Shown here in pieces: positions 1 to 64,000 of a DNA stretch of 64,000 nucleotides. Positions within the stretch are counted from its first letter, which is position 1, and each line of letters opens with the position of its first letter. Under the pieces are notes generated by a model. It saw nothing but the letters and a program-made list of their open reading frames with translations. It was not told the origin of the DNA and searched no databases. Source of the stretch: Candidatus Hydrothermarchaeales archaeon. GTDB lineage: Archaea > Hydrothermarchaeota > Hydrothermarchaeia > Hydrothermarchaeales > JAZGAD01. Location of the stretch: NCBI GenBank assembly GCA_036444275.1, contig JAZGAD010000047.1, positions 10,424 through 74,423 of the forward strand, written 5' to 3'. The position numbers and the translations under genes were made by a program.

Positions 1-207
1 AGCCCCAACTGATGCTCCTTCAAATCCACTGACCAGCCGCCAAAAGGCGCCAAATACTGATCCCTTAGTATACGGATGGGAAACTTAAAACTACATTGGA
101 AGCGTGACATCGGATTCTCTCTCCAGCATAACATTTGCGTCAATTTCTATAATCACGTCATATATCGGAAACTATAAAAGCCAAGACGCTGAAGCATTTT
201 TATTTAG

Positions 208-1130
<923 letters not shown>

Positions 1131-1131
<1 letters not shown>

Positions 1132-1592
1132 TGGTCAAGGACATAAGGGTCAGGAAGATAAAGAGTGGAACAGTAATAGACCACATCGCTCCTGGGCAGG
1201 CCATGAACGTCCTCAAGATCATCGGTATAACTGAGGAGTATCCCAAGACTACGTTAACTGTAGCCATGAACGTCCCATCTAGAAAGGCCGGCACAAAGGA
1301 TATAGTAAAGGTGGAAGGCAGGGAGTTAAGGGCAGAGGAAGTGGACAAGATCTCCCTTATCGCCCCAAATGCAATAATAAACATAATCCGGGATTACGAC
1401 GTTGTTGAAAAAAAAGAAGTAAGCATTCCAGATAGAGTAGAGGGCGTGCTGCGCTGCGCTAATCCCAACTGTATAACCAACTCTGAAGGGATAAAATCCA
1501 AATTCATCGTAGAGCGAAAAGAACCCATAAAAATTCGCTGCACCTACTGTGAGCGCATTATGGAAGAAGAGGATCTCGTGAGGCAGTTCTGA
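1131..1592 (+). CDS. pyrI: Aspartate carbamoyltransferase regulatory subunit
   Basis: GTVIDHI, CANPNCIT and CTYCE zinc ligands; coupled to pyrB. Confidence 0.97.
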
Positions 1593-1627
1593 TCCACGGA
1601 TCAACCTTGGAGGTTAGAACGCTGCAG

Positions 1628-1641
1628 AAAAATCAATTTTT
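1628..1641. repeat. 14-bp quasi-palindrome AAAAATCAATTTTT, copy 1 (possible terminator or island boundary)
   Basis: Identical copy at 8236-8249; lies just downstream of the pyrI stop. Confidence 0.5.
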
Positions 1642-1753
1642 CATTCGTTTAAGTATATATTTGCTCTTCTTCTCAGCAACCATCTATTAGTTCCTATTGG
1701 TTGGCAATCATAGCCTTGATTACTAAGTTCGATTATTTCCTTTTCGGTTGAAA

Positions 1754-2875
1754 CTATCTTGCCTTTGTTTTTCTAACGTGGCATGCTGCTGCGAGCTCCA
1801 CGAATCCACCGCATCGTGGACATGTCATGACAGACGTTGCCGTATAAGTAAGGGAAGACGGTACGCCAGAACAGGCACCACACACCACGATATTGCACTT
1901 CGGACAATATCTAGCTGCCCTTCTTGCTATATCTGGAGTCCATATCGGGATTGTGTCAGAGCCTAGAGGCCTACCCAATGCCATACATGCCCTACCACAC
2001 TTTTTGCATTCTACTGCAAAAGAACTATTGGTGTGTTCAGCATTCTCGAGCTTCTCAAACTTTTCTTTATGTTCCCTTTCGTATGCCTTTACAGCTTCTT
2101 TGGCTTTCTTGGTGCGAAATTTCCTTAGTGCTCTGAGAGCATCTTCAGGGTCCCACTTAGTCTTAAGAGCCTGAATAAGTGGTTCTACAGCTCGGCTGTC
2201 TCCTATCTCTCCAAGAGCCTCTGCGGCTTTACGTCGAACATCGCTATCTTTATGCTTCAAGGCTTTTATCAGCCCCTCAACGTCTTTCTTCTCCACTAAC
2301 ATCTTAGCCCAAGATTCAGGGTCCTCTTCAAGCTTTTTGCGAGCAACATCTTCCTTTATCTTTTCAAGAGCCTCTAATGCCCTCAATCGAAGCTTTTCAT
2401 CCTTAATATCATCGATGATAGGTTTTAATCCTATGAGAGCTTTTGCCGCTGCCTCCCGAGGTTTTTGTTTTTTATCCTTTAAAGCCTGAATGAGAGGCTC
2501 TATCGCTCTGGCGTCTCCTATCCTTCCAAGAGCCTTCGCGGCTCTAACTCGAATATCCCACTCTGCACTCTTTAAAGCCTGAATGAGGGGCTCTATCGCC
2601 CTTTTATCTTTCATCTTTATCAGGGCTTCTATCGCAACTTTCCGAACACCCTTATATACGTACTTTAGGTCCTCATCCAATGCAACCTGAATGAGTGGTT
2701 CTACTGCCCTTGTATCACCTATACTGCCAAGAGCCTCTGCCGCTTTCTCACCCGTAATTCCATCTAGAACTTCTGAATAATTCTTATCCTTGAGAGCTTT
2801 TATCAGCCCATCAACATCTTTCTTAGCTTTCATCTTTTCAACATTCGGCTTAAATAACGAATCAAATATTCCCAT
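1754..2875 (-). CDS. HEAT/PBS-lyase repeat protein with C-terminal multi-Cys zinc-binding domain
   Basis: Repeated [21 protein letters not shown] units; C-terminal CKKC, CPKC, CGAC, CPRC. Confidence 0.85.
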
Positions 2876-2946
2876 TTTTTACCTCTAAAATTCTAATCTG
2901 CTTTTCCACGTATAAACATCATTTTGGATTTATAATTCCTATCACT

Positions 2947-4596
2947 TTATATTCTCCTTCGCCTCACAAAATATGCCACTGCTAGCAATCCAGCTAATGC
3001 CACTGTAGCCAGTCCAACTACTGCGAGCACTGCTTCGAATCCAGGCTGTTCAAGATTCTCACGGGCTAGTTCCCTATTTTGCAACGCTATCTCATGTGTT
3101 GGATCTATCTCAAGTGCCTTATCGTATGCATCTATAGCCTCTGCGTATCTACCTAAACGAGCAAGAAGCAATCCCTTGTTGTGCCATGCATCCACATCTC
3201 TTGGATCTATCTCAAGCGCCTTATCATATGCATCTATAGCCTCTTCATACCTGCCTAATTCATCTAAAGCAAGTCCTTTGTTGAACCATGTCCCCTCATT
3301 TTGTGGGTCTAGCTCGATAGCTTTATTACAGGCTGTTATAGCTTCCTCATACCTGCCCAAATCAAGTAGAGCAGCTCCTTTGTTGTGCCATGCATCCACA
3401 TCTCTTGGATCTATCTCAAGCGCCTTGTCGAGTGCATTTATGGCCTCGTCGTACCTGCCTAACTCACCAAGAATCCGTCCTTTGTTGCTCCATGCTTCTT
3501 TTAGAGTGGAGTCTATCTCAAGCGCCTTATCATATGCCTCTATAGCCTCTTCATATCTATCCAAATGAAGAAGAGTAACTCCTTTACCATACCATGCTTC
3601 TTTTAGAGTGGAGTCTATCTCAAGCGCCTTATCATATGCCTCTATAGCCTCTGCGTATCTACCTAGACTAGCAAGGACAATCCCCTTGTTGTACAATGCT
3701 TTCGTGTCGTTTGGGTTGATCTCAATCGCCTCGTCGTATGCTTTTATAGCATTTGCAAGATCGGTATCATCCCACCACCTATCACTCTGATTTGAGTCTA
3801 TTGACACAGGATCTGACGGTACGCCACCTGGTTCCACGACAGAGGTCTGATACTGTTCTACTACCACGGTTTTTGTCTTAGCCAGGTCCGAGAGCTCAAC
3901 TGCACCATCGAAAACAGTGACGATGGTGGTGCCGTCTTCAGCCACCTCTAAGGTGTATTCAGTTCCACGGCGTCCTGTAGTGGAAGTAGGCGTGTGAATC
4001 TCATGTTTATGTTTAACCCGAAATTTTTCTATTGTTCCTCTCCAGAATGTATGGACCTTGCCCCACCAGATTTTCAGCACGGACCCCGTCTCTTTAAGTT
4101 CCACAACTTCTATTTTGGTGTTTTCACCGACATTTACCCGCGTCTCATCACCAAATGACAGCTCCGCTCGCTGGTTCTTTCCTGTAACCGTAGTATCTCC
4201 TGTTTTTATTGTTTGTGTTCTGTAGCCAGGAGTCGTATGTTCCCTTGTTTCTGTTCTGTATACAGGCCTCTTAAAACATGTGTCTGACTTTTCTTTTCTG
4301 TAGACGGCCTTCTCAAAACACGTCTCTTTTGTTCTTCCTCCCCCTATCCGTGGAAAGGAAGAGCATATAGTTTCGTAATGGTCAATCACAAACTCAGTAA
4401 GGCACAAAGGTTCTTCGTAATGGTCAATCACAAGATAGGACAGAGTCATCGTTTTCCAGGTCCGCATCTCTATCGTCTCAGACCCCGACTCAGCACTCGC
4501 AGCTCCAACGAATACCGACACCAGCATTACGATTGCAAAAACACTCACAGCAGGTTTTCTTACCACACAATTTAGAGCTCTTAGGAATCCGGGCAT
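2947..4596 (-). CDS. Secreted FecR-like + TPR repeat protein with PGF-CTERM anchor
   Basis: Signal peptide; FecR-like segment (GDTTVTG..RAELSFGD...TPT...GTEY); about 7 TPRs; terminal PGF-TM-RRRR. Start taken at ATG 4596. Confidence 0.8.
   Translation of the reverse strand: MPGFLRALNCVVRKPAVSVFAIVMLVSVFVGAASAESGSETIEMRTWKTMTLSYLVIDHYEEPLCLTEFVIDHYETICSSFPRIGGGRTKETCFEKAVYRKEKSDTCFKRPVYRTETREHTTPGYRTQTIKTGDTTVTGKNQRAELSFGDETRVNVGENTKIEVVELKETGSVLKIWWGKVHTFWRGTIEKFRVKHKHEIHTPTSTTGRRGTEYTLEVAEDGTTIVTVFDGAVELSDLAKTKTVVVEQYQTSVVEPGGVPSDPVSIDSNQSDRWWDDTDLANAIKAYDEAIEINPNDTKALYNKGIVLASLGRYAEAIEAYDKALEIDSTLKEAWYGKGVTLLHLDRYEEAIEAYDKALEIDSTLKEAWSNKGRILGELGRYDEAINALDKALEIDPRDVDAWHNKGAALLDLGRYEEAITACNKAIELDPQNEGTWFNKGLALDELGRYEEAIDAYDKALEIDPRDVDAWHNKGLLLARLGRYAEAIDAYDKALEIDPTHEIALQNRELARENLEQPGFEAVLAVVGLATVALAGLLAVAYFVRRRRI
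3080..3745 (-). repeat. TPR-coding tandem repeats (102-bp units, some near-identical)
   Basis: Long DNA identities at 3491-3550 vs 3593-3652 and 3177-3222 vs 3381-3426. Confidence 0.85.
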
Positions 4597-4665
4597 GGTT
4601 CTCACATCTTTAAAGGCTATCCATGGGGATTCGTAACTACTTATCGGACACCGCCCCACAGGCCA

Positions 4666-5322
4666 CTATCTTTTAGTTTCTATTGCAACGCCACGGTAAC
4701 ACCTGTCCTTTATCTCACGGTCAGTTATTTTTTCACAAATACTAGCGTCTTTAGCTTCTTCTGCAACGATGCTGTAACAGGTGTCCTTATTCTCACTGTC
4801 AGTTATTTTTTCACAAATACTAGCGTCTTTAGCTTCTGCTGCAACGCCAATGTAACACGAGTCCTTTATCTCACGGTCAGTTATTTTTTCACACAGACTA
4901 ACATCTTTAGTTTCTTCTGCAACTTCACCGTAACAGATGTCCTTAACGCCCTTATCAAAATTGCCAGTTATTTTTTCACAAAGACTAACATCTTTAGTTT
5001 CTGCTGCAACGCCAATGTAACAAAAACCCTTATCAAAATTGCCAGTTATTTTTTCACAAAGACTAACATCTTTAGTTTCTACTGCAACGTCACTGTAACA
5101 GACGTCCTTATCAATACTGTCAGTTATTTTTTCACAATCACCAGCAGTTTTGGTTAGCACTTTTTCAGTGGGCAGAGCTTTCTCTTCCGATGGAGGGGTT
5201 GTTTCTCCTGGTAGCGTTCCTGCTCCTGTTTTTTCCCCAACACATCCTCCCACTACTAGAACTAAACCAATAAGTAAAACGATTGAAACCGTTAAACCAA
5301 ACTTCTTTTCCAACCGCCCCAT
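4666..5322 (-). CDS. Lipoprotein with Cys-rich 26-aa tandem repeats
   Basis: Lipobox-like VVGGC; six CEKITDxxxKDxCYxxVAxExKDxSL/I units. Confidence 0.8.
   Translation of the reverse strand: MGRLEKKFGLTVSIVLLIGLVLVVGGCVGEKTGAGTLPGETTPPSEEKALPTEKVLTKTAGDCEKITDSIDKDVCYSDVAVETKDVSLCEKITGNFDKGFCYIGVAAETKDVSLCEKITGNFDKGVKDICYGEVAEETKDVSLCEKITDREIKDSCYIGVAAEAKDASICEKITDSENKDTCYSIVAEEAKDASICEKITDREIKDRCYRGVAIETKR
4670..5140 (-). repeat. 78-bp tandem repeat (about 6 units) within the lipoprotein gene
   Basis: Recurrent cagttattttttcaca at about 78-bp spacing; one unit has a 9-bp insertion. Confidence 0.85.
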
Positions 5323-5449
5323 GTTGAATACCTCCGGTCTTATATCACAACCCCGAATATTTAAACTTTACTAAAACTTTACTACATACAAGTAGCCTTA
5401 GAAATATTCAACAACTTTAAATTTCTTTAAAAAATTTACTTCATGAGGT

Positions 5450-5466
5450 GTGCACTAATCGTGCAC
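5450..5466. promoter_or_regulatory. Candidate operator GTGCAC-N5-GTGCAC just upstream of the wHTH gene
   Basis: Two palindromic hexamers ending 1 nt before ATG 5468. Confidence 0.35.
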
Positions 5467-5467
5467 C

Positions 5468-5725
5468 ATGAACAAACTCATAGAGGTAGTTAGCCGTAAA
5501 GGTGCAGAAGAAATCTTACATTTGCTTGAGGATGAGGGGAAATACTACATGCAGATAGAAACGAATGTTGGTCTAAACTCAAGAACTTTGGTGACAAGAT
5601 TACGGGAGCTATCAAAAATCGGATTAATTGAAAGAAAAGTCAGAGACAATAGGAGGGTTCTGTACAGCATTACAGAAAGAGGAAGAAGAGCCGTTGAAAA
5701 ACTGCGTGAATTTCAAAAAATATGA
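5468..5725 (+). CDS. HxlR-like winged-helix transcriptional regulator
   Basis: LNSRTLVTRLRELSKIGLIERK...YSITERG pattern. Confidence 0.85.
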   Translation: MNKLIEVVSRKGAEEILHLLEDEGKYYMQIETNVGLNSRTLVTRLRELSKIGLIERKVRDNRRVLYSITERGRRAVEKLREFQKI

Positions 5726-5821
5726 GAATTTTTTGCTCTCATTTTATAAACCCCCAATCCTTTGCCTCATCGAAAACAGCGTACATTTTTGCCTCCTATC
5801 TCCAATTCATATCGCCACCCA

Positions 5822-6604
5822 TCAGTCCCATTTAAATAGATCCTCCAGCGACAGTCTTTTCAGGTATTTCGTGTCTATGGCGACTGTAAGGTCTCCAAGC
5901 TTGTCCATAAGTTCCTCGATTTCTTCCTTGGTTCTCCCGGTTTTCCTTACCAAAGTGCTAACCGGCGTGTTCAACAGATTTACTATTCTTTCGTCCCCGA
6001 TGCTCTCGTAGTTGCTCCTGCTTACTTCAACGGCGCACGCCATCTCCGCCTTTCTTATAAGTTCTGCAAGCTTAAGCGTGGAGATGCCTACCACTTTGGA
6101 TAACTCCAGGGCTTCCTTTCCGACTAAGTCGCCTATCCTCCTTATCCCAGCGGATGCCAAGCTCTCCTTCCTCTTCTCTCTCACCCCATCGATGTAGACA
6201 ACGCTCAGCTCCACCAGCGAAAAAACGGCGCACCTATATTCTATCTTATAGCACCCGGCGATGTTTATTCCCCTGCCGCTCTTCAACGTCGCCACGTTCT
6301 TAAACGCTGTTCCTCCCTCCGTCAATACGCTCTCGACGAGCAACTGAGTTGTACCGGTATTCTCCAAGCGGAACCACACCGGCAGGGGGTCTATCCGTCT
6401 CCAGTAGGGTAGAAGAGTTAAATAGAATGCGCCGACTTCAAGATTGATTTCTTCCGTTGACCGATAATCCTCAAGCCGCCAGCTCTCTGCCACCTTGTTA
6501 TCCAGATATCCTATCTTTTTCACCTCAACGCCGTCTATCCTAACCGCCACGTCAGGGTCAGTGATCGTCACTTTTACAAATGCTCCTTCTGTTGGGCTGT
6601 TCAT
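5822..6604 (-). CDS. Hypothetical protein: unknown N-terminal beta domain + C-terminal helix-hairpin-helix (Rad51-N/DUF4332-like)
   Basis: IDGV....ESLASAGIRRIGDL...ELSKVVGIS; paralog of the adjacent gene. Confidence 0.65.
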   Translation of the reverse strand: MNSPTEGAFVKVTITDPDVAVRIDGVEVKKIGYLDNKVAESWRLEDYRSTEEINLEVGAFYLTLLPYWRRIDPLPVWFRLENTGTTQLLVESVLTEGGTAFKNVATLKSGRGINIAGCYKIEYRCAVFSLVELSVVYIDGVREKRKESLASAGIRRIGDLVGKEALELSKVVGISTLKLAELIRKAEMACAVEVSRSNYESIGDERIVNLLNTPVSTLVRKTGRTKEEIEELMDKLGDLTVAIDTKYLKRLSLEDLFKWD

Positions 6605-7380
6605 CTTCCCTTCACCCTCCCAAAGATGTCTCTTAATCTAAGCGTCTTGAAAACCTGGACAATGAGGGCCTGGGATAGATTGTCCAGCTGCGAAAGAAGT
6701 TTTTCTGCGTCTCCCTCGGTTGCACCGCTTTCTTCAGCTATCTTGGCGGCGCTCCACTTCAGGACAGCCCTCACGTATCTATCGCCGATTTCAGCGAACT
6801 TGTCCTGCTCTACCGAGATGTTGCATAGCAGTCTTGCCCTGTCGAGTATAATACCGGTATTATCTCCAAAAACCCGGGATATCTGTGCATACTTATCTTT
6901 GTTTAGCAAGTCCTTTACTATGACTATACCATTTTCCACAAGCTTCTTCAGGTGTTCTACCGTGACACCATTGATTTTAGTGGCGTCTAGCCAGCCTAGC
7001 CAAAAACACAACAGCCTGTATTCCAAGTTCAGGCACGCAGGCACAGGAAGATTCTTTCCTCTTTCTATAATGCCCAAGTCCTTGAACTGCATCTCCTTTC
7101 CCTTTTGCAACTCACTTAAGACGCATTTTGCGATCAACTTCCTCTTGCCGTTATTGTATACCTTGAACCACACCGGGAGAGGATCTACTATTTCAAAATA
7201 CGGCCAGAGCCTCAGGTAGAATTTCCCATCTTTGAGGTCTATGTCATCTGTAGATTGATAATTTCCAAGTCGCCACACCCTCCCTACTACCGCATCATTC
7301 TTTGTTCTCCTCCTTTCCACGCTTACTCTATCCACAACGTCTGGGTCGGCTATCCTTATTTTGACAACATATTTTGGCAT
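6601..7380 (-). CDS. Paralog of 5822-6604 (unknown domain + HhH)
   Basis: Shared DPDV, WRL..Y.ST, FYL.L.PY and DPLPVWF motifs; ING....KKLVENGI; ATGA overlap with the next gene. Confidence 0.65.
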   Translation of the reverse strand: MPKYVVKIRIADPDVVDRVSVERRRTKNDAVVGRVWRLGNYQSTDDIDLKDGKFYLRLWPYFEIVDPLPVWFKVYNNGKRKLIAKCVLSELQKGKEMQFKDLGIIERGKNLPVPACLNLEYRLLCFWLGWLDATKINGVTVEHLKKLVENGIVIVKDLLNKDKYAQISRVFGDNTGIILDRARLLCNISVEQDKFAEIGDRYVRAVLKWSAAKIAEESGATEGDAEKLLSQLDNLSQALIVQVFKTLRLRDIFGRVKGR

Positions 7381-7403
7381 TTCAATCTCGTCTCTTACAA
7401 TAT

Positions 7404-7420
7404 AATCTTGAAACAAGATT
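7404..7420. promoter_or_regulatory. Perfect inverted repeat AATCTTG-AAA-CAAGATT (candidate operator)
   Basis: Lies in the divergent intergenic region; a 14/17 copy at 7461-7477 covers the AbrB start codon. Confidence 0.55.
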
Positions 7421-7464
7421 TGAGTGTTTATCGTTCTTAAGCTTTTCTTTTGAACCTTTCAAGT

Positions 7465-7638
7465 ATGAAACAAGATTATTTTGCACAGGCGAAGGTGACG
7501 GTGAGGAAGCAGATAGCGATCCCGAAGAAAGTCCGAGAGAAGCTAGGCGGCGTTGAAGAGGGGGACTACCTGCTCTTCTACGAGGAAGGCGGGAGGATAT
7601 ACGTCGAGAAGGGTGTGCTAGTCCTGAAGAGCAGATAG
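7465..7638 (+). CDS. AbrB/MazE/SpoVT family DNA-binding protein
   Basis: AKVTVRKQIAIPKKVREKLGGVEEGDYLLF. Confidence 0.85.
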   Translation: MKQDYFAQAKVTVRKQIAIPKKVREKLGGVEEGDYLLFYEEGGRIYVEKGVLVLKSR

Positions 7639-7862
7639 AATGAGGATTATGGAAAGGCTCATACTTCCTAGGATCTAGAAATGAGCTTGATTCTCCTTTT
7701 ATTTGTTTAGAACTGAATATAGATGAGTGATAGGAAGTGTTAAACAACACAACTTTCTACCTCCTCGACATTCCTCTATTAGTACCTCATATACTTAAAA
7801 GTAACGTCTTTAGCACGTCTACTATTCTTAACGTGTTTCAACTTATTTTTCTAGTGGTGTTT

Positions 7863-8045
7863 ATGTCTGAGAGGATTATCAGCAAAAAGGCTAAGAAATT
7901 GGTGCGGTGGCATGATAACTACGTTGTTTTTGTAACTCCTGAGGCTAAGCAGGCTAATTGGAACGAGAAGACAATTGTCAAAGTCTCTTTGGTAGAGAAG
8001 AATGGGGAAAAGAAGATTATTATAGAAAAAGGCATGGAACTTTAA
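7863..8045 (+). CDS. Small AbrB-like (swapped-hairpin) protein
   Basis: KKLVRWHDNYVVFVTPEAKQANW...VKVSL...KIIIEK pattern; GTGGTG RBS-like sequence upstream. Confidence 0.55.
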   Translation: MSERIISKKAKKLVRWHDNYVVFVTPEAKQANWNEKTIVKVSLVEKNGEKKIIIEKGMEL

Positions 8046-8235
8046 TAAGGTAAAAAAATCTAGCTGAGACCTTCCCCTCCACAAAACGTTAAATTTAATC
8101 GCTCTTATACGCTATGCGTCTGATGAGCTATGGAGCGATACATTTTCCGGGACCACTAAATATTAAAATACCTTGGATGAGTTGTAAAGTGGATATGAGC
8201 AAACATGTTTAACCAAATGGGAAGTTGAACTTCGC

Positions 8236-8249
8236 AAAAATCAATTTTT
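8236..8249. repeat. 14-bp quasi-palindrome AAAAATCAATTTTT, copy 2
   Basis: Identical to 1628-1641; downstream of the DUF35 gene. Confidence 0.5.
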
Positions 8250-8288
8250 GTAGTTAACTGGAGAGATATATGAAATCTGCTTCAATTG

Positions 8289-8687
8289 CTACTTTCCAGC
8301 TGGTTGGAACTTGAACCCATAGTGAATTAATCCAGCATCGCCGTCCTCTTGTATCCTCCTGAATACCCGCTCCACCTTCATTCCTATCTTTACATCGCTG
8401 GACTCGCAGTTGACGATTTGGGTGGTGAAAGCAGGTCCCTCTTCAGATTTCACGATAGCCATTATATACGGGGATTGGCTCTCAAAACCCACTGGAGCTG
8501 CATGAATAATAGTATAAGTTAGTACTTCACCTCGCCCACTAAGCTTCGTTTCCTCCAGCTTGCTCTGCCTCCTGCATTTTGGACAGAACTTCCTTGGCGG
8601 GAAATACACATTGTTGCAGTTCAGGCACTTCGTCGCTATGAGGTTATACCTGCTCGGCAGATTCCTCCAGAACCTGGGTATGCTCAT
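8289..8687 (-). CDS. DUF35 Zn-ribbon/OB-fold scaffold protein of the thiolase/HMGS complex
   Basis: CLNC...FPPRKFCPKC; follows the thiolase. Confidence 0.93.
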   Translation of the reverse strand: MSIPRFWRNLPSRYNLIATKCLNCNNVYFPPRKFCPKCRRQSKLEETKLSGRGEVLTYTIIHAAPVGFESQSPYIMAIVKSEEGPAFTTQIVNCESSDVKIGMKVERVFRRIQEDGDAGLIHYGFKFQPAGK

Positions 8688-8694
8688 TATCTCG

Positions 8695-9852
8695 TCACCC
8701 CTTCTCCAGTATGTGCACTACGGCGGTGCCTCCAGAGCCGCCCACATTATGGGTCAGCCCTCTATCTGCATCTACCTGGCGCTTGCCAGCTTTTCCCCTC
8801 AATTGGAGGACTATCTCAATTGCCTGCGCCACTCCAGTAGCTCCCACAGGATGCCCCTTCGCCTTTAGCCCGCCCGATGTATTCACAGGTATATCCCCCC
8901 CTCTTTTGGTCATACCTTCCTCAATTGCTTTCCCCCCTTCACCTATCTCAACGAAGCCCAGCTCCTCGATAGCCAGTATCTCGCCAATAGTAAAGGCATC
9001 ATGCACTTCAGCCACATGGATATCCTTCGGTCCAACCTTAGCCCTCTTATATGCCTCCTTTGCGGCGTTGACTGTTGAGTCTATTAATGCTATTCTATCC
9101 CTATCGTGCAAGGCTATACTGCTCGATGCTTGGCCGCTTCCAGTGATATACACCGGGGAGTTTCCATATTCTTTTGCCTTCTCCTCACTTGCCAGGATCA
9201 TGCAGGCTGCACCGTCAGTTATGGGTGAACAGTCCAACAGCCTAAGAGGATCGGCCACCATCGGCGAAGACAGTACCTGCTCAACGGTTACATCGAATCT
9301 GAACTGGGCGTATGGATTATCCTTGGCATTGCTGTGGTTCTTGACGCTTACCATTGCGAGTTGCTCCCTTGTTGTGCCGTATTCATACATGTGCCTCCTG
9401 GCCATCATAGCATATAAACCAGGAAAAGTCATGCCCAAGAAGGCCTCCCATTCTTGGTCTGCAGCTGTAGCTAGAGTCTGCGTGGTCCTCTCAGTCAGGA
9501 TATCGGTCATCTTCTCCACCCCACCTACTACGACTAGGTCATGGAAGCCGGAATTTATCGCCGCTATTCCCTGCCTTAAAGCCAAGCCCCCTGAGGCGCA
9601 TGCTGCTTCCACTCTAGTTGAAGGTATAGGTGTTAAGCCTACTTGACCAGCTATTAACGAGGAAATGTGCTCCTGGTCTATGAAGCGCCCCCCAGACATG
9701 TTGCCCACGAATATCGCTTCAACATCTTTGCCGTCTACGCCTGCATCGCGAAGTGCATTTGCCCCTGCTTCAACGAAGAGATGGCTGAAGGAAGCCTCCC
9801 AATGCTCTCCGAATTTGGTTAACCCGACACCTATAACTGCAACTCTTTTCAT
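8695..9852 (-). CDS. Acetoacetyl-CoA thiolase
   Basis: [26 protein letters not shown] motifs. Confidence 0.93.
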
Positions 9853-9854
9853 AT

Positions 9855-10892
9855 TCAAACCTTTATTTTCTTCCTCAACCTGACGTAAGTGGCATAGTCT
9901 ATGTACTTCTTCACTTGTATGAAGTCCTCAACATGTGGGGAGTTCCTCTTTCCCTCTATTCCATCTTCCACAAGGATGCTGAAGGAGTCCCCTCCAGCTC
10001 CCGAGCCAAAGGACGTGATCATAATCCTTTCCCCCGGCTTGGCATCATCTAAAATTCTAGCCAGACCTAAGAGCGACGAACCAGAGTAGGCATTCCCGAT
10101 CCTGTCAACGAGAAGTCCCTTCTCCATCTGCTTCTGTGTGAAGCCCAGCATATCGGCTACCCGCCTAGGAAACTTGCCGTTAGGCTGGTGGAAGACCACG
10201 TACTGAAAGTCCCCTGGCTTTAACCCCAACTTGTCCATCAATCCTTTCGAGGCATTATAGACATGCTTGAAATAGGCTGGAGCACCAGTAAAGCGCCCGC
10301 CGTGACTTGGATAAGATTGCCCTTCCCTGCGCCAGAAGTCTGGGGTGTCAGTAGTATAGGAATATGTGCCCTCGAAGCTAGCTATGACTCCATTTCTACC
10401 GATGATGAAGGCTGCACCTCCAGCAGCAGCTGCAAATTCTAGGGCATCTCCGGGCGCCCCTTGAGCTGTATCAGCCCCAATTGCTAGACCATACTTGATC
10501 ATCTTAGATGCTACTAGGCCCATGCAAGTCTGCATTGCGGCAGTGCCGGCTTTGCAGGCGAATTCATAAGACGCTGCAGTTAACTCCGGTGTTGCTTCTA
10601 GCGCTTCCGCTACTATAGTTGCCGTAGGCTTCACAGTGTAGGGATGACTCTCGGAACCGATGTAGATGGCGCCTATCTCTTGGGGATTGATGCCTGCCAT
10701 TGTCAAGGCATTCCTACCCGCCTCTACTGATATCGTCGTGGTATCCTCGTCTAGATCAGGTACCGCCTTCTCTGCGATCTGCAGGCTCTTTTTGATGTTC
10801 TCCGGGTCTTTGCCCCATACTCTAGCTATCTCCTCCACCTTTATCCTGTATCTCGGGATATAGGCTCCATAGCCAACTATGCCTGTCTTCAT
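9855..10892 (-). CDS. Hydroxymethylglutaryl-CoA synthase (archaeal)
   Basis: [31 protein letters not shown]. Confidence 0.95.
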
Positions 10893-11650
10893 GCAGTATT
10901 CCTCCTCAACTCACCGAGGAGTTCTTCTACATCCTCTATCCCTGAGAGTATGACTGGAATCCTCTCTCTTTCAGCTATCTCTATCCCTAACGCATCTACT
11001 TTCTTAAGCCCATGTAGGACCACGAGACCCGGTTTTATGCTGGAAACACGGATTGCGATGAAAGGCGACCTACCACCGCCAACCCTGGTGAATATCAAGG
11101 CCCTTTCAGACGTGAGCCCATAGATGCGGTAGAAGTCTCCAGAAGATAATTCCAATATTGCCGTCACGCTGTCTAGGGCCGTATAGCCGTAGACATCCTT
11201 GTTTAGTAATCCCTCGTTGACCACTACCGTCCCCTTAACTATATCTAGGATATCACTAGCTTTCATGGGCGATGCGAATTCTTTCATGTCTAGGATGCCT
11301 TCTAGGCTGGGTGTACCACTTAGACCCTTGGTATATGCCTTTAATAAGCTGGAGCCTCTCTCGCTGTCTGCCTTTACTAAAGCCTGGACTATCCTCTTGA
11401 CCATCTTAGATCCAGGGCTCCTCCGCTTCCGCTCATAGTCGCTTATCACAGAAGATGAGACATCAAGGCTCTGTGATAAATCACTCTGGGATATACCTAC
11501 TAACTCCCTCCACTTCCGGATGGTCCTTCCTTGTTCGCCTGAAAGCACTATCTCTCCGGCCATCTTAGTGGAAAGTTCATCTTCCACGCTCAACGTATCA
11601 CCTTCACCTTTCCCGAGTAAAGCAGAGGCACTATTTAAGGTTTTCGTCAA
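10889..11650 (-). CDS. XRE-type HTH regulator conserved upstream of archaeal HMGS (start uncertain)
   Basis: [15 protein letters not shown]...SQ..L....SSVISDYE; [12 protein letters not shown]. Confidence 0.85.
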
Positions 11651-11721
11651 AAAACTTATATATTATAGACAATCGTCGAACAAAGGTTTAAATTCTTCCT
11701 TGGACGTTGGGAGATTTAGTT

Positions 11722-11796
11722 GGGGCCGTAGGGTAGCATGGTCGATCCTCGTGGCTTCGGGAGCCATGGACCTGAGTTCAAATCTCAGCGGCCCCA
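11722..11796 (+). tRNA. tRNA-Pro(CGG)
   Basis: GGGGCCG/CGGCCCC acceptor stem; GTGGC-TTCGGGA-GCCAT anticodon arm; GTTCAAATC T-loop; CCA not encoded. Confidence 0.95.
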
Positions 11797-11876
11797 TCAA
11801 TAATTTCTGAATTATCTTCAGAGAAAATATAAATCCAAATGAAGCTCAGCAAAAACAGCTAGGACTGGATTCTTCA

Positions 11877-12797
11877 TCACGATAGAACAAGCTCGATCTC
11901 CAAGGTCTCTGCTATCTCTTTGTATCTATTCCTTATTGTGACTTCTGTTACGCCAGCGACATCGGCGACTTCCTTCTGCGTTCTTCTCTCCCCCATAAGC
12001 ACACTGGCTATATAAATCGCGGCTGCTGATACTCCGGTTGGCCCTCTACCTGAAGTGAGCTCCTTGTCCATAGCCTTCTCTGATATTTCTACAGCACGAC
12101 GCTGCACATCCGTATTCAAATTAAGCTCAGAGCAGAAGCGCGGGATATAGTCGATAGGCGTGGTGGGATTCAGGTTGAAGCTCAGCTCTCTAGAGATGTA
12201 CCTGTATGCCTTGCCTATCTCCTTCCTACTCATGAGGGAAGCCTCTGCCACCTCATCGAGAGTGCGCGGTACCTTGCACTGCCTGCAGGCAGCATATATG
12301 CATGCGGTGGCGACAGCCTCAATACTCCGCCCCCTTATCAGCCCCTTTGCCAGCGCTTTCCTGTAGACCATGGATGACGCCTCGCGCACATTCTTGGAGA
12401 GATTCAGCTTTGAAGAGAGCTTGCTGAGCTCTACGAGGGCTATGGCGAGATTCCGCTCCTTTGCATTGGATATGCGGACACGCTGTTGCCACTTCCTTAT
12501 TCTGTAGAGCTGGGCCATCTTCCTCGAGGCTATGGGCCGCCCTGAAAAATCCTGATTCCGCCAATCTATAGTGGTAGATAAACCCTTATCATGAACTAGA
12601 TAATTCATTGGCGCTCCAGTGCGGCTACGCTTACTCATCTGCTCGCTGTCGAAGGCACGCCACTCAGGGCCATAGTCTATTATGTCTTCATCCACTACTC
12701 GCCCGCAGTCGTTACAAATTATCTCAGCCCGCTCATAGTCTTTAGTAAGGCTTTTGCTCCCGCATTCAGGGCAGGCAATTGTGTACTCTACTTCCAT
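11877..12797 (-). CDS. tfb: Transcription initiation factor IIB
   Basis: CPECG zinc ribbon, GPEWRAF, two cyclin repeats, [12 protein letters not shown]. Confidence 0.96.
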
Positions 12798-13064
12798 GTT
12801 ATCACCTAAAGCGCTTATACCTAACCTCAACAAATTATTTTCAGATAACCTCTAATGAGAATTAGATTTCAAGCCAGGCAGAAGTAAATCGTCGACAGTG
12901 GATTCCCAGCTCTAGATGTGACAAAAGACCCACCATTTTTTTGAAATTTTGCATTAAGCATGAAGCAATAGCATTCTTATATAACATTATTTAACATTAT
13001 ATTTTCATATGTTAAAATGGAGAAGTAGGCTACTATCCTGGCCTAAAAGTAAGAGGTAAAGCGC

Positions 13065-14432
13065 ATGATAAAGGACCTTCCGGTTGATGTCGGGCTTATC
13101 TACGAAGGGGAGAGGATAAGAAAGAATTTAATGTATGTGGACCTCGCCGGGCCTAAAAGCAAGGGGGCAGAGCTTCTTAGAGTGGCACCAGCGGCGAAGG
13201 TGAAGGACACCAAGGTAAAGGTTGTCGGCCTTGATATAACTGACATGGAAGAGGGCAAAGCATATCCATTCAGCATTCTGGTGGAAGTCGCCGGCAAAAC
13301 ATTGGAGGAGGACTTGGAAGGAGTCTTCGAGAGACGCATTCACTATTTCCTCAACTATATACAGGGCTTCATGCACCTCAACAGCAGGGACATAATATGG
13401 TGCAGGGTTGGCAAGGATTCAGCCAAGAAGGGCATTACTCTAAAACACATAGGGCAAGCCCTCATGGACCTCTTTAAATCCGAGTTCGACACCATAGAGA
13501 AGATACAGGTGACCTTTTACACCAGCGATAAGGAGGTAGATAAGTTTCTAGCTAAAGCGAGGAAGGTCTATGAAAAACGCGATTCCAGGATACGCGGTCT
13601 TCGCGATGAAGACGTCGATACATTTTATGGTTGTGCCCTGTGCCAGAGTTTCGCCCCGCAGCACCTATGTACGATAACACCGAGTAGGACATCCTCCTGC
13701 GGATCTATATCCTGGTTCGAGGGCAGAGCTGCTGCCAAGGTGGACCCGAAGGGGCCTATATTCGCTATATCCAAGGGAGAACTAATAGATGAACTAAAGG
13801 GAGAGTACTCCGGGCCAGACGAAGCGACATATGAGCGCTCCAGTGGCACTGTATCCAAGGTATATCTGCATAGCCTCTTCGATTATCCTCACACATCCTG
13901 CGGTTGCTTTGAGGCCATAGCCTTCTACATGCCTGATGTGGATGGGATAGGGATCGTATCCAGGAGCTTTAATGGAAAGACGCCCTTTGGTATACCATTC
14001 TCAACTATAGCTGGACAGGTTGGCGGCGGCTTGCAGAGCACTGGATTCGCCGGTATAGCCGTAGAGTATCTGCGCTCACCCAAATACCTCCAAGCAGACG
14101 GCGGCTGGGAGCGAACAGTCTGGTTGCCCAAGGAACTCAAGGAGAGGATCGGCGATGACATACCAGAGCACATGAGGGATAAGATAGCCACTGAGGAGGA
14201 CGCTACAGATCTAGAATCCTTAAAGAAATTCCTCCAAGAAAAAGGACATCCAGTCATTGAGCGGTGGAAAAAAGAAGCTGTCGAGGTAGAAAAAACGAGT
14301 AAGCCTGTTGAGGTATCAGAGCTTCAGGTACTTGAGGGCATGCCGCTTGATGGAAGTGGGGTAACTATCGTCTTCAAGAACGCCAAGATCTATGCTGAAA
14401 AGGTGATCATCAAGCGGAAGGGGACGAGATAA
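13065..14432 (+). CDS. cdhC: Acetyl-CoA synthase (ACDS beta subunit)
   Basis: EGERIRK, CALCQSFAP, HTSCGCFE, ADGGW. Confidence 0.95.
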   Translation: MIKDLPVDVGLIYEGERIRKNLMYVDLAGPKSKGAELLRVAPAAKVKDTKVKVVGLDITDMEEGKAYPFSILVEVAGKTLEEDLEGVFERRIHYFLNYIQGFMHLNSRDIIWCRVGKDSAKKGITLKHIGQALMDLFKSEFDTIEKIQVTFYTSDKEVDKFLAKARKVYEKRDSRIRGLRDEDVDTFYGCALCQSFAPQHLCTITPSRTSSCGSISWFEGRAAAKVDPKGPIFAISKGELIDELKGEYSGPDEATYERSSGTVSKVYLHSLFDYPHTSCGCFEAIAFYMPDVDGIGIVSRSFNGKTPFGIPFSTIAGQVGGGLQSTGFAGIAVEYLRSPKYLQADGGWERTVWLPKELKERIGDDIPEHMRDKIATEEDATDLESLKKFLQEKGHPVIERWKKEAVEVEKTSKPVEVSELQVLEGMPLDGSGVTIVFKNAKIYAEKVIIKRKGTR

Positions 14433-15580
14433 TGAGGTATGATCTCGATGAACTTATCGCCTCCTTAGTTGATGCGGAAACAGTCGAACTTGAGAATGTC
14501 ACTATAGATACTGAAGAACTGGTCCTTGAAATCAGGAGGCTCGCAGGAGCCCGAAGACCTCTACATCCACCTATTCTGAAGCCCGAGAGACTGAAATTCC
14601 AAGTTCCCAAGGGAGAGTACAGGGGAGAAGTAGTAGAAGTGCAGTTCGGGGCTACGAAGGGCGATGGCGGGACTAGAGGAAAGGCAATTAAGATAGGTGG
14701 ACAGCGAAGCCTCTACTCCTTTGAGGATGGCATGCCAAATAGACCAGTTATCGCATATGATGTCTTCGATATGCCTATGCCAAGCTTTGCTAAATCGCTG
14801 AGAGAGGAGTGGCAGGATGCCTGGGATACCCCAGCGGAATGGGCAAAGAAAGCTGTGAAGCTGGGTGCAGATATGATAACCCTCCACTTAATATCAACAG
14901 ATCCAGGGATCAAAGATACCTCTCCTAAGGAAGCTGCTAAAACCGTGGAGGACGTGCTGCAGGCCGTAGATGTTCCCTTGGTTATCGGGGGCTCAGGTAA
15001 TCCAGAGAAGGACCCTGTGCTCTTCGAGAAGGTAGCTGAAGCTGCTGAGGGGGAGCTATGCCTACTCGCCTCTGCAAACCTTGACTTGGATCATAAGAGG
15101 ATAGTGGATGCTGCCAATAAGTACCGACACAACGTCCTATCCTGGACTTCTATGAATATAACAGACCAGCAGATGCTCAATAAACTCCTCCTCGACGAAG
15201 GGCTTCCGCAGGAGCGCATGGTCCAAGATCCCACTACAGGAGCGCTCGGCTATGGTTTGGAGTACACGTATTCCATCATTGAAAGGCTTAAGCTCAGCGC
15301 ACTTAAGGGAGAGAAGATATTGCAGAGCCCTATCTCCTGCGGTGTGACAAATGCATGGGCCGCTAGAGAAGCCTGGATGAATGAGCCTAGCTGGGGTGCA
15401 CGGGAGTACCGCGGTCCCCTGTGGGAGATAGTAACTGCAGTCACTGTGCTATTGGCAGGAGCTGACATGATGATGATGCTTCACCCTGGAGCCGTGAAGG
15501 CTGTGAAGGATATAATAGGGGCTATATCTGGAGAATTGAAAACCGAGCCCCTAGCTTACGAGGAATGGATCGCTCTATAG
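14432..15580 (+). CDS. cdhD: Corrinoid Fe-S protein small subunit (ACDS delta)
   Basis: GGSGNPEKDP, DPTTGALGYGLEY, NAWAAREAW. Confidence 0.95.
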   Translation: MRYDLDELIASLVDAETVELENVTIDTEELVLEIRRLAGARRPLHPPILKPERLKFQVPKGEYRGEVVEVQFGATKGDGGTRGKAIKIGGQRSLYSFEDGMPNRPVIAYDVFDMPMPSFAKSLREEWQDAWDTPAEWAKKAVKLGADMITLHLISTDPGIKDTSPKEAAKTVEDVLQAVDVPLVIGGSGNPEKDPVLFEKVAEAAEGELCLLASANLDLDHKRIVDAANKYRHNVLSWTSMNITDQQMLNKLLLDEGLPQERMVQDPTTGALGYGLEYTYSIIERLKLSALKGEKILQSPISCGVTNAWAAREAWMNEPSWGAREYRGPLWEIVTAVTVLLAGADMMMMLHPGAVKAVKDIIGAISGELKTEPLAYEEWIAL

Positions 15581-15590
15581 GGGGCCTGTG

Positions 15591-17012
15591 ATGGTCAAGA
15601 TATCACCACTGGAGATATACAAGCTCCTCCCAGGTACCAACTGCAAAGAGTGCGGCGAGGAGAGCTGCATGGCATTTGCCTCCAAGCTCATTGAGAGAGC
15701 GAAGGGAGTGGGAGATTGCCCACCTCTTGCAGAGGATAAATATTTAGAAAAGAGGGAGAAGCTGATAGAGCTCGTTACACCCCCGGTGAAGGAAGTAGTT
15801 GTAGGTGTTGGGGAAAGAGCAGTTGCTATCGGTGGGGAGGAAGTCATGTATCGCCATGAGCTCACCTTCTTCAACAAGACAGCCTTCTTCATAGATGTTC
15901 ACGATGAGATGAGCCAAGAGGAGTTGGCAAAGAAGGTTGAAGCCATAGACAAGTTCACCTTTGGAAGGGTCGGCCAAGAGTTGAAGCTCCAGGGGGTAGC
16001 GGTTAGGGCTAAGAGCGGGGAGCCCACGAAGTTCGGCGAGGCAGTGCTAGTAGTGACTGAGAAAACCGACCTCCCTCTAATGCTCTGCTCCTATGATCCA
16101 AAGCTGCTGGAAGTGGCTCTGGAGATAGCATTGGATAGAAGGCCTCTCATCTATGCGGCGACAAAGGATAACTGGGAGCAGGTTGTGAATCTAGCCCTGA
16201 AGCATGCCTGCCCGGTAGTTGTGTCGTCGCCAGGCGACATAGAGGGATTGATTGAGCTATCACAGAACTTGATGGAGAATGGAATAGAGGATATTGTCTT
16301 GGACATAGGCACTTATCCTGACGGTGGACAGCTTAAAGCCATGGAGGAGAATCTGGTCATGCTCAGGAGATCTGCTATAGAGGAAGAGGTAAAGCCCTTG
16401 GGATTCCCCATCTTGGGCGTGCCGATGGTAGCTGGTATGAGGGAGAAAGATCCAGTTAAGGCTGCTATGGCAGAGGTAACACTAGGTGCTTCGTTGATAC
16501 TGAAATACTGCGATATCATGGTAGTTAGCTCCATGGAGGTCTGGTCCCTTTTACCACTTCTCACCATACGGCAGAATATCTACACGGATCCGAGGATGCC
16601 CCTCCAGGTGGAAGCAGGTCTCAAGATTCTAGGCAGCCCCGACGAGAATGCACCTGTCTTTCTCACCTCCAATTTCGCCTTGACCTATTACACTGTGGCA
16701 TCTGATCTGGAGGCAGCGAAGATACCATGCTATGTATTAGTAGCTGATACAGATGGACACGCAGTGGAGGTAAGCATGGCTGGTCAGAAGCTAACTGCAG
16801 ACGTGGTCAAAAACGTTCTAGAGTCTTCTAAGGTCGCGGAAAAAGTGAAGCATAAAAAGCTCATCATTCCTGGTAGAGCATCTAGGATAAGCGGAGAGAT
16901 CGAAGACGCTACGGGCTGGGAGGTAATGGTGGGTCCCATAGACTCGGCCAGAATACCAAAGTTCCTGGATGAAAAGTGGAATGGCACGGCAGTCAGTAAA
17001 GGTCGTCAATAA
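15591..17012 (+). CDS. cdhE: Corrinoid Fe-S protein large subunit (ACDS gamma)
   Basis: TNCKECGEESCMAFA..CPPL Fe-S motif; TSNFALTYYTV. Confidence 0.95.
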   Translation: MVKISPLEIYKLLPGTNCKECGEESCMAFASKLIERAKGVGDCPPLAEDKYLEKREKLIELVTPPVKEVVVGVGERAVAIGGEEVMYRHELTFFNKTAFFIDVHDEMSQEELAKKVEAIDKFTFGRVGQELKLQGVAVRAKSGEPTKFGEAVLVVTEKTDLPLMLCSYDPKLLEVALEIALDRRPLIYAATKDNWEQVVNLALKHACPVVVSSPGDIEGLIELSQNLMENGIEDIVLDIGTYPDGGQLKAMEENLVMLRRSAIEEEVKPLGFPILGVPMVAGMREKDPVKAAMAEVTLGASLILKYCDIMVVSSMEVWSLLPLLTIRQNIYTDPRMPLQVEAGLKILGSPDENAPVFLTSNFALTYYTVASDLEAAKIPCYVLVADTDGHAVEVSMAGQKLTADVVKNVLESSKVAEKVKHKKLIIPGRASRISGEIEDATGWEVMVGPIDSARIPKFLDEKWNGTAVSKGRQ

Positions 17013-17244
17013 ATCGTTGGAGCTCCTCCAGGTCCTCTTCTACCCTCTCTTCTACTTTTTCTTCTGCCTGAAACAGCTCTTTCTTCATCTGTTTCTTCTT
17101 CTCTTTGTATTCCTCGATATCACGCAGGAGGCGGCTTATCGCTGTCCTACAGAAATCAGACATGCTGGAGAACATCCCCTTGTCTATCAGGACTTGGATC
17201 TTCTCCTTATCATCGCTAGGTATTTTAGCACTTAGGGAAGCCAT
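16993..17244 (-). CDS. Ribbon-helix-helix (CopG/ParD-like) protein with coiled-coil tail
   Basis: SAKIP...IQVLIDKGMFSSMSDFCRTAISRLL. Confidence 0.75.
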   Translation of the reverse strand: MASLSAKIPSDDKEKIQVLIDKGMFSSMSDFCRTAISRLLRDIEEYKEKKKQMKKELFQAEEKVEERVEEDLEELQRFIDDLY

Positions 17245-17770
17245 GTTAAACCCTCTTTGGATATTTAAATTTAAATAATGTTCTCAGCAGTGATGTTTTT
17301 TGGGGTATGGTTAGGGGTGACAGGCAGAAAGCAACGGCAGGTAAGTAGATTAATTTGACTTCAACTTTCTGGGCCATCGCGCTTCGCCTTCTTCATCGCG
17401 CCGACGCCCTACTCTCCGGCTTGAGCTTCACGAGCAATATAGAGCCCAATGCAGCCCCAGGATGAGTGAAGTAGGGTATGCTGACCTGCGCTTGCACCGC
17501 ACCTCTAAAAGTGTAATACACTGCAAATAACTGATTATTATGATTTTCCACATTCGTATGAAGCGTGTGATAAATAACTGTTATAACGCTGTAGAGTCCT
17601 ACAAGTTTGAGCCTTATAAAGCCCTCTATTTTCTATGTCTTCTTTCAACATTCCAACTATCACTCCCCGTGCTCCAGAAACACCTTTAGCAATGCCTTAA
17701 TCCCCTTGTCTCTTAGAAGGCCAAAACTGGATCGCCAGCACTTTATCGACGGAGTTAATACTAGTCCAGT

Positions 17771-18679
17771 CTATTTGGACGCACTATCTTCCTTTTCTTT
17801 TTCTGATTCAGCAAGATATACTCCGAAGAGCACGAGCGCTGCATTAGCAATTACGAAGCCTGTGACGGCCTCCTGGAGAAAGAAGTAGGCGAAGATTGTT
17901 GCAAAAACCGGTATAAAGAAGATGAAGAAGCTCACCTTCGAGGCTTCCATCCTCTTCAATGCCTCAAACCAAAACAAGAATGCAACAGCTGTAGGCAGAA
18001 TCGCCAGTGCAATAACTATGCCCCATGCATGTGGACTGAGACGCAGTACCACATCTACAGGCTCGTAGAATGGTGTAAACGCAATAAGTAGGAGGGAGCC
18101 CAAGATAGTGCTCCAGCTGACAACGAGTATTGGATCTCTGTCGCGTACTCCGATTTTAGCGAGAATAGTGGACGGGCCGTAGCTGACAGCTGAAAGCAGT
18201 AAGAGGATATTCCCAAATGTGTGACTGGACAGTTCCCTCACAGCAGCGATATCACCCTGGGTGGAAATCATAGCGGCGCCAAATAGAGCTATGCCTATGC
18301 CGATTATCTTCCTTGCACCGAGACTCTCCCCCAGGAAAATAGCAGCTAATACAGCGACAAATATCGGTCCGGTTGCCATGAGAATGCTCGAGATAGAAGC
18401 TGTCGTGTACTGCATGCCAATGTTCTGTAGAACGTTAGGAAGGAATATCCCGGTAAATCCTATGCCAGATAATATCAAGAAGTCCTCTTTGAGGCAGCCG
18501 ATGCTCTCCCTCAACTTATACCGTGATATAGCAGCTAAGAAAATCAGAGAAGCAAAGGAGAAACGTAGGGTGGCTAGGGTGACAGGCGGGATCTCCTCTA
18601 AACCTACTTTGATAAGAACAAAAGAGGCACCCCACATGAGGGTCGCAGCTAGGAGTAGAAGGGTCGCTATCGTTATCAT
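17771..18679 (-). CDS. DMT/EamA family transporter
   Basis: About 10 hydrophobic segments; WGASF..IK; duplicated EamA halves. Confidence 0.92.
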   Translation of the reverse strand: MITIATLLLLAATLMWGASFVLIKVGLEEIPPVTLATLRFSFASLIFLAAISRYKLRESIGCLKEDFLILSGIGFTGIFLPNVLQNIGMQYTTASISSILMATGPIFVAVLAAIFLGESLGARKIIGIGIALFGAAMISTQGDIAAVRELSSHTFGNILLLLSAVSYGPSTILAKIGVRDRDPILVVSWSTILGSLLLIAFTPFYEPVDVVLRLSPHAWGIVIALAILPTAVAFLFWFEALKRMEASKVSFFIFFIPVFATIFAYFFLQEAVTGFVIANAALVLFGVYLAESEKEKEDSASK

Positions 18680-18784
18680 TATTTGTACCCTTCCAAGCTC
18701 TCAGCAGCATATTCTATGACGCCTGAGAAGAAGTCTCTGGTTTCTGAATCTAAATTTGCAGGCATTCCCTCATAAAGCTCCACT

Positions 18785-19480
18785 TTACCGCCTCTTACCC
18801 GTTAGTAGGACGTGGTCCTTATCATATGGTTCAAGATTCAGCGAAACAATCTTGAAGCCAGCTTCCTTAAGCCTCAATTCTTCTCTTCTAAAGATCGCCT
18901 CTGGTTCCTCGGTGACATCTATACTCCTCGCCTTTACAGCCATAGCGACATACCCCCCTGTCTTTAGATAGAGGCCAGCATTCTCCAGCAATATCTCACC
19001 CTGGTTTGGCTGGGCTATATCCTGATAGACGAGGTCGCACTTCTCCAAGAAAGAGAGATATCTTCTGGGTTGAGAGGCATCTGCGAGGATCGGTATCATA
19101 TTCTTTCTTGGCTCGCACACATACATGAGCTCCCTGAAGACCCTGGGAGAAAAGTCCACACAATATACCATACCATCAGCGGCGATGTCTGAGACATGAG
19201 ATGCAGTAGTGCCAGAGGCAGCACCCAGGTAGAGAATCCTTGAATCTCTTTTAATGGGAAGATTTTCTAGCCCGTTGTATATAGCAGCAGCAAGCTTGCT
19301 CCTCTTAGGGTTCCAGAGACGGTACTCCACGCCGTTCACAGGTACAAGCCTCTCCCCATAGACAGCTGTCCCCGGAACGAGGTTCTTGGTCGCTAACCTA
19401 TCTCCTATAACGGCTAGGTTATCTACAGCATTTACATCGAGCTTGAATATAGACTCATTACCCTTCGGGTGCCTCGCCAT
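18785..19480 (-). CDS. flpA: Fibrillarin-like rRNA/tRNA 2'-O-methyltransferase
   Basis: YRLWNPKRSKLAAA, LYLGAASGTTASHVSD, DIAQPNQ. Confidence 0.97.
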   Translation of the reverse strand: MARHPKGNESIFKLDVNAVDNLAVIGDRLATKNLVPGTAVYGERLVPVNGVEYRLWNPKRSKLAAAIYNGLENLPIKRDSRILYLGAASGTTASHVSDIAADGMVYCVDFSPRVFRELMYVCEPRKNMIPILADASQPRRYLSFLEKCDLVYQDIAQPNQGEILLENAGLYLKTGGYVAMAVKARSIDVTEEPEAIFRREELRLKEAGFKIVSLNLEPYDKDHVLLTGKRR

Positions 19481-19617
19481 TAGCTCTCTTCCTTTTGCAT
19501 CTCATCGTAAAAGGTGTCCCTGCAGTTCCTGCTGCAGAAGAACAACCCGTCTCCACATCCCTGATAGGCCTCGTCTTCCTCCACCTTCTCACTGCAGTAG
19601 CTACACGTCACCTTCAT
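19480..19617 (-). CDS. 45-aa TRASH/zf-HIT-like zinc-finger protein (not in ORF track)
   Basis: Hand translation MKVTCSYCSEKVEEDEAYQGCGDGLFFCSRNCRDTFYDEMQKEES; start overlaps the nop5 stop (ATGA) and stop overlaps the flpA start (TAATG). Confidence 0.8.
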   Translation of the reverse strand: MKVTCSYCSEKVEEDEAYQGCGDGLFFCSRNCRDTFYDEMQKEES

Positions 19618-20741
19618 TTTGACCACTTTCTGCCTTTCTTCCTCTTATTTTTTCTGCCTTGCGGTCTTTCTCTGCGTATTATTCTCATTCTTTTTGGCTC
19701 GGGCAGCTTCCTCACTTCGGCCACTCTTGCAGCGAGGGCGTCCTTCAGCTCATCAGCTATATACGCTTTTGAATAGGCGTCTGCCCTTGCCGCGATCGCA
19801 ATCTTACCAGCGAAGCTCCTGGCTATCCTTCCTCTCTGCCACCATGGCGCTGTTTTAATAAGCGGGTGCTGGAAGATGGCACCATGTTTCGGCGGAGTTC
19901 CCTTCTTCCGGAGGTGTCTGAATAAGGCCTTCTCTGCTCCGATCACCTGAATCCTGCTTCCAGGCATTCTGGCCAGTTTCTCTAGGCCGCCTGCTAGAGA
20001 GATGAGTTTGGCGCCCACAAGGGCACCTGCTAAACTAGATAGATTCGGAGCAACCTCTTGCATCTTATAAGATATATAGCCATCTAGCTCCGATCTAAAT
20101 TCATAGAGCGTGCATACTTGCTCCGCAAACTTTGAGAGTATATTGCTGTCCTTTTCACCTATCTCCGCGCCTGCTGATGTAGCAGCGAGCTCCCTGAATT
20201 CCGAGCTGGCCTTGAAGCGCTCTCTGGAGCCGAATTCCCTTAGCAATCTGGCGTACTTCTCGTGGTCCTCCACCTTGTCCAGCTCTGGGAAGTGTAGGGA
20301 ATACCACTCCCTAATCCGCTCTGAAAGGATATTCAAGCTTTCATCAACATCGGCTAGAGCCTCAGCAGCCTGTATAATGAGTCCGTCCTCTCTCCCGAAG
20401 GCCTCCTTCATCTCGCTCTTAGCAGTAGAGATGGATACCTCTCTAAGGATATTTTCGTATTCCTCCCTTGATACATCGAGCTCTTTGAGGATACCATCCA
20501 ATTTGCTCACCAAGAACTCCCCAGCTGGATTTGTAACGCGAGCATCCTCGAAGATGCATTCATATCCGCTCAGCTTCTCTATAATCCTCTTTCCCTCGAG
20601 CGTTGATGCACTGTAAGTCCTTAACTTCTCCGAGATCTCTTTTGTATCTCTAGGGAATGCCTCGTAGACAAGGAGCTCGCCCTCCTTGGTAAAGGCAAAA
20701 AGTCCAAGGACGTTGCCTGCCACATATGCTTTTTTCGACAT
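19614..20741 (-). CDS. nop5: Box C/D RNP scaffold Nop5 (Nop56/58)
   Basis: REWYSLHFPEL, APNL, GAEKALF, PPKHG.IFQ. Confidence 0.96.
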   Translation of the reverse strand: MSKKAYVAGNVLGLFAFTKEGELLVYEAFPRDTKEISEKLRTYSASTLEGKRIIEKLSGYECIFEDARVTNPAGEFLVSKLDGILKELDVSREEYENILREVSISTAKSEMKEAFGREDGLIIQAAEALADVDESLNILSERIREWYSLHFPELDKVEDHEKYARLLREFGSRERFKASSEFRELAATSAGAEIGEKDSNILSKFAEQVCTLYEFRSELDGYISYKMQEVAPNLSSLAGALVGAKLISLAGGLEKLARMPGSRIQVIGAEKALFRHLRKKGTPPKHGAIFQHPLIKTAPWWQRGRIARSFAGKIAIAARADAYSKAYIADELKDALAARVAEVRKLPEPKRMRIIRRERPQGRKNKRKKGRKWSK

Positions 20742-20750
20742 AGCTTCACC

Positions 20751-21494
20751 TTAAGTGGTGCTCTTGAATAGTTGACTGCCCACCGCAGTACTGAAGATCA
20801 GGAACGCTAGCACAATAAGGAAATCCACCCATAGGGGGAACTGCGACATCCCTATCAAAGAACCTCTAAGCCCATCCACCCCGTAAGTCAAGGGGTCTGC
20901 ATAAGATAGCATCTTAAGCCATGTGGGGAGCCTATCTAGGGGGAAGAGAGCGCCAGATAGGAAGAAAACAGGCAGGACAACGAAGCTCATGATGAGTTGG
21001 AAGCCGTGTGGATCCTCCATCTTTGATGCAAAGGCGATGCCCAAGCTTATAAAGGAGGCTGATATGAGCATCATGAACACTATGGATATGAGGACGCCTT
21101 CCCAGCCCACGATTTTTACTCCCATAAGTATGGATATCATCAGTATCACTATCCCTTGAAGTGTGGATATAGTAGCTCCTCCTAGCGTCTTACCAATGAC
21201 TACTGCCGCCCTACTTACCGGTGCAACTAGGATCTCCTTGAGGAAGCCGAACTGTCTGTCCCACAGCACTGATAGTCCTGAGAACATCGCTGAGAAGATA
21301 AGGGACATGCCTATTATTCCTGGCGCCATAAAGGTTAGGTAATCGGTTGAGAGGTCCATGCGAAAAGATGATTTAAAGCCTATGCCTACGAAGGCAAGCC
21401 AGAAGAACGGGGTTGCTATACTTCCAAGCAATCTGCTCCTAGCCCTTAAGAACAGTTTCATCTCCCTCAGCCAAATTGTCGATACTGCACCCAT
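20751..21494 (-). CDS. ABC-2 type exporter permease (DrrB-like)
   Basis: DRQFGFLKEILVAPVSR, FLSGALFP, PLTYGVD. Confidence 0.92.
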   Translation of the reverse strand: MGAVSTIWLREMKLFLRARSRLLGSIATPFFWLAFVGIGFKSSFRMDLSTDYLTFMAPGIIGMSLIFSAMFSGLSVLWDRQFGFLKEILVAPVSRAAVVIGKTLGGATISTLQGIVILMISILMGVKIVGWEGVLISIVFMMLISASFISLGIAFASKMEDPHGFQLIMSFVVLPVFFLSGALFPLDRLPTWLKMLSYADPLTYGVDGLRGSLIGMSQFPLWVDFLIVLAFLIFSTAVGSQLFKSTT

Positions 21495-21498
21495 AATG

Positions 21499-22485
21499 TC
21501 ACCTGGTCCTAGCGCGTACGATGCTCCTTATCGTCTCTCTAGTGCCGCCTTCCTCTTCCCTGATAGTCTTCCCGGTGTAATGGATGAAGACATCTTCCAG
21601 CGTAGGCTTGCGCAGGCCTACAGAGCTTACTTGGATCCCCATGGTTCGCGCTGCCTCTATCACCTTCGGGATTGCGCCCTCTCCGTCCTTCACATTGAGG
21701 CTTATAACCCCGTCTACCAGCTTCATGTTAACTATCCAGTCGAGGTCCTTCAAACCTTTCATTAATTTAGCTTGATTTGAGGATACCAAGTGTACTACGT
21801 CACCAGCTAAAACATTCTTCAATTCATTAGGGGTACCTAGTGCGATTATATTCCCCTCATCGATTATGGCTATGCGCTGGCAGAGGGCATCGGCCTCATC
21901 CATGTAGTGTGTTGTCAAGATGATGCTGATCTTCTTCTCCTGGTTGAGCTTTTTGATGTATTCCCAAATGGCACGCCTGGTCTGGGGATCTAAACCTAAG
22001 GTGGGCTCGTCTAAGAAGAGGACTCTTGGAGAGTGCAATAGTCCCCTAGCTAACTCCAGCCTGCGTCTCATGCCCCCTGAATATGTCTTCACGAGATGGT
22101 CTGCCCTCTCTCTTAGCTCTACTAGGTCAAGAACTTCTTCAATATGTTTTTTCCTCTCCTCTTTCTCCATGCCATAGAGCCTACCATGGAAATCCAGGTT
22201 CTCCCTGCCGGTTAAATACTGATCTAAACTCGGATCTTGGAATACGACGCCTATGCACTTCCTGACCTCGCTGGGCTCTCTTTCAACGTCATATCCACAT
22301 ACCTGCGCCTTGCCACTAGTGGGCTTTTGCATGGTGTAAAGCATGGATATGAAGGTGGTCTTCCCAGCTCCATTTGGCCCTAATAAACCGAAGAGTTCTC
22401 CTTCAGGTATATCCAAAGTAACCTGGTTAACAGCTAGCAAACCATCGAATTCCTTGGTCAACCCTAAGGTGGATATAGCTGGCAT
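21499..22485 (-). CDS. ABC exporter ATP-binding protein (DrrA-like)
   Basis: GPNGAGKTT, YSGGM, LDEPT. Confidence 0.94.
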   Translation of the reverse strand: MPAISTLGLTKEFDGLLAVNQVTLDIPEGELFGLLGPNGAGKTTFISMLYTMQKPTSGKAQVCGYDVEREPSEVRKCIGVVFQDPSLDQYLTGRENLDFHGRLYGMEKEERKKHIEEVLDLVELRERADHLVKTYSGGMRRRLELARGLLHSPRVLFLDEPTLGLDPQTRRAIWEYIKKLNQEKKISIILTTHYMDEADALCQRIAIIDEGNIIALGTPNELKNVLAGDVVHLVSSNQAKLMKGLKDLDWIVNMKLVDGVISLNVKDGEGAIPKVIEAARTMGIQVSSVGLRKPTLEDVFIHYTGKTIREEEGGTRETIRSIVRARTR

Positions 22486-22695
22486 ATCTGAATTATAAAT
22501 GCTAGCATAGAAAAAAGTTATTGAGCCTAGCCTTCTCATCTTCTCTTAAGTAAGTATCGAAAAGAAGATAAGGTAAGAAATAAATACAAATTTAAAAATA
22601 ATAACAATAATTTTAACAAAGGGTGGCTGAAAGATGGCGAGGGAATCGCAAGAGGGGCATTATTGGGTGGTAGTACATTTACCTGAAGGTGTACT

Positions 22696-24147
22696 ATGAC
22701 AGAAGCTAGTCTCTTAATAGTAGATGATGCGGAGGGTATACGGGAAACCCTCTCGGATATATTCAAGGAGAAGGGTTACGGTACCGATGTAGCTGAGGAT
22801 GGCCGGGCAGCTATAGAGAAGGTAAAGAAGAGCTTCTTTAACGTCGTGCTCCTGGATATAAGGCTACCTGATATCTTGGGTGTAGAGGTATTGGAGAGTT
22901 TGAAGGAGATACGGCCAGATATAGAAGTGATAATGATTACAGCATATGCCTCTCTTGAGACCTCTATTGAGGCACTGAATAAGGGAGCATATGCCTATAT
23001 CATGAAGCCCCTTAACATGGGGGTGGTGATAGCTACCGTTAAGAAAGCCCTGGAGAAACAGCGCCTATCCGCAGAGAACATGTGGTTAACGGAATTCAAC
23101 GAACGCATTATAAAGAATGCACCGATTGGGATCTTAACCACCGATGAAAAGGGCGATATAACGAGTGCGAATCCAGCTATTCTTGAGATTCTGGATAGCT
23201 TGGAGACGGAAAAATTGATTGGGCTTAGCGTATTAACCCTCCCAACCAGTAGGGCAATGGGCTTAGATAAGGAACTCAAGAAAGTATTGTCTGAGGGAAA
23301 GGAGATAGAGCTAGCGGGGAAGTATGTTTCTGAATCTGGAGCAGATGTTTTTCTCCATATCAGAAGCACCCCATTGAGAAACGAAAAAAGAGACATAACA
23401 GGGCTCCTAGCGATAATCGAGGACGTAACTGAGAGAAAGAAGCTTGACAGCATGAAGGATGCGTTTATCTCCAATGTCTCGCATGAGTTGAGGACTCCCC
23501 TTACATCTATCCTCACTTCTCTGGAGCTTCTTTCAAAGGAAACTGTAGAGAAGGAGAAGCGTAAGCTCTTGGAAATCTGTGATAGGAATGCTTTGAGGCT
23601 AAATCGATTGGTGGACAATCTATTGGAAGTCAGCCGGATTGAAGTAGAGACATTAGATGTTCGGACACTCGACGTTACTCGGGTAGTGGCAGAGATAATA
23701 TCAGAGCTGCAGGATTTTGCCGTTGTGAGTAAAGTTACGCTAAAATCCCTTATCGAGGATGAGTTCCTCGTAAGGGCCGATAAAAAATCACTACGGCTTG
23801 TCTTCCTGAATCTGATCAGCAATGCCATCAAGTTTAATAAAGAAGGGGGTAAGGTAACGATATCCGGCGAGCGGGAGGATTCATTTACCAGGTTCTGCGT
23901 AGAGGATACAGGCATAGGCATTCCAAGAGGAGATTTGAAAGAAATATTCAAGAGTTTCTACCAAATCGATGCAAGCATAAGGCGCAGGTACCCTGGAGCT
24001 GGTGTTGGTCTAACTATAACGAAAAACATAGTAGACGCCCATGGAGGCAAGATATGGGCTGAGAGCAAGCCCGGTAAAGGAAGCAAGTTCTGTTTCACTC
24101 TACCCTCTGGAAGTAGAACCGGGAAGAAGATAAAAGAGGTAGGATAA
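22696..24147 (+). CDS. Cytoplasmic hybrid histidine kinase REC-PAS-HisKA-HATPase
   Basis: IVDD..LLDI REC; PAS; SHELRTPLT; NAIKF; DTGIG; GxGL. Confidence 0.93.
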   Translation: MTEASLLIVDDAEGIRETLSDIFKEKGYGTDVAEDGRAAIEKVKKSFFNVVLLDIRLPDILGVEVLESLKEIRPDIEVIMITAYASLETSIEALNKGAYAYIMKPLNMGVVIATVKKALEKQRLSAENMWLTEFNERIIKNAPIGILTTDEKGDITSANPAILEILDSLETEKLIGLSVLTLPTSRAMGLDKELKKVLSEGKEIELAGKYVSESGADVFLHIRSTPLRNEKRDITGLLAIIEDVTERKKLDSMKDAFISNVSHELRTPLTSILTSLELLSKETVEKEKRKLLEICDRNALRLNRLVDNLLEVSRIEVETLDVRTLDVTRVVAEIISELQDFAVVSKVTLKSLIEDEFLVRADKKSLRLVFLNLISNAIKFNKEGGKVTISGEREDSFTRFCVEDTGIGIPRGDLKEIFKSFYQIDASIRRRYPGAGVGLTITKNIVDAHGGKIWAESKPGKGSKFCFTLPSGSRTGKKIKEVG

Positions 24148-24283
24148 GGATAGAAAAAGATTAGATAACCCGCAGAAGACGTTTAGTAATTTACGTCTCA
24201 CAATTCAGGGGGAATAGATGCAACATCTAAGCAATGACAAGAGAGCAATTTACGAACGTATAAGACGGAAAAACGGATGAGCT

Positions 24284-24958
24284 CTATACCTCTTTCCCCT
24301 CTGCCAATTCTTCCAGCTCCAACGGGTGCTCATGTTCCATTTGTTCTTTACTCAGTGTTCCAGTTATCCATTGCTTTGCCATTGGAAATATATCTGGATT
24401 CAAAATCGCCGCGTATAAATGTACGACTATTACAACAGAAAATGCCAAGATGGCCTCCCACCCATGTATCAACCAAGCATAATTGACGAACTGTAGCGGT
24501 AGGACTTCCAAGGTCATATCGAATGTGAACCACATCATAAGTCCTGTTACAACTACTATGAGAGAACCAACAGCTCCGGCCCAGTAATCGAACTTCTGCT
24601 CCCAGGTATACCTCCCCATTTTTGGCATTTCGTCGGTCATCCGTAAATTGTATTTGATGTGGTGTATAGCGTCATCGAAATCTTTCCTTTGCGGCATTAT
24701 GTCCTTCTTTCCTCTGTCGATCATGGTGTAATATATCACATGTATAAGGCCTGTACCGATGAATACTACTGCAGCAATTTGATGATATAAACCTCTATTA
24801 GCCGGACCCCCAAGCAAGTCAACTATACTCTGTGCCCAGGATGTGTGGGCGTATTTCAATGGGAATCCCGTCAATGCCAAGATGAAAAACGATAAAGCCC
24901 AAAGGACGTGTTGTATCCTCTGAAAGACGGTAAATCTTAAGAATTCTTCTTCGGTCAT
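24284..24958 (-). CDS. Membrane cytochrome b (FdnI/Ni-hydrogenase cyt b-like, CbcL C-terminal-like)
   Basis: RF...QRIQH, 4 TM helices with His ligands, QKFDYW, IHGWEAIL, EHPLE. Confidence 0.88.
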   Translation of the reverse strand: MTEEEFLRFTVFQRIQHVLWALSFFILALTGFPLKYAHTSWAQSIVDLLGGPANRGLYHQIAAVVFIGTGLIHVIYYTMIDRGKKDIMPQRKDFDDAIHHIKYNLRMTDEMPKMGRYTWEQKFDYWAGAVGSLIVVVTGLMMWFTFDMTLEVLPLQFVNYAWLIHGWEAILAFSVVIVVHLYAAILNPDIFPMAKQWITGTLSKEQMEHEHPLELEELAEGKEV

Positions 24959-25524
24959 TTCGCACGCCCCCCTTTCCTACTCTTACCTAACCTCCGACTA
25001 AAGTCCAATATCTCAAAGACTACGAAGAATCCTAGCACCGCGGAGATAAGTGTTTTATAGAAGAAGTTTATCAGCCCATTCACGGAGATTGGGCCTAGAG
25101 AGTATATATCGCTTCCATGCATCGATCCCTTGCCGGCATTGGCCAATTTAACATCATGACAATCTTCCCTCGCGCATATATCAGGTCTATTCTTAGGATT
25201 AGTGGGTGAATTTGGATCGCTCTGCGGAAGGAAATACATCCAGTCCACCATGCCGTGGCAATCCGTACAAGTTGGGACACCCTCTTTTCCGAGGGCAGCC
25301 GCTTTACCATGAGGGGACTCTTGGTACGTCTTGTTCGCATATTCAAAGGTATATGCAAGGTTATACCTCGTCTTAGCCTCAGAAGGTAGGGGGCTCTTCC
25401 ATCCCTCACTCCTGTATTTCTCCATGTCCCTCTTCTGGACTTCCTGAGCCTCCACGACATGGCTCAGGGATATGAAGCCTAAAAGGAAGAGTATTAGAAC
25501 CCCGCCCTTTACCAACTCTCTCAT
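24955..25524 (-). CDS. Small membrane-anchored cytochrome c
   Basis: Signal peptide; YxxSPHG; CTDCH and CAREDCH; C-terminal TM. Confidence 0.82.
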   Translation of the reverse strand: MRELVKGGVLILFLLGFISLSHVVEAQEVQKRDMEKYRSEGWKSPLPSEAKTRYNLAYTFEYANKTYQESPHGKAAALGKEGVPTCTDCHGMVDWMYFLPQSDPNSPTNPKNRPDICAREDCHDVKLANAGKGSMHGSDIYSLGPISVNGLINFFYKTLISAVLGFFVVFEILDFSRRLGKSRKGGRAK

Positions 25525-25551
25525 TGGTCCTGTTCTCCTTGTAAAATTTTA

Positions 25552-27051
25552 TTATTCATGCAGACGCGGAGGTTCGAGGTATTCTTGGAGTACCCAAGGC
25601 GAAACGTGGTTGTGGCATCCGTTGCATGAGTTGGGCTGCACATTCCAGAGCAGATCGTCCAGGGTTTTTCCTGCGGACATAGCTTCTCGGGCTTTTTTCT
25701 TGAGCAGCTCTTCCACTTGGGTCGTGTTAAGGCCTTCTACATCTTTAGCCTCGAGGCCGTAGAAACCCAGGACGGTGTTATCCTTCTTCGCGGCTTTGTC
25801 AACTAGGAGTTTTATGCTGACCTCTGGTTTAATGACCTTGAACCTGTGGCTCCTAATATCTCCGGGGTTAATGTTCTTTGCAGTCGGGGGCATATGGCAG
25901 CCGACGCAGTTCCCGAAGTCGTGGATAGTATGGCTCAACCCAGCGAGGCCTGGAACCCTCCTCGGCTCACCGTGGCAGGCTTTGCACAGCGCAGTGCCTG
26001 CTAGCTTGGTCTCGAACCTGCCTTCACCTTTAGAGTGAACGGTGTGGCAGTCCCAACAGGTTATTCCTGCCTTCGCATGCTCACTTATCTGCCAATCTGG
26101 ATACTGTTGGTGGTGTGATTTGGAGTCTCCACTCGGCCAGAAGCGTTTTGGTGTATCTTTTTCGCGTGTAACAGGATCGTACAGGGGTATCAAGTTCATA
26201 CCGGGTTTGTAGCCAACGGGATATCCGTATTTCGCATCGAGGGTAGAATGACCTCGGGTGTGGCATGAGCCACAAACCATGACCCCTATATCTGTTTGTG
26301 GGATCTTTGCTGGGTTTACGATCGTATCCTTCTTGTAGGGGGTATCGGCCAATATGTGGTTGCTCCCCGGTCCGTGGCAAGCTTCACATCTGGCTCCGTT
26401 ATCTATCCAAGTTGAGGCATAGGTATCCGTGACTTCATCGTAGTTTATTTGAAAGCCTGTTGTATGGCAACCAGCGCATTTATACTGCCAGATCCTTCCC
26501 TTGCTGCTCCAATAATTTTTGGGATCATCATAATCATATTTCTCCAGCCCATGGTAGTCTTGCCACTTCTGTTCCCTAATATTCCATTGAACAGGGAGTA
26601 TATGGAATTCTCCATTGTCGAACTTCGTGAGATATCTCTGCTTCCAGGCACTACCGATGGTATAGAGCACTTCGTAGATGTGCTCTTCTCCATCAGGACC
26701 GATAGTAGTTATATAATATTTTCCGTCCTCTGTCGACATCGTGGTGTTCTTATCCTTAACGGTCAATTCGTTGTTCTTGACAAAATCGCCGAGGACGACG
26801 TTTTCGCCGATTTCCTGTATTTTATATGGATGCAGTGTCGTTTTCCAACCGGCGTAAGTTCTCTCGTGGCATTGCTTACATTGAACAGAACCGACGTAAG
26901 TAGCCCCCTCAGTGGTGGTTGGCTTTTCTTCTCCTATTCTAAATCGTTCTAAGAAGCTGAATCCAGGCGTTAAGGTTATAAATGCAATCGTTACTACTAC
27001 AAACGCGGCTACAAGCAACCGCGAGATTCTTTTTCTCTCCTCTTGCTGCAT
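25552..27051 (-). CDS. Octaheme cytochrome c, N-terminally anchored
   Basis: Eight CxxCH motifs: CKQCH, CAGCH, CEACH, CGSCH, CWDCH, CKACH, CVGCH, CNGCH. Confidence 0.92.
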   Translation of the reverse strand: MQQEERKRISRLLVAAFVVVTIAFITLTPGFSFLERFRIGEEKPTTTEGATYVGSVQCKQCHERTYAGWKTTLHPYKIQEIGENVVLGDFVKNNELTVKDKNTTMSTEDGKYYITTIGPDGEEHIYEVLYTIGSAWKQRYLTKFDNGEFHILPVQWNIREQKWQDYHGLEKYDYDDPKNYWSSKGRIWQYKCAGCHTTGFQINYDEVTDTYASTWIDNGARCEACHGPGSNHILADTPYKKDTIVNPAKIPQTDIGVMVCGSCHTRGHSTLDAKYGYPVGYKPGMNLIPLYDPVTREKDTPKRFWPSGDSKSHHQQYPDWQISEHAKAGITCWDCHTVHSKGEGRFETKLAGTALCKACHGEPRRVPGLAGLSHTIHDFGNCVGCHMPPTAKNINPGDIRSHRFKVIKPEVSIKLLVDKAAKKDNTVLGFYGLEAKDVEGLNTTQVEELLKKKAREAMSAGKTLDDLLWNVQPNSCNGCHNHVSPWVLQEYLEPPRLHE

Positions 27052-27307
27052 GGATTCCGCTCCATTTCGAGATTTTAAAAAATCTATTTTAGTTTTTGCT
27101 CTTCCTCTTATATATATTTATATTAAGTCGGCATGGGTATTGCGCTGAATCGTCGTTTAGAATTATTTGGTCCCCCTCTCTTTAGGTTGGCAATTCATCT
27201 CTAAAAAAACAGAATAGGTCAAGATAAAAAAAAGAACCAGTAAAAGCAACCCTAGATTGGAAGGGTATGACAACTCGTATCGAATAAAAACTCAAAGAAG
27301 TAAGGCA

Positions 27308-28096
27308 TCAGTCCTTTTTCTTACTCTTATAGGCTTCAAAGACTTCCAAGAACGGTTTAAATAGGTCTATCGGCACCGGGAATATGACGTTTGAGCCCCG
27401 TTCTCCTGAGATCTCGACTAGGGATTGCAGATATCTCAATTGGAGTGCCATTGGATGGGGTCCAATAATCTCTGCTGCTTCCGCGAGTTTTTCTGCTGCT
27501 TGGAATTCTCCCAAGGCGTTGATCACCTTTGCCCTTCTCTCCCTCTCTGCCTCGGCTTGCCTCGCCATAGCCCTCTTCATGACTTCTGGAAGCTCGACAT
27601 CCTTGACCTCAACACATGATACCTTCACTCCCCAGGGTTCTGTATGTGAATCTATAATCCTTTGAAGAGTATAATTGATCTTATCCCTCTCTGCGAGCAG
27701 TTCGTCCAGCTCATGTTGCCCAATAACACCCCGTAAGGTTGTCTGAGATATCAGCGTGGTAGATGCCACGTAGTCCGCCACCTCTACTGTGGATTTCACT
27801 GCATCCATTACGTTGAAGTATATAACGGCATCGACTTTGGTCGTCACATTGTCCTTGGTGATAACGTCTTGGGCCGAGACATTTTCTGTAACTACCCTCA
27901 GATCTACCCTGAAGATCTTATCCACAAAGGGTATTATAAAGACTAAGCCCGGTCCTCTTGCATCTTGCAACCTCCCCATCCTGAAGAGAACCCCTCGCTC
28001 GTACTCTTTAAATACCCATATCGACATCTTGAGAAGTACCGAGACTACCAAAACTACGAGTATAGTAATTATAGTAATATACGTCCCTACAGGCAT
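27308..28096 (-). CDS. SPFH/band-7 (slipin/stomatin) protein
   Basis: EYERGVLFR.G, QDVITKDNV, MARQAEAERERRA. Confidence 0.95.
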   Translation of the reverse strand: MPVGTYITIITILVVLVVSVLLKMSIWVFKEYERGVLFRMGRLQDARGPGLVFIIPFVDKIFRVDLRVVTENVSAQDVITKDNVTTKVDAVIYFNVMDAVKSTVEVADYVASTTLISQTTLRGVIGQHELDELLAERDKINYTLQRIIDSHTEPWGVKVSCVEVKDVELPEVMKRAMARQAEAERERRAKVINALGEFQAAEKLAEAAEIIGPHPMALQLRYLQSLVEISGERGSNVIFPVPIDLFKPFLEVFEAYKSKKKD

Positions 28097-28387
28097 TAAT
28101 TTTCACCCTACAAAAAATTGTCAGTACTCCTATATATTATTTGTCCTACCTACTGCCTAGCTAGGGCAATTCGTTCTCTACCGTGCCTCAGATTGCAGAA
28201 ATCATTTTATAGATTGAACTTCAAATATTATACACATATATCCTACCAATGGAGAGATAAAAAGATTGGAGGAGAGATCAAGGATCACATAGCCTTTATC
28301 TGCAGGAAAAAATGTATGGTGTGGGGGGTCCAAAATAAGAGGAATTGGTATGGTAAACACCTTACCTCAAGTTCATAGGCGTAATAG

Positions 28388-30928
28388 ATGATTGTGAGGT
28401 CCAAAAGTCGATATGAAATACCGAAAATGGAGAAAATGGATTGGATGAACAAAGAACAACAAAAAGCGGCGCTCATTTTGGTAGTGGCATTTATTGGTAG
28501 TGCACTTACAGTAAACGGAACGCTTACAGCGGCGGAAGAAAAATATAGTACGATATTAAGCGCTGTGAGAACAAACGAAACGATAATCATAGATGGGCAG
28601 TTAAAGGAGTCTTCATGGAATGAGACAAAGACACTGATCATCCCAGTGGTGGATGGAAAGGTCGGGGATGTAGATGTGGAGATGAAGGCATTATACGATA
28701 CTGACTATATCTACATGTACATCGTATGGCCTGATCCGACCCAAAGCGATGCTTTATTCTGGGGATATAATGGCACTGCTTGGAACCCCCCAAATAAAAA
28801 TACAGAGGATATTTTCACGATCTTCTGGAATATAAGGGACTCGGTTGAGGGATATGATATAGCTGGATGCGCCATTACTTGCCACGCAAATAGGATGCAT
28901 ACCAATACCCCCGAAGAAAGACTCGATTACTGGAAATGGAAGGCAGAGAAAGGCAACCCCTCCGGCTATATGTGGGATGGATTCCTAGACGATATCGTGG
29001 TTATCGGGGAGAAGATATATCCCGGTTTTTCTAGGACCTTTATGATCGAGAAGGCATGGCATTCACACAAGCTAGATGAAACATCGGGTGACTATGTGGA
29101 GGAGAGAAAGAACGCGATTATCGATGAGAGAGGCAATTTCATTGGGCCGAGATATTATGAACCTGACGCAAGGGGCGAAGATGCGAAACACATCACGATG
29201 GAGGAGATCCTTAGGGACGAGGCCGTGGAATTTTTGAATTTAACAAAACTGAACGATGGAAGAGAGATCTCGATCGGCTTCAAAGTGCCTGTATACATCT
29301 CCGAAAAACCGACAGGAAGTGCTAGAGATATAAGCGCCAAAGGGGTTTATTATGACGGGAAGTGGCATCTGGAATTCAAGAGAAAATTGCAGACCGGGCA
29401 CGACGACGATGTCCTGTTCGATATCGCGAAGACCTATCGTTTCAGCATAGCTGTGAATGACGATTCTCACGGATCCGCCAACGAGGGTTATGGCCAAGGA
29501 CACAGCATAAGCATGCTGGCGCGAACCCTAGAATTTGGCGGGATTGGTTCTGAAGAGATAACCCAACTGGCACTAATCCGCGATTATCTTCAGACCGCCA
29601 AGGCATATACCGGGCGCGGGGAATCGGGAATGGCGCTTTCAGAGGTCGATCATGCGTTGGCGATTTTCAATGCGATCAGGGGAGCAGTCGCCGACGAAGA
29701 CCCAGAACTCTACATGGACATTAGAAAGAGATTTGTAGAGGCCAAGAGGAATCCCTCGATCGATAACCTTGATGTCGTGCTTCAAGGCATCGAGGTTGCT
29801 ACATTAACTTTGCAGGGAAAGAGAGAGCCGCCAGAAGCGCCGTGGAATGTAAAGCTCCTAGTTCTCTGGGGGAGCGTACAACTTTACGTCTTTGTCTTTA
29901 TATCGATATTTGTTCTCTATCCCCTCTACAAAACGATACAAACAACTAGAATACCGGAAATGCGCTATTTCGGCATCTTCCTATTTATAGTCATCCTCCC
30001 CCTATTTCTTGAAGGCGTTGGGAGGTTTGGGGTCCTTTTCAAGATCAGATTTTTGCAGAACTTCAGTTTCACAACAAATGAATACATAACCTTGCTCTGG
30101 GCGATAGGCATGTTCATAGCCTTGCTCATAGCCAAAGTTGGATTCACCGAAATAGATGAGACCATTCGCTCATTAAAATATTACAGCGCTGAAGTCGAAA
30201 CTAAGATGGAGGAGTTGAGAAAATCGCAAGAGCAACTGGTCAAGTCAGAGAGGATGGCTTCCATAGGGCAACTGGCAGCGAGTGTTGGCCACGAGTTGAG
30301 AAATCCTCTTGGAGTGATCAAGAACGTGAGCTACTATCTCAGCATGGCCCTAGCCGAGAAAGATGAAAAGGTGAAGAAGCACTTAAATATCCTAGAAAGG
30401 GAACTAGATACCTCCAACAAAATCATCACCGACTTATTGGACTTTTCACGGGGGGAGATAGAACCCACTTTTGGGGAAGCCAACATCAATGCGATCCTTA
30501 AGGATACATTGGCCAGGGCATCGGTACCTGACAATGTCAAAGTGGAAACTTATCTGGCCGATTTACCCTCAATGAGAGTAGATGGAGAGCAATTACAGCG
30601 GGTGTTCTTGAATATGATTTCAAACGCTGTTCATGCGATGCCCGATGGTGGTAAATTGATTATCAGAACCAAAAGTAAGGGCAACTCCGTAGAGATAGAG
30701 TTCGAGGACACCGGCAAAGGGATTTCGAAAGAGGATATAAAGAAGATCTTCGAACCGCTCTTTACCACTAAGGCAAAAGGGATTGGGTTGGGGTTAGCGA
30801 TCTGTAAACAAATCATCGATGGGCATGGGGGCACCATCGATGCGGTGAGCGCTGTAGACCAGGGGGCAACTTTTATCATCAAACTACCCGTGATGGAAGT
30901 AGAGGAAGATGAAGAAAAGGAAAACTAG
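28388..30928 (+). CDS. Membrane sensor histidine kinase with extracellular EB_dh/DOMON-like heme-binding domain (true start may be a downstream Met)
   Basis: Signal/TM; IDG...W, KALYD..YIY...WPD, GCAITCH, DYWKWK, WHLEFKRKL; 3 TMs; GHELRNPL; HATPase. Confidence 0.85.
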   Translation: MIVRSKSRYEIPKMEKMDWMNKEQQKAALILVVAFIGSALTVNGTLTAAEEKYSTILSAVRTNETIIIDGQLKESSWNETKTLIIPVVDGKVGDVDVEMKALYDTDYIYMYIVWPDPTQSDALFWGYNGTAWNPPNKNTEDIFTIFWNIRDSVEGYDIAGCAITCHANRMHTNTPEERLDYWKWKAEKGNPSGYMWDGFLDDIVVIGEKIYPGFSRTFMIEKAWHSHKLDETSGDYVEERKNAIIDERGNFIGPRYYEPDARGEDAKHITMEEILRDEAVEFLNLTKLNDGREISIGFKVPVYISEKPTGSARDISAKGVYYDGKWHLEFKRKLQTGHDDDVLFDIAKTYRFSIAVNDDSHGSANEGYGQGHSISMLARTLEFGGIGSEEITQLALIRDYLQTAKAYTGRGESGMALSEVDHALAIFNAIRGAVADEDPELYMDIRKRFVEAKRNPSIDNLDVVLQGIEVATLTLQGKREPPEAPWNVKLLVLWGSVQLYVFVFISIFVLYPLYKTIQTTRIPEMRYFGIFLFIVILPLFLEGVGRFGVLFKIRFLQNFSFTTNEYITLLWAIGMFIALLIAKVGFTEIDETIRSLKYYSAEVETKMEELRKSQEQLVKSERMASIGQLAASVGHELRNPLGVIKNVSYYLSMALAEKDEKVKKHLNILERELDTSNKIITDLLDFSRGEIEPTFGEANINAILKDTLARASVPDNVKVETYLADLPSMRVDGEQLQRVFLNMISNAVHAMPDGGKLIIRTKSKGNSVEIEFEDTGKGISKEDIKKIFEPLFTTKAKGIGLGLAICKQIIDGHGGTIDAVSAVDQGATFIIKLPVMEVEEDEEKEN

Positions 30929-31283
30929 CATTTTGGTAGTAGATGACGATATAGGCACGTGTGAAACCTTGGCCGATATTCTGACTGCGAAAGGATATAA
31001 TGTAACTACTGCAGAGAGCGGAATTGAAGCGGTTGAGAAACTCAAGGGGGAGCTCTTCAAAGTTATCCTCATGGATATAAAGATGATGGGAATAAACGGC
31101 ATAGAGACAATTAGGGAGATCAAGAAGATAGTATATCCTGAGGTGGCGATAATTATGATGACGGCCTACGTCGCCGAGGCCCTCGTAACAGAAGCTTTGA
31201 GGGAAGGGGCATATGCCGTTGTCTACAAACCTTTGGATATTGAGAGGATAATAAAGCTCATTGAAAGTGCAACAGTTAAGTAG
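30909..31283 (+). CDS. Stand-alone response regulator (REC only)
   Basis: VVDDD, LMDIKM, MTAY, KP. Confidence 0.93.
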   Translation: MKKRKTSILVVDDDIGTCETLADILTAKGYNVTTAESGIEAVEKLKGELFKVILMDIKMMGINGIETIREIKKIVYPEVAIIMMTAYVAEALVTEALREGAYAVVYKPLDIERIIKLIESATVK

Positions 31284-31342
31284 GATACAAATGGCCGTTA
31301 CATTATGTAAATGTGAGATATTTAGGGAGAAGATGACTCGGA

Positions 31343-32980
31343 ATGTCCGAAGAAAGCAGCATCTTGATAATTGACGATGATAAAGGGATGCGCGAGACCC
31401 TTACAGACATACTCCAGGTGAAGGGCTACAAGACGGAGAGCGCAAAGGACGGAGAAGCGGCCTTGGATAAGCTGAAGGAGAAGTCCTTCAATGTAGCGCT
31501 CGTCGACATAAAGCTCCCGGATATTTCAGGCACAGAGGTATTGAAAAAACTCAAAGAGATTCAGCCGGATACGATAGTGATCATGATCACTGCTTTCGCT
31601 TCTCTCAATACTTCGATTAAGGCTTTGAAAGAGGGGGCATATGGCTATATCATGAAACCCTTGAATATGGATGAATTATTCGCTACCATCGGAGAAGGTC
31701 TCGAGAAACAGCGGTTGCAAAAAGAATTAAAAAAGTACTCTGAGCAACTGGAAGAGATGGTGAAAGCTAGGACTGAGGAATTACAGAATGCCTATGAAGA
31801 ACTCAAAGGCCTCGCCATCGAGAGAGCCCGTAATATCGAAGTAATACAAGAGCAATCGAGGGAACTCAAGGAAGCTAAGGACTTCTTGGATAACGTGATA
31901 GACAGTAGCGCTGACGCGATAATCACTACTGGGTTGGACGGTACGATAACCTCTTTTAGCAGGGGTGCTGAGGAGCTCTATAAATACAAGGCTAAAGAGG
32001 TTATAGGCAAGCCGGCCCTCTCCCTTTACCCAAAGGAGCTTCGAGAAGAGAGGAGGGCTGGGTTGGATACGCTTCTTAAGGGCGAGACTATACGGAATAT
32101 GAGAACCAGGATATACAATGCCGATGGAGAGCTTGTAGATATAAGTCTCTCTCTTTCCCGGCTCAGAGATATCTCCGGAAAGGCTATTGGTACTGTCGGA
32201 GTCTCAAAGGATATATCCAAGGAGATAGAGGGAGAAAAACGTCTGACGGAGGCATATGAGAGGCTTGTCGAATTGGATAAGATGAAGGACGAGTTCCTAT
32301 CCAATATTTCACATGAGCTACGCACACCTATAACCTCGATTGTGACCTCCCTAGAGTTATTAGAGGAAGAAAGTCTACCGGGGGAGAGGGAGAAACTTCT
32401 GGAGGTATCTAAGAGGAATGTTTGGAGGCTGGATAATCTCGTCGGCAACCTACTGGAGTTCAGCCGCTTAGGAACGCAGAAGCTGCAAATGCAACCATTG
32501 AACGCAAGTGTGCTGGTTCGTGAGCTTATAGCTGAAATGGAGAACTTTGCGGCAAGCAATGAAGTGGAGGTTAAGTCCTTTCTAAAGGAAGAAACCATGA
32601 TCATGGCTGATAAAAAGTTCGTAGGGCCTATATTCGGGAATCTCATTGGCAATGCCATAAAATTCAATAAGCGGGGGGGCAAGGTTAGGGTATCGGCGGA
32701 GGAAGAGAATTCGTGGATAAAGTTTTGCGTAGAAGATACCGGTGTAGGAATCCCCAAAGAAGGCTTGGACAAGGTATTCGATAGATTCTACCAGATCGAT
32801 GCAAGCATCAGACGCAGGTACCCAGGCACAGGCTTAGGGCTGACCATAGCCAAGGAGATGGTGGAGCGCCAGGGAGGCATGATATGGGCTGAAAGCGAAT
32901 TGGGAAAGGGTAGCAGGTTCTATTTCACTCTGCCCTCGGAACCTAGAACTAGAACCAGAAAAAAGATAAACGAGAAATGA
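31343..32980 (+). CDS. Hybrid histidine kinase REC-coiled coil-PAS-HisKA-HATPase (paralog of 22696-24147)
   Basis: SHELRTPIT; shared FYQIDASIRRRYPG. Confidence 0.93.
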   Translation: MSEESSILIIDDDKGMRETLTDILQVKGYKTESAKDGEAALDKLKEKSFNVALVDIKLPDISGTEVLKKLKEIQPDTIVIMITAFASLNTSIKALKEGAYGYIMKPLNMDELFATIGEGLEKQRLQKELKKYSEQLEEMVKARTEELQNAYEELKGLAIERARNIEVIQEQSRELKEAKDFLDNVIDSSADAIITTGLDGTITSFSRGAEELYKYKAKEVIGKPALSLYPKELREERRAGLDTLLKGETIRNMRTRIYNADGELVDISLSLSRLRDISGKAIGTVGVSKDISKEIEGEKRLTEAYERLVELDKMKDEFLSNISHELRTPITSIVTSLELLEEESLPGEREKLLEVSKRNVWRLDNLVGNLLEFSRLGTQKLQMQPLNASVLVRELIAEMENFAASNEVEVKSFLKEETMIMADKKFVGPIFGNLIGNAIKFNKRGGKVRVSAEEENSWIKFCVEDTGVGIPKEGLDKVFDRFYQIDASIRRRYPGTGLGLTIAKEMVERQGGMIWAESELGKGSRFYFTLPSEPRTRTRKKINEK

Positions 32981-33009
32981 CAACAAGGTATTGGAAGGGC
33001 TGTTAAGGA

Positions 33010-35460
33010 ATGCAAAGGAGAGCGAGGGACTTTTATCAATTAAGCTTGTTTAGTAGGGCTAAACGTAAGGATACGGCTATTTACATACCTAAAATTATAC
33101 TTATAGTGATAATACTCGCTAGTTTTGCAGTTGTAGCAGGAGAGGTAGTGGAAAGACAGAGCACCATTTTGACAGCTGAGAGGGTCACTGAGCCGGTCGA
33201 GGTAGATGGGCTAGCTACTGAGAGTGCTTGGGATAGCGCGAGGCCGCTGGTGGTCACGGTCCAAGATGGTAGTATAGGGAGGATAGACGTATACCTCAAG
33301 GCATTATACGATTCTGACTACATCTACATCTATGCCACGTGGCCTGATCCAACTGAGAGTGTTAGTAAGCGTATGTGGGGCTTCAATGGCATAAACTGGT
33401 CTTTTTCTGACGACGAAGACAGATTTTCGGTCTTCTGGAATATAGACGATTCCGTCAAGGGCTTCAATGTCGGTGGTTGTGCGATGCTCTGTCACGGTGA
33501 TAGGATGCATGCTAATGCAGAGGGTGAGAAGGCTGACTCTTGGCACTGGAAGAGCAGTAGAACCAATCCAGTTGGTTATGCAGACGACAAATACGTAGAC
33601 TCCCACGTTGTGCCTTACGAGGGTGGAGAGAAAATGGTAGGTCGCCATGGAGACCAAGCAGTCAGCGGGGGTTACATGCGTAACATCAATGACGAGGGCA
33701 CTAAGCCACTCTACTATGAGCCCTTGCCTGAGGATGAGTTGGATGCCTTGTTCCTATTGGAGGAGGAAGTCGAGGATGGTGAGGCAGTATTGTTGGATGA
33801 GGCGGAGCTTAAGTCGGGTATAGTTGTACCTGGTTATATCCTTAGTAAGCCAAGTGGCAGCAGAGGCGACATCGATTCTAAAGGTGTATGGCAAAACGAG
33901 AGGTGGGCTGTGGAGTTTCGTAGGAAGCTTGTGACTGGGCACGATGATGATGTCCAGTTTGATACTAGTAGGACGTATCGTTTTGGTATAGCTGTGATGG
34001 ACAATACGGGTGGCTTTGAGGGCTTCGGAAAGGGTCATAGCTTTGACTTGGGTGCCAGGACGCTTGAGTTCGGCGGCATTGGGAGCGAAGAGGTGACTCA
34101 GTTGGTCTTGATACGGGACTACCTAGTTACTGCCAAAGCACATGTTAGAGATGGAAAACCAGGATTGGCACTTTCAGAAGCCAACGATGGTCTCACATTG
34201 TACAACGAGATCCGCGACGAGGTTGCAGACGTGGATCCAGAGCTCTACATAACTATAAAAAATGCATTCGTGGATTCTGTGAGGAATCCCACACTAAGCA
34301 ATATAGACATCCTGATAAGAAACATCGACGATGTTGTGCTAACTTTCCAGGGAAAGAGGCAACCAGCTGAACCGACGTGGAATCTAAAGCTCCTCATCGC
34401 ATGGGGGCGGATACAGCTCTATGTGTTCGTCGTGCTCTCAATACTTGTAACATACCCCATCTATAAGACAGTAAAGACGAGCGCGAGACCAGAATTACGC
34501 CATCTGAGTCTCTTCTTGCTGATAGTAATGGCTCCGATATTCCTCGAGGGAGTGGGCCGCTTTGGTGTTCTTGCTAAGATTCATTTTCTGCAGAAGTTCA
34601 GTTTCACGACAAATGAATATATAACAATGATATGGGCGATAGGCATGTTCATAGCTTTGTATGTCGCTAAGATAGGATTCAACGAAGTAGATGATACCAT
34701 CAAGTCGCTGGGTTACTACAGCACTGAACTCGAGACCAAGATGGAGGAGCTGAGGAAATCACAGGCAAAACTTTTAGGAGCAGAGAAATTGGCTTCTATA
34801 GGGCAGCTGACTGCAAGCATCGGGCATGAGCTGCGTAATCCGTTGGGCGTGATTAAGAACATAAGCTACTATCTCGACATGAAATTAGGCGATAGGGATG
34901 AAAAAATTAAGAAACATCTGCGGCTCTTGGATGAGGAGCTTGTCAGGTCAAATGAGATAATAAGCGATCTTTTGGACTTCTCTAGGGGTATAGAGCCGAC
35001 TCTTCACGATGTTGACATCAATCCAGTCGTGGGGGAAGCCCTATTGAGAGCCACGATACCAGGTAACATCGAAGTGAGCACAAATTTTGAGGATGCATCA
35101 CCTAAGGTCTCCGTGGATAGCGAGCATATAGTGAGGGTATTTATGAATATAATCTCGAATGCAGTTCAGGCGATGCCAGAAGGTGGGAGTTTAAGGATAA
35201 GAACAGTGAAAAAGGATGATTTCATAGGAATAGAGATCACGGACACAGGCGTTGGAATCCCGAAAGAAGATGTAGGGAAAGTCTTTGAACCTTTATTTAG
35301 TACGAAGGCGAAGGGGATAGGCCTGGGCCTAGCCATTAGTAGGCAGATCATAGAGAGACATGGCGGTAGCATTGAAGTAGAGAGCGTCCTAGATAGTGGG
35401 ACTACATTTATTGTAAAACTCCCGATAAAAAGGAGTCAGGGCGATGAAGGGGAAGACTAG
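33010..35460 (+). CDS. Second EB_dh/DOMON-like heme-domain sensor kinase (paralog of 28388-30928)
   Basis: GCAMLCH, DSWHWK, WAVEFRRKL, ARTLEFGGIGSEE, GHELRNPL. Confidence 0.85.
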   Translation: MQRRARDFYQLSLFSRAKRKDTAIYIPKIILIVIILASFAVVAGEVVERQSTILTAERVTEPVEVDGLATESAWDSARPLVVTVQDGSIGRIDVYLKALYDSDYIYIYATWPDPTESVSKRMWGFNGINWSFSDDEDRFSVFWNIDDSVKGFNVGGCAMLCHGDRMHANAEGEKADSWHWKSSRTNPVGYADDKYVDSHVVPYEGGEKMVGRHGDQAVSGGYMRNINDEGTKPLYYEPLPEDELDALFLLEEEVEDGEAVLLDEAELKSGIVVPGYILSKPSGSRGDIDSKGVWQNERWAVEFRRKLVTGHDDDVQFDTSRTYRFGIAVMDNTGGFEGFGKGHSFDLGARTLEFGGIGSEEVTQLVLIRDYLVTAKAHVRDGKPGLALSEANDGLTLYNEIRDEVADVDPELYITIKNAFVDSVRNPTLSNIDILIRNIDDVVLTFQGKRQPAEPTWNLKLLIAWGRIQLYVFVVLSILVTYPIYKTVKTSARPELRHLSLFLLIVMAPIFLEGVGRFGVLAKIHFLQKFSFTTNEYITMIWAIGMFIALYVAKIGFNEVDDTIKSLGYYSTELETKMEELRKSQAKLLGAEKLASIGQLTASIGHELRNPLGVIKNISYYLDMKLGDRDEKIKKHLRLLDEELVRSNEIISDLLDFSRGIEPTLHDVDINPVVGEALLRATIPGNIEVSTNFEDASPKVSVDSEHIVRVFMNIISNAVQAMPEGGSLRIRTVKKDDFIGIEITDTGVGIPKEDVGKVFEPLFSTKAKGIGLGLAISRQIIERHGGSIEVESVLDSGTTFIVKLPIKRSQGDEGED

Positions 35461-35809
35461 AGTATTGGTAGTGGACGACGACGCTGGAACCTGCGAAACC
35501 TTATCAGACATCCTCTTGGAAACTACCTGTCAAGTTACTATGGCACGCGATGGATTTGAGGCCATAGAGAAGATGAAGGGGGAAAGCTTCGATGTTGTTC
35601 TTATGGATATAAAGATGCCAGGCATAAACGGGGTGGAGACTTACAAAGAGATGAAGAAGATAAATCCAGAGGCGAAAGTGGTTATGATGACAGCCTACGT
35701 TGGGGACGATCTAGTGGCAGAGGCCCTGAAGGAGGGGGCATCTACTGTGCTCTATAAGCCTTTGGATATAGGTAAGATGATAGACATCATAAAGGGAAAA
35801 TCCACATAA
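35444..35809 (+). CDS. Stand-alone response regulator (REC only)
   Basis: VVDDD, LMDIKMPG, MTAY, KP. Confidence 0.93.
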   Translation: MKGKTRVLVVDDDAGTCETLSDILLETTCQVTMARDGFEAIEKMKGESFDVVLMDIKMPGINGVETYKEMKKINPEAKVVMMTAYVGDDLVAEALKEGASTVLYKPLDIGKMIDIIKGKST

Positions 35810-35893
35810 AAAGGAAGGAGAGGGTGTATAATTGGCACCAAATGATGGTAAGGTTTATATACGCACCAGTAACTGCGATAAAACGGTGCCGAA

Positions 35894-36031
35894 ATGAAGG
35901 TGCAAATAGACTGCAAGTTTGTGGAGATCGTGAAAAAAGAGGACTATGGCTATCTGAATTGCAATCTCCGGAGGTCTACGACCTTCAGCTGTCCCACCTG
36001 TTTGGAAGGTTTGATGGTCAGCAAGCGATAA
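35894..36031 (+). CDS. 45-aa Cys-containing small protein (not in ORF track)
   Basis: MKVQIDCKFVEIVKKEDYGYLNCNLRRSTTFSCPTCLEGLMVSKR; upstream TTTATATA box and GGTG. Confidence 0.55.
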   Translation: MKVQIDCKFVEIVKKEDYGYLNCNLRRSTTFSCPTCLEGLMVSKR

Positions 36032-36104
36032 ACAAATTAAAGCTCCAGAAAAATAGAGCGATCCAAGCCGGAGTCCGTTAGACGAGAGAAGTCCTGTAGC
36101 AATT

Positions 36105-37013
36105 CTAATGTTTCAGTTCGCTCGTATGGAACTTCTTTAATAGGTTCTTTATCTTATTAGCGTATGGATAAACCAAGGGGTGCATCAAGAGCTTCCTAGT
36201 TGGACCGTGCTCTAGTAGTAGTGTCCCCAGCTTCTCTATGTTTCCTCTCACGGGTACCTCTAAGTCCAAATTCAGCTCGAAATTTGAGACAAGCTCGTCT
36301 GTTGCTCCATATTTCTCAGAGGCTAAGTGAATGTGCTTTATCCTCGATGGTTCCATGCCTATTATCTTGCAAACAGCTCTATCCAGAGATACGACATCCT
36401 TGGAAGCTAGGAGGAAGTCAGTCTTCCTCACCCTACCACTTATAGGTCCATATCCGTCCATAACGTAGCTTGCATCCAATATGTTTATACAGGGCTTGAG
36501 GAATCCCAGTAAATAGACTAATAAATCATCTATTACTGAGTGATACTTCGATTTATCTTTATCCTGCAACAGGCCGAATAGATTCTTTATACCGAAGGTT
36601 ACACCTGTGAGGGAGTGGGTCTTCAGTACTGGGGCATTTATAATTTTTGAGTCCAGTGCTATCTTGGGGAGATTAAGGGTACCCCAAGGAGAATCGATGG
36701 CATGGGTCTCCTCGTCAGAGAGGTTCACGAGGTCGCAGTCTAGGTCGAAGTTTGCCTCTAACTGTTTGAAGTCCTTTCCGAACGAATGCGTCTCCCCTAT
36801 GAATACATCCTGCGTCCTCTCCTTGAGGATCGCAATTATGTGTCCTAAAAGCTCCATATTAGTAGTGACTCCGTTCCTGAGCCTGTGTGTACAGAAGTTG
36901 GGCTTGATCATCACCCTGTCGCCGTTGCCTATTGTATCTCTCCAGGATAGCTGCTCTAGTAGCTCTCTAATATTAGACTCCAAATCATCTATTCTCTTCA
37001 GATATACTTCCAT
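36105..37013 (-). CDS. DUF362 domain protein
   Basis: VMIKPN, PVLKTH..TGVT.GIKNLFG, GYGP..G, D.VSLD. Confidence 0.88.
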   Translation of the reverse strand: MEVYLKRIDDLESNIRELLEQLSWRDTIGNGDRVMIKPNFCTHRLRNGVTTNMELLGHIIAILKERTQDVFIGETHSFGKDFKQLEANFDLDCDLVNLSDEETHAIDSPWGTLNLPKIALDSKIINAPVLKTHSLTGVTFGIKNLFGLLQDKDKSKYHSVIDDLLVYLLGFLKPCINILDASYVMDGYGPISGRVRKTDFLLASKDVVSLDRAVCKIIGMEPSRIKHIHLASEKYGATDELVSNFELNLDLEVPVRGNIEKLGTLLLEHGPTRKLLMHPLVYPYANKIKNLLKKFHTSELKH

Positions 37014-38254
37014 AACGTAGCCCTCAATATCAACGTAGACGTTATCCCAGCAAAGACGAAACTTATGCTAGTGGCGTAAGCAGCACCCAGGATTTGGTAT
37101 CTCGGTATTAACATAATATTGAGGAATATGTCGAAGACCGCTGCGAATGCAAGGATCCTCAGTGGTACAACCGGCTTTCCCAAGCCCTGAAAGATCCCGG
37201 AGTTCACCATAAAGATACCGAAGAAAGCGGCGCCCACAATGAGAACCTTGAAGGAAGCACTAGCCATGATATAGGCACTGCCAAATAATAGGGAAATTAT
37301 TGTACTGGAGAATAAGATAGAAAAAGCAACTACGGGCAGAAGTACTGCAAATGCCATCTTATAGGCATAGACTATGTATCTCTTTATTTCTCCCACTTTT
37401 TTCTTGGCCTTCAACTCAGATATAGAGGGGAGTAGAGTCGCATATATCGCGGTAGTGAATGCTAGGATGAGCCTGGATGTAGGTGAGGCTGCCGAATAGA
37501 TACCCACTTCTTCAGGCGTGAGATAGACTCCCAAAAGGAGTACATCAGCGTAGGCAAGAGTGAAGCCAGCTAGTGCAGTGGCTGATACTGGTAGAGAGAA
37601 GCGGAAGACCTCCTCAAAGTCGCGTATGCTACAGTTGGAGAATCTCTGACCTATTCTTTTGAAAAGGAGATAGGCTATGGGAACAGCGACTACAAAACCG
37701 AGTGTAGAGCCCCAGATGGCCCCGATGACGCTGAAGCCAGAGTAGACCAAGGCAAAAGCAAAGACTATCCTCAGCACTTGTTCCAACACGAGCGTCAGCC
37801 CCATATAGTCCATTCTCTTGTATCCTTGGAAGACCCCGGTATAAGCAGCAACTAGAAAGCCGAAGCCCAGTGCTATAGAGGATACCTTCAATGGCAGGAT
37901 AACATTGAGGTCATGGAAGACGTAAACACCTATAGGCGAGGCAAGAGCGTAGAAGAGGAAGCCTAGGAGAAAGCCCAGCAGGGTGAAGAAGACTAGTGAT
38001 GAAGAGATAATAGAATCTCTCCTTTTAAAATCTCCTTTTGCCTCTTGTTCTGCCACGAACTTTGCAACACTTGGTGCCACACCTGCAGAGGTTAGCACCA
38101 GAATCAAATATTGGAGGGGTAAAGCCAGGTTAAGCAGGCCGAATTCATAGGGCGTGAGCATACGCCCCATTAGGATACGGTAGATATGGCCAGCAACCCT
38201 GACAAGCAGATTGCTAGATGCCAGGATTATGCTCCCCTTCAATAGGTCCCTCAT
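36998..38254 (-). CDS. Flippase / polysaccharide export (MOP superfamily)
   Basis: About 12 TMs; L.P.EFG; VGIYSAA; GAAYAT. Confidence 0.88.
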   Translation of the reverse strand: MRDLLKGSIILASSNLLVRVAGHIYRILMGRMLTPYEFGLLNLALPLQYLILVLTSAGVAPSVAKFVAEQEAKGDFKRRDSIISSSLVFFTLLGFLLGFLFYALASPIGVYVFHDLNVILPLKVSSIALGFGFLVAAYTGVFQGYKRMDYMGLTLVLEQVLRIVFAFALVYSGFSVIGAIWGSTLGFVVAVPIAYLLFKRIGQRFSNCSIRDFEEVFRFSLPVSATALAGFTLAYADVLLLGVYLTPEEVGIYSAASPTSRLILAFTTAIYATLLPSISELKAKKKVGEIKRYIVYAYKMAFAVLLPVVAFSILFSSTIISLLFGSAYIMASASFKVLIVGAAFFGIFMVNSGIFQGLGKPVVPLRILAFAAVFDIFLNIMLIPRYQILGAAYATSISFVFAGITSTLILRATLWKYI

Positions 38255-38436
38255 TAACCAGGGTTATTGATTTAATTAATAAAAATCCTTCGAAGTCGTT
38301 ATAGTAGTTTAGCTAGACGGCATACTTGAGAATGGCAGAGAAGTCAGTGTAGACTAGAATAGCGTAGCCCGGTTGAAACCAACCGGAACCAGACCGACAG
38401 ATTTAAATATCTTCCACTTAAATTCCATCCGATACC

Positions 38437-38655
38437 ATGGCTCAGAGACCTCTCGACGTTCTGCATAGCTCCTTGGAATCCCCGGTCCTAGTGGGGTTGA
38501 AAGGGGGAAAAGAGTACAGAGGAATCCTCAAGGGATACGACATACACATGAACGTTGTAATCCAAGGTGCCGAGGAATTGAAGGACGGCTCTGCTGTAAG
38601 AAAGCTTGGCTTGGTAATAATTCGAGGAGACAGTGTAGTCTTCATCTCTCCGTGA
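38437..38655 (+). CDS. Sm-like (LSm/SmAP1) protein
   Basis: [10 protein letters not shown]; [12 protein letters not shown]; precedes L37e. Confidence 0.95.
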
Positions 38656-38664
38656 GGCGCGAGT

Positions 38665-38853
38665 ATGTCTAAGGGCACACCTTCTATGGGAAAACGGAAT
38701 AAGCGGCTTCATATCCGCTGCCGGCGATGCGGCAGGAACTCTTTTCATGTGAAGCACGGCTATTGTGCAGCCTGCGGCTTCGGCAGGACTAAGAAGCTAC
38801 GTAACTATTCTTGGCAGACTAAAACTAATAACAGAAAGAGAAGACTCCACTAG
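38665..38853 (+). CDS. rpl37e: 50S ribosomal protein L37e
   Basis: [24 protein letters not shown]. Confidence 0.97.
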
Positions 38854-39021
38854 TCGGAAAATTTTATAAGCCTATGTCGGGAGATCAAACTTGATGGAAG
38901 GTATCGAAGGTCCCTTTACCCTCTACACGTCTTTTAGCCTACAGCTACGTCCTAGTGTGGGCAACATAGGCATTATGCGTATTGCTATTGATTACCCATG
39001 CATCTCTAAATCTGAAGGTGG

Positions 39022-40428
39022 ATGATGTTGCTGAGAGAGAAATGCGGCGTCGTTGGGTTCTACTCAAAAGGAGCACACCGTGTGTCATCCTCCATGTTCT
39101 ACGCCCTCTTTTCCCTTCAGCACCGCGGTCAGGAGTCATGCGGTATCACCACCTTTGATGGGGAGTTCCATACCGAAAAAGGTATGGGCCTTGTGCCAGA
39201 GGTCTTCGACACCGAGCGTTTGGAGAGGCTCCCAGGTAGCTTCGGAATAGGCCATGTGAGATATTCCACAACAGGTGACAGCAGGATAGAGTGTGCCCAG
39301 CCCTTTGTTGTGACTCACTCCAAGGGCACATTGGCAATAGCCCACAATGGAAACCTAGTAAATGCTCTTGAGCTGAGGAAGAAGCTCGAGGATGTTGGCC
39401 AAACATTCGTATCTGACACTGACACCGAGGTAATAGCTAACTTAATCATAAGGGAATTTGTGAGGAGTGGCGATATCGTCGATGCAATAACAGAGGTGAT
39501 GAAGAAGATGGTAGGCTCCTATTCCCTAGTACTGTTAACAGATGAGGAGCTCATTGCGGTCCGCGATCCTCTTGGTATCAAGCCCCTTTGCATGGGCGGG
39601 AATGAAGATGCCACGATGATTGCATCCGAGAGCGTGAGTTTCGATGTCCTGGACATGCCCTACACCAGAGAGGTAAACCCTGGGGAGATAGTGGTAATCA
39701 ATGAAAATGGCGTCACCAGCCATAGGCCTTTTAAGCTGAATAGGAGTGCCTACTGCATGTTTGAATACGTCTATTTTGCTAGGGCTGACTCAGTGCTAAA
39801 TGGCATACCAGTCTACAACGTGAGGGAGAGGATAGGAAAGATAATGGGAAACGATGATGATATAGCCGCTGATTTCGTTACCCCTGTTCCAGACTCTGCG
39901 ATACCCTTTGCCTTAGGTTACTCTCGGAAGACTGGCATACCATACAAAGAAAGCCTGATAAGGAATAGATATGTTGGGAGGACCTTCATCTTGCCCAATC
40001 AGCAGAGCAGGGAGCTTGCTGTTAGACTGAAGCTCAATCCCCTTTTGGAAGAGGTCAAGGGAAAGCGTGTGGTGCTATTCGATGACAGCATAGTACGGGG
40101 GACAACTTCGGGTAAGGTGATACGCATTCTCAAGAGGGCTGGAGCAAGTGAGGTGCACATGCGTGTTGGGTGCCCGCCCATAAAGTCTCTCTGCAAGCTG
40201 GGTATAGATATGCCCACTGACCGAGAGCTCATAGCCAGCGACAAGGAGATAGCGCAGATACAGGCATGGATAGGAGCGGATTCCCTGAAATATCTGACAT
40301 TGGAGGGCTTGACGGATGCAATCGGATTGGGGGAGAACGAGCTCTGCCTCGGTTGCCTGACCGAGCAGTATCCAGTGGAGATTTCCAAAGCGGAACAGGT
40401 CTCTCTGCCGTCATTCGTAGATGATTAA
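39022..40428 (+). CDS. purF: Amidophosphoribosyltransferase
   Basis: EKCGVVG, QHRGQ, GHVRYST, DDSIVRGTTS. Confidence 0.96.
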   Translation: MMLLREKCGVVGFYSKGAHRVSSSMFYALFSLQHRGQESCGITTFDGEFHTEKGMGLVPEVFDTERLERLPGSFGIGHVRYSTTGDSRIECAQPFVVTHSKGTLAIAHNGNLVNALELRKKLEDVGQTFVSDTDTEVIANLIIREFVRSGDIVDAITEVMKKMVGSYSLVLLTDEELIAVRDPLGIKPLCMGGNEDATMIASESVSFDVLDMPYTREVNPGEIVVINENGVTSHRPFKLNRSAYCMFEYVYFARADSVLNGIPVYNVRERIGKIMGNDDDIAADFVTPVPDSAIPFALGYSRKTGIPYKESLIRNRYVGRTFILPNQQSRELAVRLKLNPLLEEVKGKRVVLFDDSIVRGTTSGKVIRILKRAGASEVHMRVGCPPIKSLCKLGIDMPTDRELIASDKEIAQIQAWIGADSLKYLTLEGLTDAIGLGENELCLGCLTEQYPVEISKAEQVSLPSFVDD

Positions 40429-40496
40429 CTAAGTTTGTTATCGATAGGTTTATTTCCCACTGGAAAACAATATAACTGCTTTTCTCTTTTAGATTA

Positions 40497-40569
40497 GGGC
40501 CCGTAGCTCAGTTGGAAGAGTGCTCGCTTGGCATGCGAGCGGCCCCGGGTTCAAGTCCCGGCGGGTCCA
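40497..40569 (+). tRNA. tRNA-Ala(GGC)
   Basis: GGGCCCG/CGGGTCC acceptor stem with G3:U70; CTCGC-TTGGCAT-GCGAG anticodon arm; GGTTCAAGTCC. Confidence 0.96.
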
Positions 40570-40623
40570 CTATCCTTTTTGATCCAAGTATTGTACACCC
40601 TCCACTCTATGCCGCTGAAAAAC

Positions 40624-41043
40624 TCATCTTCCTTTAAAGAGCATTTTCCCCAGGCCTGAAACTGCTCCTACTTTTTCATACTTGGCCTTAAATATATCAC
40701 TCGCAGTGATTATCCCGGCCAGCTTCCCCTCGCTTAAAACCGGCAGTTTTTTGATATTCCTCTTTGTCATCAAGTCAATGGCATAGTCTATGTCTTTATC
40801 CTCTTCAACTGTGAGTATACCTTTCGTCATAATATCCATAATACGCAAGTTTTCAAGGTGCATATCAGTTGCAAGTGCTCTTTTCAGCATATCCCTTTCA
40901 GTGAGTATCCCTTTGACTTTTCTGTCTTCGACTACGAGGAGACATCCCACATTATTTCGCGACATCAAGTAGGCTGCGTCCTTTATCGTTGCATTTGGAC
41001 TAATCACAATTACATTCGTGGTCATCAAATCTCTTATCAACAT
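40624..41043 (-). CDS. CBS domain pair protein
   Basis: IRDLMT, GILTERD, KKLPV, GIITASD. Confidence 0.92.
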   Translation of the reverse strand: MLIRDLMTTNVIVISPNATIKDAAYLMSRNNVGCLLVVEDRKVKGILTERDMLKRALATDMHLENLRIMDIMTKGILTVEEDKDIDYAIDLMTKRNIKKLPVLSEGKLAGIITASDIFKAKYEKVGAVSGLGKMLFKGR

Positions 41044-41168
41044 GAGATTGTCCTTCCGTTGAATGTATTATATAATTACTATCATATCTACTTTTCTTAT
41101 TATACCCTCAACATCAGTGTACATAACATACAAAGCATTAAATTTCCTCTGATTAATAGAAGCTCTAT

Positions 41169-42065
41169 ATGCTCCTGGAAATTTTAAAACATCATGGCCC
41201 AGCTAGGCTGGGTAAATTGGAGCACGAGGGCTGCGAGATAGCAACGCCCAACTTTTTCTCTATCATAGCTAGAGATGTCGCCCTAGATCATGACATCTAT
41301 ATAGTATCTCACGATGTAAAGACCAGCAGGAAGCCACTTATCTACAATTATGGGAGTCTAAAAACCAAGAAGGATATAGGTGCATTTGGGATCCTACCCG
41401 ATGACGGGGCGGCGTTAAAGGTCCCAAAGGAAATCGCTGAATTCTCAGTAGAGAGTACGCTGAAATTCGCAGAAAAGTACCCTGGTTACGGTGCAGTCAT
41501 ACAGGGCTCAAAATATCCAGCGCTAAGGATGAAATGCGCCAGAGCTCTTAAAGAACATCCCTTACTAGTGATCGCGGACGCAGGAGAGCTCTTAGAAAAC
41601 CCGAGACTCCTAGTGGAGATAGTTACAGGAATAAGGGAGGTGATTCCCCCGAATACAGCTTTGTATTTCCCCTTCGCCTCTCCTCACATGTTCTACCTGC
41701 TAGCATATATGGGCGTAGACCTCTTCGATTCAGGCGACTGTATACTAAAAGCCAGGAGGAACGAGATCATAACTACTAGGGGGCACCTCTACCTGAAGGA
41801 TTTAAAGGAACTTCCCTGCACATGCTCTGTATGCAGGGATAGAAGTCCTGAAGAATTGGTAGAAGATTTCAATGCTGTATTGAAGCATAATTTTGATCTC
41901 TCAGTATGCGTCGTTAGAGAGATAAGAGAAGCGATAAGAAAGGGCATACTAAGGGAGCTAGTGGAAGAGAAAGCCGCAGGCGGCACCCTAGCAATGACGA
42001 TGCTGAGGCTATTGGATCAAGAAAAACAGGACTTCTTAGAGAGATACACGCCTGTAGTGCCCTAG
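41169..42065 (+). CDS. Archaeosine synthase ArcS N-terminal TGT-like part
   Basis: GPARLG, LAYMGVDLFD, CTCSVC...HN, IREAI..G.LRELVE. Confidence 0.75.
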   Translation: MLLEILKHHGPARLGKLEHEGCEIATPNFFSIIARDVALDHDIYIVSHDVKTSRKPLIYNYGSLKTKKDIGAFGILPDDGAALKVPKEIAEFSVESTLKFAEKYPGYGAVIQGSKYPALRMKCARALKEHPLLVIADAGELLENPRLLVEIVTGIREVIPPNTALYFPFASPHMFYLLAYMGVDLFDSGDCILKARRNEIITTRGHLYLKDLKELPCTCSVCRDRSPEELVEDFNAVLKHNFDLSVCVVREIREAIRKGILRELVEEKAAGGTLAMTMLRLLDQEKQDFLERYTPVVP

Positions 42066-43220
42066 AAAATGAAGCTCGAGTCTAAATTTAACTCTAGAAA
42101 AGGCCTCGACTGCAAGAGCTGAAAAGCCGAGTATTCCAGCGAGAATCAGCATCTCCCTCCACTTCGCTCTAGAACCAGAAGGCTCATCTACAGCTGCGGG
42201 CGAGGGCGCTCGAAGCACGAGGTCGTCTTCAGACTCTTCTTGAAGTCTTAGTACAGGCTCCTTCTGCTCCTCTTCATGTCTAGACCTTTCCGCGGCAACA
42301 TCTACTACAGTCACTTCAACAGCACGAGGTGCAATTTCTTCCACTGGCGCAAGAGCTGGAACCGGAACCGGCATCTCCTTGATTACCGGTGGGAGCGCAA
42401 CTTCAATCCCAGCTACCCATATATCGTACATGCCGCCCTCATCAGAGGCATAGGCTATCTTGGCGCCGTCTGGACTCCAAGCTGGGCCCACCTGCCAGGA
42501 TTTCTTGGTAGTCATCCTCTCCATGCTTCCTTCTTCCAATATCCAAATGTCATAATTGCCCTCCCGATAGGACACAAAGGCTATACTCTCACCGTCAGGG
42601 CTCCAAGAGAGCTGGCCCTTCCAATAGGCATCTCCTACTAGAAGCCTCTTATCTTCTGTCTCTGGATTTATTAGCCAGATGTTGTAGCCCCCGTCAGTGG
42701 AGAGATAGGCTACTCCATCCCCCTTAGGATTCCACACAGGTGACCGAGACTTTCCATCGCTGGTGACGCGCTTAGCACCATTTCCATCGGCATTGATCAC
42801 CCAGATATGTCCTTCACCGTTTTGTCTTGGAGAAAGGATGAATGCTATCTTGCCATCTGGACTCCACGTAGGCGAATGCTTCCAGCCATCCCCTGTTGTT
42901 ATCTGCCTTGCATCGCTTCCATCGCTTCTCATCACCCAGAGCTCCTGCTTCCCCTGGTGCTCAGAGATGAATGCTATAAATTTGCCGTCAGGACTCCAAA
43001 CTGGCTGTTCATCCCGGTATATATCCGATGTCAAAGCCTTCTGCTGGGCCCCATCAGCATTCATAACCCAGATATCATAGCTGGGGGACTGATATACTAT
43101 AAATCTGCCGTCAGGACTCCAGGAGGGGGCTACGCCAAGAGAAGAGGTCGGCTGCCCCTCCAATGCATAGCCTTGACTGACGCAGACAAGCAGTGCCAAA
43201 AAGAATACCCAAACCCGCAT
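42036..43220 (-). CDS. Secreted TolB-like/PD40 beta-propeller protein with C-terminal TM
   Basis: Repeated PxWSPDG..IAF.S; signal peptide. Confidence 0.88.
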   Translation of the reverse strand: MRVWVFFLALLVCVSQGYALEGQPTSSLGVAPSWSPDGRFIVYQSPSYDIWVMNADGAQQKALTSDIYRDEQPVWSPDGKFIAFISEHQGKQELWVMRSDGSDARQITTGDGWKHSPTWSPDGKIAFILSPRQNGEGHIWVINADGNGAKRVTSDGKSRSPVWNPKGDGVAYLSTDGGYNIWLINPETEDKRLLVGDAYWKGQLSWSPDGESIAFVSYREGNYDIWILEEGSMERMTTKKSWQVGPAWSPDGAKIAYASDEGGMYDIWVAGIEVALPPVIKEMPVPVPALAPVEEIAPRAVEVTVVDVAAERSRHEEEQKEPVLRLQEESEDDLVLRAPSPAAVDEPSGSRAKWREMLILAGILGFSALAVEAFSRVKFRLELHFLGHYRRVSL

Positions 43221-43266
43221 GACTATATATTACGTGAACACGGTATAAAAATTTAGGGTTTCAAAT

Positions 43267-44193
43267 ATGCTTCTATCGACAGCAGAATCATTAAATAGAC
43301 CAGAAGTAGCTAGGTGGCATGATAGAATTCTGAATAGGTATACTCCGCCACCGGGAATAAAGCTTAGTGTGCTCTTACCATGCTCTGCCAGGAAGCCGTA
43401 CTCCAAGTCGAAGTCGCATATCCTCTTCAGGAAGTACATCAAGAGGGGAGCCGGGAGTAAACTGCACCTAGTGCATGAGGTCATCCTCACCTCGCCCCTG
43501 GGTTTAGTTCCTCGTGAACTTGAGAACCTCTATCCAGCTGCCCACTACGACGTTCCGGTAACCGGTCACTGGAGTGGAGAGGAGAAAGAAATTGCTATCA
43601 ATTTGCTCTCTAGCTATATGAAAAAAGCTGAGGCACCAGCGCTAGCCCACGTCGAGGGTGCCTATCGAGAGATATGCGGCAGCCTATCGATTCCAATGAC
43701 TGCAGGTGGACTGAATAAGAGTACGCTTGAGGAGTTACAAAGAAAAATCTACGACGCTCTCAAGGACTGTCAGCCTGTCAAGGTGAATAGAAGGCTTGAG
43801 AATCTGAGGAGAGCCTGCGACTTTCAATTCGGCTTGGGAGCTGGTAACATCTTGATCCCAGAAGAGACTGCGATTAAGGGGTATCAGTTATTCCTCAAAG
43901 GGGAGCAGATAGCAGCGATTAAGCCTGGAGATGGTTTTCTAGCTCTTGCCTCTGCCGGTGGAAGACTCCTCAAGGATTATGGCAGGTATTGGGTGGAGAT
44001 ATCCTTCAAGCCAGATACCAACAGCATCTTCTCCGTCGGCGTGGATAAAGCTGACAAACGAATAAGGCCCAACGATGAGGTCGTCGTCCTCTACAATGGT
44101 GATGTGGTAGGCGTTGGAAAGGCACTCTTAAATGGCGAAGAGATGACGAGAGCAGAGAAAGGATTGGCAGTAGAGCTGAGGCATAGGCTTTAG
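43267..44193 (+). CDS. arcS: Archaeosine synthase ArcS C-terminal part (DUF5591 + PUA)
   Basis: LLPCSARKPYS.SKSH, TSPLGLVPRELE..YPAAHYD, PUA domain. Confidence 0.85.
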   Translation: MLLSTAESLNRPEVARWHDRILNRYTPPPGIKLSVLLPCSARKPYSKSKSHILFRKYIKRGAGSKLHLVHEVILTSPLGLVPRELENLYPAAHYDVPVTGHWSGEEKEIAINLLSSYMKKAEAPALAHVEGAYREICGSLSIPMTAGGLNKSTLEELQRKIYDALKDCQPVKVNRRLENLRRACDFQFGLGAGNILIPEETAIKGYQLFLKGEQIAAIKPGDGFLALASAGGRLLKDYGRYWVEISFKPDTNSIFSVGVDKADKRIRPNDEVVVLYNGDVVGVGKALLNGEEMTRAEKGLAVELRHRL

Positions 44194-44199
44194 TTCTGC

Positions 44200-44604
44200 T
44201 TAGCGTATCTCGACCTTTTCTTCTATAAATCCTTCTTTCTCGTCCCAGATCCAAGAGGTAACAGGTATCTTACTGGGCAGGGATACGACGACGTAGGAGT
44301 GCCCCGGCCAAGTTGCTGTGGCCTCATCAACAGCTGAAGGTTCTGAAAGAGCCATTGGATGTGAGTGGTAGAAGCCCAGTACCTCTAGTCCACTTTCCTC
44401 GATCTCTGTAATTACACGAAGAAGTTCCTCTGGGCTTATCTCATAGCGTGCGTTTGAAAAAGCAATGTTTTTGCATTCGTAGACCTGCTCTACGAACTTA
44501 TCCTTCGTTGATACTCCGGCAAGGATACCACAAGCCTCCTTCGGCGCTTCTCTCTGGGCATGAGCAATTAACCTATGAATTAACTCTCTAGCAAAGACAA
44601 GCAT
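44200..44604 (-). CDS. JAMM/MPN+ (M67) metalloprotease
   Basis: EACG; YHSHP....PS..D. Confidence 0.92.
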   Translation of the reverse strand: MLVFARELIHRLIAHAQREAPKEACGILAGVSTKDKFVEQVYECKNIAFSNARYEISPEELLRVITEIEESGLEVLGFYHSHPMALSEPSAVDEATATWPGHSYVVVSLPSKIPVTSWIWDEKEGFIEEKVEIR

Positions 44605-44692
44605 GAATAGGAATCACTACGATGGATAGATAAATTGTTACCCAATAATATTCCGACTGCAAGAGGGCTAGACCTTGTGAGAAGTTATAAGA

Positions 44693-45523
44693 CTACATCT
44701 CTCCTTCGAAGACAAACTCTACTGGACCCCGCAGTAACACCTTCTCTATCACCCCGTCTTTCTCCACAACCTCGACGAATAACTTTCCTCCCTTAGCATC
44801 AATTGCAATAGGGCTATCGCTTTTAGCTTTGCCTAGAGCAACCGCCACTGCCGCGGAGGCCCCTATCCCGGTACCGCAGGCAAGAGTCTCGGCCTCTACA
44901 CCCCGCTCATAGGTCCTTATCTTGAACCTGTTTTCTCCTGCCGCCTGCAGGAAGTTCACATTAGTACCTTTTGGGAATAGCTCGCTCCCCCTTATCCTTC
45001 TTCCTATCCCGGAGACATCGATGTTATCTATATCCTCGTCCTCGGCAAATGCTACGACATGGGGCACACCTAGATTGACAGCTGAGACTAATATGCCTTC
45101 CACTTCCTCGTTTAGAAACGTGCCATTCCCACTAGCGGGGATCTTTGCCCTATCAAATTCAGGCCTCCCGAGGTCCGCACCTACTTCTTTTCCGTTATCT
45201 ACAGTTACTTCTAGAGGGCCTGCTAGGGTCTCTATCACCATCCTCTCTTTAGCAACTATACTCTTATCGTATGCATATTTAGCCAAGCAGCGTATGCCGT
45301 TTCCACACATCTCAGCTTCACTGCCATCTGGATTGAAAATACGCATTTGAATGTCAGCTGTCGTGGAGGATTCAAGAAAGATAAGCCCATCCCCACCCAC
45401 TCCAAATCTACGGTGGCACAGCCTCCTCGCTAATTCAGCCTTTTTATCCTGTGGGACTTGATCCAACAGTGAATTAATCAATATGAAATCATTTCCAGCG
45501 CCGTGATACTTGTAGAACCTCAT
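44693..45523 (-). CDS. dapF: Diaminopimelate epimerase
   Basis: KYHGAGNDF, EMCGNG, ERG..ETLACGTG. Confidence 0.96.
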   Translation of the reverse strand: MRFYKYHGAGNDFILINSLLDQVPQDKKAELARRLCHRRFGVGGDGLIFLESSTTADIQMRIFNPDGSEAEMCGNGIRCLAKYAYDKSIVAKERMVIETLAGPLEVTVDNGKEVGADLGRPEFDRAKIPASGNGTFLNEEVEGILVSAVNLGVPHVVAFAEDEDIDNIDVSGIGRRIRGSELFPKGTNVNFLQAAGENRFKIRTYERGVEAETLACGTGIGASAAVAVALGKAKSDSPIAIDAKGGKLFVEVVEKDGVIEKVLLRGPVEFVFEGEM

Positions 45524-45710
45524 GAGGTTGGATATCTTATTAGAGTATTAAAAATTTTGTGACCTCCGTATGTTCTGGAGTTAAATTAATCCCCCGTCTT
45601 CTTTTTCAACGATAATACCTTTCCATTGGCAGTGAGCTCAAAATCCACGAGAAGCTGCGGAAGGAACGATAAGGAGGGACTTTGGCACCGGCACTAGGAG
45701 AAAGGGTATA

Positions 45711-45845
45711 TCACCATTCATCGGATAAACATCTCTTGCAGAGCAAGACCTCGAGGTCTCCGCAGCCAGGGCAGTACAACTCCTCACATCTCTGACATTC
45801 GTATATCATGAGCGAATTCTGACCGCAGACATCGCAGGCTGTCAT
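45711..45845 (-). CDS. 44-aa protein with four CxxC motifs (not in ORF track)
   Basis: MTACDVCGQNSLMIYECQRCEELYCPGCGDLEVLLCKRCLSDEW. Confidence 0.8.
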   Translation of the reverse strand: MTACDVCGQNSLMIYECQRCEELYCPGCGDLEVLLCKRCLSDEW

Positions 45846-45929
45846 TTAGCATTCAATTTTTTGGATACCCTTTTTAAATCTTTCGCTCAAGCGACCAGCA
45901 CTAACACCCCAAAAGACAGATATCATTGT

Positions 45930-46853
45930 CTAAGGATTATCCGTTATTTCTCCTTTCAGATATCTCAGGGTCTTCTCTAAGCCTTTCTCGATGCTGACCT
46001 GCGCCTTCCAACCTAATTCCGCTTTCGCCCTAGAGGCATCGAGACTTATTCTCCTAACTTCTCCTGGAATCGGAGAGCCGAAGTCTGCCTCCATCTTTAC
46101 ACCTAATATCTGTCTCATGGTCTCAAATATTTGGTTGACAGAGGTCTCTTTACCAGTGCCTATATTGTAGATCCCGTTCCCCTCTTCCATTGACAATAGA
46201 TTTGCCCTGGCAATATCTTCAACATAGACGAAGTCCCGGGTCTGCTCTCCGTCTCCAAAGATCGTCGGTTGCTCACTCCGGAGCATCTTGCCTCCGAAAA
46301 TTGCGATCACTCCGGCTTCGCCAAATGGGTCCTGCCTTGGACCGTAAACATTGCCGTATCTGAGGGAAACATAGCCCAAGCCATAGACATCACTATAAAT
46401 CTGTAAATACTTCTCAACAGCGTATTTAGAGGCTCCATAGGGAGAAAGAGGATTTACCGGATGCTCTTCGTCTACAGGCAGGTACTGAGGCTCACCGTAT
46501 ACAGCCCCACCACTAGAGGCATAGATGAACTTTTTCGCGTCTCGGCAACATTCCAATAGGTTCAGCGAACCGAGGATATTCACCTTAGCATCGAATACAG
46601 GATCCTCCAACGATCTTCGTACCTGTGCCTGAGCGGCATGATGCACCACATATTCAATCCCCTCTTTCCGGACAAGTTCCTTAATCTCCTCGCTGGTGAT
46701 ATCTACCTTGTAAAAGGTTGCCTCTTTGCTGACGTTTTCCAGTTTACCTGTAGAGAGGTTGTCTACTATTACGACGTCGTATTCTCTAGCAAGCAGTAAA
46801 TCAGCCACATGCGAGCCTATGAAGCCCGCTCCACCAGTAACGAGAACCTTCAT
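45930..46853 (-). CDS. NAD-dependent epimerase (UDP-glucose 4-epimerase-like)
   Basis: GGAGFIG, SSGGAVYG, YGASK. Confidence 0.9.
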   Translation of the reverse strand: MKVLVTGGAGFIGSHVADLLLAREYDVVIVDNLSTGKLENVSKEATFYKVDITSEEIKELVRKEGIEYVVHHAAQAQVRRSLEDPVFDAKVNILGSLNLLECCRDAKKFIYASSGGAVYGEPQYLPVDEEHPVNPLSPYGASKYAVEKYLQIYSDVYGLGYVSLRYGNVYGPRQDPFGEAGVIAIFGGKMLRSEQPTIFGDGEQTRDFVYVEDIARANLLSMEEGNGIYNIGTGKETSVNQIFETMRQILGVKMEADFGSPIPGEVRRISLDASRAKAELGWKAQVSIEKGLEKTLRYLKGEITDNP

Positions 46854-46892
46854 CTCAAAAATACCCTTTGGCTGTTTATGACATGCATTACC

Positions 46893-47912
46893 TTAAAAAA
46901 TCTCTTTATTCTCCTGGATCCAGTTCACCAGTCTCTCCACCCCCTCCTTAGGAGATACCTCTGGGCTCCAACCCAGCTTCTCTTTAGCCTTGGAGATGTC
47001 GGAGATATAAGCACGTTGATCACTGGGTCTCCAATCATCGAAGGACACATCAGCTTTCTTACCTGTGAACTCCTCCAACACGTTCAAGAGTTCTAATAAT
47101 GACAGTGTATTCTCAGGGCCCCCGCCCATGTTGAAGACGTCATGGCGTATCTTCTTTCTTCTTTGGATGAAGGCATCGAAGGCGGCTACTAAATCCGAAA
47201 CATATAGGACATCTCGCACCTGGTTTCCGTCGCCATATATGGTTATAGGTTTGCCTGTGATAGTAGCTATAGCGAACCAGGACACCCAGCCTTGATCCGC
47301 TATTCCAAACTGCCGCGTGCCGTATATGCAAGACATACGGAAGACCGCAGTATCCAAGCCATATAGGTGACCATAGTCCTGGACATATAGGTCTCCAGCT
47401 AGCTTGGAACAGCCATAAGGGGTATGCTCACATAAATCAATGGAATAATCTTCTGGTACGCCTTTCTCTCGCGTGAGCCCATATCGCCCATTCTTTTTCA
47501 CCACTAGCTCGTTTACATTCCCACCATAGACCTTGTTAGTCGAGCAATAGACAATTGCTGGATCACTCCCCGAATTCCTTGCAGCCTCTACGACATTGAA
47601 GGTGCCCAAAGCATTATCCCCGAAATCACCTCTAGGATTCTGGACTGAAAGAGTGACTGCTGTCTGGGCTGCAGCATGCACAATAACATCTACGTCTACT
47701 AACCCTTCGAGATCCTCGACCCTACGGATATCCCCCTTAACTAGCTTTACACCCTGCTTTTCCCTAAGGTAATCCCAATTATACTTGGCTTTAGGCTCCA
47801 GGGAAACTCTAGATGCGTTATCCAGTGCTATGACCTCGTGCCCCTGATCTGCATAATATTCCACCACGTGCGAGCCTACAAACCCAGCGCCACCAGTAAC
47901 AAGAAGCTTCAT
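46893..47912 (-). CDS. NAD-dependent epimerase, CDP-paratose 2-epimerase (RfbE)-like
   Basis: AQTAVT.S, STNKVYG, PYGCSK, FRMSCIYG, DQGW. Confidence 0.85.
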   Translation of the reverse strand: MKLLVTGGAGFVGSHVVEYYADQGHEVIALDNASRVSLEPKAKYNWDYLREKQGVKLVKGDIRRVEDLEGLVDVDVIVHAAAQTAVTLSVQNPRGDFGDNALGTFNVVEAARNSGSDPAIVYCSTNKVYGGNVNELVVKKNGRYGLTREKGVPEDYSIDLCEHTPYGCSKLAGDLYVQDYGHLYGLDTAVFRMSCIYGTRQFGIADQGWVSWFAIATITGKPITIYGDGNQVRDVLYVSDLVAAFDAFIQRRKKIRHDVFNMGGGPENTLSLLELLNVLEEFTGKKADVSFDDWRPSDQRAYISDISKAKEKLGWSPEVSPKEGVERLVNWIQENKEIF

Positions 47913-47918
47913 ACCTAC

Positions 47919-49034
47919 CTAACCTCCTATCAACTTCCGCTTCTCCAATTCAGCCTGTGCCTTCTCGAAGAGATCCTCTACCTCATCCGCAGATTGGGCA
48001 TTGACCCATTGCACCAGCTTTTGCATGCCATCACGAAACTCGGTTTCTGGTTTATAGCCAAGCCTCTTGATCCTAGAGATGTCGGCATAGCAGTGCCGGA
48101 TGTCACCCTCTCTGAACTTATTAACGATCACCGGTGAAAGGTCCTTTCCATATAGGCTTATGAGGACATCGGCAATCTCACTTATGTTCACCGGTTTGCC
48201 TGTCCCAACGTTGAATGCCTGGTAATCTGCATTCCTCTTCAAGGCTAGGATATTAGCCTGGACTATATCGTGCACCGATACGAAGTCTCTACTCTGTAGA
48301 CCATCCTCGTAGATAACCGGGGGGTGATTGTTCCTTATTCGCGAGGAGAAAATAGCACACACACCCGTGTAAGGGTTCGACAGGGCCTGCCTCGACCCAT
48401 AGACGTTGAAATATCGAAGTGCCACAGTTGGTATACCATAGGCTTCGCCCACGACGAGGCACATCTCCTCCTGGTCTCTCTTGGTTATAGCATATATGGA
48501 GGTTGGGTGTAGGGGTTTATTCTCGTCTGTCGCAAGGGGTATCGCTTCTCTGCCGCAGGAAGGACACTTCATCTCCCATTCCCCAGCCTTGAGTTGCTCC
48601 TTGGATCGCAGCTTAGGATATACTATACCGCATTCATCACACTCGTATTTGCCCTCGCCATAGATGCTCATGGAAGAGGCGACGATGAGCTTCTTAACAT
48701 CATGCTCCTCATTGACGAGTATCTGCAGGAGCTTGGAAGTAGCGTAAGTGTTATCATTGACATAACTCTGGATCTGGTACATGCTTTGTCCCACTCCTAC
48801 TGCAGAGGCTTCATGAAAGATGATTTCGCTTTCCATTACTAGGTCTTTTAATCCTTCATCGCCTACATCGCCCTTGATGAATTTCGCATTTTCATTTAGG
48901 TACGACGGTAGCCCCCTATGCACTTGTGGATTCAGATTATCCAAGATGGTTACTTCGTTATTCTTCACCAATTCATCTACTAAATGCGAGCCTATGAATC
49001 CAGCTCCACCAGTAACCAATACCTTGTAGCTCAT
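47919..49034 (-). CDS. NAD-dependent epimerase/dehydratase with Zn-ribbon insertion
   Basis: GGAGFIG, VGVGQSMY, CDEC...CPSC, YAITK. Confidence 0.85.
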   Translation of the reverse strand: MSYKVLVTGGAGFIGSHLVDELVKNNEVTILDNLNPQVHRGLPSYLNENAKFIKGDVGDEGLKDLVMESEIIFHEASAVGVGQSMYQIQSYVNDNTYATSKLLQILVNEEHDVKKLIVASSMSIYGEGKYECDECGIVYPKLRSKEQLKAGEWEMKCPSCGREAIPLATDENKPLHPTSIYAITKRDQEEMCLVVGEAYGIPTVALRYFNVYGSRQALSNPYTGVCAIFSSRIRNNHPPVIYEDGLQSRDFVSVHDIVQANILALKRNADYQAFNVGTGKPVNISEIADVLISLYGKDLSPVIVNKFREGDIRHCYADISRIKRLGYKPETEFRDGMQKLVQWVNAQSADEVEDLFEKAQAELEKRKLIGG

Positions 49035-49184
49035 ACCAGTTCCTTCTGACCTTGAGACCTATGTGTTTCAGAGACTAGGATACTTAAATTTTGCCTCCAC
49101 TTCACTTGCTACTCACGTCCAAAAAGATTTAAATATTTGAAGTATATTTTTGAAGTTATAACAGAGTAACTGTGAGGTGTTGAT

Positions 49185-49514
49185 TTGGCAAACGTTTGGT
49201 TGATAGCAGATTTTGTGTTGATAGCACTCTCCATAGTCTTTGGGCTGCAAGCGATTGTCAAGTTCAAAAACAGCGACATAAATAGTGTGTTTAAAACGCT
49301 CAATAATAAAAAAAGACATAAAACGAGCCTTCTTTATTCAACGATATTTCTGGGCATAACCTTCGTCGCTATTGGTATAATCCAGGGTTTCAGATATGTT
49401 ATGGAGATCGAAGTCGCATTCCGGGATTTAATCTTTACCTTATTCTATCTATCCTTTTTAGCGATAACCTACTCTTGGTATGCACTGCTCAAGGAAGTAC
49501 CGGCAACCAACTGA
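49185..49514 (+). CDS. Hypothetical 3-TM membrane protein
   Basis: GAGGTG RBS before TTG; three hydrophobic segments. Confidence 0.6.
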   Translation: MANVWLIADFVLIALSIVFGLQAIVKFKNSDINSVFKTLNNKKRHKTSLLYSTIFLGITFVAIGIIQGFRYVMEIEVAFRDLIFTLFYLSFLAITYSWYALLKEVPATN

Positions 49515-49860
49515 CTTCTATTACTTATTCTTTTATCATAGCCGTCTGAAAAGCTGGAGAAATAGAGGGGATTTACAATACACTATATAGATGTACAATG
49601 TAATATAGAAAATATCAGCCTCCGCCCTCAACCCAGACCATAAAAGGTGGCATACACCATCAGGAAGAAGGAGGATACGACGAAGAGGAGGGCAATCTGT
49701 AGAAAGTGTTCATGGTGCCTACTCATGAAGTAATGGACCCTATTGGGCATATAATACCGGTAGGCAGTATTTCTAAACATCTTTATCAATACAAAGTCAG
49801 CACTGAGAATATTAAGAATATGGTTTACATATTTGCTTTAAATTGATACACAGGGATTGT

Positions 49861-51132
49861 TCACTGATTTTTCTGCAGTTGCTCCAAGACCTCTCTGGCT
49901 CGATCAATGCGCACCTTTTTTTCCCGCAGCAGCACCTCTGCGACTTCATCAATAAGTTCTTCCTCGGCTCCAGCCATAACCGCTATATTCCTAGCATGAA
50001 GCGCCATGTGCCCCTTCTGTATCCCTTCTGTTGCAAGAACACGGAGAGCAGCTAGGTTCTGGGCTAGGCCGACTGACGCCATTACCTCTGCCAACTCCAC
50101 TGCTGATTTCACCCCCAGAATCTTAATATTCGCTTTTGCAACCGGGTGAACTGCTGTAGCTCCACCTACCAGACCTACTGCTATGGGAAGCTCTATTTTG
50201 GCTAATATATCTCCATCAGCGTTCTTTTCATAGGTGGTAAGCGGGCTGTATCCACCCTTTATGGCGGCATATGCATGGGCTCCAGATTCTAGGGCACGAG
50301 TGTCATTTCCAGTCGCCAGCACCACAGCAGTGATGCCGTTCATTATCCCTTTGTTATGAGTGGCGCATCTGTAGGGATCAGATGCAGCGAGGGCATATGC
50401 AGTGAGGATGGCATCTACTACTTCCCTACCCCCTAATGCTTCCTTGGAGAATGTTGCTTCTGCTTTTGCTAGGCGGTGGACCGCTAGGTTCGATATGATT
50501 CTCAGATAGACCTTCCCCCCTGTCAACTCCTCAACATATGGTGCAACTGCTTCTGCCATGGTGTTTACGACATTAGCCCCCATAGCGTCTCTGCAGTCTA
50601 CAAGGAGGTGTAACACCAGCATTGGGCCAAGTGCTGTCTGCAGTTCTCTGATCTCAAGGTCCTTGGCTCCACCCCCCAGTTTTACAAGTAAGGGGTCCTG
50701 CTGGTTCGCTATCTCAATTATCCCTTCTTTGCTGGCTAGAACTGCATCTTTCGCCCTAGTAAGGTCTTTAAGACCGGATATCTGGATCTGGCCTATCATC
50801 ACAGGTTCTGTACTGCTGGCTGTAAACCCGCCCTTGTCTCTTGCCATCTTTGCTGCGTTGCTAGCTGCTGCTATCACCGAGGGTTCTTCTATGGCCATAG
50901 GCACGAGGTATTCCTTGCCGTTGATCAGGAAATTAGTGGCCACGCCTAAGGGCACCTCCATGGTACCAACGGCATTCTCCACCATCCTGTTTACCTGCTC
51001 TATCGTGAGTGCACCTGTACTCTCTATGGCTGCTGCTTCTTCATCTGTCAGACCGGCAAATTCCTTCACAAACTTTAGCCGTTCCCCAGGGCTGATTTTA
51101 TAGAAGCCTGGTATGCGCGAACTCCTAACCAT
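49861..51132 (-). CDS. mvaA: HMG-CoA reductase, class II (bacterial/degradative type)
   Basis: [37 protein letters not shown]. Confidence 0.93.
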
Positions 51133-51213
51133 ATTTTTATTAAATAACGGAAAGCATATAATAATCTTGTGAAACTGATTGGTGTCCCCTCCTGTGCTTC
51201 TGTCCAATCCAAA

Positions 51214-52521
51214 CTACTTTTTCAGCCTCTCTGGTACTCTCTGCTTGGCTAACAAGTCATCAAGAGTTTCTCTCTCCCTTATTAACTCGTATTCGCCTTT
51301 GCAGACTAAAATCTCGGCAGGCCTAGGCCTTAGATTGTACTGTGAGGCCATTGCAATACAGTATGCACCGGCATCCAAAAACGCGAGTATATCACCCTCC
51401 TCAACCTTAGGCAACTTCCTATCTCTTGCTAGGATATCCCCTGTTTCGCAGACATCACCTGCTATGTCGACCGCTTCTTCACCTCCAGCTTTCATCTTAT
51501 TCGCCACTATCACCTCGTGGTATGCATTATACAGGAACGGCCTTGGAAAGACACTGAACCCAGCGTCCACGCCTATGAACTTCTTATAGGGTGTCTGCTT
51601 AATCGTGCTCACTCTCGTCAGCATCACCGCTGAGTCGCCGACTATATACCTACCGGGCTCTAAGTAGAGCACAGGCTCCTTCAACCCATAGTCCTCGATC
51701 TTCTCTCGTAATATAGGGACCAGCGCCTCAGCTAAATCTCTCGGCGTAATATACTCCTTGCTTTCTTCGTACCGGATTCCTAGGCCCCCACCTAAGTCGA
51801 CGAACTCCAAGTCTAAGCCGAGTTCTTTTTTCAGGTTCCCAGCAATATCGAGGAGCTTTACAGTCGCCTCTTTGTAGGGCGATACCTCCGTGATCTGGGA
51901 GCCTATATGCATGTGAATCCCTAGAATTCTAAACCCAAGGTCCCGTGCCTCTTTGTATGCCTTTAGAGCTTCCTCTTCGTGAATCCCAAACTTGCTCTCC
52001 TTTAAACCGGTTGCAAGATGGGGATGGGTCTTTGGAGAGACCGAGGGATTTATTCTGAAGGAGACGCCAGCGTTCTTATTCTTCTTGGAACAAATCCTCT
52101 TGAGCCTTCGGAGTTCATGAAGCGCATCTATATTTATCGTAATCCCGGCGTCTACCGCCAGCTCCAACTCCTCGTCTGTCTTGTTATTCCCTGTGAAGAT
52201 TATTTGCCCGGGCTTTAACCCGACGAGCAGCGCAGTCTTGATGTCGCCGTAGGAGAGCGCATCTGCACCGGCGCCCTCTCGCCTGAGTATATGACAGACC
52301 GATAGACTTGCATTGGCCTTGTAGGCATACCGGATCTCAACTTTCGGGTAGAGCGCCGTAAATGCGCCTAGAAACTCCTGGTAACGCTCTCTGATGCGTT
52401 CCTCATCAATAACGTAGAGAGGTGTTCCAAAGATACGTGCTAGCTCCAGGGTATCAATGCTGCCTATCGTTAAATTACCTTCCTTGTTCACCCCAAGGTG
52501 TGATCTGTAGTCGAGAATCAT
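51214..52521 (-). CDS. lysA: Diaminopimelate decarboxylase
   Basis: YAYKAN, SKFG, HIGSQ, EPGR, CETGD. Confidence 0.95.
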   Translation of the reverse strand: MILDYRSHLGVNKEGNLTIGSIDTLELARIFGTPLYVIDEERIRERYQEFLGAFTALYPKVEIRYAYKANASLSVCHILRREGAGADALSYGDIKTALLVGLKPGQIIFTGNNKTDEELELAVDAGITINIDALHELRRLKRICSKKNKNAGVSFRINPSVSPKTHPHLATGLKESKFGIHEEEALKAYKEARDLGFRILGIHMHIGSQITEVSPYKEATVKLLDIAGNLKKELGLDLEFVDLGGGLGIRYEESKEYITPRDLAEALVPILREKIEDYGLKEPVLYLEPGRYIVGDSAVMLTRVSTIKQTPYKKFIGVDAGFSVFPRPFLYNAYHEVIVANKMKAGGEEAVDIAGDVCETGDILARDRKLPKVEEGDILAFLDAGAYCIAMASQYNLRPRPAEILVCKGEYELIRERETLDDLLAKQRVPERLKK

Positions 52522-53663
52522 AGGACCCCCTCCAGTCTCTCCAATGCCTCCTTAATCCTCTCCACCGATTGGGTCAGAGAAAAGCGTATGTAGCCTTCTC
52601 CATGCGCGCCGAAGCCCACGCCAGGAGTGCATACCACGTCAGCTTCGCCCAATAGCTTGTCAGCGAAGGCAATAGAGCTTCCTGGAACTTCCACCCAGAG
52701 ATAGAAAGTAGCCTTAGGTTTCTCACACTGCATTCCCAGTCTAATCAAACCGTCAACGAGGACGTCCCTCCGCTTCTGGTATACCCTAATGTTTTCTTGG
52801 ACACATTCCTGGGAAGAGGTCAGCGCCGTTACCCCTGCCTCCTGTATTATCTGAGATGCCCCTGAGTCTATGTTGGCCTTCACTCTTCCAAAAGCCTCAA
52901 TGAACTCTTCACTGCCTACAGCATAGGCAATCCGCCAGCCTGTCATATTATATGTCTTGGAGAGGGAGTCGAAGACTATACCTACTTCCCTAGAGTTCTT
53001 GACCTCAAAAAGGGACACAGGATTATAGCCGAAAGCTATCTTGGAGTATGCTTCATCAGAGCATAGCACGATCTCATTATCGATTGCGAAGTCCACCACC
53101 TCCTTGTAGAATTCCATTCCAGCCACAGAGGCGGTAGGATTATTAGGATAGTTGATCCACATCAGCTTGGCCCTCCTAGCAACTTCCTTTGGTATAGCAT
53201 TCAGATCTGGTAGGAAGGAGTTCTCTTTCAAAAGGGGCATAGCATGTGTCTCACCACCAGCGAACAATGCACCGGTCCTGTAGACAGGGTAGCCAGGGTC
53301 AGGGTAAAGCACCACGTCTCCAGGGTCGACGAAGGCGAAGTTGATGTTGTGAATCCCCTCCTTGGAGCCTATTAGGGTTAGGACTTCTCTCTCGGGGTCA
53401 AGCTCTACTCCGTAGTCCCTCTTATAGCGCTCTGCAACTGCCCTCCGAAACTTCAGCATGCCCTTATAGCTGGGATAACGGTGATTCTCAGGGTTATCAG
53501 CTGCCCCACAGCATGCCTCTACTATGTGTCTCGGAGTAGGCAGATCAGGGTCCCCAACACCGAGGTCTATTACGTCTTCCCCTCTTTCAAGCGTCTCCTC
53601 GATCTTCCTGTCCAACTCAGCAAAGAGATACGGTGGAAGATCCCTAATCCTATGAGCAAACAT
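52518..53663 (-). CDS. dapL: LL-diaminopimelate aminotransferase (class I PLP)
   Basis: LPPYLFA, NYPNNPT, SLSKTYNMTGWR; coupled to lysA. Confidence 0.8.
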   Translation of the reverse strand: MFAHRIRDLPPYLFAELDRKIEETLERGEDVIDLGVGDPDLPTPRHIVEACCGAADNPENHRYPSYKGMLKFRRAVAERYKRDYGVELDPEREVLTLIGSKEGIHNINFAFVDPGDVVLYPDPGYPVYRTGALFAGGETHAMPLLKENSFLPDLNAIPKEVARRAKLMWINYPNNPTASVAGMEFYKEVVDFAIDNEIVLCSDEAYSKIAFGYNPVSLFEVKNSREVGIVFDSLSKTYNMTGWRIAYAVGSEEFIEAFGRVKANIDSGASQIIQEAGVTALTSSQECVQENIRVYQKRRDVLVDGLIRLGMQCEKPKATFYLWVEVPGSSIAFADKLLGEADVVCTPGVGFGAHGEGYIRFSLTQSVERIKEALERLEGVL

Positions 53664-53724
53664 AAACTGGCTACTGGTTCCATAACTTAAATAAATTCCG
53701 TCAAAAAGAAAAACAGAATCTATT

Positions 53725-54792
53725 TTACGGCTCTAGCTCCTCTTGGTACTTTGCCTTCAGCTTCTTGTATACGCTCTCTCTGATCAGGCCTTTCTCATAG
53801 TTTTTGTCAAGCCTACTCAAAGTGGCCTTGATCGCTTTCCTCTTAGCATCCATGGGTGTAGGAGCAATGGTTTCGTCTCCGTAGGTCAGCTCCACTAACT
53901 CCTTCAAACCAGAGGCAGCCTTTGCTCCTCGCTCCTCCAGCGGCCTGCCCTTCCTAGCTACGCCTATCGGTGCCTTCGCTTTAGCTCTAGTGCTGGCGCT
54001 AGGTACTTCTACTCTTCTACCGAATCCAAAGATTCTTTTGATCCTTGTTATAAGCCTCTCCAATATCCCTGGGACGTACTTCACTCCCACGAGGGCAGCT
54101 GCCAGCCTCTTAAATTCCTTCGCAGCCGGCGAGTTAGGCTTGTTTAGCACCACTGGAGAGCCTACGGCTATACTCTCTCTAACATTGGGATCCTCAGGCA
54201 CCACTGCTATAACAGGGGCATCGAATACGAGTTCCACCTCCATAGGCGATAGCTCATACTTTTCCCCCCGTACCATGTTCAGGACCATGCCCCTTATGGG
54301 CACGTTTGCCCTTGTAGCGGTTACTATTGCCTTCAATGCCTGTGTTATCGCCGGTATATCTAGGTTGGTTACGATGAGCACTTCGTCGCATAGATCTAAA
54401 GTGGGAACTATGTCCCTGCCCAATCCAGGAGGCGAGTCAACAAGGATGATTTCGTATTCCCCGCTCAATTCTTCCAAGAAGTCTCTAAGGCCCTCTAATT
54501 GTGCTTCTCCACCTACGGTTAAGGGAGAGGGAAGGACTTCCACCCCAGATACGTGTTGCTGCATCGCGGATTCAATAGGGATCTTCCTATCCAAGACCTC
54601 CTTAAGAGTCTTATCGAAACTATAAATCCCTAGGTGTAAGGCGAGATCCGGAGTAGTGGGATTACCGTCTATGAGGGCTACTCTCCTAGCGAATTCAGAT
54701 GCCAATGCGGTTCCGACATTCGCAGCTGTTGTGGTCTTGCCTACACCCCCTTTTCCTGAGATTACCCCTATTACGTTCACTTCAGCCACCAA
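53725..54792 (-). CDS. MinD/ParA-family ATPase with long C-terminal extension
   Basis: SGKGGVGKTT deviant Walker A; DSPPG; C-terminal LDKNYEKGLIRESVYKKLK. Confidence 0.88.
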   Translation of the reverse strand: MVAEVNVIGVISGKGGVGKTTTAANVGTALASEFARRVALIDGNPTTPDLALHLGIYSFDKTLKEVLDRKIPIESAMQQHVSGVEVLPSPLTVGGEAQLEGLRDFLEELSGEYEIILVDSPPGLGRDIVPTLDLCDEVLIVTNLDIPAITQALKAIVTATRANVPIRGMVLNMVRGEKYELSPMEVELVFDAPVIAVVPEDPNVRESIAVGSPVVLNKPNSPAAKEFKRLAAALVGVKYVPGILERLITRIKRIFGFGRRVEVPSASTRAKAKAPIGVARKGRPLEERGAKAASGLKELVELTYGDETIAPTPMDAKRKAIKATLSRLDKNYEKGLIRESVYKKLKAKYQEELEP

Positions 54793-56677
54793 CTTCCTTC
54801 TTAAGCTGCCTAAGCAAGGCTATGTTCTCTTGTCTATATGCGTTTCTCCTCCTGTTATAGAGGCGCATCCTTCCTTTTAGTATGTTTTTAAGGGGCGCCA
54901 AGCTGAAAGAGATGCTTAATCCCGAAGGGGGTTGGATGTTGAGGTCCTGCCAGGGCGTCCTCTCTCCTCTGGCTTCTCCCTTGAGGTGTTTAAGTAATTT
55001 TACCTTCTCCATCCTATAAATCCGCTTCGATCTACTCACGAGGGCTATAGCAGTCATTGCCAATAGAACCGCTATGCCGAGTTGCACTAATAGGGCGCGC
55101 TTCACCTTAGGCAAGCGGGGTAACGTAGGTAACGTGGGTAATGTAAATGGCCATAGCGGTGCTTCTTCCACTATCTCTGGCTGTGCTTCTTCGATCTTTT
55201 CTTCTGGAACTTTTTCTTCTGGTACTACAGGCTTTTTTGGAGTCACAACTACCGGGATTGAGTCGCCATAGGAATGATAGAGGACACCACGGGGGTCTCT
55301 ATAGCCTACACTTAGCGTAGGAATCTTATAGGTGGTGATCTCTTCTGCCCCCTGGGCATGTATGGTATATGAGATTGAACTAAATTCTCCCGGCATTAAT
55401 TCCCCTACCCACTCACTCTCCCCCCCAACAATCTTAAGCCCTTCGGGTGTACTATCCATCAGCCTTATTCCGATGGCTTCTTCTCCTCCTATATTCGTGA
55501 CTTCTATCCTGATAGTGGCATAGTCGTCCACCATCAACTCTTGACTAGTTATTGTCCTAGTAACTTTTAGGTTAGGTGGTTCAGGGGCTTTTTTCTCTTC
55601 TTCTCCAGAAGGGGCTCGGATATTGAGGAAGTACACCTTATTGTCATAGGACCCGGCAGCCACCCGCTCTCCATCAACGGACATTGCCACCGAAGTAACC
55701 CTTGACCCAGCTCCATATTTTCCTAAAAGAATGCCGCTTGAATCCAAGACATAGATATTATTATCCACGGACGCAGCTGCAATCTTACTTCCATCAGCGG
55801 AGAGGGCGACATCCCAAATCTCCCCCCCGGTCTCATAGCGTCCGGTTAAAACACCCGGGGCGGAGGCTCCAGGTCCTCGAACAAGTTGGAATATGTATAC
55901 TTTGCCGTCTTGAGAGCCGACTGCGAAATACTCTCCACCTGCCGAAATATCGACGCTTAATACATTGCTACTGAGTCGGTATTTTCCAAGCAGTCTCCCA
56001 TCGGAATCAAAGGTGTAGACCCGGTTGTCATGGGACCCGGCCACTATGTAGCGGCCATCATCAGAAATAGCTACAGTACCTACTATACCCTCAGTCTTGT
56101 AGTTCCACAATAGGTTGCCCTTAGAGTCAAGAAAATATATGCTGTAATCCCAAGAGCCGGCTACCACATATTCTCCATCGGCAGAAGTAGCAACTGAGAG
56201 GACATCATCCCCGGTGCGATACTTCCATAGGAGTTTGCCATCTTGTAGGAAATAGATGTTGTCGTCATAGGATCCAGCTGCAACGTAGCGCCCGTCTTTA
56301 GAGATGTCGACAGACCAAACAGTATCCTTAGCAGGATATTTCCAGAGCAGGGACCCCGTAACGTCCAAAAAGTAAATGTTGTTGTCCCCGGATCCAGCGG
56401 CGATATATTCAGCGCCGGACGAGGTAGCCACAGACCAAATTGAGTCCTCGGTCTCATATTCCCAGATCATATTACCTCTTGAATCAAAGAAGTATATGTT
56501 GTGATCCCAGGACCCGGCCACTACGTACTCCCCTCGCTGCGAAGTTGCCACTGCCCATATCCCTGATCCGCTCTCAAAGCTCCAGAAGAGCATCAGTTCT
56601 TCAGCATAAGCTATAGGGAATACTAGCAATGCTGCTACTAGGAGTACTATAACCAGTACTACTCTTACCTTTTTCAT
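54782..56677 (-). CDS. Secreted WD40/PQQ beta-propeller + Ig-like domain, single TM, cytoplasmic tail
   Basis: Repeated VA.S.DG.YVVAGS.D..IYF.D..G.LLW.Y; PNLKVTR...TNIG Ig-like segment; TM near the C-terminus. Confidence 0.85.
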   Translation of the reverse strand: MKKVRVVLVIVLLVAALLVFPIAYAEELMLFWSFESGSGIWAVATSQRGEYVVAGSWDHNIYFFDSRGNMIWEYETEDSIWSVATSSGAEYIAAGSGDNNIYFLDVTGSLLWKYPAKDTVWSVDISKDGRYVAAGSYDDNIYFLQDGKLLWKYRTGDDVLSVATSADGEYVVAGSWDYSIYFLDSKGNLLWNYKTEGIVGTVAISDDGRYIVAGSHDNRVYTFDSDGRLLGKYRLSSNVLSVDISAGGEYFAVGSQDGKVYIFQLVRGPGASAPGVLTGRYETGGEIWDVALSADGSKIAAASVDNNIYVLDSSGILLGKYGAGSRVTSVAMSVDGERVAAGSYDNKVYFLNIRAPSGEEEKKAPEPPNLKVTRTITSQELMVDDYATIRIEVTNIGGEEAIGIRLMDSTPEGLKIVGGESEWVGELMPGEFSSISYTIHAQGAEEITTYKIPTLSVGYRDPRGVLYHSYGDSIPVVVTPKKPVVPEEKVPEEKIEEAQPEIVEEAPLWPFTLPTLPTLPRLPKVKRALLVQLGIAVLLAMTAIALVSRSKRIYRMEKVKLLKHLKGEARGERTPWQDLNIQPPSGLSISFSLAPLKNILKGRMRLYNRRRNAYRQENIALLRQLKKEVGG

Positions 56678-56742
56678 TTTTGAATCCTTTCAATATTCTT
56701 TGAATTTTTCACTGCATTATAAACCTTATTAGGGTATACGCC

Positions 56743-58128
56743 CTAGGATAGAAGCCTCCTGATCGTTTGATACAGCTTAGAGATAATCTCTATCTCTACC
56801 ATGAACTTTGGCATGGTTAAGAATCCCTGTATTTCAGCCACTGCATCGTCGTTTACTCCTACGAATACCACCTTCAGTTTTTTACCTCCAGAGGTCACCT
56901 TGTGGTCTAGAATGAATTTCTTAACCGTAGAGGGTACCCTCGCACCGTCTACATAGAGGAGAGGCGCCTTATACTCTGCCGAGACCATGAGTGCATCCGC
57001 GCTGGGAGCATTTCCATCGGTTACCACCACCACCTCTGGATCCTCGACCATTCCTGCGAGTTCCACGGCAGTCTCATAGCGGGATTCTCCCCAGATACGC
57101 TCTACTCTTGCTAACTTCGCCAAGTTCGCTTCAACATCATAGGAGACTGCAACCGGACCTCCAGCGATTATTATCTTATCTGGATCCAACTTCTTCAAGG
57201 CGCCGAGTGTGGCATCGGGGAGCTCCCCGGGCTTGGTTAAGAGTATGGGGATCCCTTGGGATTTTGCAAAGGCAACAGCTGCCATAGAGTCCACAAGTAG
57301 GTCGCCTCTAGCTATTATCACTGCCTTGCTAGAGAGATACCTCTGCATAACCGCCTTGGCAGAGCTCTCATATATCTCGGGCGATGGCATTTCCAGGGGG
57401 CGTGGTAAAGCAGCTTGAACTATGGGATTGCTGGGTATCAAGTACTTACCGACCAGTGCCAGCGAAGCAGCGATTGGTGTCGGCAAAAGATAGAAGGGAC
57501 CTACCTTTAGTCTGCGCTCCTCCAAAATGCATCTGGAAAGTTCAGGACTCCAAATATTAATCGTTTTCGTAAAACAAGGAGGCGGAGTCGGCACAGCAGG
57601 AGCTCCCCCACCACCTGGTGGAGTGATGATGATTCTTTTTTTAACTATTGCAAAAGGTGATAAGGTGCTAACGCGTCCACAGATTTTGTCATTATCCGGG
57701 TCAACTTCGGTGGTGACGTCCATCCATGAAACCTCCCAGTGGAAAAGTTTGTGGTCTGATTGAACATCGATGTCTGTTATGCAAATAGTGATCTCTCCTT
57801 CCCAAGTGGCATTTGCCACTGAGATGTCGTAGTAGTGGCCCACGACTTGAAAATTGGATGGAAGGGGGTCGCCTAAAGGAGATGAGGTCTCGATAACTGT
57901 TGCTGTCCCACCACCCGTTATGTTTTCGAAAGTCATGGTCACGTCTTGATTTGGGAAATCCTTGGTTACGTTCCCGCCCTCAGTGACTACTACCGTAGTG
58001 TAATTCGCATCCAATGTCTCATTCCATCCAGTGCCAGGGGTTCCAGGTTCCCAGTTACCAAGCCCGAAAACGATGGCTAGGCTAAGCGTAGCGGTTAATA
58101 AGAAAGCCAGCAGAGCTTTTTTCCTCAT
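56743..58128 (-). CDS. Secreted protein with CW_binding_2 (cell wall-binding) repeats
   Basis: IIARGD...DS.A...A....PILLT; IAGGPVAVS; RIWGESRYETA. Confidence 0.82.
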   Translation of the reverse strand: MRKKALLAFLLTATLSLAIVFGLGNWEPGTPGTGWNETLDANYTTVVVTEGGNVTKDFPNQDVTMTFENITGGGTATVIETSSPLGDPLPSNFQVVGHYYDISVANATWEGEITICITDIDVQSDHKLFHWEVSWMDVTTEVDPDNDKICGRVSTLSPFAIVKKRIIITPPGGGGAPAVPTPPPCFTKTINIWSPELSRCILEERRLKVGPFYLLPTPIAASLALVGKYLIPSNPIVQAALPRPLEMPSPEIYESSAKAVMQRYLSSKAVIIARGDLLVDSMAAVAFAKSQGIPILLTKPGELPDATLGALKKLDPDKIIIAGGPVAVSYDVEANLAKLARVERIWGESRYETAVELAGMVEDPEVVVVTDGNAPSADALMVSAEYKAPLLYVDGARVPSTVKKFILDHKVTSGGKKLKVVFVGVNDDAVAEIQGFLTMPKFMVEIEIISKLYQTIRRLLS

Positions 58129-58244
58129 CTTTTGCTCCCCTTAATCTTATGATTTAAAAGATATATTAACGTTGGTGTAGATATCTTAACATCGACGTAG
58201 ATGATATTATGTTAATCACGTGTATATAACCTCAAAGAAAGCAG

Positions 58245-59015
58245 GTGTATTTATTGAAGTTGGCTACTCTCTTCATTATAGGGATAATCGTGAGCATCAC
58301 GGTGCTGGAATACATCTTCGTGTACACCAGCGTGTCCTATGGGATTCTTTTGGCTCTCTTTCTCACAATCGCTATTTACATCCTCATATCCCTGCCGGAA
58401 AAAGAGAACGAGATGATATTAGCGGCAGAATCTCTCGCCTTACTGCCGTTATACGTCCTCTTCACCTCCTCGCTGCCCTGGTTTTTCGTAAAGCAGAGCT
58501 ACCTACTACCAGCCATCTATACCATAATCCTCGGACTCTGTGCCTGGCACATTTACGATAGGGGGATAGGAATGCATGCATTGGGGCTCACCAGGGAGAA
58601 TGCAGTGAAGTATGCCCTTATGGGTGCCTTGATCGGGATCCCTACAGGCGCGATAGAGTATCTGGTCTTGAAGCCGAGCCCTGCTTTCCCTGCCTTCGAG
58701 ATTGCTTACTTCTTTAGAGATTTCGCGTACATGACTCTCTTCGTAGCCCTGGGAGAAGAGCTTCTGTTTAGGGCGATAGTCCAGCTGGATCTTCAGAAAG
58801 CCTTTGGAGATCGGAACGGATTGCTCATGGCTGCCTATCTCTTCGGAGTGATGCATCTCACCTGGCGCTCGCCTACCGAGCTTGCCTTTGCATTCTTCGC
58901 GGGCTATCTTCTAGGCTACATCTATTACAAGACCGGAAGCCTGATGGGGCCGATAATGCTTCATGGCATCAATAATACGATGTTAGTGGCAGTAATGCCC
59001 TATCTATTACGATGA
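58245..59015 (+). CDS. CPBP (CAAX/Abi) intramembrane glutamic protease
   Basis: EELLFR, FGVMH, HGINN motifs. Confidence 0.9.
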   Translation: MYLLKLATLFIIGIIVSITVLEYIFVYTSVSYGILLALFLTIAIYILISLPEKENEMILAAESLALLPLYVLFTSSLPWFFVKQSYLLPAIYTIILGLCAWHIYDRGIGMHALGLTRENAVKYALMGALIGIPTGAIEYLVLKPSPAFPAFEIAYFFRDFAYMTLFVALGEELLFRAIVQLDLQKAFGDRNGLLMAAYLFGVMHLTWRSPTELAFAFFAGYLLGYIYYKTGSLMGPIMLHGINNTMLVAVMPYLLR

Positions 59016-59764
59016 TTGGAGTAAGAGTAGACATAGATGCCGTAGGGGATATCAAAGCGGTGCCCTCACTGCTGAACCTCTTTGACGAACATGATATACG
59101 AGCATCTTTCTTCATCGCATTTGGACCCGATAGGGTTGGTAGGAACCTCTTCAAATACATACAAAGACCGTGGGATATTCCGAAGGCAAAGCCCGGGCGC
59201 TATGGATTTGGCAACCTCCTTCGCAGTTTCTTCAATCCGCAGATCATCGAAGGGTACAAAACCCAACTCATCGAGATAGAGAAGCGGGGTCATGAAGTAG
59301 GGCTCCACGGCTATGACCACTACAACTGGGTCAGGGAAAAAAGGGATATACAGAAAGGCTTGGAATCCTTTAGAGAAGTGTTCGGGAAAAAGCCTAGGGC
59401 CTTCGCGTCCCCTGGATTCAAGACGAATTCAGAATATCTTCGTGCGTTGGACTGCTTCGGATTCGACTACGCCAGCGATTTCTTAGGTAGCGAACCCGTC
59501 TACCCACTTCTGAACGGAAAAAAAGCAGATACCATGCAGATCCCTGTGAGCATCAAGTCTATTGGTGAGCTCTCAATCAATGGGCAGTCAGATGAGCAGA
59601 TTCTGCGTTTGTATTCCCAAGGTATGGAGAATGAGTTCTTTACTTTTTACCTGCATCCATCCTATGAAGTGAACCATAATTACAGCCTCCTCTGCCGAGT
59701 CTTTCAAAAGGTAGGGAAAATGGGAACTGCAACCTTCAGCGAGATATGGAGGCAATGGAGATGA
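59012..59764 (+). CDS. Polysaccharide deacetylase (ArnD-like, NodB fold)
   Basis: RVDID, ASFF..GPDR.GR, HEVGLHGYDH. Confidence 0.85.
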   Translation: MIGVRVDIDAVGDIKAVPSLLNLFDEHDIRASFFIAFGPDRVGRNLFKYIQRPWDIPKAKPGRYGFGNLLRSFFNPQIIEGYKTQLIEIEKRGHEVGLHGYDHYNWVREKRDIQKGLESFREVFGKKPRAFASPGFKTNSEYLRALDCFGFDYASDFLGSEPVYPLLNGKKADTMQIPVSIKSIGELSINGQSDEQILRLYSQGMENEFFTFYLHPSYEVNHNYSLLCRVFQKVGKMGTATFSEIWRQWR

Positions 59765-60891
59765 AGATACTCCAGATATATGAGCTAGGTCCCTTGGATG
59801 AGGTGAACGTTCATAGTGGAATCGATGTAGCTATCTTGGAGCTCTCCAAACACCTGTCAAGGATGGGGCATGAGGTGAGCATTTTGTGCGGCGCTGGTAA
59901 TGGAGTCATTGGAAAGCACTACGTAGGTGATGTTGAGATAATTCCTGTGGAATTTTCGGGTATCATGAGGAGGACCTGGAGTCCATCTAATCTGAGGTTT
60001 ATAAGGCAGGCGGCTTTTCCATTCGTGGTGCAGGCAAAGAAATTAGACAAATTCGACATCTACCATGGGCATGTCTATGCTTCTGGGCTTTTGGCGAACT
60101 ACTTGGCGAGGCGATCTAGAGGTAAAGCAGTCAATACCATCCACGGCTCCTACTATCCAATATGGAATGAGATCGCATCCCCCTTGGAAGCAGGATTCTA
60201 TGGGAACTGCGAGAGAATACTGGCACCCCTACTGGCTAGGATGTCTAACCTCCAGATACACACCGCAGGTTACTTTGCCAAGCAGGTACTCGAATGGGGT
60301 GCGCCCAAGGAAAAGATTAGGGTTATCCATAATGGAGTCGACTCCGATGTCTTTCATCCCAGCGTTAAAGCAGTTGAATTCGATAAAGATGCGCCAGTGA
60401 TTTTCACCGCTAGGAGGCTGGTGAGAAAAAATGGAGTGGAGTATCTGGTCAGAGCCATGAAGCATGTGCTTCGGAAGGAGGATTGCTCGCTCTTGATTGC
60501 TGGAGATGGTCCTGAAAGGTCGAGGCTGGAGGGCCTTGCATCCAAGTTAGGGATTTCTAGTCGCATAATTTTTTTGGGATTGCTACAGCACCGCGAGATT
60601 CCCAGCTATTTAGCTCTAGCAGATGTTGCGGTTGTGCCGAGTCTCATAGAAGCTTCCAGTTTATTCATTCTTGAAGCCATGGCGATGGACAAGCCGCTTG
60701 TCGCCACTAAAGTGGGTGCAATCCCGGAGATAGCTGCTGGTGCTCTCTTGGTCGAGCCGAAAGACGAAGTTGCTCTCGCCGATGGAATCCTGCAAGCATT
60801 GAAGGACGGTTTCGATGGCTATGCAAAGGTCCAATGCACCTGGGAAGACGTAGCCCGTCAGACTGAAGATTGCTACTTTAATATCATGTAA
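59761..60891 (+). CDS. GT4 family glycosyltransferase
   Basis: IHNGVD, RRL..KNG, E.SSL.ILEAMA..KP.VAT.VG.IPE. Confidence 0.92.
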   Translation: MKILQIYELGPLDEVNVHSGIDVAILELSKHLSRMGHEVSILCGAGNGVIGKHYVGDVEIIPVEFSGIMRRTWSPSNLRFIRQAAFPFVVQAKKLDKFDIYHGHVYASGLLANYLARRSRGKAVNTIHGSYYPIWNEIASPLEAGFYGNCERILAPLLARMSNLQIHTAGYFAKQVLEWGAPKEKIRVIHNGVDSDVFHPSVKAVEFDKDAPVIFTARRLVRKNGVEYLVRAMKHVLRKEDCSLLIAGDGPERSRLEGLASKLGISSRIIFLGLLQHREIPSYLALADVAVVPSLIEASSLFILEAMAMDKPLVATKVGAIPEIAAGALLVEPKDEVALADGILQALKDGFDGYAKVQCTWEDVARQTEDCYFNIM

Positions 60892-60916
60892 CTTTTGACG
60901 GGATTATAGTGTGTGG

Positions 60917-61018
60917 TTAGACGGTGCTTTCCTTCTTCTTCGGCTCTCTAAGTCCGAGCCATACCGCTAATAAAAAGCCTACTATTATTATTCCAAATAT
61001 GATTGCTGTTTCATTCAT
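60917..61018 (-). CDS. 33-aa single-TM peptide (not in ORF track)
   Basis: MNETAIIFGIIIVGFLLAVWLGLREPKKKESTV; overlaps the upstream gene end; GGCGGAG RBS-like sequence. Confidence 0.55.
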   Translation of the reverse strand: MNETAIIFGIIIVGFLLAVWLGLREPKKKESTV

Positions 61019-61241
61019 CTCCGCCACCCGCTATAATATCGAGTTCTCTTCCTAAGTATTTATATTTTCGTATTAAGAGGACCAATCCGGCCAAGCCAAC
61101 AGCTGAAATCGCGATATATACCCCTATCGGTGAAACCCTCTGCTGAGCTGCTAACAACAGTAATGCAAAAAAGAAAGCAATAAGGGACTGGATACTCATC
61201 TTTACGATGTCCATCTCGGCTTTGATTTCATTTTTCTGCAT
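61011..61241 (-). CDS. Small 2-TM hypothetical protein
   Basis: 76-aa ORF with two hydrophobic segments; TATA-like box upstream. Confidence 0.6.
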   Translation of the reverse strand: MQKNEIKAEMDIVKMSIQSLIAFFFALLLLAAQQRVSPIGVYIAISAVGLAGLVLLIRKYKYLGRELDIIAGGGDE

Positions 61242-61425
61242 GATAAAAGCAAACTTCTTCCTTGCTATAAATTTTTAGAAATCCGGTAAAATTCGAGAGC
61301 TCCTCCAACTCAAGGCCTATTAAAGGATTAGACGAAGCGCGGATTCAGTATATCTAGATATGAGAAAGCCCTTCGAGGAAACCTCTTACTCTTACATCTT
61401 CCCCTCCTTTGAAGTACGATGCACA

Positions 61426-63114
61426 TTATTTTCGTACTAAGTAATTCCCTATTGCTAGGCCGTCCAAGCCAGAGTTTTCGAATGTGTCTATAGCTGTCTC
61501 AGGCGAGCCCACAATAGGAAAGCCGTGAAGGTTGAAGGAAGTATTCAGGACCCCGCCAACACCAGTTAAATCTTGAAATCCCTCTAGGATCTTCTTATAG
61601 CTCGGGCTCCATTCGTTGACTGTCTGCGGCCTAGCGGTTCTGTCATAGGGATGTAAGCCGGCTATAATATCCTCTGCTTTCTCAGTGGTGTCGAAGGCCT
61701 CGATCATGTACCTCGCCGGCCTGGCATTCTCCAAGTAGTCGTGCATCCTACTTTCAAGAATTGAGGAGGCAAATGGCATCCAGAAGTCCCGTTTTTTTAT
61801 GGCGCGGTTGATTCTCGCAATGACTCGAACATCCCTTGGGTCGGCTAATATAGATCTGTTCCCCAGGGCCCTAGGCCCGAATTCCTCCCTGCTGTCGAAT
61901 CTAGCTATGATCTTGCCATCTGCCAAGAGTTCTGATATCTTACCCCCTATGCCCTCTGAAAACTCTGCTTTCTCCCACCAGCCTTTTTCCTTTAAGGCGA
62001 GGGCGATTTCCTCGTCGTTGAAGCTCCTGCCGAGGTAGAGGTCTTCCAATGCATGTCTTTCTGCCTTTATTCCCTCCAGTTCACAGAATCGATAGTATGC
62101 TTCTAGGGCGGCGCCCACAGGCGTGCCCCCATCCTCGGATACAGGTGCAAAGAAGGCGTCGTCAACCTCCTCTAGTTCCCTGATCAGCTTGTTGGCCTTG
62201 ACATTGAGAAAAGAGCCGCCTACACACGCTATCCTATGAATATCTGTTTCACTAATAGCATTTCTGACCCACTTGAGCACGATCCTCTCGAAATGTAATT
62301 GAACAGCTGCAGCTATGTCGTCGAATCGCTTGCCGGGGAGCATATCCTTCAGTTTTTGTTGTATCTGAGTTCCACAGGCACCCAGGGTATTCTGGAATTC
62401 CAATGGCCTCTTGGGATTTACCCTTATCATCTTCTCCATCTCTCTAATGCATCTCTCTGGCTTGCCGTAGGGAGCCAGGCCCATCAACTTATATTCGTGC
62501 TCCCATCGCTTCATCCCAAGGTAGCCTGTTATCTCGCTGTAGAAGGCATTCCCAGGGCTGTCATAGTACGTAGTGGAGGCGATGCGCTCCACACTATCTC
62601 TTCTTCCAATGTTCACAGTGGCACAAAGTCCATCTCCAGCTCCATCAAGCGTAAGGACTAATGCTTCTTCCTTCCATGAACGCTGGTAATTGGCTAGGGC
62701 TGCATGTGCAGCGTGATGCTCTATGAATACTAGCTCCTTCCCAGCTATGCCGAGCTCTTCGAAAACCTTATTCAGCTCCTTTATAGAGCGGAATCTGTGC
62801 AGGGCCTTAACATACAGCTTGGAGAATGTGTGGCCGTGTAGAAATGGAGATAGCTTTTCGAACAACCTTATTCTGAGAGGGTATTCTGCTAGCGGTGCAT
62901 ACACCCTGTTCAGGCTCACCACTGCGATGAGATCCACTTCTCCAGGTGGTATTCCAGCGATATTAAAAACAGCTTCTACAGCTCTCGTGGGGCTGCCGCT
63001 ATAGTTCTTTATATTCCTCAGGCGCTCCTCTTGCAGTGCTGCTAAAACCCTGCCGTCTCTGACGATTGCAGCTCCAGAATTGTGGCCGTCATTGATGCCT
63101 AGTACAACTGGCAT
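61426..63114 (-). CDS. Carbamoyltransferase (NodU/CmcH family)
   Basis: QEER..K, EHH.AHA, DGAGD, EYKLMGLAPYG, EFGPRALGNRSILA, LNTSFN.HG.PI. Confidence 0.93.
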   Translation of the reverse strand: MPVVLGINDGHNSGAAIVRDGRVLAALQEERLRNIKNYSGSPTRAVEAVFNIAGIPPGEVDLIAVVSLNRVYAPLAEYPLRIRLFEKLSPFLHGHTFSKLYVKALHRFRSIKELNKVFEELGIAGKELVFIEHHAAHAALANYQRSWKEEALVLTLDGAGDGLCATVNIGRRDSVERIASTTYYDSPGNAFYSEITGYLGMKRWEHEYKLMGLAPYGKPERCIREMEKMIRVNPKRPLEFQNTLGACGTQIQQKLKDMLPGKRFDDIAAAVQLHFERIVLKWVRNAISETDIHRIACVGGSFLNVKANKLIRELEEVDDAFFAPVSEDGGTPVGAALEAYYRFCELEGIKAERHALEDLYLGRSFNDEEIALALKEKGWWEKAEFSEGIGGKISELLADGKIIARFDSREEFGPRALGNRSILADPRDVRVIARINRAIKKRDFWMPFASSILESRMHDYLENARPARYMIEAFDTTEKAEDIIAGLHPYDRTARPQTVNEWSPSYKKILEGFQDLTGVGGVLNTSFNLHGFPIVGSPETAIDTFENSGLDGLAIGNYLVRK

Positions 63115-63122
63115 GGCGCGGT

Positions 63123-63461
63123 TCACCCTTCATCTTCGGCTTCCTTAAGAGCGAGCGCCCTCACTATCTTTTCGATCCTTCTCTCGCTGTACTTGAGCTT
63201 GATGAAGATCGTGAATGTCAACCCAAATACCAGGAAAAGAGCCCCTATCGTTAAAAGGTCCATTACCCTTATCACCTGCAGGGGATTAGCTATCACTTCA
63301 AGCCACTCCGGGAAGGCCACGACGACCATGAATCCGATCCAGATGAGAGACCATAGCGTTGCATCGTGGGAACGGAAGATATCCCGCTTATAGTACAGGT
63401 ATGTAAGGAAGATCATATCTAAAGCGAAGAATATCCCTATTACCTGAATCCAGGTTATCAT
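63123..63461 (-). CDS. DUF2304 family membrane protein
   Basis: 3 TMs, W..IW, R.MD, IEKIVRALAL; follows a GT2 gene. Confidence 0.8.
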   Translation of the reverse strand: MITWIQVIGIFFALDMIFLTYLYYKRDIFRSHDATLWSLIWIGFMVVVAFPEWLEVIANPLQVIRVMDLLTIGALFLVFGLTFTIFIKLKYSERRIEKIVRALALKEAEDEG

Positions 63462-64000
63462 TTCTTTATCCACCACCAGACCATATTTGAGAATATTCTT
63501 ATGCCGTCTAGTATCGTTGCGCCTTTGAATTCATCTAGGTATATCGTATCTATAGGTATCTCCTTGTACTTTAACTTTCTTATTCCTATCTCCTTGGCTA
63601 TCTCCGAGCATATCTCGTAGCCGTTGCTCTCAGGCTCTAGCTTCTTCCAGGCATCCTTGGTGAGTATTCTGAAGCCGGACTGTGTATCTGAGATATTTGA
63701 GCCGAACAACGCCTTGTCCATAAGGGTTAGGAATTTATTCCCGAGTTTAAGGGTCAGGGGAAACCTCTCAGTTGTTTTCAGGAATCTTGAGCCCAGCAAT
63801 ATGTCTAGATTTTCCTTTTGCAGGAGCTCTAAGCCGAGGGGTAGGGATTTGGCTGAGTGCTGCCCATCGCTGTCCAGGTTGACGATTACATCGAAGCCCT
63901 TTCTTACTGCGTACTCGTTGCCTGTTACGGTGGCGAAGCCAACGCCCATGTTAGCTACATGTCTCAGGACTTCTGCGCCTCCCGCCCTTGCTTCCTCTGA
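63458..64000 (-). CDS. GT2 glycosyltransferase (DPM1-like), 5' end beyond the window
   Basis: N.G.G.A...G; DSDGQH; GSRF; DTQSGFR. Confidence 0.9.
   Translation of the reverse strand, partial: SEEARAGGAEVLRHVANMGVGFATVTGNEYAVRKGFDVIVNLDSDGQHSAKSLPLGLELLQKENLDILLGSRFLKTTERFPLTLKLGNKFLTLMDKALFGSNISDTQSGFRILTKDAWKKLEPESNGYEICSEIAKEIGIRKLKYKEIPIDTIYLDEFKGATILDGIRIFSNMVWWWIKK

Follow-up and report, generated by a model that had tools for sequence, protein, structure and literature searches.

Paralogous Hydrothermarchaeales histidine kinases with an EB_dh-fold ectodomain, a candidate extracytoplasmic heme-based redox input

Little is known, least of all in archaea, about how organisms that respire with acceptors outside the cell monitor the state of the outer electron-transfer chain. 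In a 64,000-nucleotide stretch of DNA from a Candidatus Hydrothermarchaeales archaeon (the window), two membrane histidine kinases, HK1 and HK2, are encoded next to an operon of cytochromes; the question here is what these kinases detect on the outer side of the membrane. The reading that we prefer, with a rough probability of 45%, is that they are paralogous kinases with an extracytoplasmic, heme-binding redox input of the EB_dh fold.

Two paralogous kinases with signaling partners

The original prediction described two paralogous kinases of 846 and 816 amino acids with a common layout, and the open reading frames, Pfam domains, and hydropathy profiles confirmed this description (Table 1). 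The two proteins share 54% identity over 795 amino acids, and HK1 is 87 to 89% identical to the sensor kinases of two other Hydrothermarchaeales loci, L008 and L009. Hydropathy shows one N-terminal transmembrane segment (TM1) in each protein, followed by an ectodomain of about 410 amino acids, consisting of an EB_dh β-sandwich and a helical bundle, and then by three more transmembrane segments. The topology predicted from hydropathy is N-in, which would place the ectodomain, between TM1 and TM2, outside the cytoplasmic membrane. The start of HK2 is uncertain, as the database copy P0006 (784 amino acids) begins at residue 33 and would clip TM1. As expected of HisKA-type kinases, both proteins have an H-box histidine within HELRNPL (residue 635 in HK1 and residue 606 in HK2), a HATPase_c domain, and an adjoining receiver gene. 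An equivalent of the REC-PAS-HisKA-HATPase gene of the window follows the HK1 ortholog in L009. Pfam found no DNA-binding domain in the regulators of the window. A search of the ESM Atlas with the helical bundle and transmembrane part gave no usable feature match, and its structure rows all had TM-scores below 0.5 by query.

Table 1. Features of the kinase locus and the adjacent operon (positions in the window)
Feature	Position	Strand	Remarks
Neighboring operon, probable target or signal source	24284..27051	-	Syntenic in L008 and L009
b-type cytochrome PF01292	24284-24958	-	
Small c-type protein	24955-25524	-	CxxCH + Cx4CH
Octaheme c	25552..27051	-	499 aa, 8 CxxCH
HK1	28388..30928	+	846 aa; TM1, EB_dh ectodomain, helical bundle, 3 TM, HisKA, HATPase_c
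HK1 EB_dh (PF09459)	28631..29473	+	Residues 82-362; E 1.1e-26, 94.7 bits, cutoff 33.3
HK1 CAITCH, putative heme c attachment site	28868..28885	+	C161, C165, H166; columns invariant in alignment
HK1 Met170	28895-28897	+	
HK1 His372 (GHS)	29501-29503	+	
HK1 three-TM module, conserved outside loop	29846..30154	+	Residues 487-589; hydropathy; near-invariant alignment columns
Single-domain response regulator, 124 aa	30909..31283	+	Start overlaps HK1 end by 20 nt
Hybrid REC-PAS-HisKA-HATPase, 545 aa	31343..32980	+	Likely relay component
HK2	33010..35460	+	816 aa; layout as in HK1
HK2 EB_dh (PF09459)	33235..34008	+	Residues 76-333; E 8.1e-32, 111.6 bits, cutoff 33.3
HK2 CAMLCH, putative heme c attachment site	33478..33495	+	C157, C161, H162
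HK2 Met166	33505-33507	+	
HK2 His343 (GHS)	34036..34038	+	Invariant; candidate axial ligand on side where EbdC, NxrC have Lys
HK2 helical bundle, extracytoplasmic (predicted)	34084..34347	+	Residues about 359-446; model helices 315-402, +44 = protein numbering
HK2 TM2-TM4	34387..34680	+	Residues 460-557; hydropathy
HK2 HisKA + HATPase_c	34801..35430	+	HisKA 598-659, HATPase_c 703-807; Pfam
Single-domain response regulator, 121 aa	35444..35809	+	Start overlaps HK2 end by 17 nt

Fold of the ectodomain

The assignment of the ectodomain to an EB_dh-like domain was borne out by both profile and fold comparison. Both ectodomains score above the gathering cutoff of PF09459, so the match is not restricted to CBM9 or DOMON; Pfam matches to these two were seen in HK1 only and below cutoff (for CBM9_1, E 0.038 and 14.3 bits versus 23.4; for DOMON, E 0.0098 and 16.5 bits versus 32.7). 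Neither Pfam nor the Foldseek matches at E ≤ 0.001 revealed a PAS or Cache domain in the ectodomain. An AlphaFold (AF2) model of HK2 residues 45 to 470 (pLDDT 91.7) had NxrC (7b04_C, E 2.9e-12) and EbdC (2ivf_C, E 2e-10) as its best Foldseek matches, with TM-scores by target of 0.56 to 0.71 for the EbdC/NxrC fold, and CBM9 ranked behind these heme b subunits (1i82_A, E 1.1e-6; 7nwn, E 1.4e-5). Sequence searches against the PDB were sensitive to the query: the single sequence and a 15-row profile gave a weak NxrC match only, and with an 82-row profile the kinase domains swamped the result, so that a 54-row profile of the sandwich was needed. CBM9 1i82_A was also matched in the PDB profile search (E 4e-6). 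As for the motifs quoted in the original prediction, GCAITCHANRMH, GCAMLCHGDRMH, KALYD.DYIY..WPD, D.W.WK, and W..EF.RKL are all found in the translations; the IDG motif fails for HK2, which has VDG.

The CxxxCH loop and candidate heme ligands

All 90 homologs that cover at least 80% of the ectodomain carry the CxxxCH motif, which is therefore not a chance occurrence; its predicted conservation is upheld. In HK2 numbering, C157, C161, H162, and H343 are invariant in all 82 aligned sequences. Position 166 is occupied by Met in 66 of these sequences, His in 9, Lys in 5, Phe in 1, and another residue in 1; Met, His, and Lys are all heme-ligating residues. Each ectodomain contains no Cys other than the two of the motif, and CxxCH is absent throughout HK1 and HK2.

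The motif is not peculiar to the kinases, as most CxxxCH EB_dh members are secreted stand-alone proteins. It marks a large EB_dh subfamily (121 of 131 representatives, and 67 of 89 in a second set) of the "ethylbenzene dehydrogenase-related" family, for which 2,753 representatives were found at E ≤ 0.001, and the relatives without CxxxCH are also without the whole loop. Many relatives are fused to multiheme cytochrome domains with 6 to 9 CxxCH, and relatives that carry CxxCH plus Cx3CH per domain (P0104 and P0140) also occur. A tblastn search of P0140 against plasmids gave no match. The CH is kept in all 54 of the wider relatives, including the 3 that have lost the first Cys, which fits thioether attachment of heme rather than a disulfide or metal site.

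This pattern bears on a reading without heme, in which a CBM9/DOMON-like module would bind carbohydrate or some other molecule from outside the cell, with the Cys-Cys-His-Met set forming a disulfide or a metal (e.g., copper) site. Cys, His, and Met are typical Cu(I) ligands too and would suit such a site, and the fold shared with CBM9 and the weak CBM9_1 and DOMON matches in HK1 point the same way. However, the heme subunits are the best matches in both sequence and fold, CBM9_1 stays below its Pfam cutoff, loss of the first Cys would break a disulfide or two-Cys metal site while the CH persists, and many relatives are joined to multiheme domains. The CBM9 modules (1I82 and 7NWN) have the β-sandwich superfold in common with the HK1/HK2 ectodomain but bind sugar and have neither heme nor a Cys-His loop. 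We consider the reading without heme improbable.

The positions of the candidate ligands were compared with those of EbdC and NxrC. The Met ligands M108 of EbdC and M155 of NxrC are located 10 residues before the WxWK strand, and Met166 is located 12 residues before it; in an alignment of low confidence, M166 of HK2 and M170 of HK1 are thus within 2 residues of the EbdC/NxrC Met register, and the Lys side is taken by the invariant His. NxrC K305 aligns within 5 residues of His343, in a region where the alignment has low confidence. The His343 column of the wider relatives contains 44 His, 4 Asn, and 1 Lys in 49 filled rows. Because the residue nearest to the Met heme ligand of EbdC and NxrC is the Met of "RMH" and not the His of CH, the axial ligands are named as candidates only. 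There are three conserved candidates (H162, M166, and H343) for two axial positions, and we reason that the short sequence distance between H162 and M166 would keep these two from binding opposite faces of one heme. A complex prediction with two ectodomain copies and two hemes (score 0.20, mark 0.42) carries no weight either way. From these patterns we infer heme binding, its covalent attachment, and a signal that would be either redox state or NO or another gas.

The same heme site evidence would apply equally to a sensor of NO, O2, CO, or sulfide, in which the ligand displaces a labile Met166 or His343 and the kinase reads the displacement. The spare conserved ligand would suit such a sensor, and so would the CxxxCH loop itself, which is the least confidently modeled part of the β-sandwich (pLDDT 74, model residues 111 to 120). 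On the other hand, an invariant His343 and a mostly conserved Met166 suggest a six-coordinate heme, as in electron carriers, and the stand-alone and multiheme-fused relatives have the same residues.

The module in homologs

We counted by hand, from Pfam annotation, the outputs fused to the ectodomain and three-transmembrane module in 90 homologs. The output was a kinase in 68, GGDEF in 3, HD-GYP in 1, PAS with DUF835 in 3, and PAS only in 2; 13 had no recognized output domain, and several of these were partial. The occurrence of the same module on different outputs marks it as a sensor, and the exchange among kinase, GGDEF, HD-GYP, and PAS with DUF835 supports the earlier proposal that the ectodomain is a sensory input. 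In a FastTree phylogeny of 134 sequences, the 82 sensors group together with the fragment P0110 in one clade of 83 leaves, nested within the large group of secreted EB_dh proteins that carry CxxxCH.

The EB_dh domain might instead be a working electron-transfer module tethered to the kinase, with phosphorylation set by the membrane module or by partner PAS proteins. Such an arrangement would be in keeping with the prevalence of secreted stand-alone proteins and multiheme cytochrome parts in the family and with the module proteins that have no recognized output domain. We think it very improbable: four unrelated output types, a single sensor clade, and a strongly conserved helical bundle and transmembrane loop fit a transducing input domain.

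Genomic neighborhood

The octaheme cytochrome reported beside the kinases is real (Table 1). In 16 related loci, all 10 multiheme open reading frames are located no more than 3.3 kb from the sensor gene. The sensor is flanked by bc-type complexes and cytochromes in L002, L010, and L012, and a COX1-like (COX1/NOR-type) gene lies near the sensor in L016, which is a point in favor of a gas sensor. Of the 10 loci whose flanks are annotated, 4 (L005, L006, L007, and L014) have no cytochrome nearby. Statistical support for the adjacency was considered and rejected, since it comprises three independent contexts only (the window with L008 and L009; L002 with L010; and L012), with a chance probability of about 0.2.

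Among the window open reading frames scanned there was no nitrogen-oxide or oxygen-reductase gene, which argues against gas sensing, and no ccm or other heme-lyase gene; the adjoining c-type cytochrome genes imply that the organism has a heme c maturation system. Genes for molybdopterin alpha or FeS beta subunits were found neither among the window open reading frames scanned nor in the 10 annotated related loci, and thus the EB_dh domain of HK1 and HK2 is not a gamma subunit.

Discussion

The closest structural relatives, EbdC (2IVF chain C) and NxrC (7B04 chain C), are soluble heme b subunits of molybdoenzymes with Met/Lys ligation, according to PMC8387239. They have PF09459 and the fold in common with HK1 and HK2, as well as a Met in the corresponding loop that precedes the WxWK strand; near the sandwich end, their ligating residue has a candidate counterpart in the kinases. 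Unlike them, the kinases have CxxxCH, His in place of Lys, a helical bundle, three transmembrane segments, and a kinase part. An EB_dh domain with Cx3CH is also found in NirB of Pseudomonas stutzeri, which we take to be the purified diheme cytochrome c-552, and in the EbdC-like Dsui_0143 of Azospira suillum; these two differ from HK1 and HK2 in that they are soluble, serve electron transfer, carry an additional CxxCH, and lack a signaling part. Their atypical Cx3CH (CWXXCH) is a proposed heme c site in PMC3884062. PcrS of Azospira was considered as an already described EB_dh kinase and rejected, as no Pfam domain is recognized in its periplasmic portion according to the same paper (PMC3884062). 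We found no publication on a kinase with an EB_dh heme-type ectodomain, in agreement with the original prediction, which knew of no characterized kinase with this architecture.

Heme c input domains of another fold are established. The Geobacter chemoreceptors GSU0582 and GSU0935 have periplasmic c-heme sensor domains (PMC3460858), and sCache_heme domains (DUF3365/Tll0287) occur alone or fused to kinases, chemoreceptors, and cyclases (PMC12889525). These proteins resemble HK1 and HK2, where the heme is presumptive, in placing a covalent heme c in the extracytoplasmic input domain of a signaling protein. They differ in having a PAS/Cache fold and canonical CXXCH, whereas HK1 and HK2 have an EB_dh/DOMON β-sandwich, CX3CH, and a helical bundle and three-transmembrane transducer of their own. 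In PMC12889525, the signaling-fused c-heme domains resembled dedicated NO sensors in their NO binding, and the stand-alone ones looked redox-like. Although the fold is different, this behavior favors a gas sensor, a reading that we still regard as rather unlikely. Taken with the evidence on the module, HK1 and HK2 appear to be a real, undescribed variant of extracytoplasmic heme sensor, the heme being deduced from sequence.

Under the preferred redox reading, heme would occupy the pocket equivalent to the heme b site of EbdC and NxrC. It would most likely be bound covalently to both Cys of CxxxCH, its two faces taken by His162 and His343, and Met166 would either serve for packing or act as an alternative ligand in a switch. 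Electron exchange with outside carriers (such as the adjacent octaheme and diheme cytochromes) or the available electron acceptors would set the redox state of the iron. A change in this state would alter the ectodomain and pass through the helical bundle and three-transmembrane module, altering autophosphorylation at the HELRNPL histidine. From there, phosphate may move to the REC-PAS-kinase relay protein and to the single-domain regulators, which are translationally coupled to the kinases; the domains of these proteins are present, and the output, judging from the gene neighborhood, may tune respiratory-chain genes or behavior.

More broadly, and more tentatively, the EB_dh domain with CX3CH heme c, the bundle, and the three transmembrane segments may represent a kind of extracytoplasmic redox receptor that has gone unrecognized and that arose by a single recruitment of a secreted electron-transfer protein. 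Hydrothermarchaeales, as well as some Desulfobacterota and some Nitrospirota, would use it to read the electron load of an outward cytochrome chain (e.g., whether a mineral or partner cell accepts electrons) and would answer via kinases, cyclic di-GMP enzymes, or other outputs. If so, an outside heme sensor beside quinol:cytochrome c oxidoreductase-type clusters would be a direct, testable candidate for the sensing of that chain. EB_dh would be the third fold, after PAS and Cache, among extracytoplasmic heme c sensor domains, and part of the very large, unstudied "ethylbenzene dehydrogenase-related" family would gain a function. For the archaeon itself, the ectodomain may well serve to gauge the redox conditions around the respiratory cytochromes.

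Two kinase genes and their layout

HK1 and HK2, the two paralogous membrane histidine kinases originally predicted, were borne out by ORF calls, Pfam, and hydropathy in position, length, and shared layout, and they are 54% identical across 795 residues. The EB_dh family (PF09459, Pfam cutoff of 33.3 bits) matches far over its cutoff in HK1 (residues 82 to 362, E value of 1.1e-26) and HK2 (residues 76 to 333, E value of 8.1e-32), and in the same scan DOMON and CBM9_1 gave sub-cutoff matches only, in HK1 only. Both proteins end in HisKA and HATPase_c domains. By hydropathy, each has one N-terminal transmembrane (TM) segment after basic residues, a roughly 410-residue ectodomain, and three further TM segments, a layout that places the EB_dh domain outside the membrane and the kinase inside, as predicted topology. 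The ectodomain motifs quoted in the original prediction are all present in the translations, except that HK2 reads VDG where IDG had been given. The start of HK2 is uncertain, as the first residue of the 784-aa database copy is residue 33 of the 816-aa ORF.

Positions of sensor genes and associated features (window coordinates unless a locus, L006 to L016, or residues are named)
Feature	Position	Strand	Description
HK1 ORF	28388-30928	+	846 aa
HK2 ORF	33010-35460	+	816 aa
HK2 TM segments	residues 27-45, 460-484, 497-516, 538-557		hydropathy
Small c-type protein	24955-25524	-	189 aa; between octaheme and b-type cytochrome genes
Band-7/SPFH gene	27308-28096	-	between cytochrome operon and HK1; same place in L008 and L009
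REC-PAS-HisKA-HATPase gene	22696-24147	+	far side of cytochrome operon
REC-PAS-HisKA-HATPase gene	31343-32980	+	between the two sensor kinases
cdhC, cdhD, cdhE	13065-17012	+	CODH/acetyl-CoA synthase, in a row; NCBIfam equivalog-level
Mevalonate-pathway genes	8695-10892 and 49861-51207	-	thiolase, archaeal HMG-CoA synthase, class II-type HMG-CoA reductase
Output-less sensor ORF, L006	4417-6351		644 aa; complete
Output-less sensor ORF, L007	8422-10419		665 aa; complete
Split sensor, L016	6052-9466		EB_dh-TM-PAS ORF (800 aa), then HisKA-HATPase ORF (322 aa)

HK1 and HK2 overlap the starts of single-domain receiver genes by 20 and 17 nt, respectively, and a REC-PAS-HisKA-HATPase gene, similar to a second one in the window, sits between the two kinase/receiver pairs. 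In L009, a related Hydrothermarchaeales contig, a gene of this type follows the HK1 ortholog, and a triple-PAS kinase then occupies the place of HK2. The window encodes archaeal markers (TFB, archaeal HMG-CoA synthase, archaeal MinD, fibrillarin/Nop-type proteins, and CdhC/D/E). L008 and L009, both from metagenome-assembled genomes (MAGs) named "Candidatus Hydrothermarchaeales archaeon," have syntenic counterparts, 82 to 91% identical, of HK1, the Band-7 gene, and the genes for the octaheme cytochrome, the small c-type protein, and the b-type cytochrome.

Fold of the ectodomain

HK2 residues 45 to 470 were modeled with AlphaFold2 from an 82-row alignment (mean pLDDT of 91.7, pTM of 0.81), giving a β-sandwich (model residues 1 to 312) followed by a helical bundle (315 to 402). 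The top Foldseek matches in the PDB were two heme b subunits, NxrC of nitrite oxidoreductase (7b04_C, E value of 2.9e-12) and EbdC of ethylbenzene dehydrogenase (2ivf_C, 2e-10), with CBM9 modules ranking after them (1e-6 to 1e-5). A sandwich-only profile built from 54 relatives matched 7b04_C (3.2e-19), the CBM9 module 1i82_A (4e-6), and 2ivf_C (5e-4). From these matches, the sandwich belongs to the DOMON/CBM9 superfold as an EB_dh-type domain and is closest to heme binders. The EB_dh identity originally proposed stands, by Pfam in both kinases and by fold in HK2.

A probable sensory module with varied outputs

Searching with the HK2 ectodomain, we found 100 homologs, 90 of them with at least 80% coverage. 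Tallied by hand from Pfam annotations, the ectodomain and three-TM module of these 90 is joined to kinase domains (HisKA, HisKA_2, or HisKA_3, with or without PAS/GAF) in 68, GGDEF in 3, HD-GYP in 1, PAS plus DUF835 in 3, PAS only in 2, and no recognized output in 13, several of which are contig-end fragments. Fusion of one input to unrelated outputs is typical of sensory modules, and at the level of sequence these fusions support the original prediction that the domain acts as sensory input; we consider it very unlikely that the domain is an electron-transfer module that just happens to be attached to the kinase. Many near-invariant columns of the 82-row alignment fall in the helical bundle, the three TM segments, and the outside TM3-TM4 loop, a distribution compatible with a role as transducer. 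The C-terminal stretch of the output-less L006 and L007 ORFs, which consist of ectodomain and three TM segments, resembles a coiled coil, and the split in L016 could be real or a MAG frameshift.

The wider family was explored with an exhaustive profile search, which returned 2,753 representatives at E values of ≤0.001, 924 at 1e-10, and 199 at 1e-30. Among the best 150 of the 2,753, the ectodomain-plus-TM module occurs in about 20, and the remainder are secreted stand-alone proteins (300 to 400 aa), tandem repeats, and multiheme cytochrome fusions. Source annotations read "ethylbenzene dehydrogenase-related protein" or "hypothetical," and one member is from Vibrio (P0264). Uncharacterized members (P0114, P0108, P0175, P0218, and P0264) include proteins with three or four tandem domains, fusions with eight or nine CxxCH motifs, and the stand-alone protein of a cultured Vibrio (349 aa). 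In a FastTree phylogeny of 134 sandwich domains, unrooted and with local supports only, 82 sensors group with P0110, a fragment that carries the sensor-type motif, in a single clade of 83, which suggests that sensors were recruited once from the secreted family.

The CxxxCH motif and candidate heme ligands

Conservation of CxxxCH, on which the original prediction depended, holds: the motif occurs exactly once in all 90 full-coverage homologs, and its Cys, Cys, and His columns (C157, C161, and H162 of HK2) are invariant in the 82-row alignment, as is H343, the His of "GHS." At position 166, where RMH has its Met, 66 rows have Met, 9 His, 5 Lys, 1 Phe, and 1 some other residue. The HK1 and HK2 ectodomains contain no cysteines other than the two of the motif. 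Eight of the 100 homologs, covering only 33 to 58% of the query (P0096, P0097, P0099 to P0103, and P0105), are without the motif, five keeping a Pfam EB_dh match and three having none; P0098 has it once, and P0104 has two repeats that each contain it together with a CxxCH. The motif is not special to kinases, being found, usually once per EB_dh domain, in 121 of 131 new representatives from the best 150, and in 67 of 89 from a second search, the other 22 being the weakest matches or fragments.

The heme b of NxrC is described as ligated by Met155 and Lys305, "as in EBDH" (PMC8387239). In profile alignments, M155 of NxrC and M108 of EbdC lie 10 residues upstream of the first Trp of the WxWK strand, and M166 and H162 of HK2 lie 12 and 16 residues upstream of it; K305 of NxrC aligns, in a stretch of low confidence, no more than 5 residues from the H343 column. 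Among 54 wider relatives, 49 rows are filled at that column, 44 with His, 4 with Asn, and 1 with Lys, and three of the five non-His rows have Lys in or directly after it. By this comparison, the ligand pocket positions of EbdC and NxrC appear retained, with Cys-x3-Cys-His added just upstream of the Met.

The Cys-His pair is kept in 54 of 54 wider relatives, including three in which Gly or Ala replaces the first Cys; these, the stand-alone P0151, P0191, and P0225, show a pattern that recalls single-thioether heme attachment. Relatives without the motif are without the whole loop, Met included, and fusions to domains with six to nine CxxCH motifs are common. The three patterns together point to a thioether-bound heme c. 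A more distant EB_dh subgroup (P0303 to P0321) has the WxWK strand and no Cys-His-Met loop and probably binds no heme in this way. A sugar, metal, or disulfide site in place of any heme is an unlikely alternative for the sensors. With heme bound, three conserved candidates (H162, M166, and H343) would compete for two axial positions, and by our reasoning H162 and M166 are too near in sequence for opposite faces of one heme. Our best guess is that His162 and His343 ligate a covalently bound heme, with Met166 packing against it or serving as a swap-in ligand; Met166/His343 ligation or two hemes are possible.

Cytochrome genes near the sensors

The neighboring octaheme cytochrome noted originally is present 1.3 kb upstream of HK1 on the opposite strand, together with a small CxxCH/Cx4CH protein and a PF01292 b-type cytochrome. 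The small protein has one CxxCH (CTDCH), one Cx4CH (CAREDCH), a C-terminal hydrophobic tail, and no Pfam or NCBIfam match; both motifs are conserved in its L008 and L009 orthologs, which share 91% identity with it. Clusters of b-type and multiheme cytochromes in Methanoperedenaceae have been proposed to be menaquinone:cytochrome c oxidoreductases (PMC7327174). No ccm genes were found within the 64-kb window.

A scan of species-representative genomes gave 16 sensor loci in 11 assemblies, of which 9 are archaeal and 2 belong to Desulfobacterales; several assemblies have two or three paralogs. Five of the 16 loci (L002, L008, L009, L010, and L012) contain multiheme ORFs, all 10 of which lie within 3.3 kb of the sensor gene. 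In a Pfam survey of the 10 loci with longer flanks, Rieske/cytochrome b and cytochrome c genes adjoin the sensor in L002 and L012, NapC/NirT-like and pentaheme genes lie downstream in L002 and L010, L016 has a COX1-type gene, and L005, L006, L007, and L014 have no respiratory gene in their flanks. The partner regulator in L002 and L010 carries DUF7347, and the window regulators are receiver-only. The window, L008, and L009 share one arrangement, and L002 and L010 share another, so that only three cytochrome contexts are independent, and a uniform-placement estimate of the proximity gave a P value of about 0.2. The gene link is suggestive, not proven.

A putative extracytoplasmic heme sensor

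We tentatively favor, with a probability of roughly 0.45, an extracytoplasmic heme sensor of redox state with a phosphorelay as its output: heme in the EB_dh ectodomain would sense redox outside the membrane and signal through the kinase. Less probably, the same heme may serve to sense a gas or small ligand. That reading is favored by the best analogy, sCache_heme, whose signaling-fused members behaved as NO sensors, with stand-alone ones looking redox-like, according to a preprint (PMC12889525).

In the mostly non-subscription literature searched, we found no paper linking EB_dh or DOMON to a histidine kinase, the one that mentions EB_dh and histidine kinases, on Borgs, being unrelated to kinases, and none that names CX3CH together with ethylbenzene dehydrogenase; an earlier in-silico mention is possible. 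No characterized kinase of this architecture, of which the original prediction knew none, emerged from this literature. NirB of P. stutzeri is, we presume, the purified diheme cytochrome c-552. The same search yielded one relevant remark on the motif, by Melnyk et al. (PMC3884062): EbdC-like Dsui_0143 has CXXCH and an atypical CWXXCH, both conserved in that NirB, and heme c binding was suggested. The architecture is visible in database domain annotations yet undiscussed in the papers searched. We rate extracytoplasmic heme-based sensors as a known kind, to which this module would add a new fold with its own transducer.
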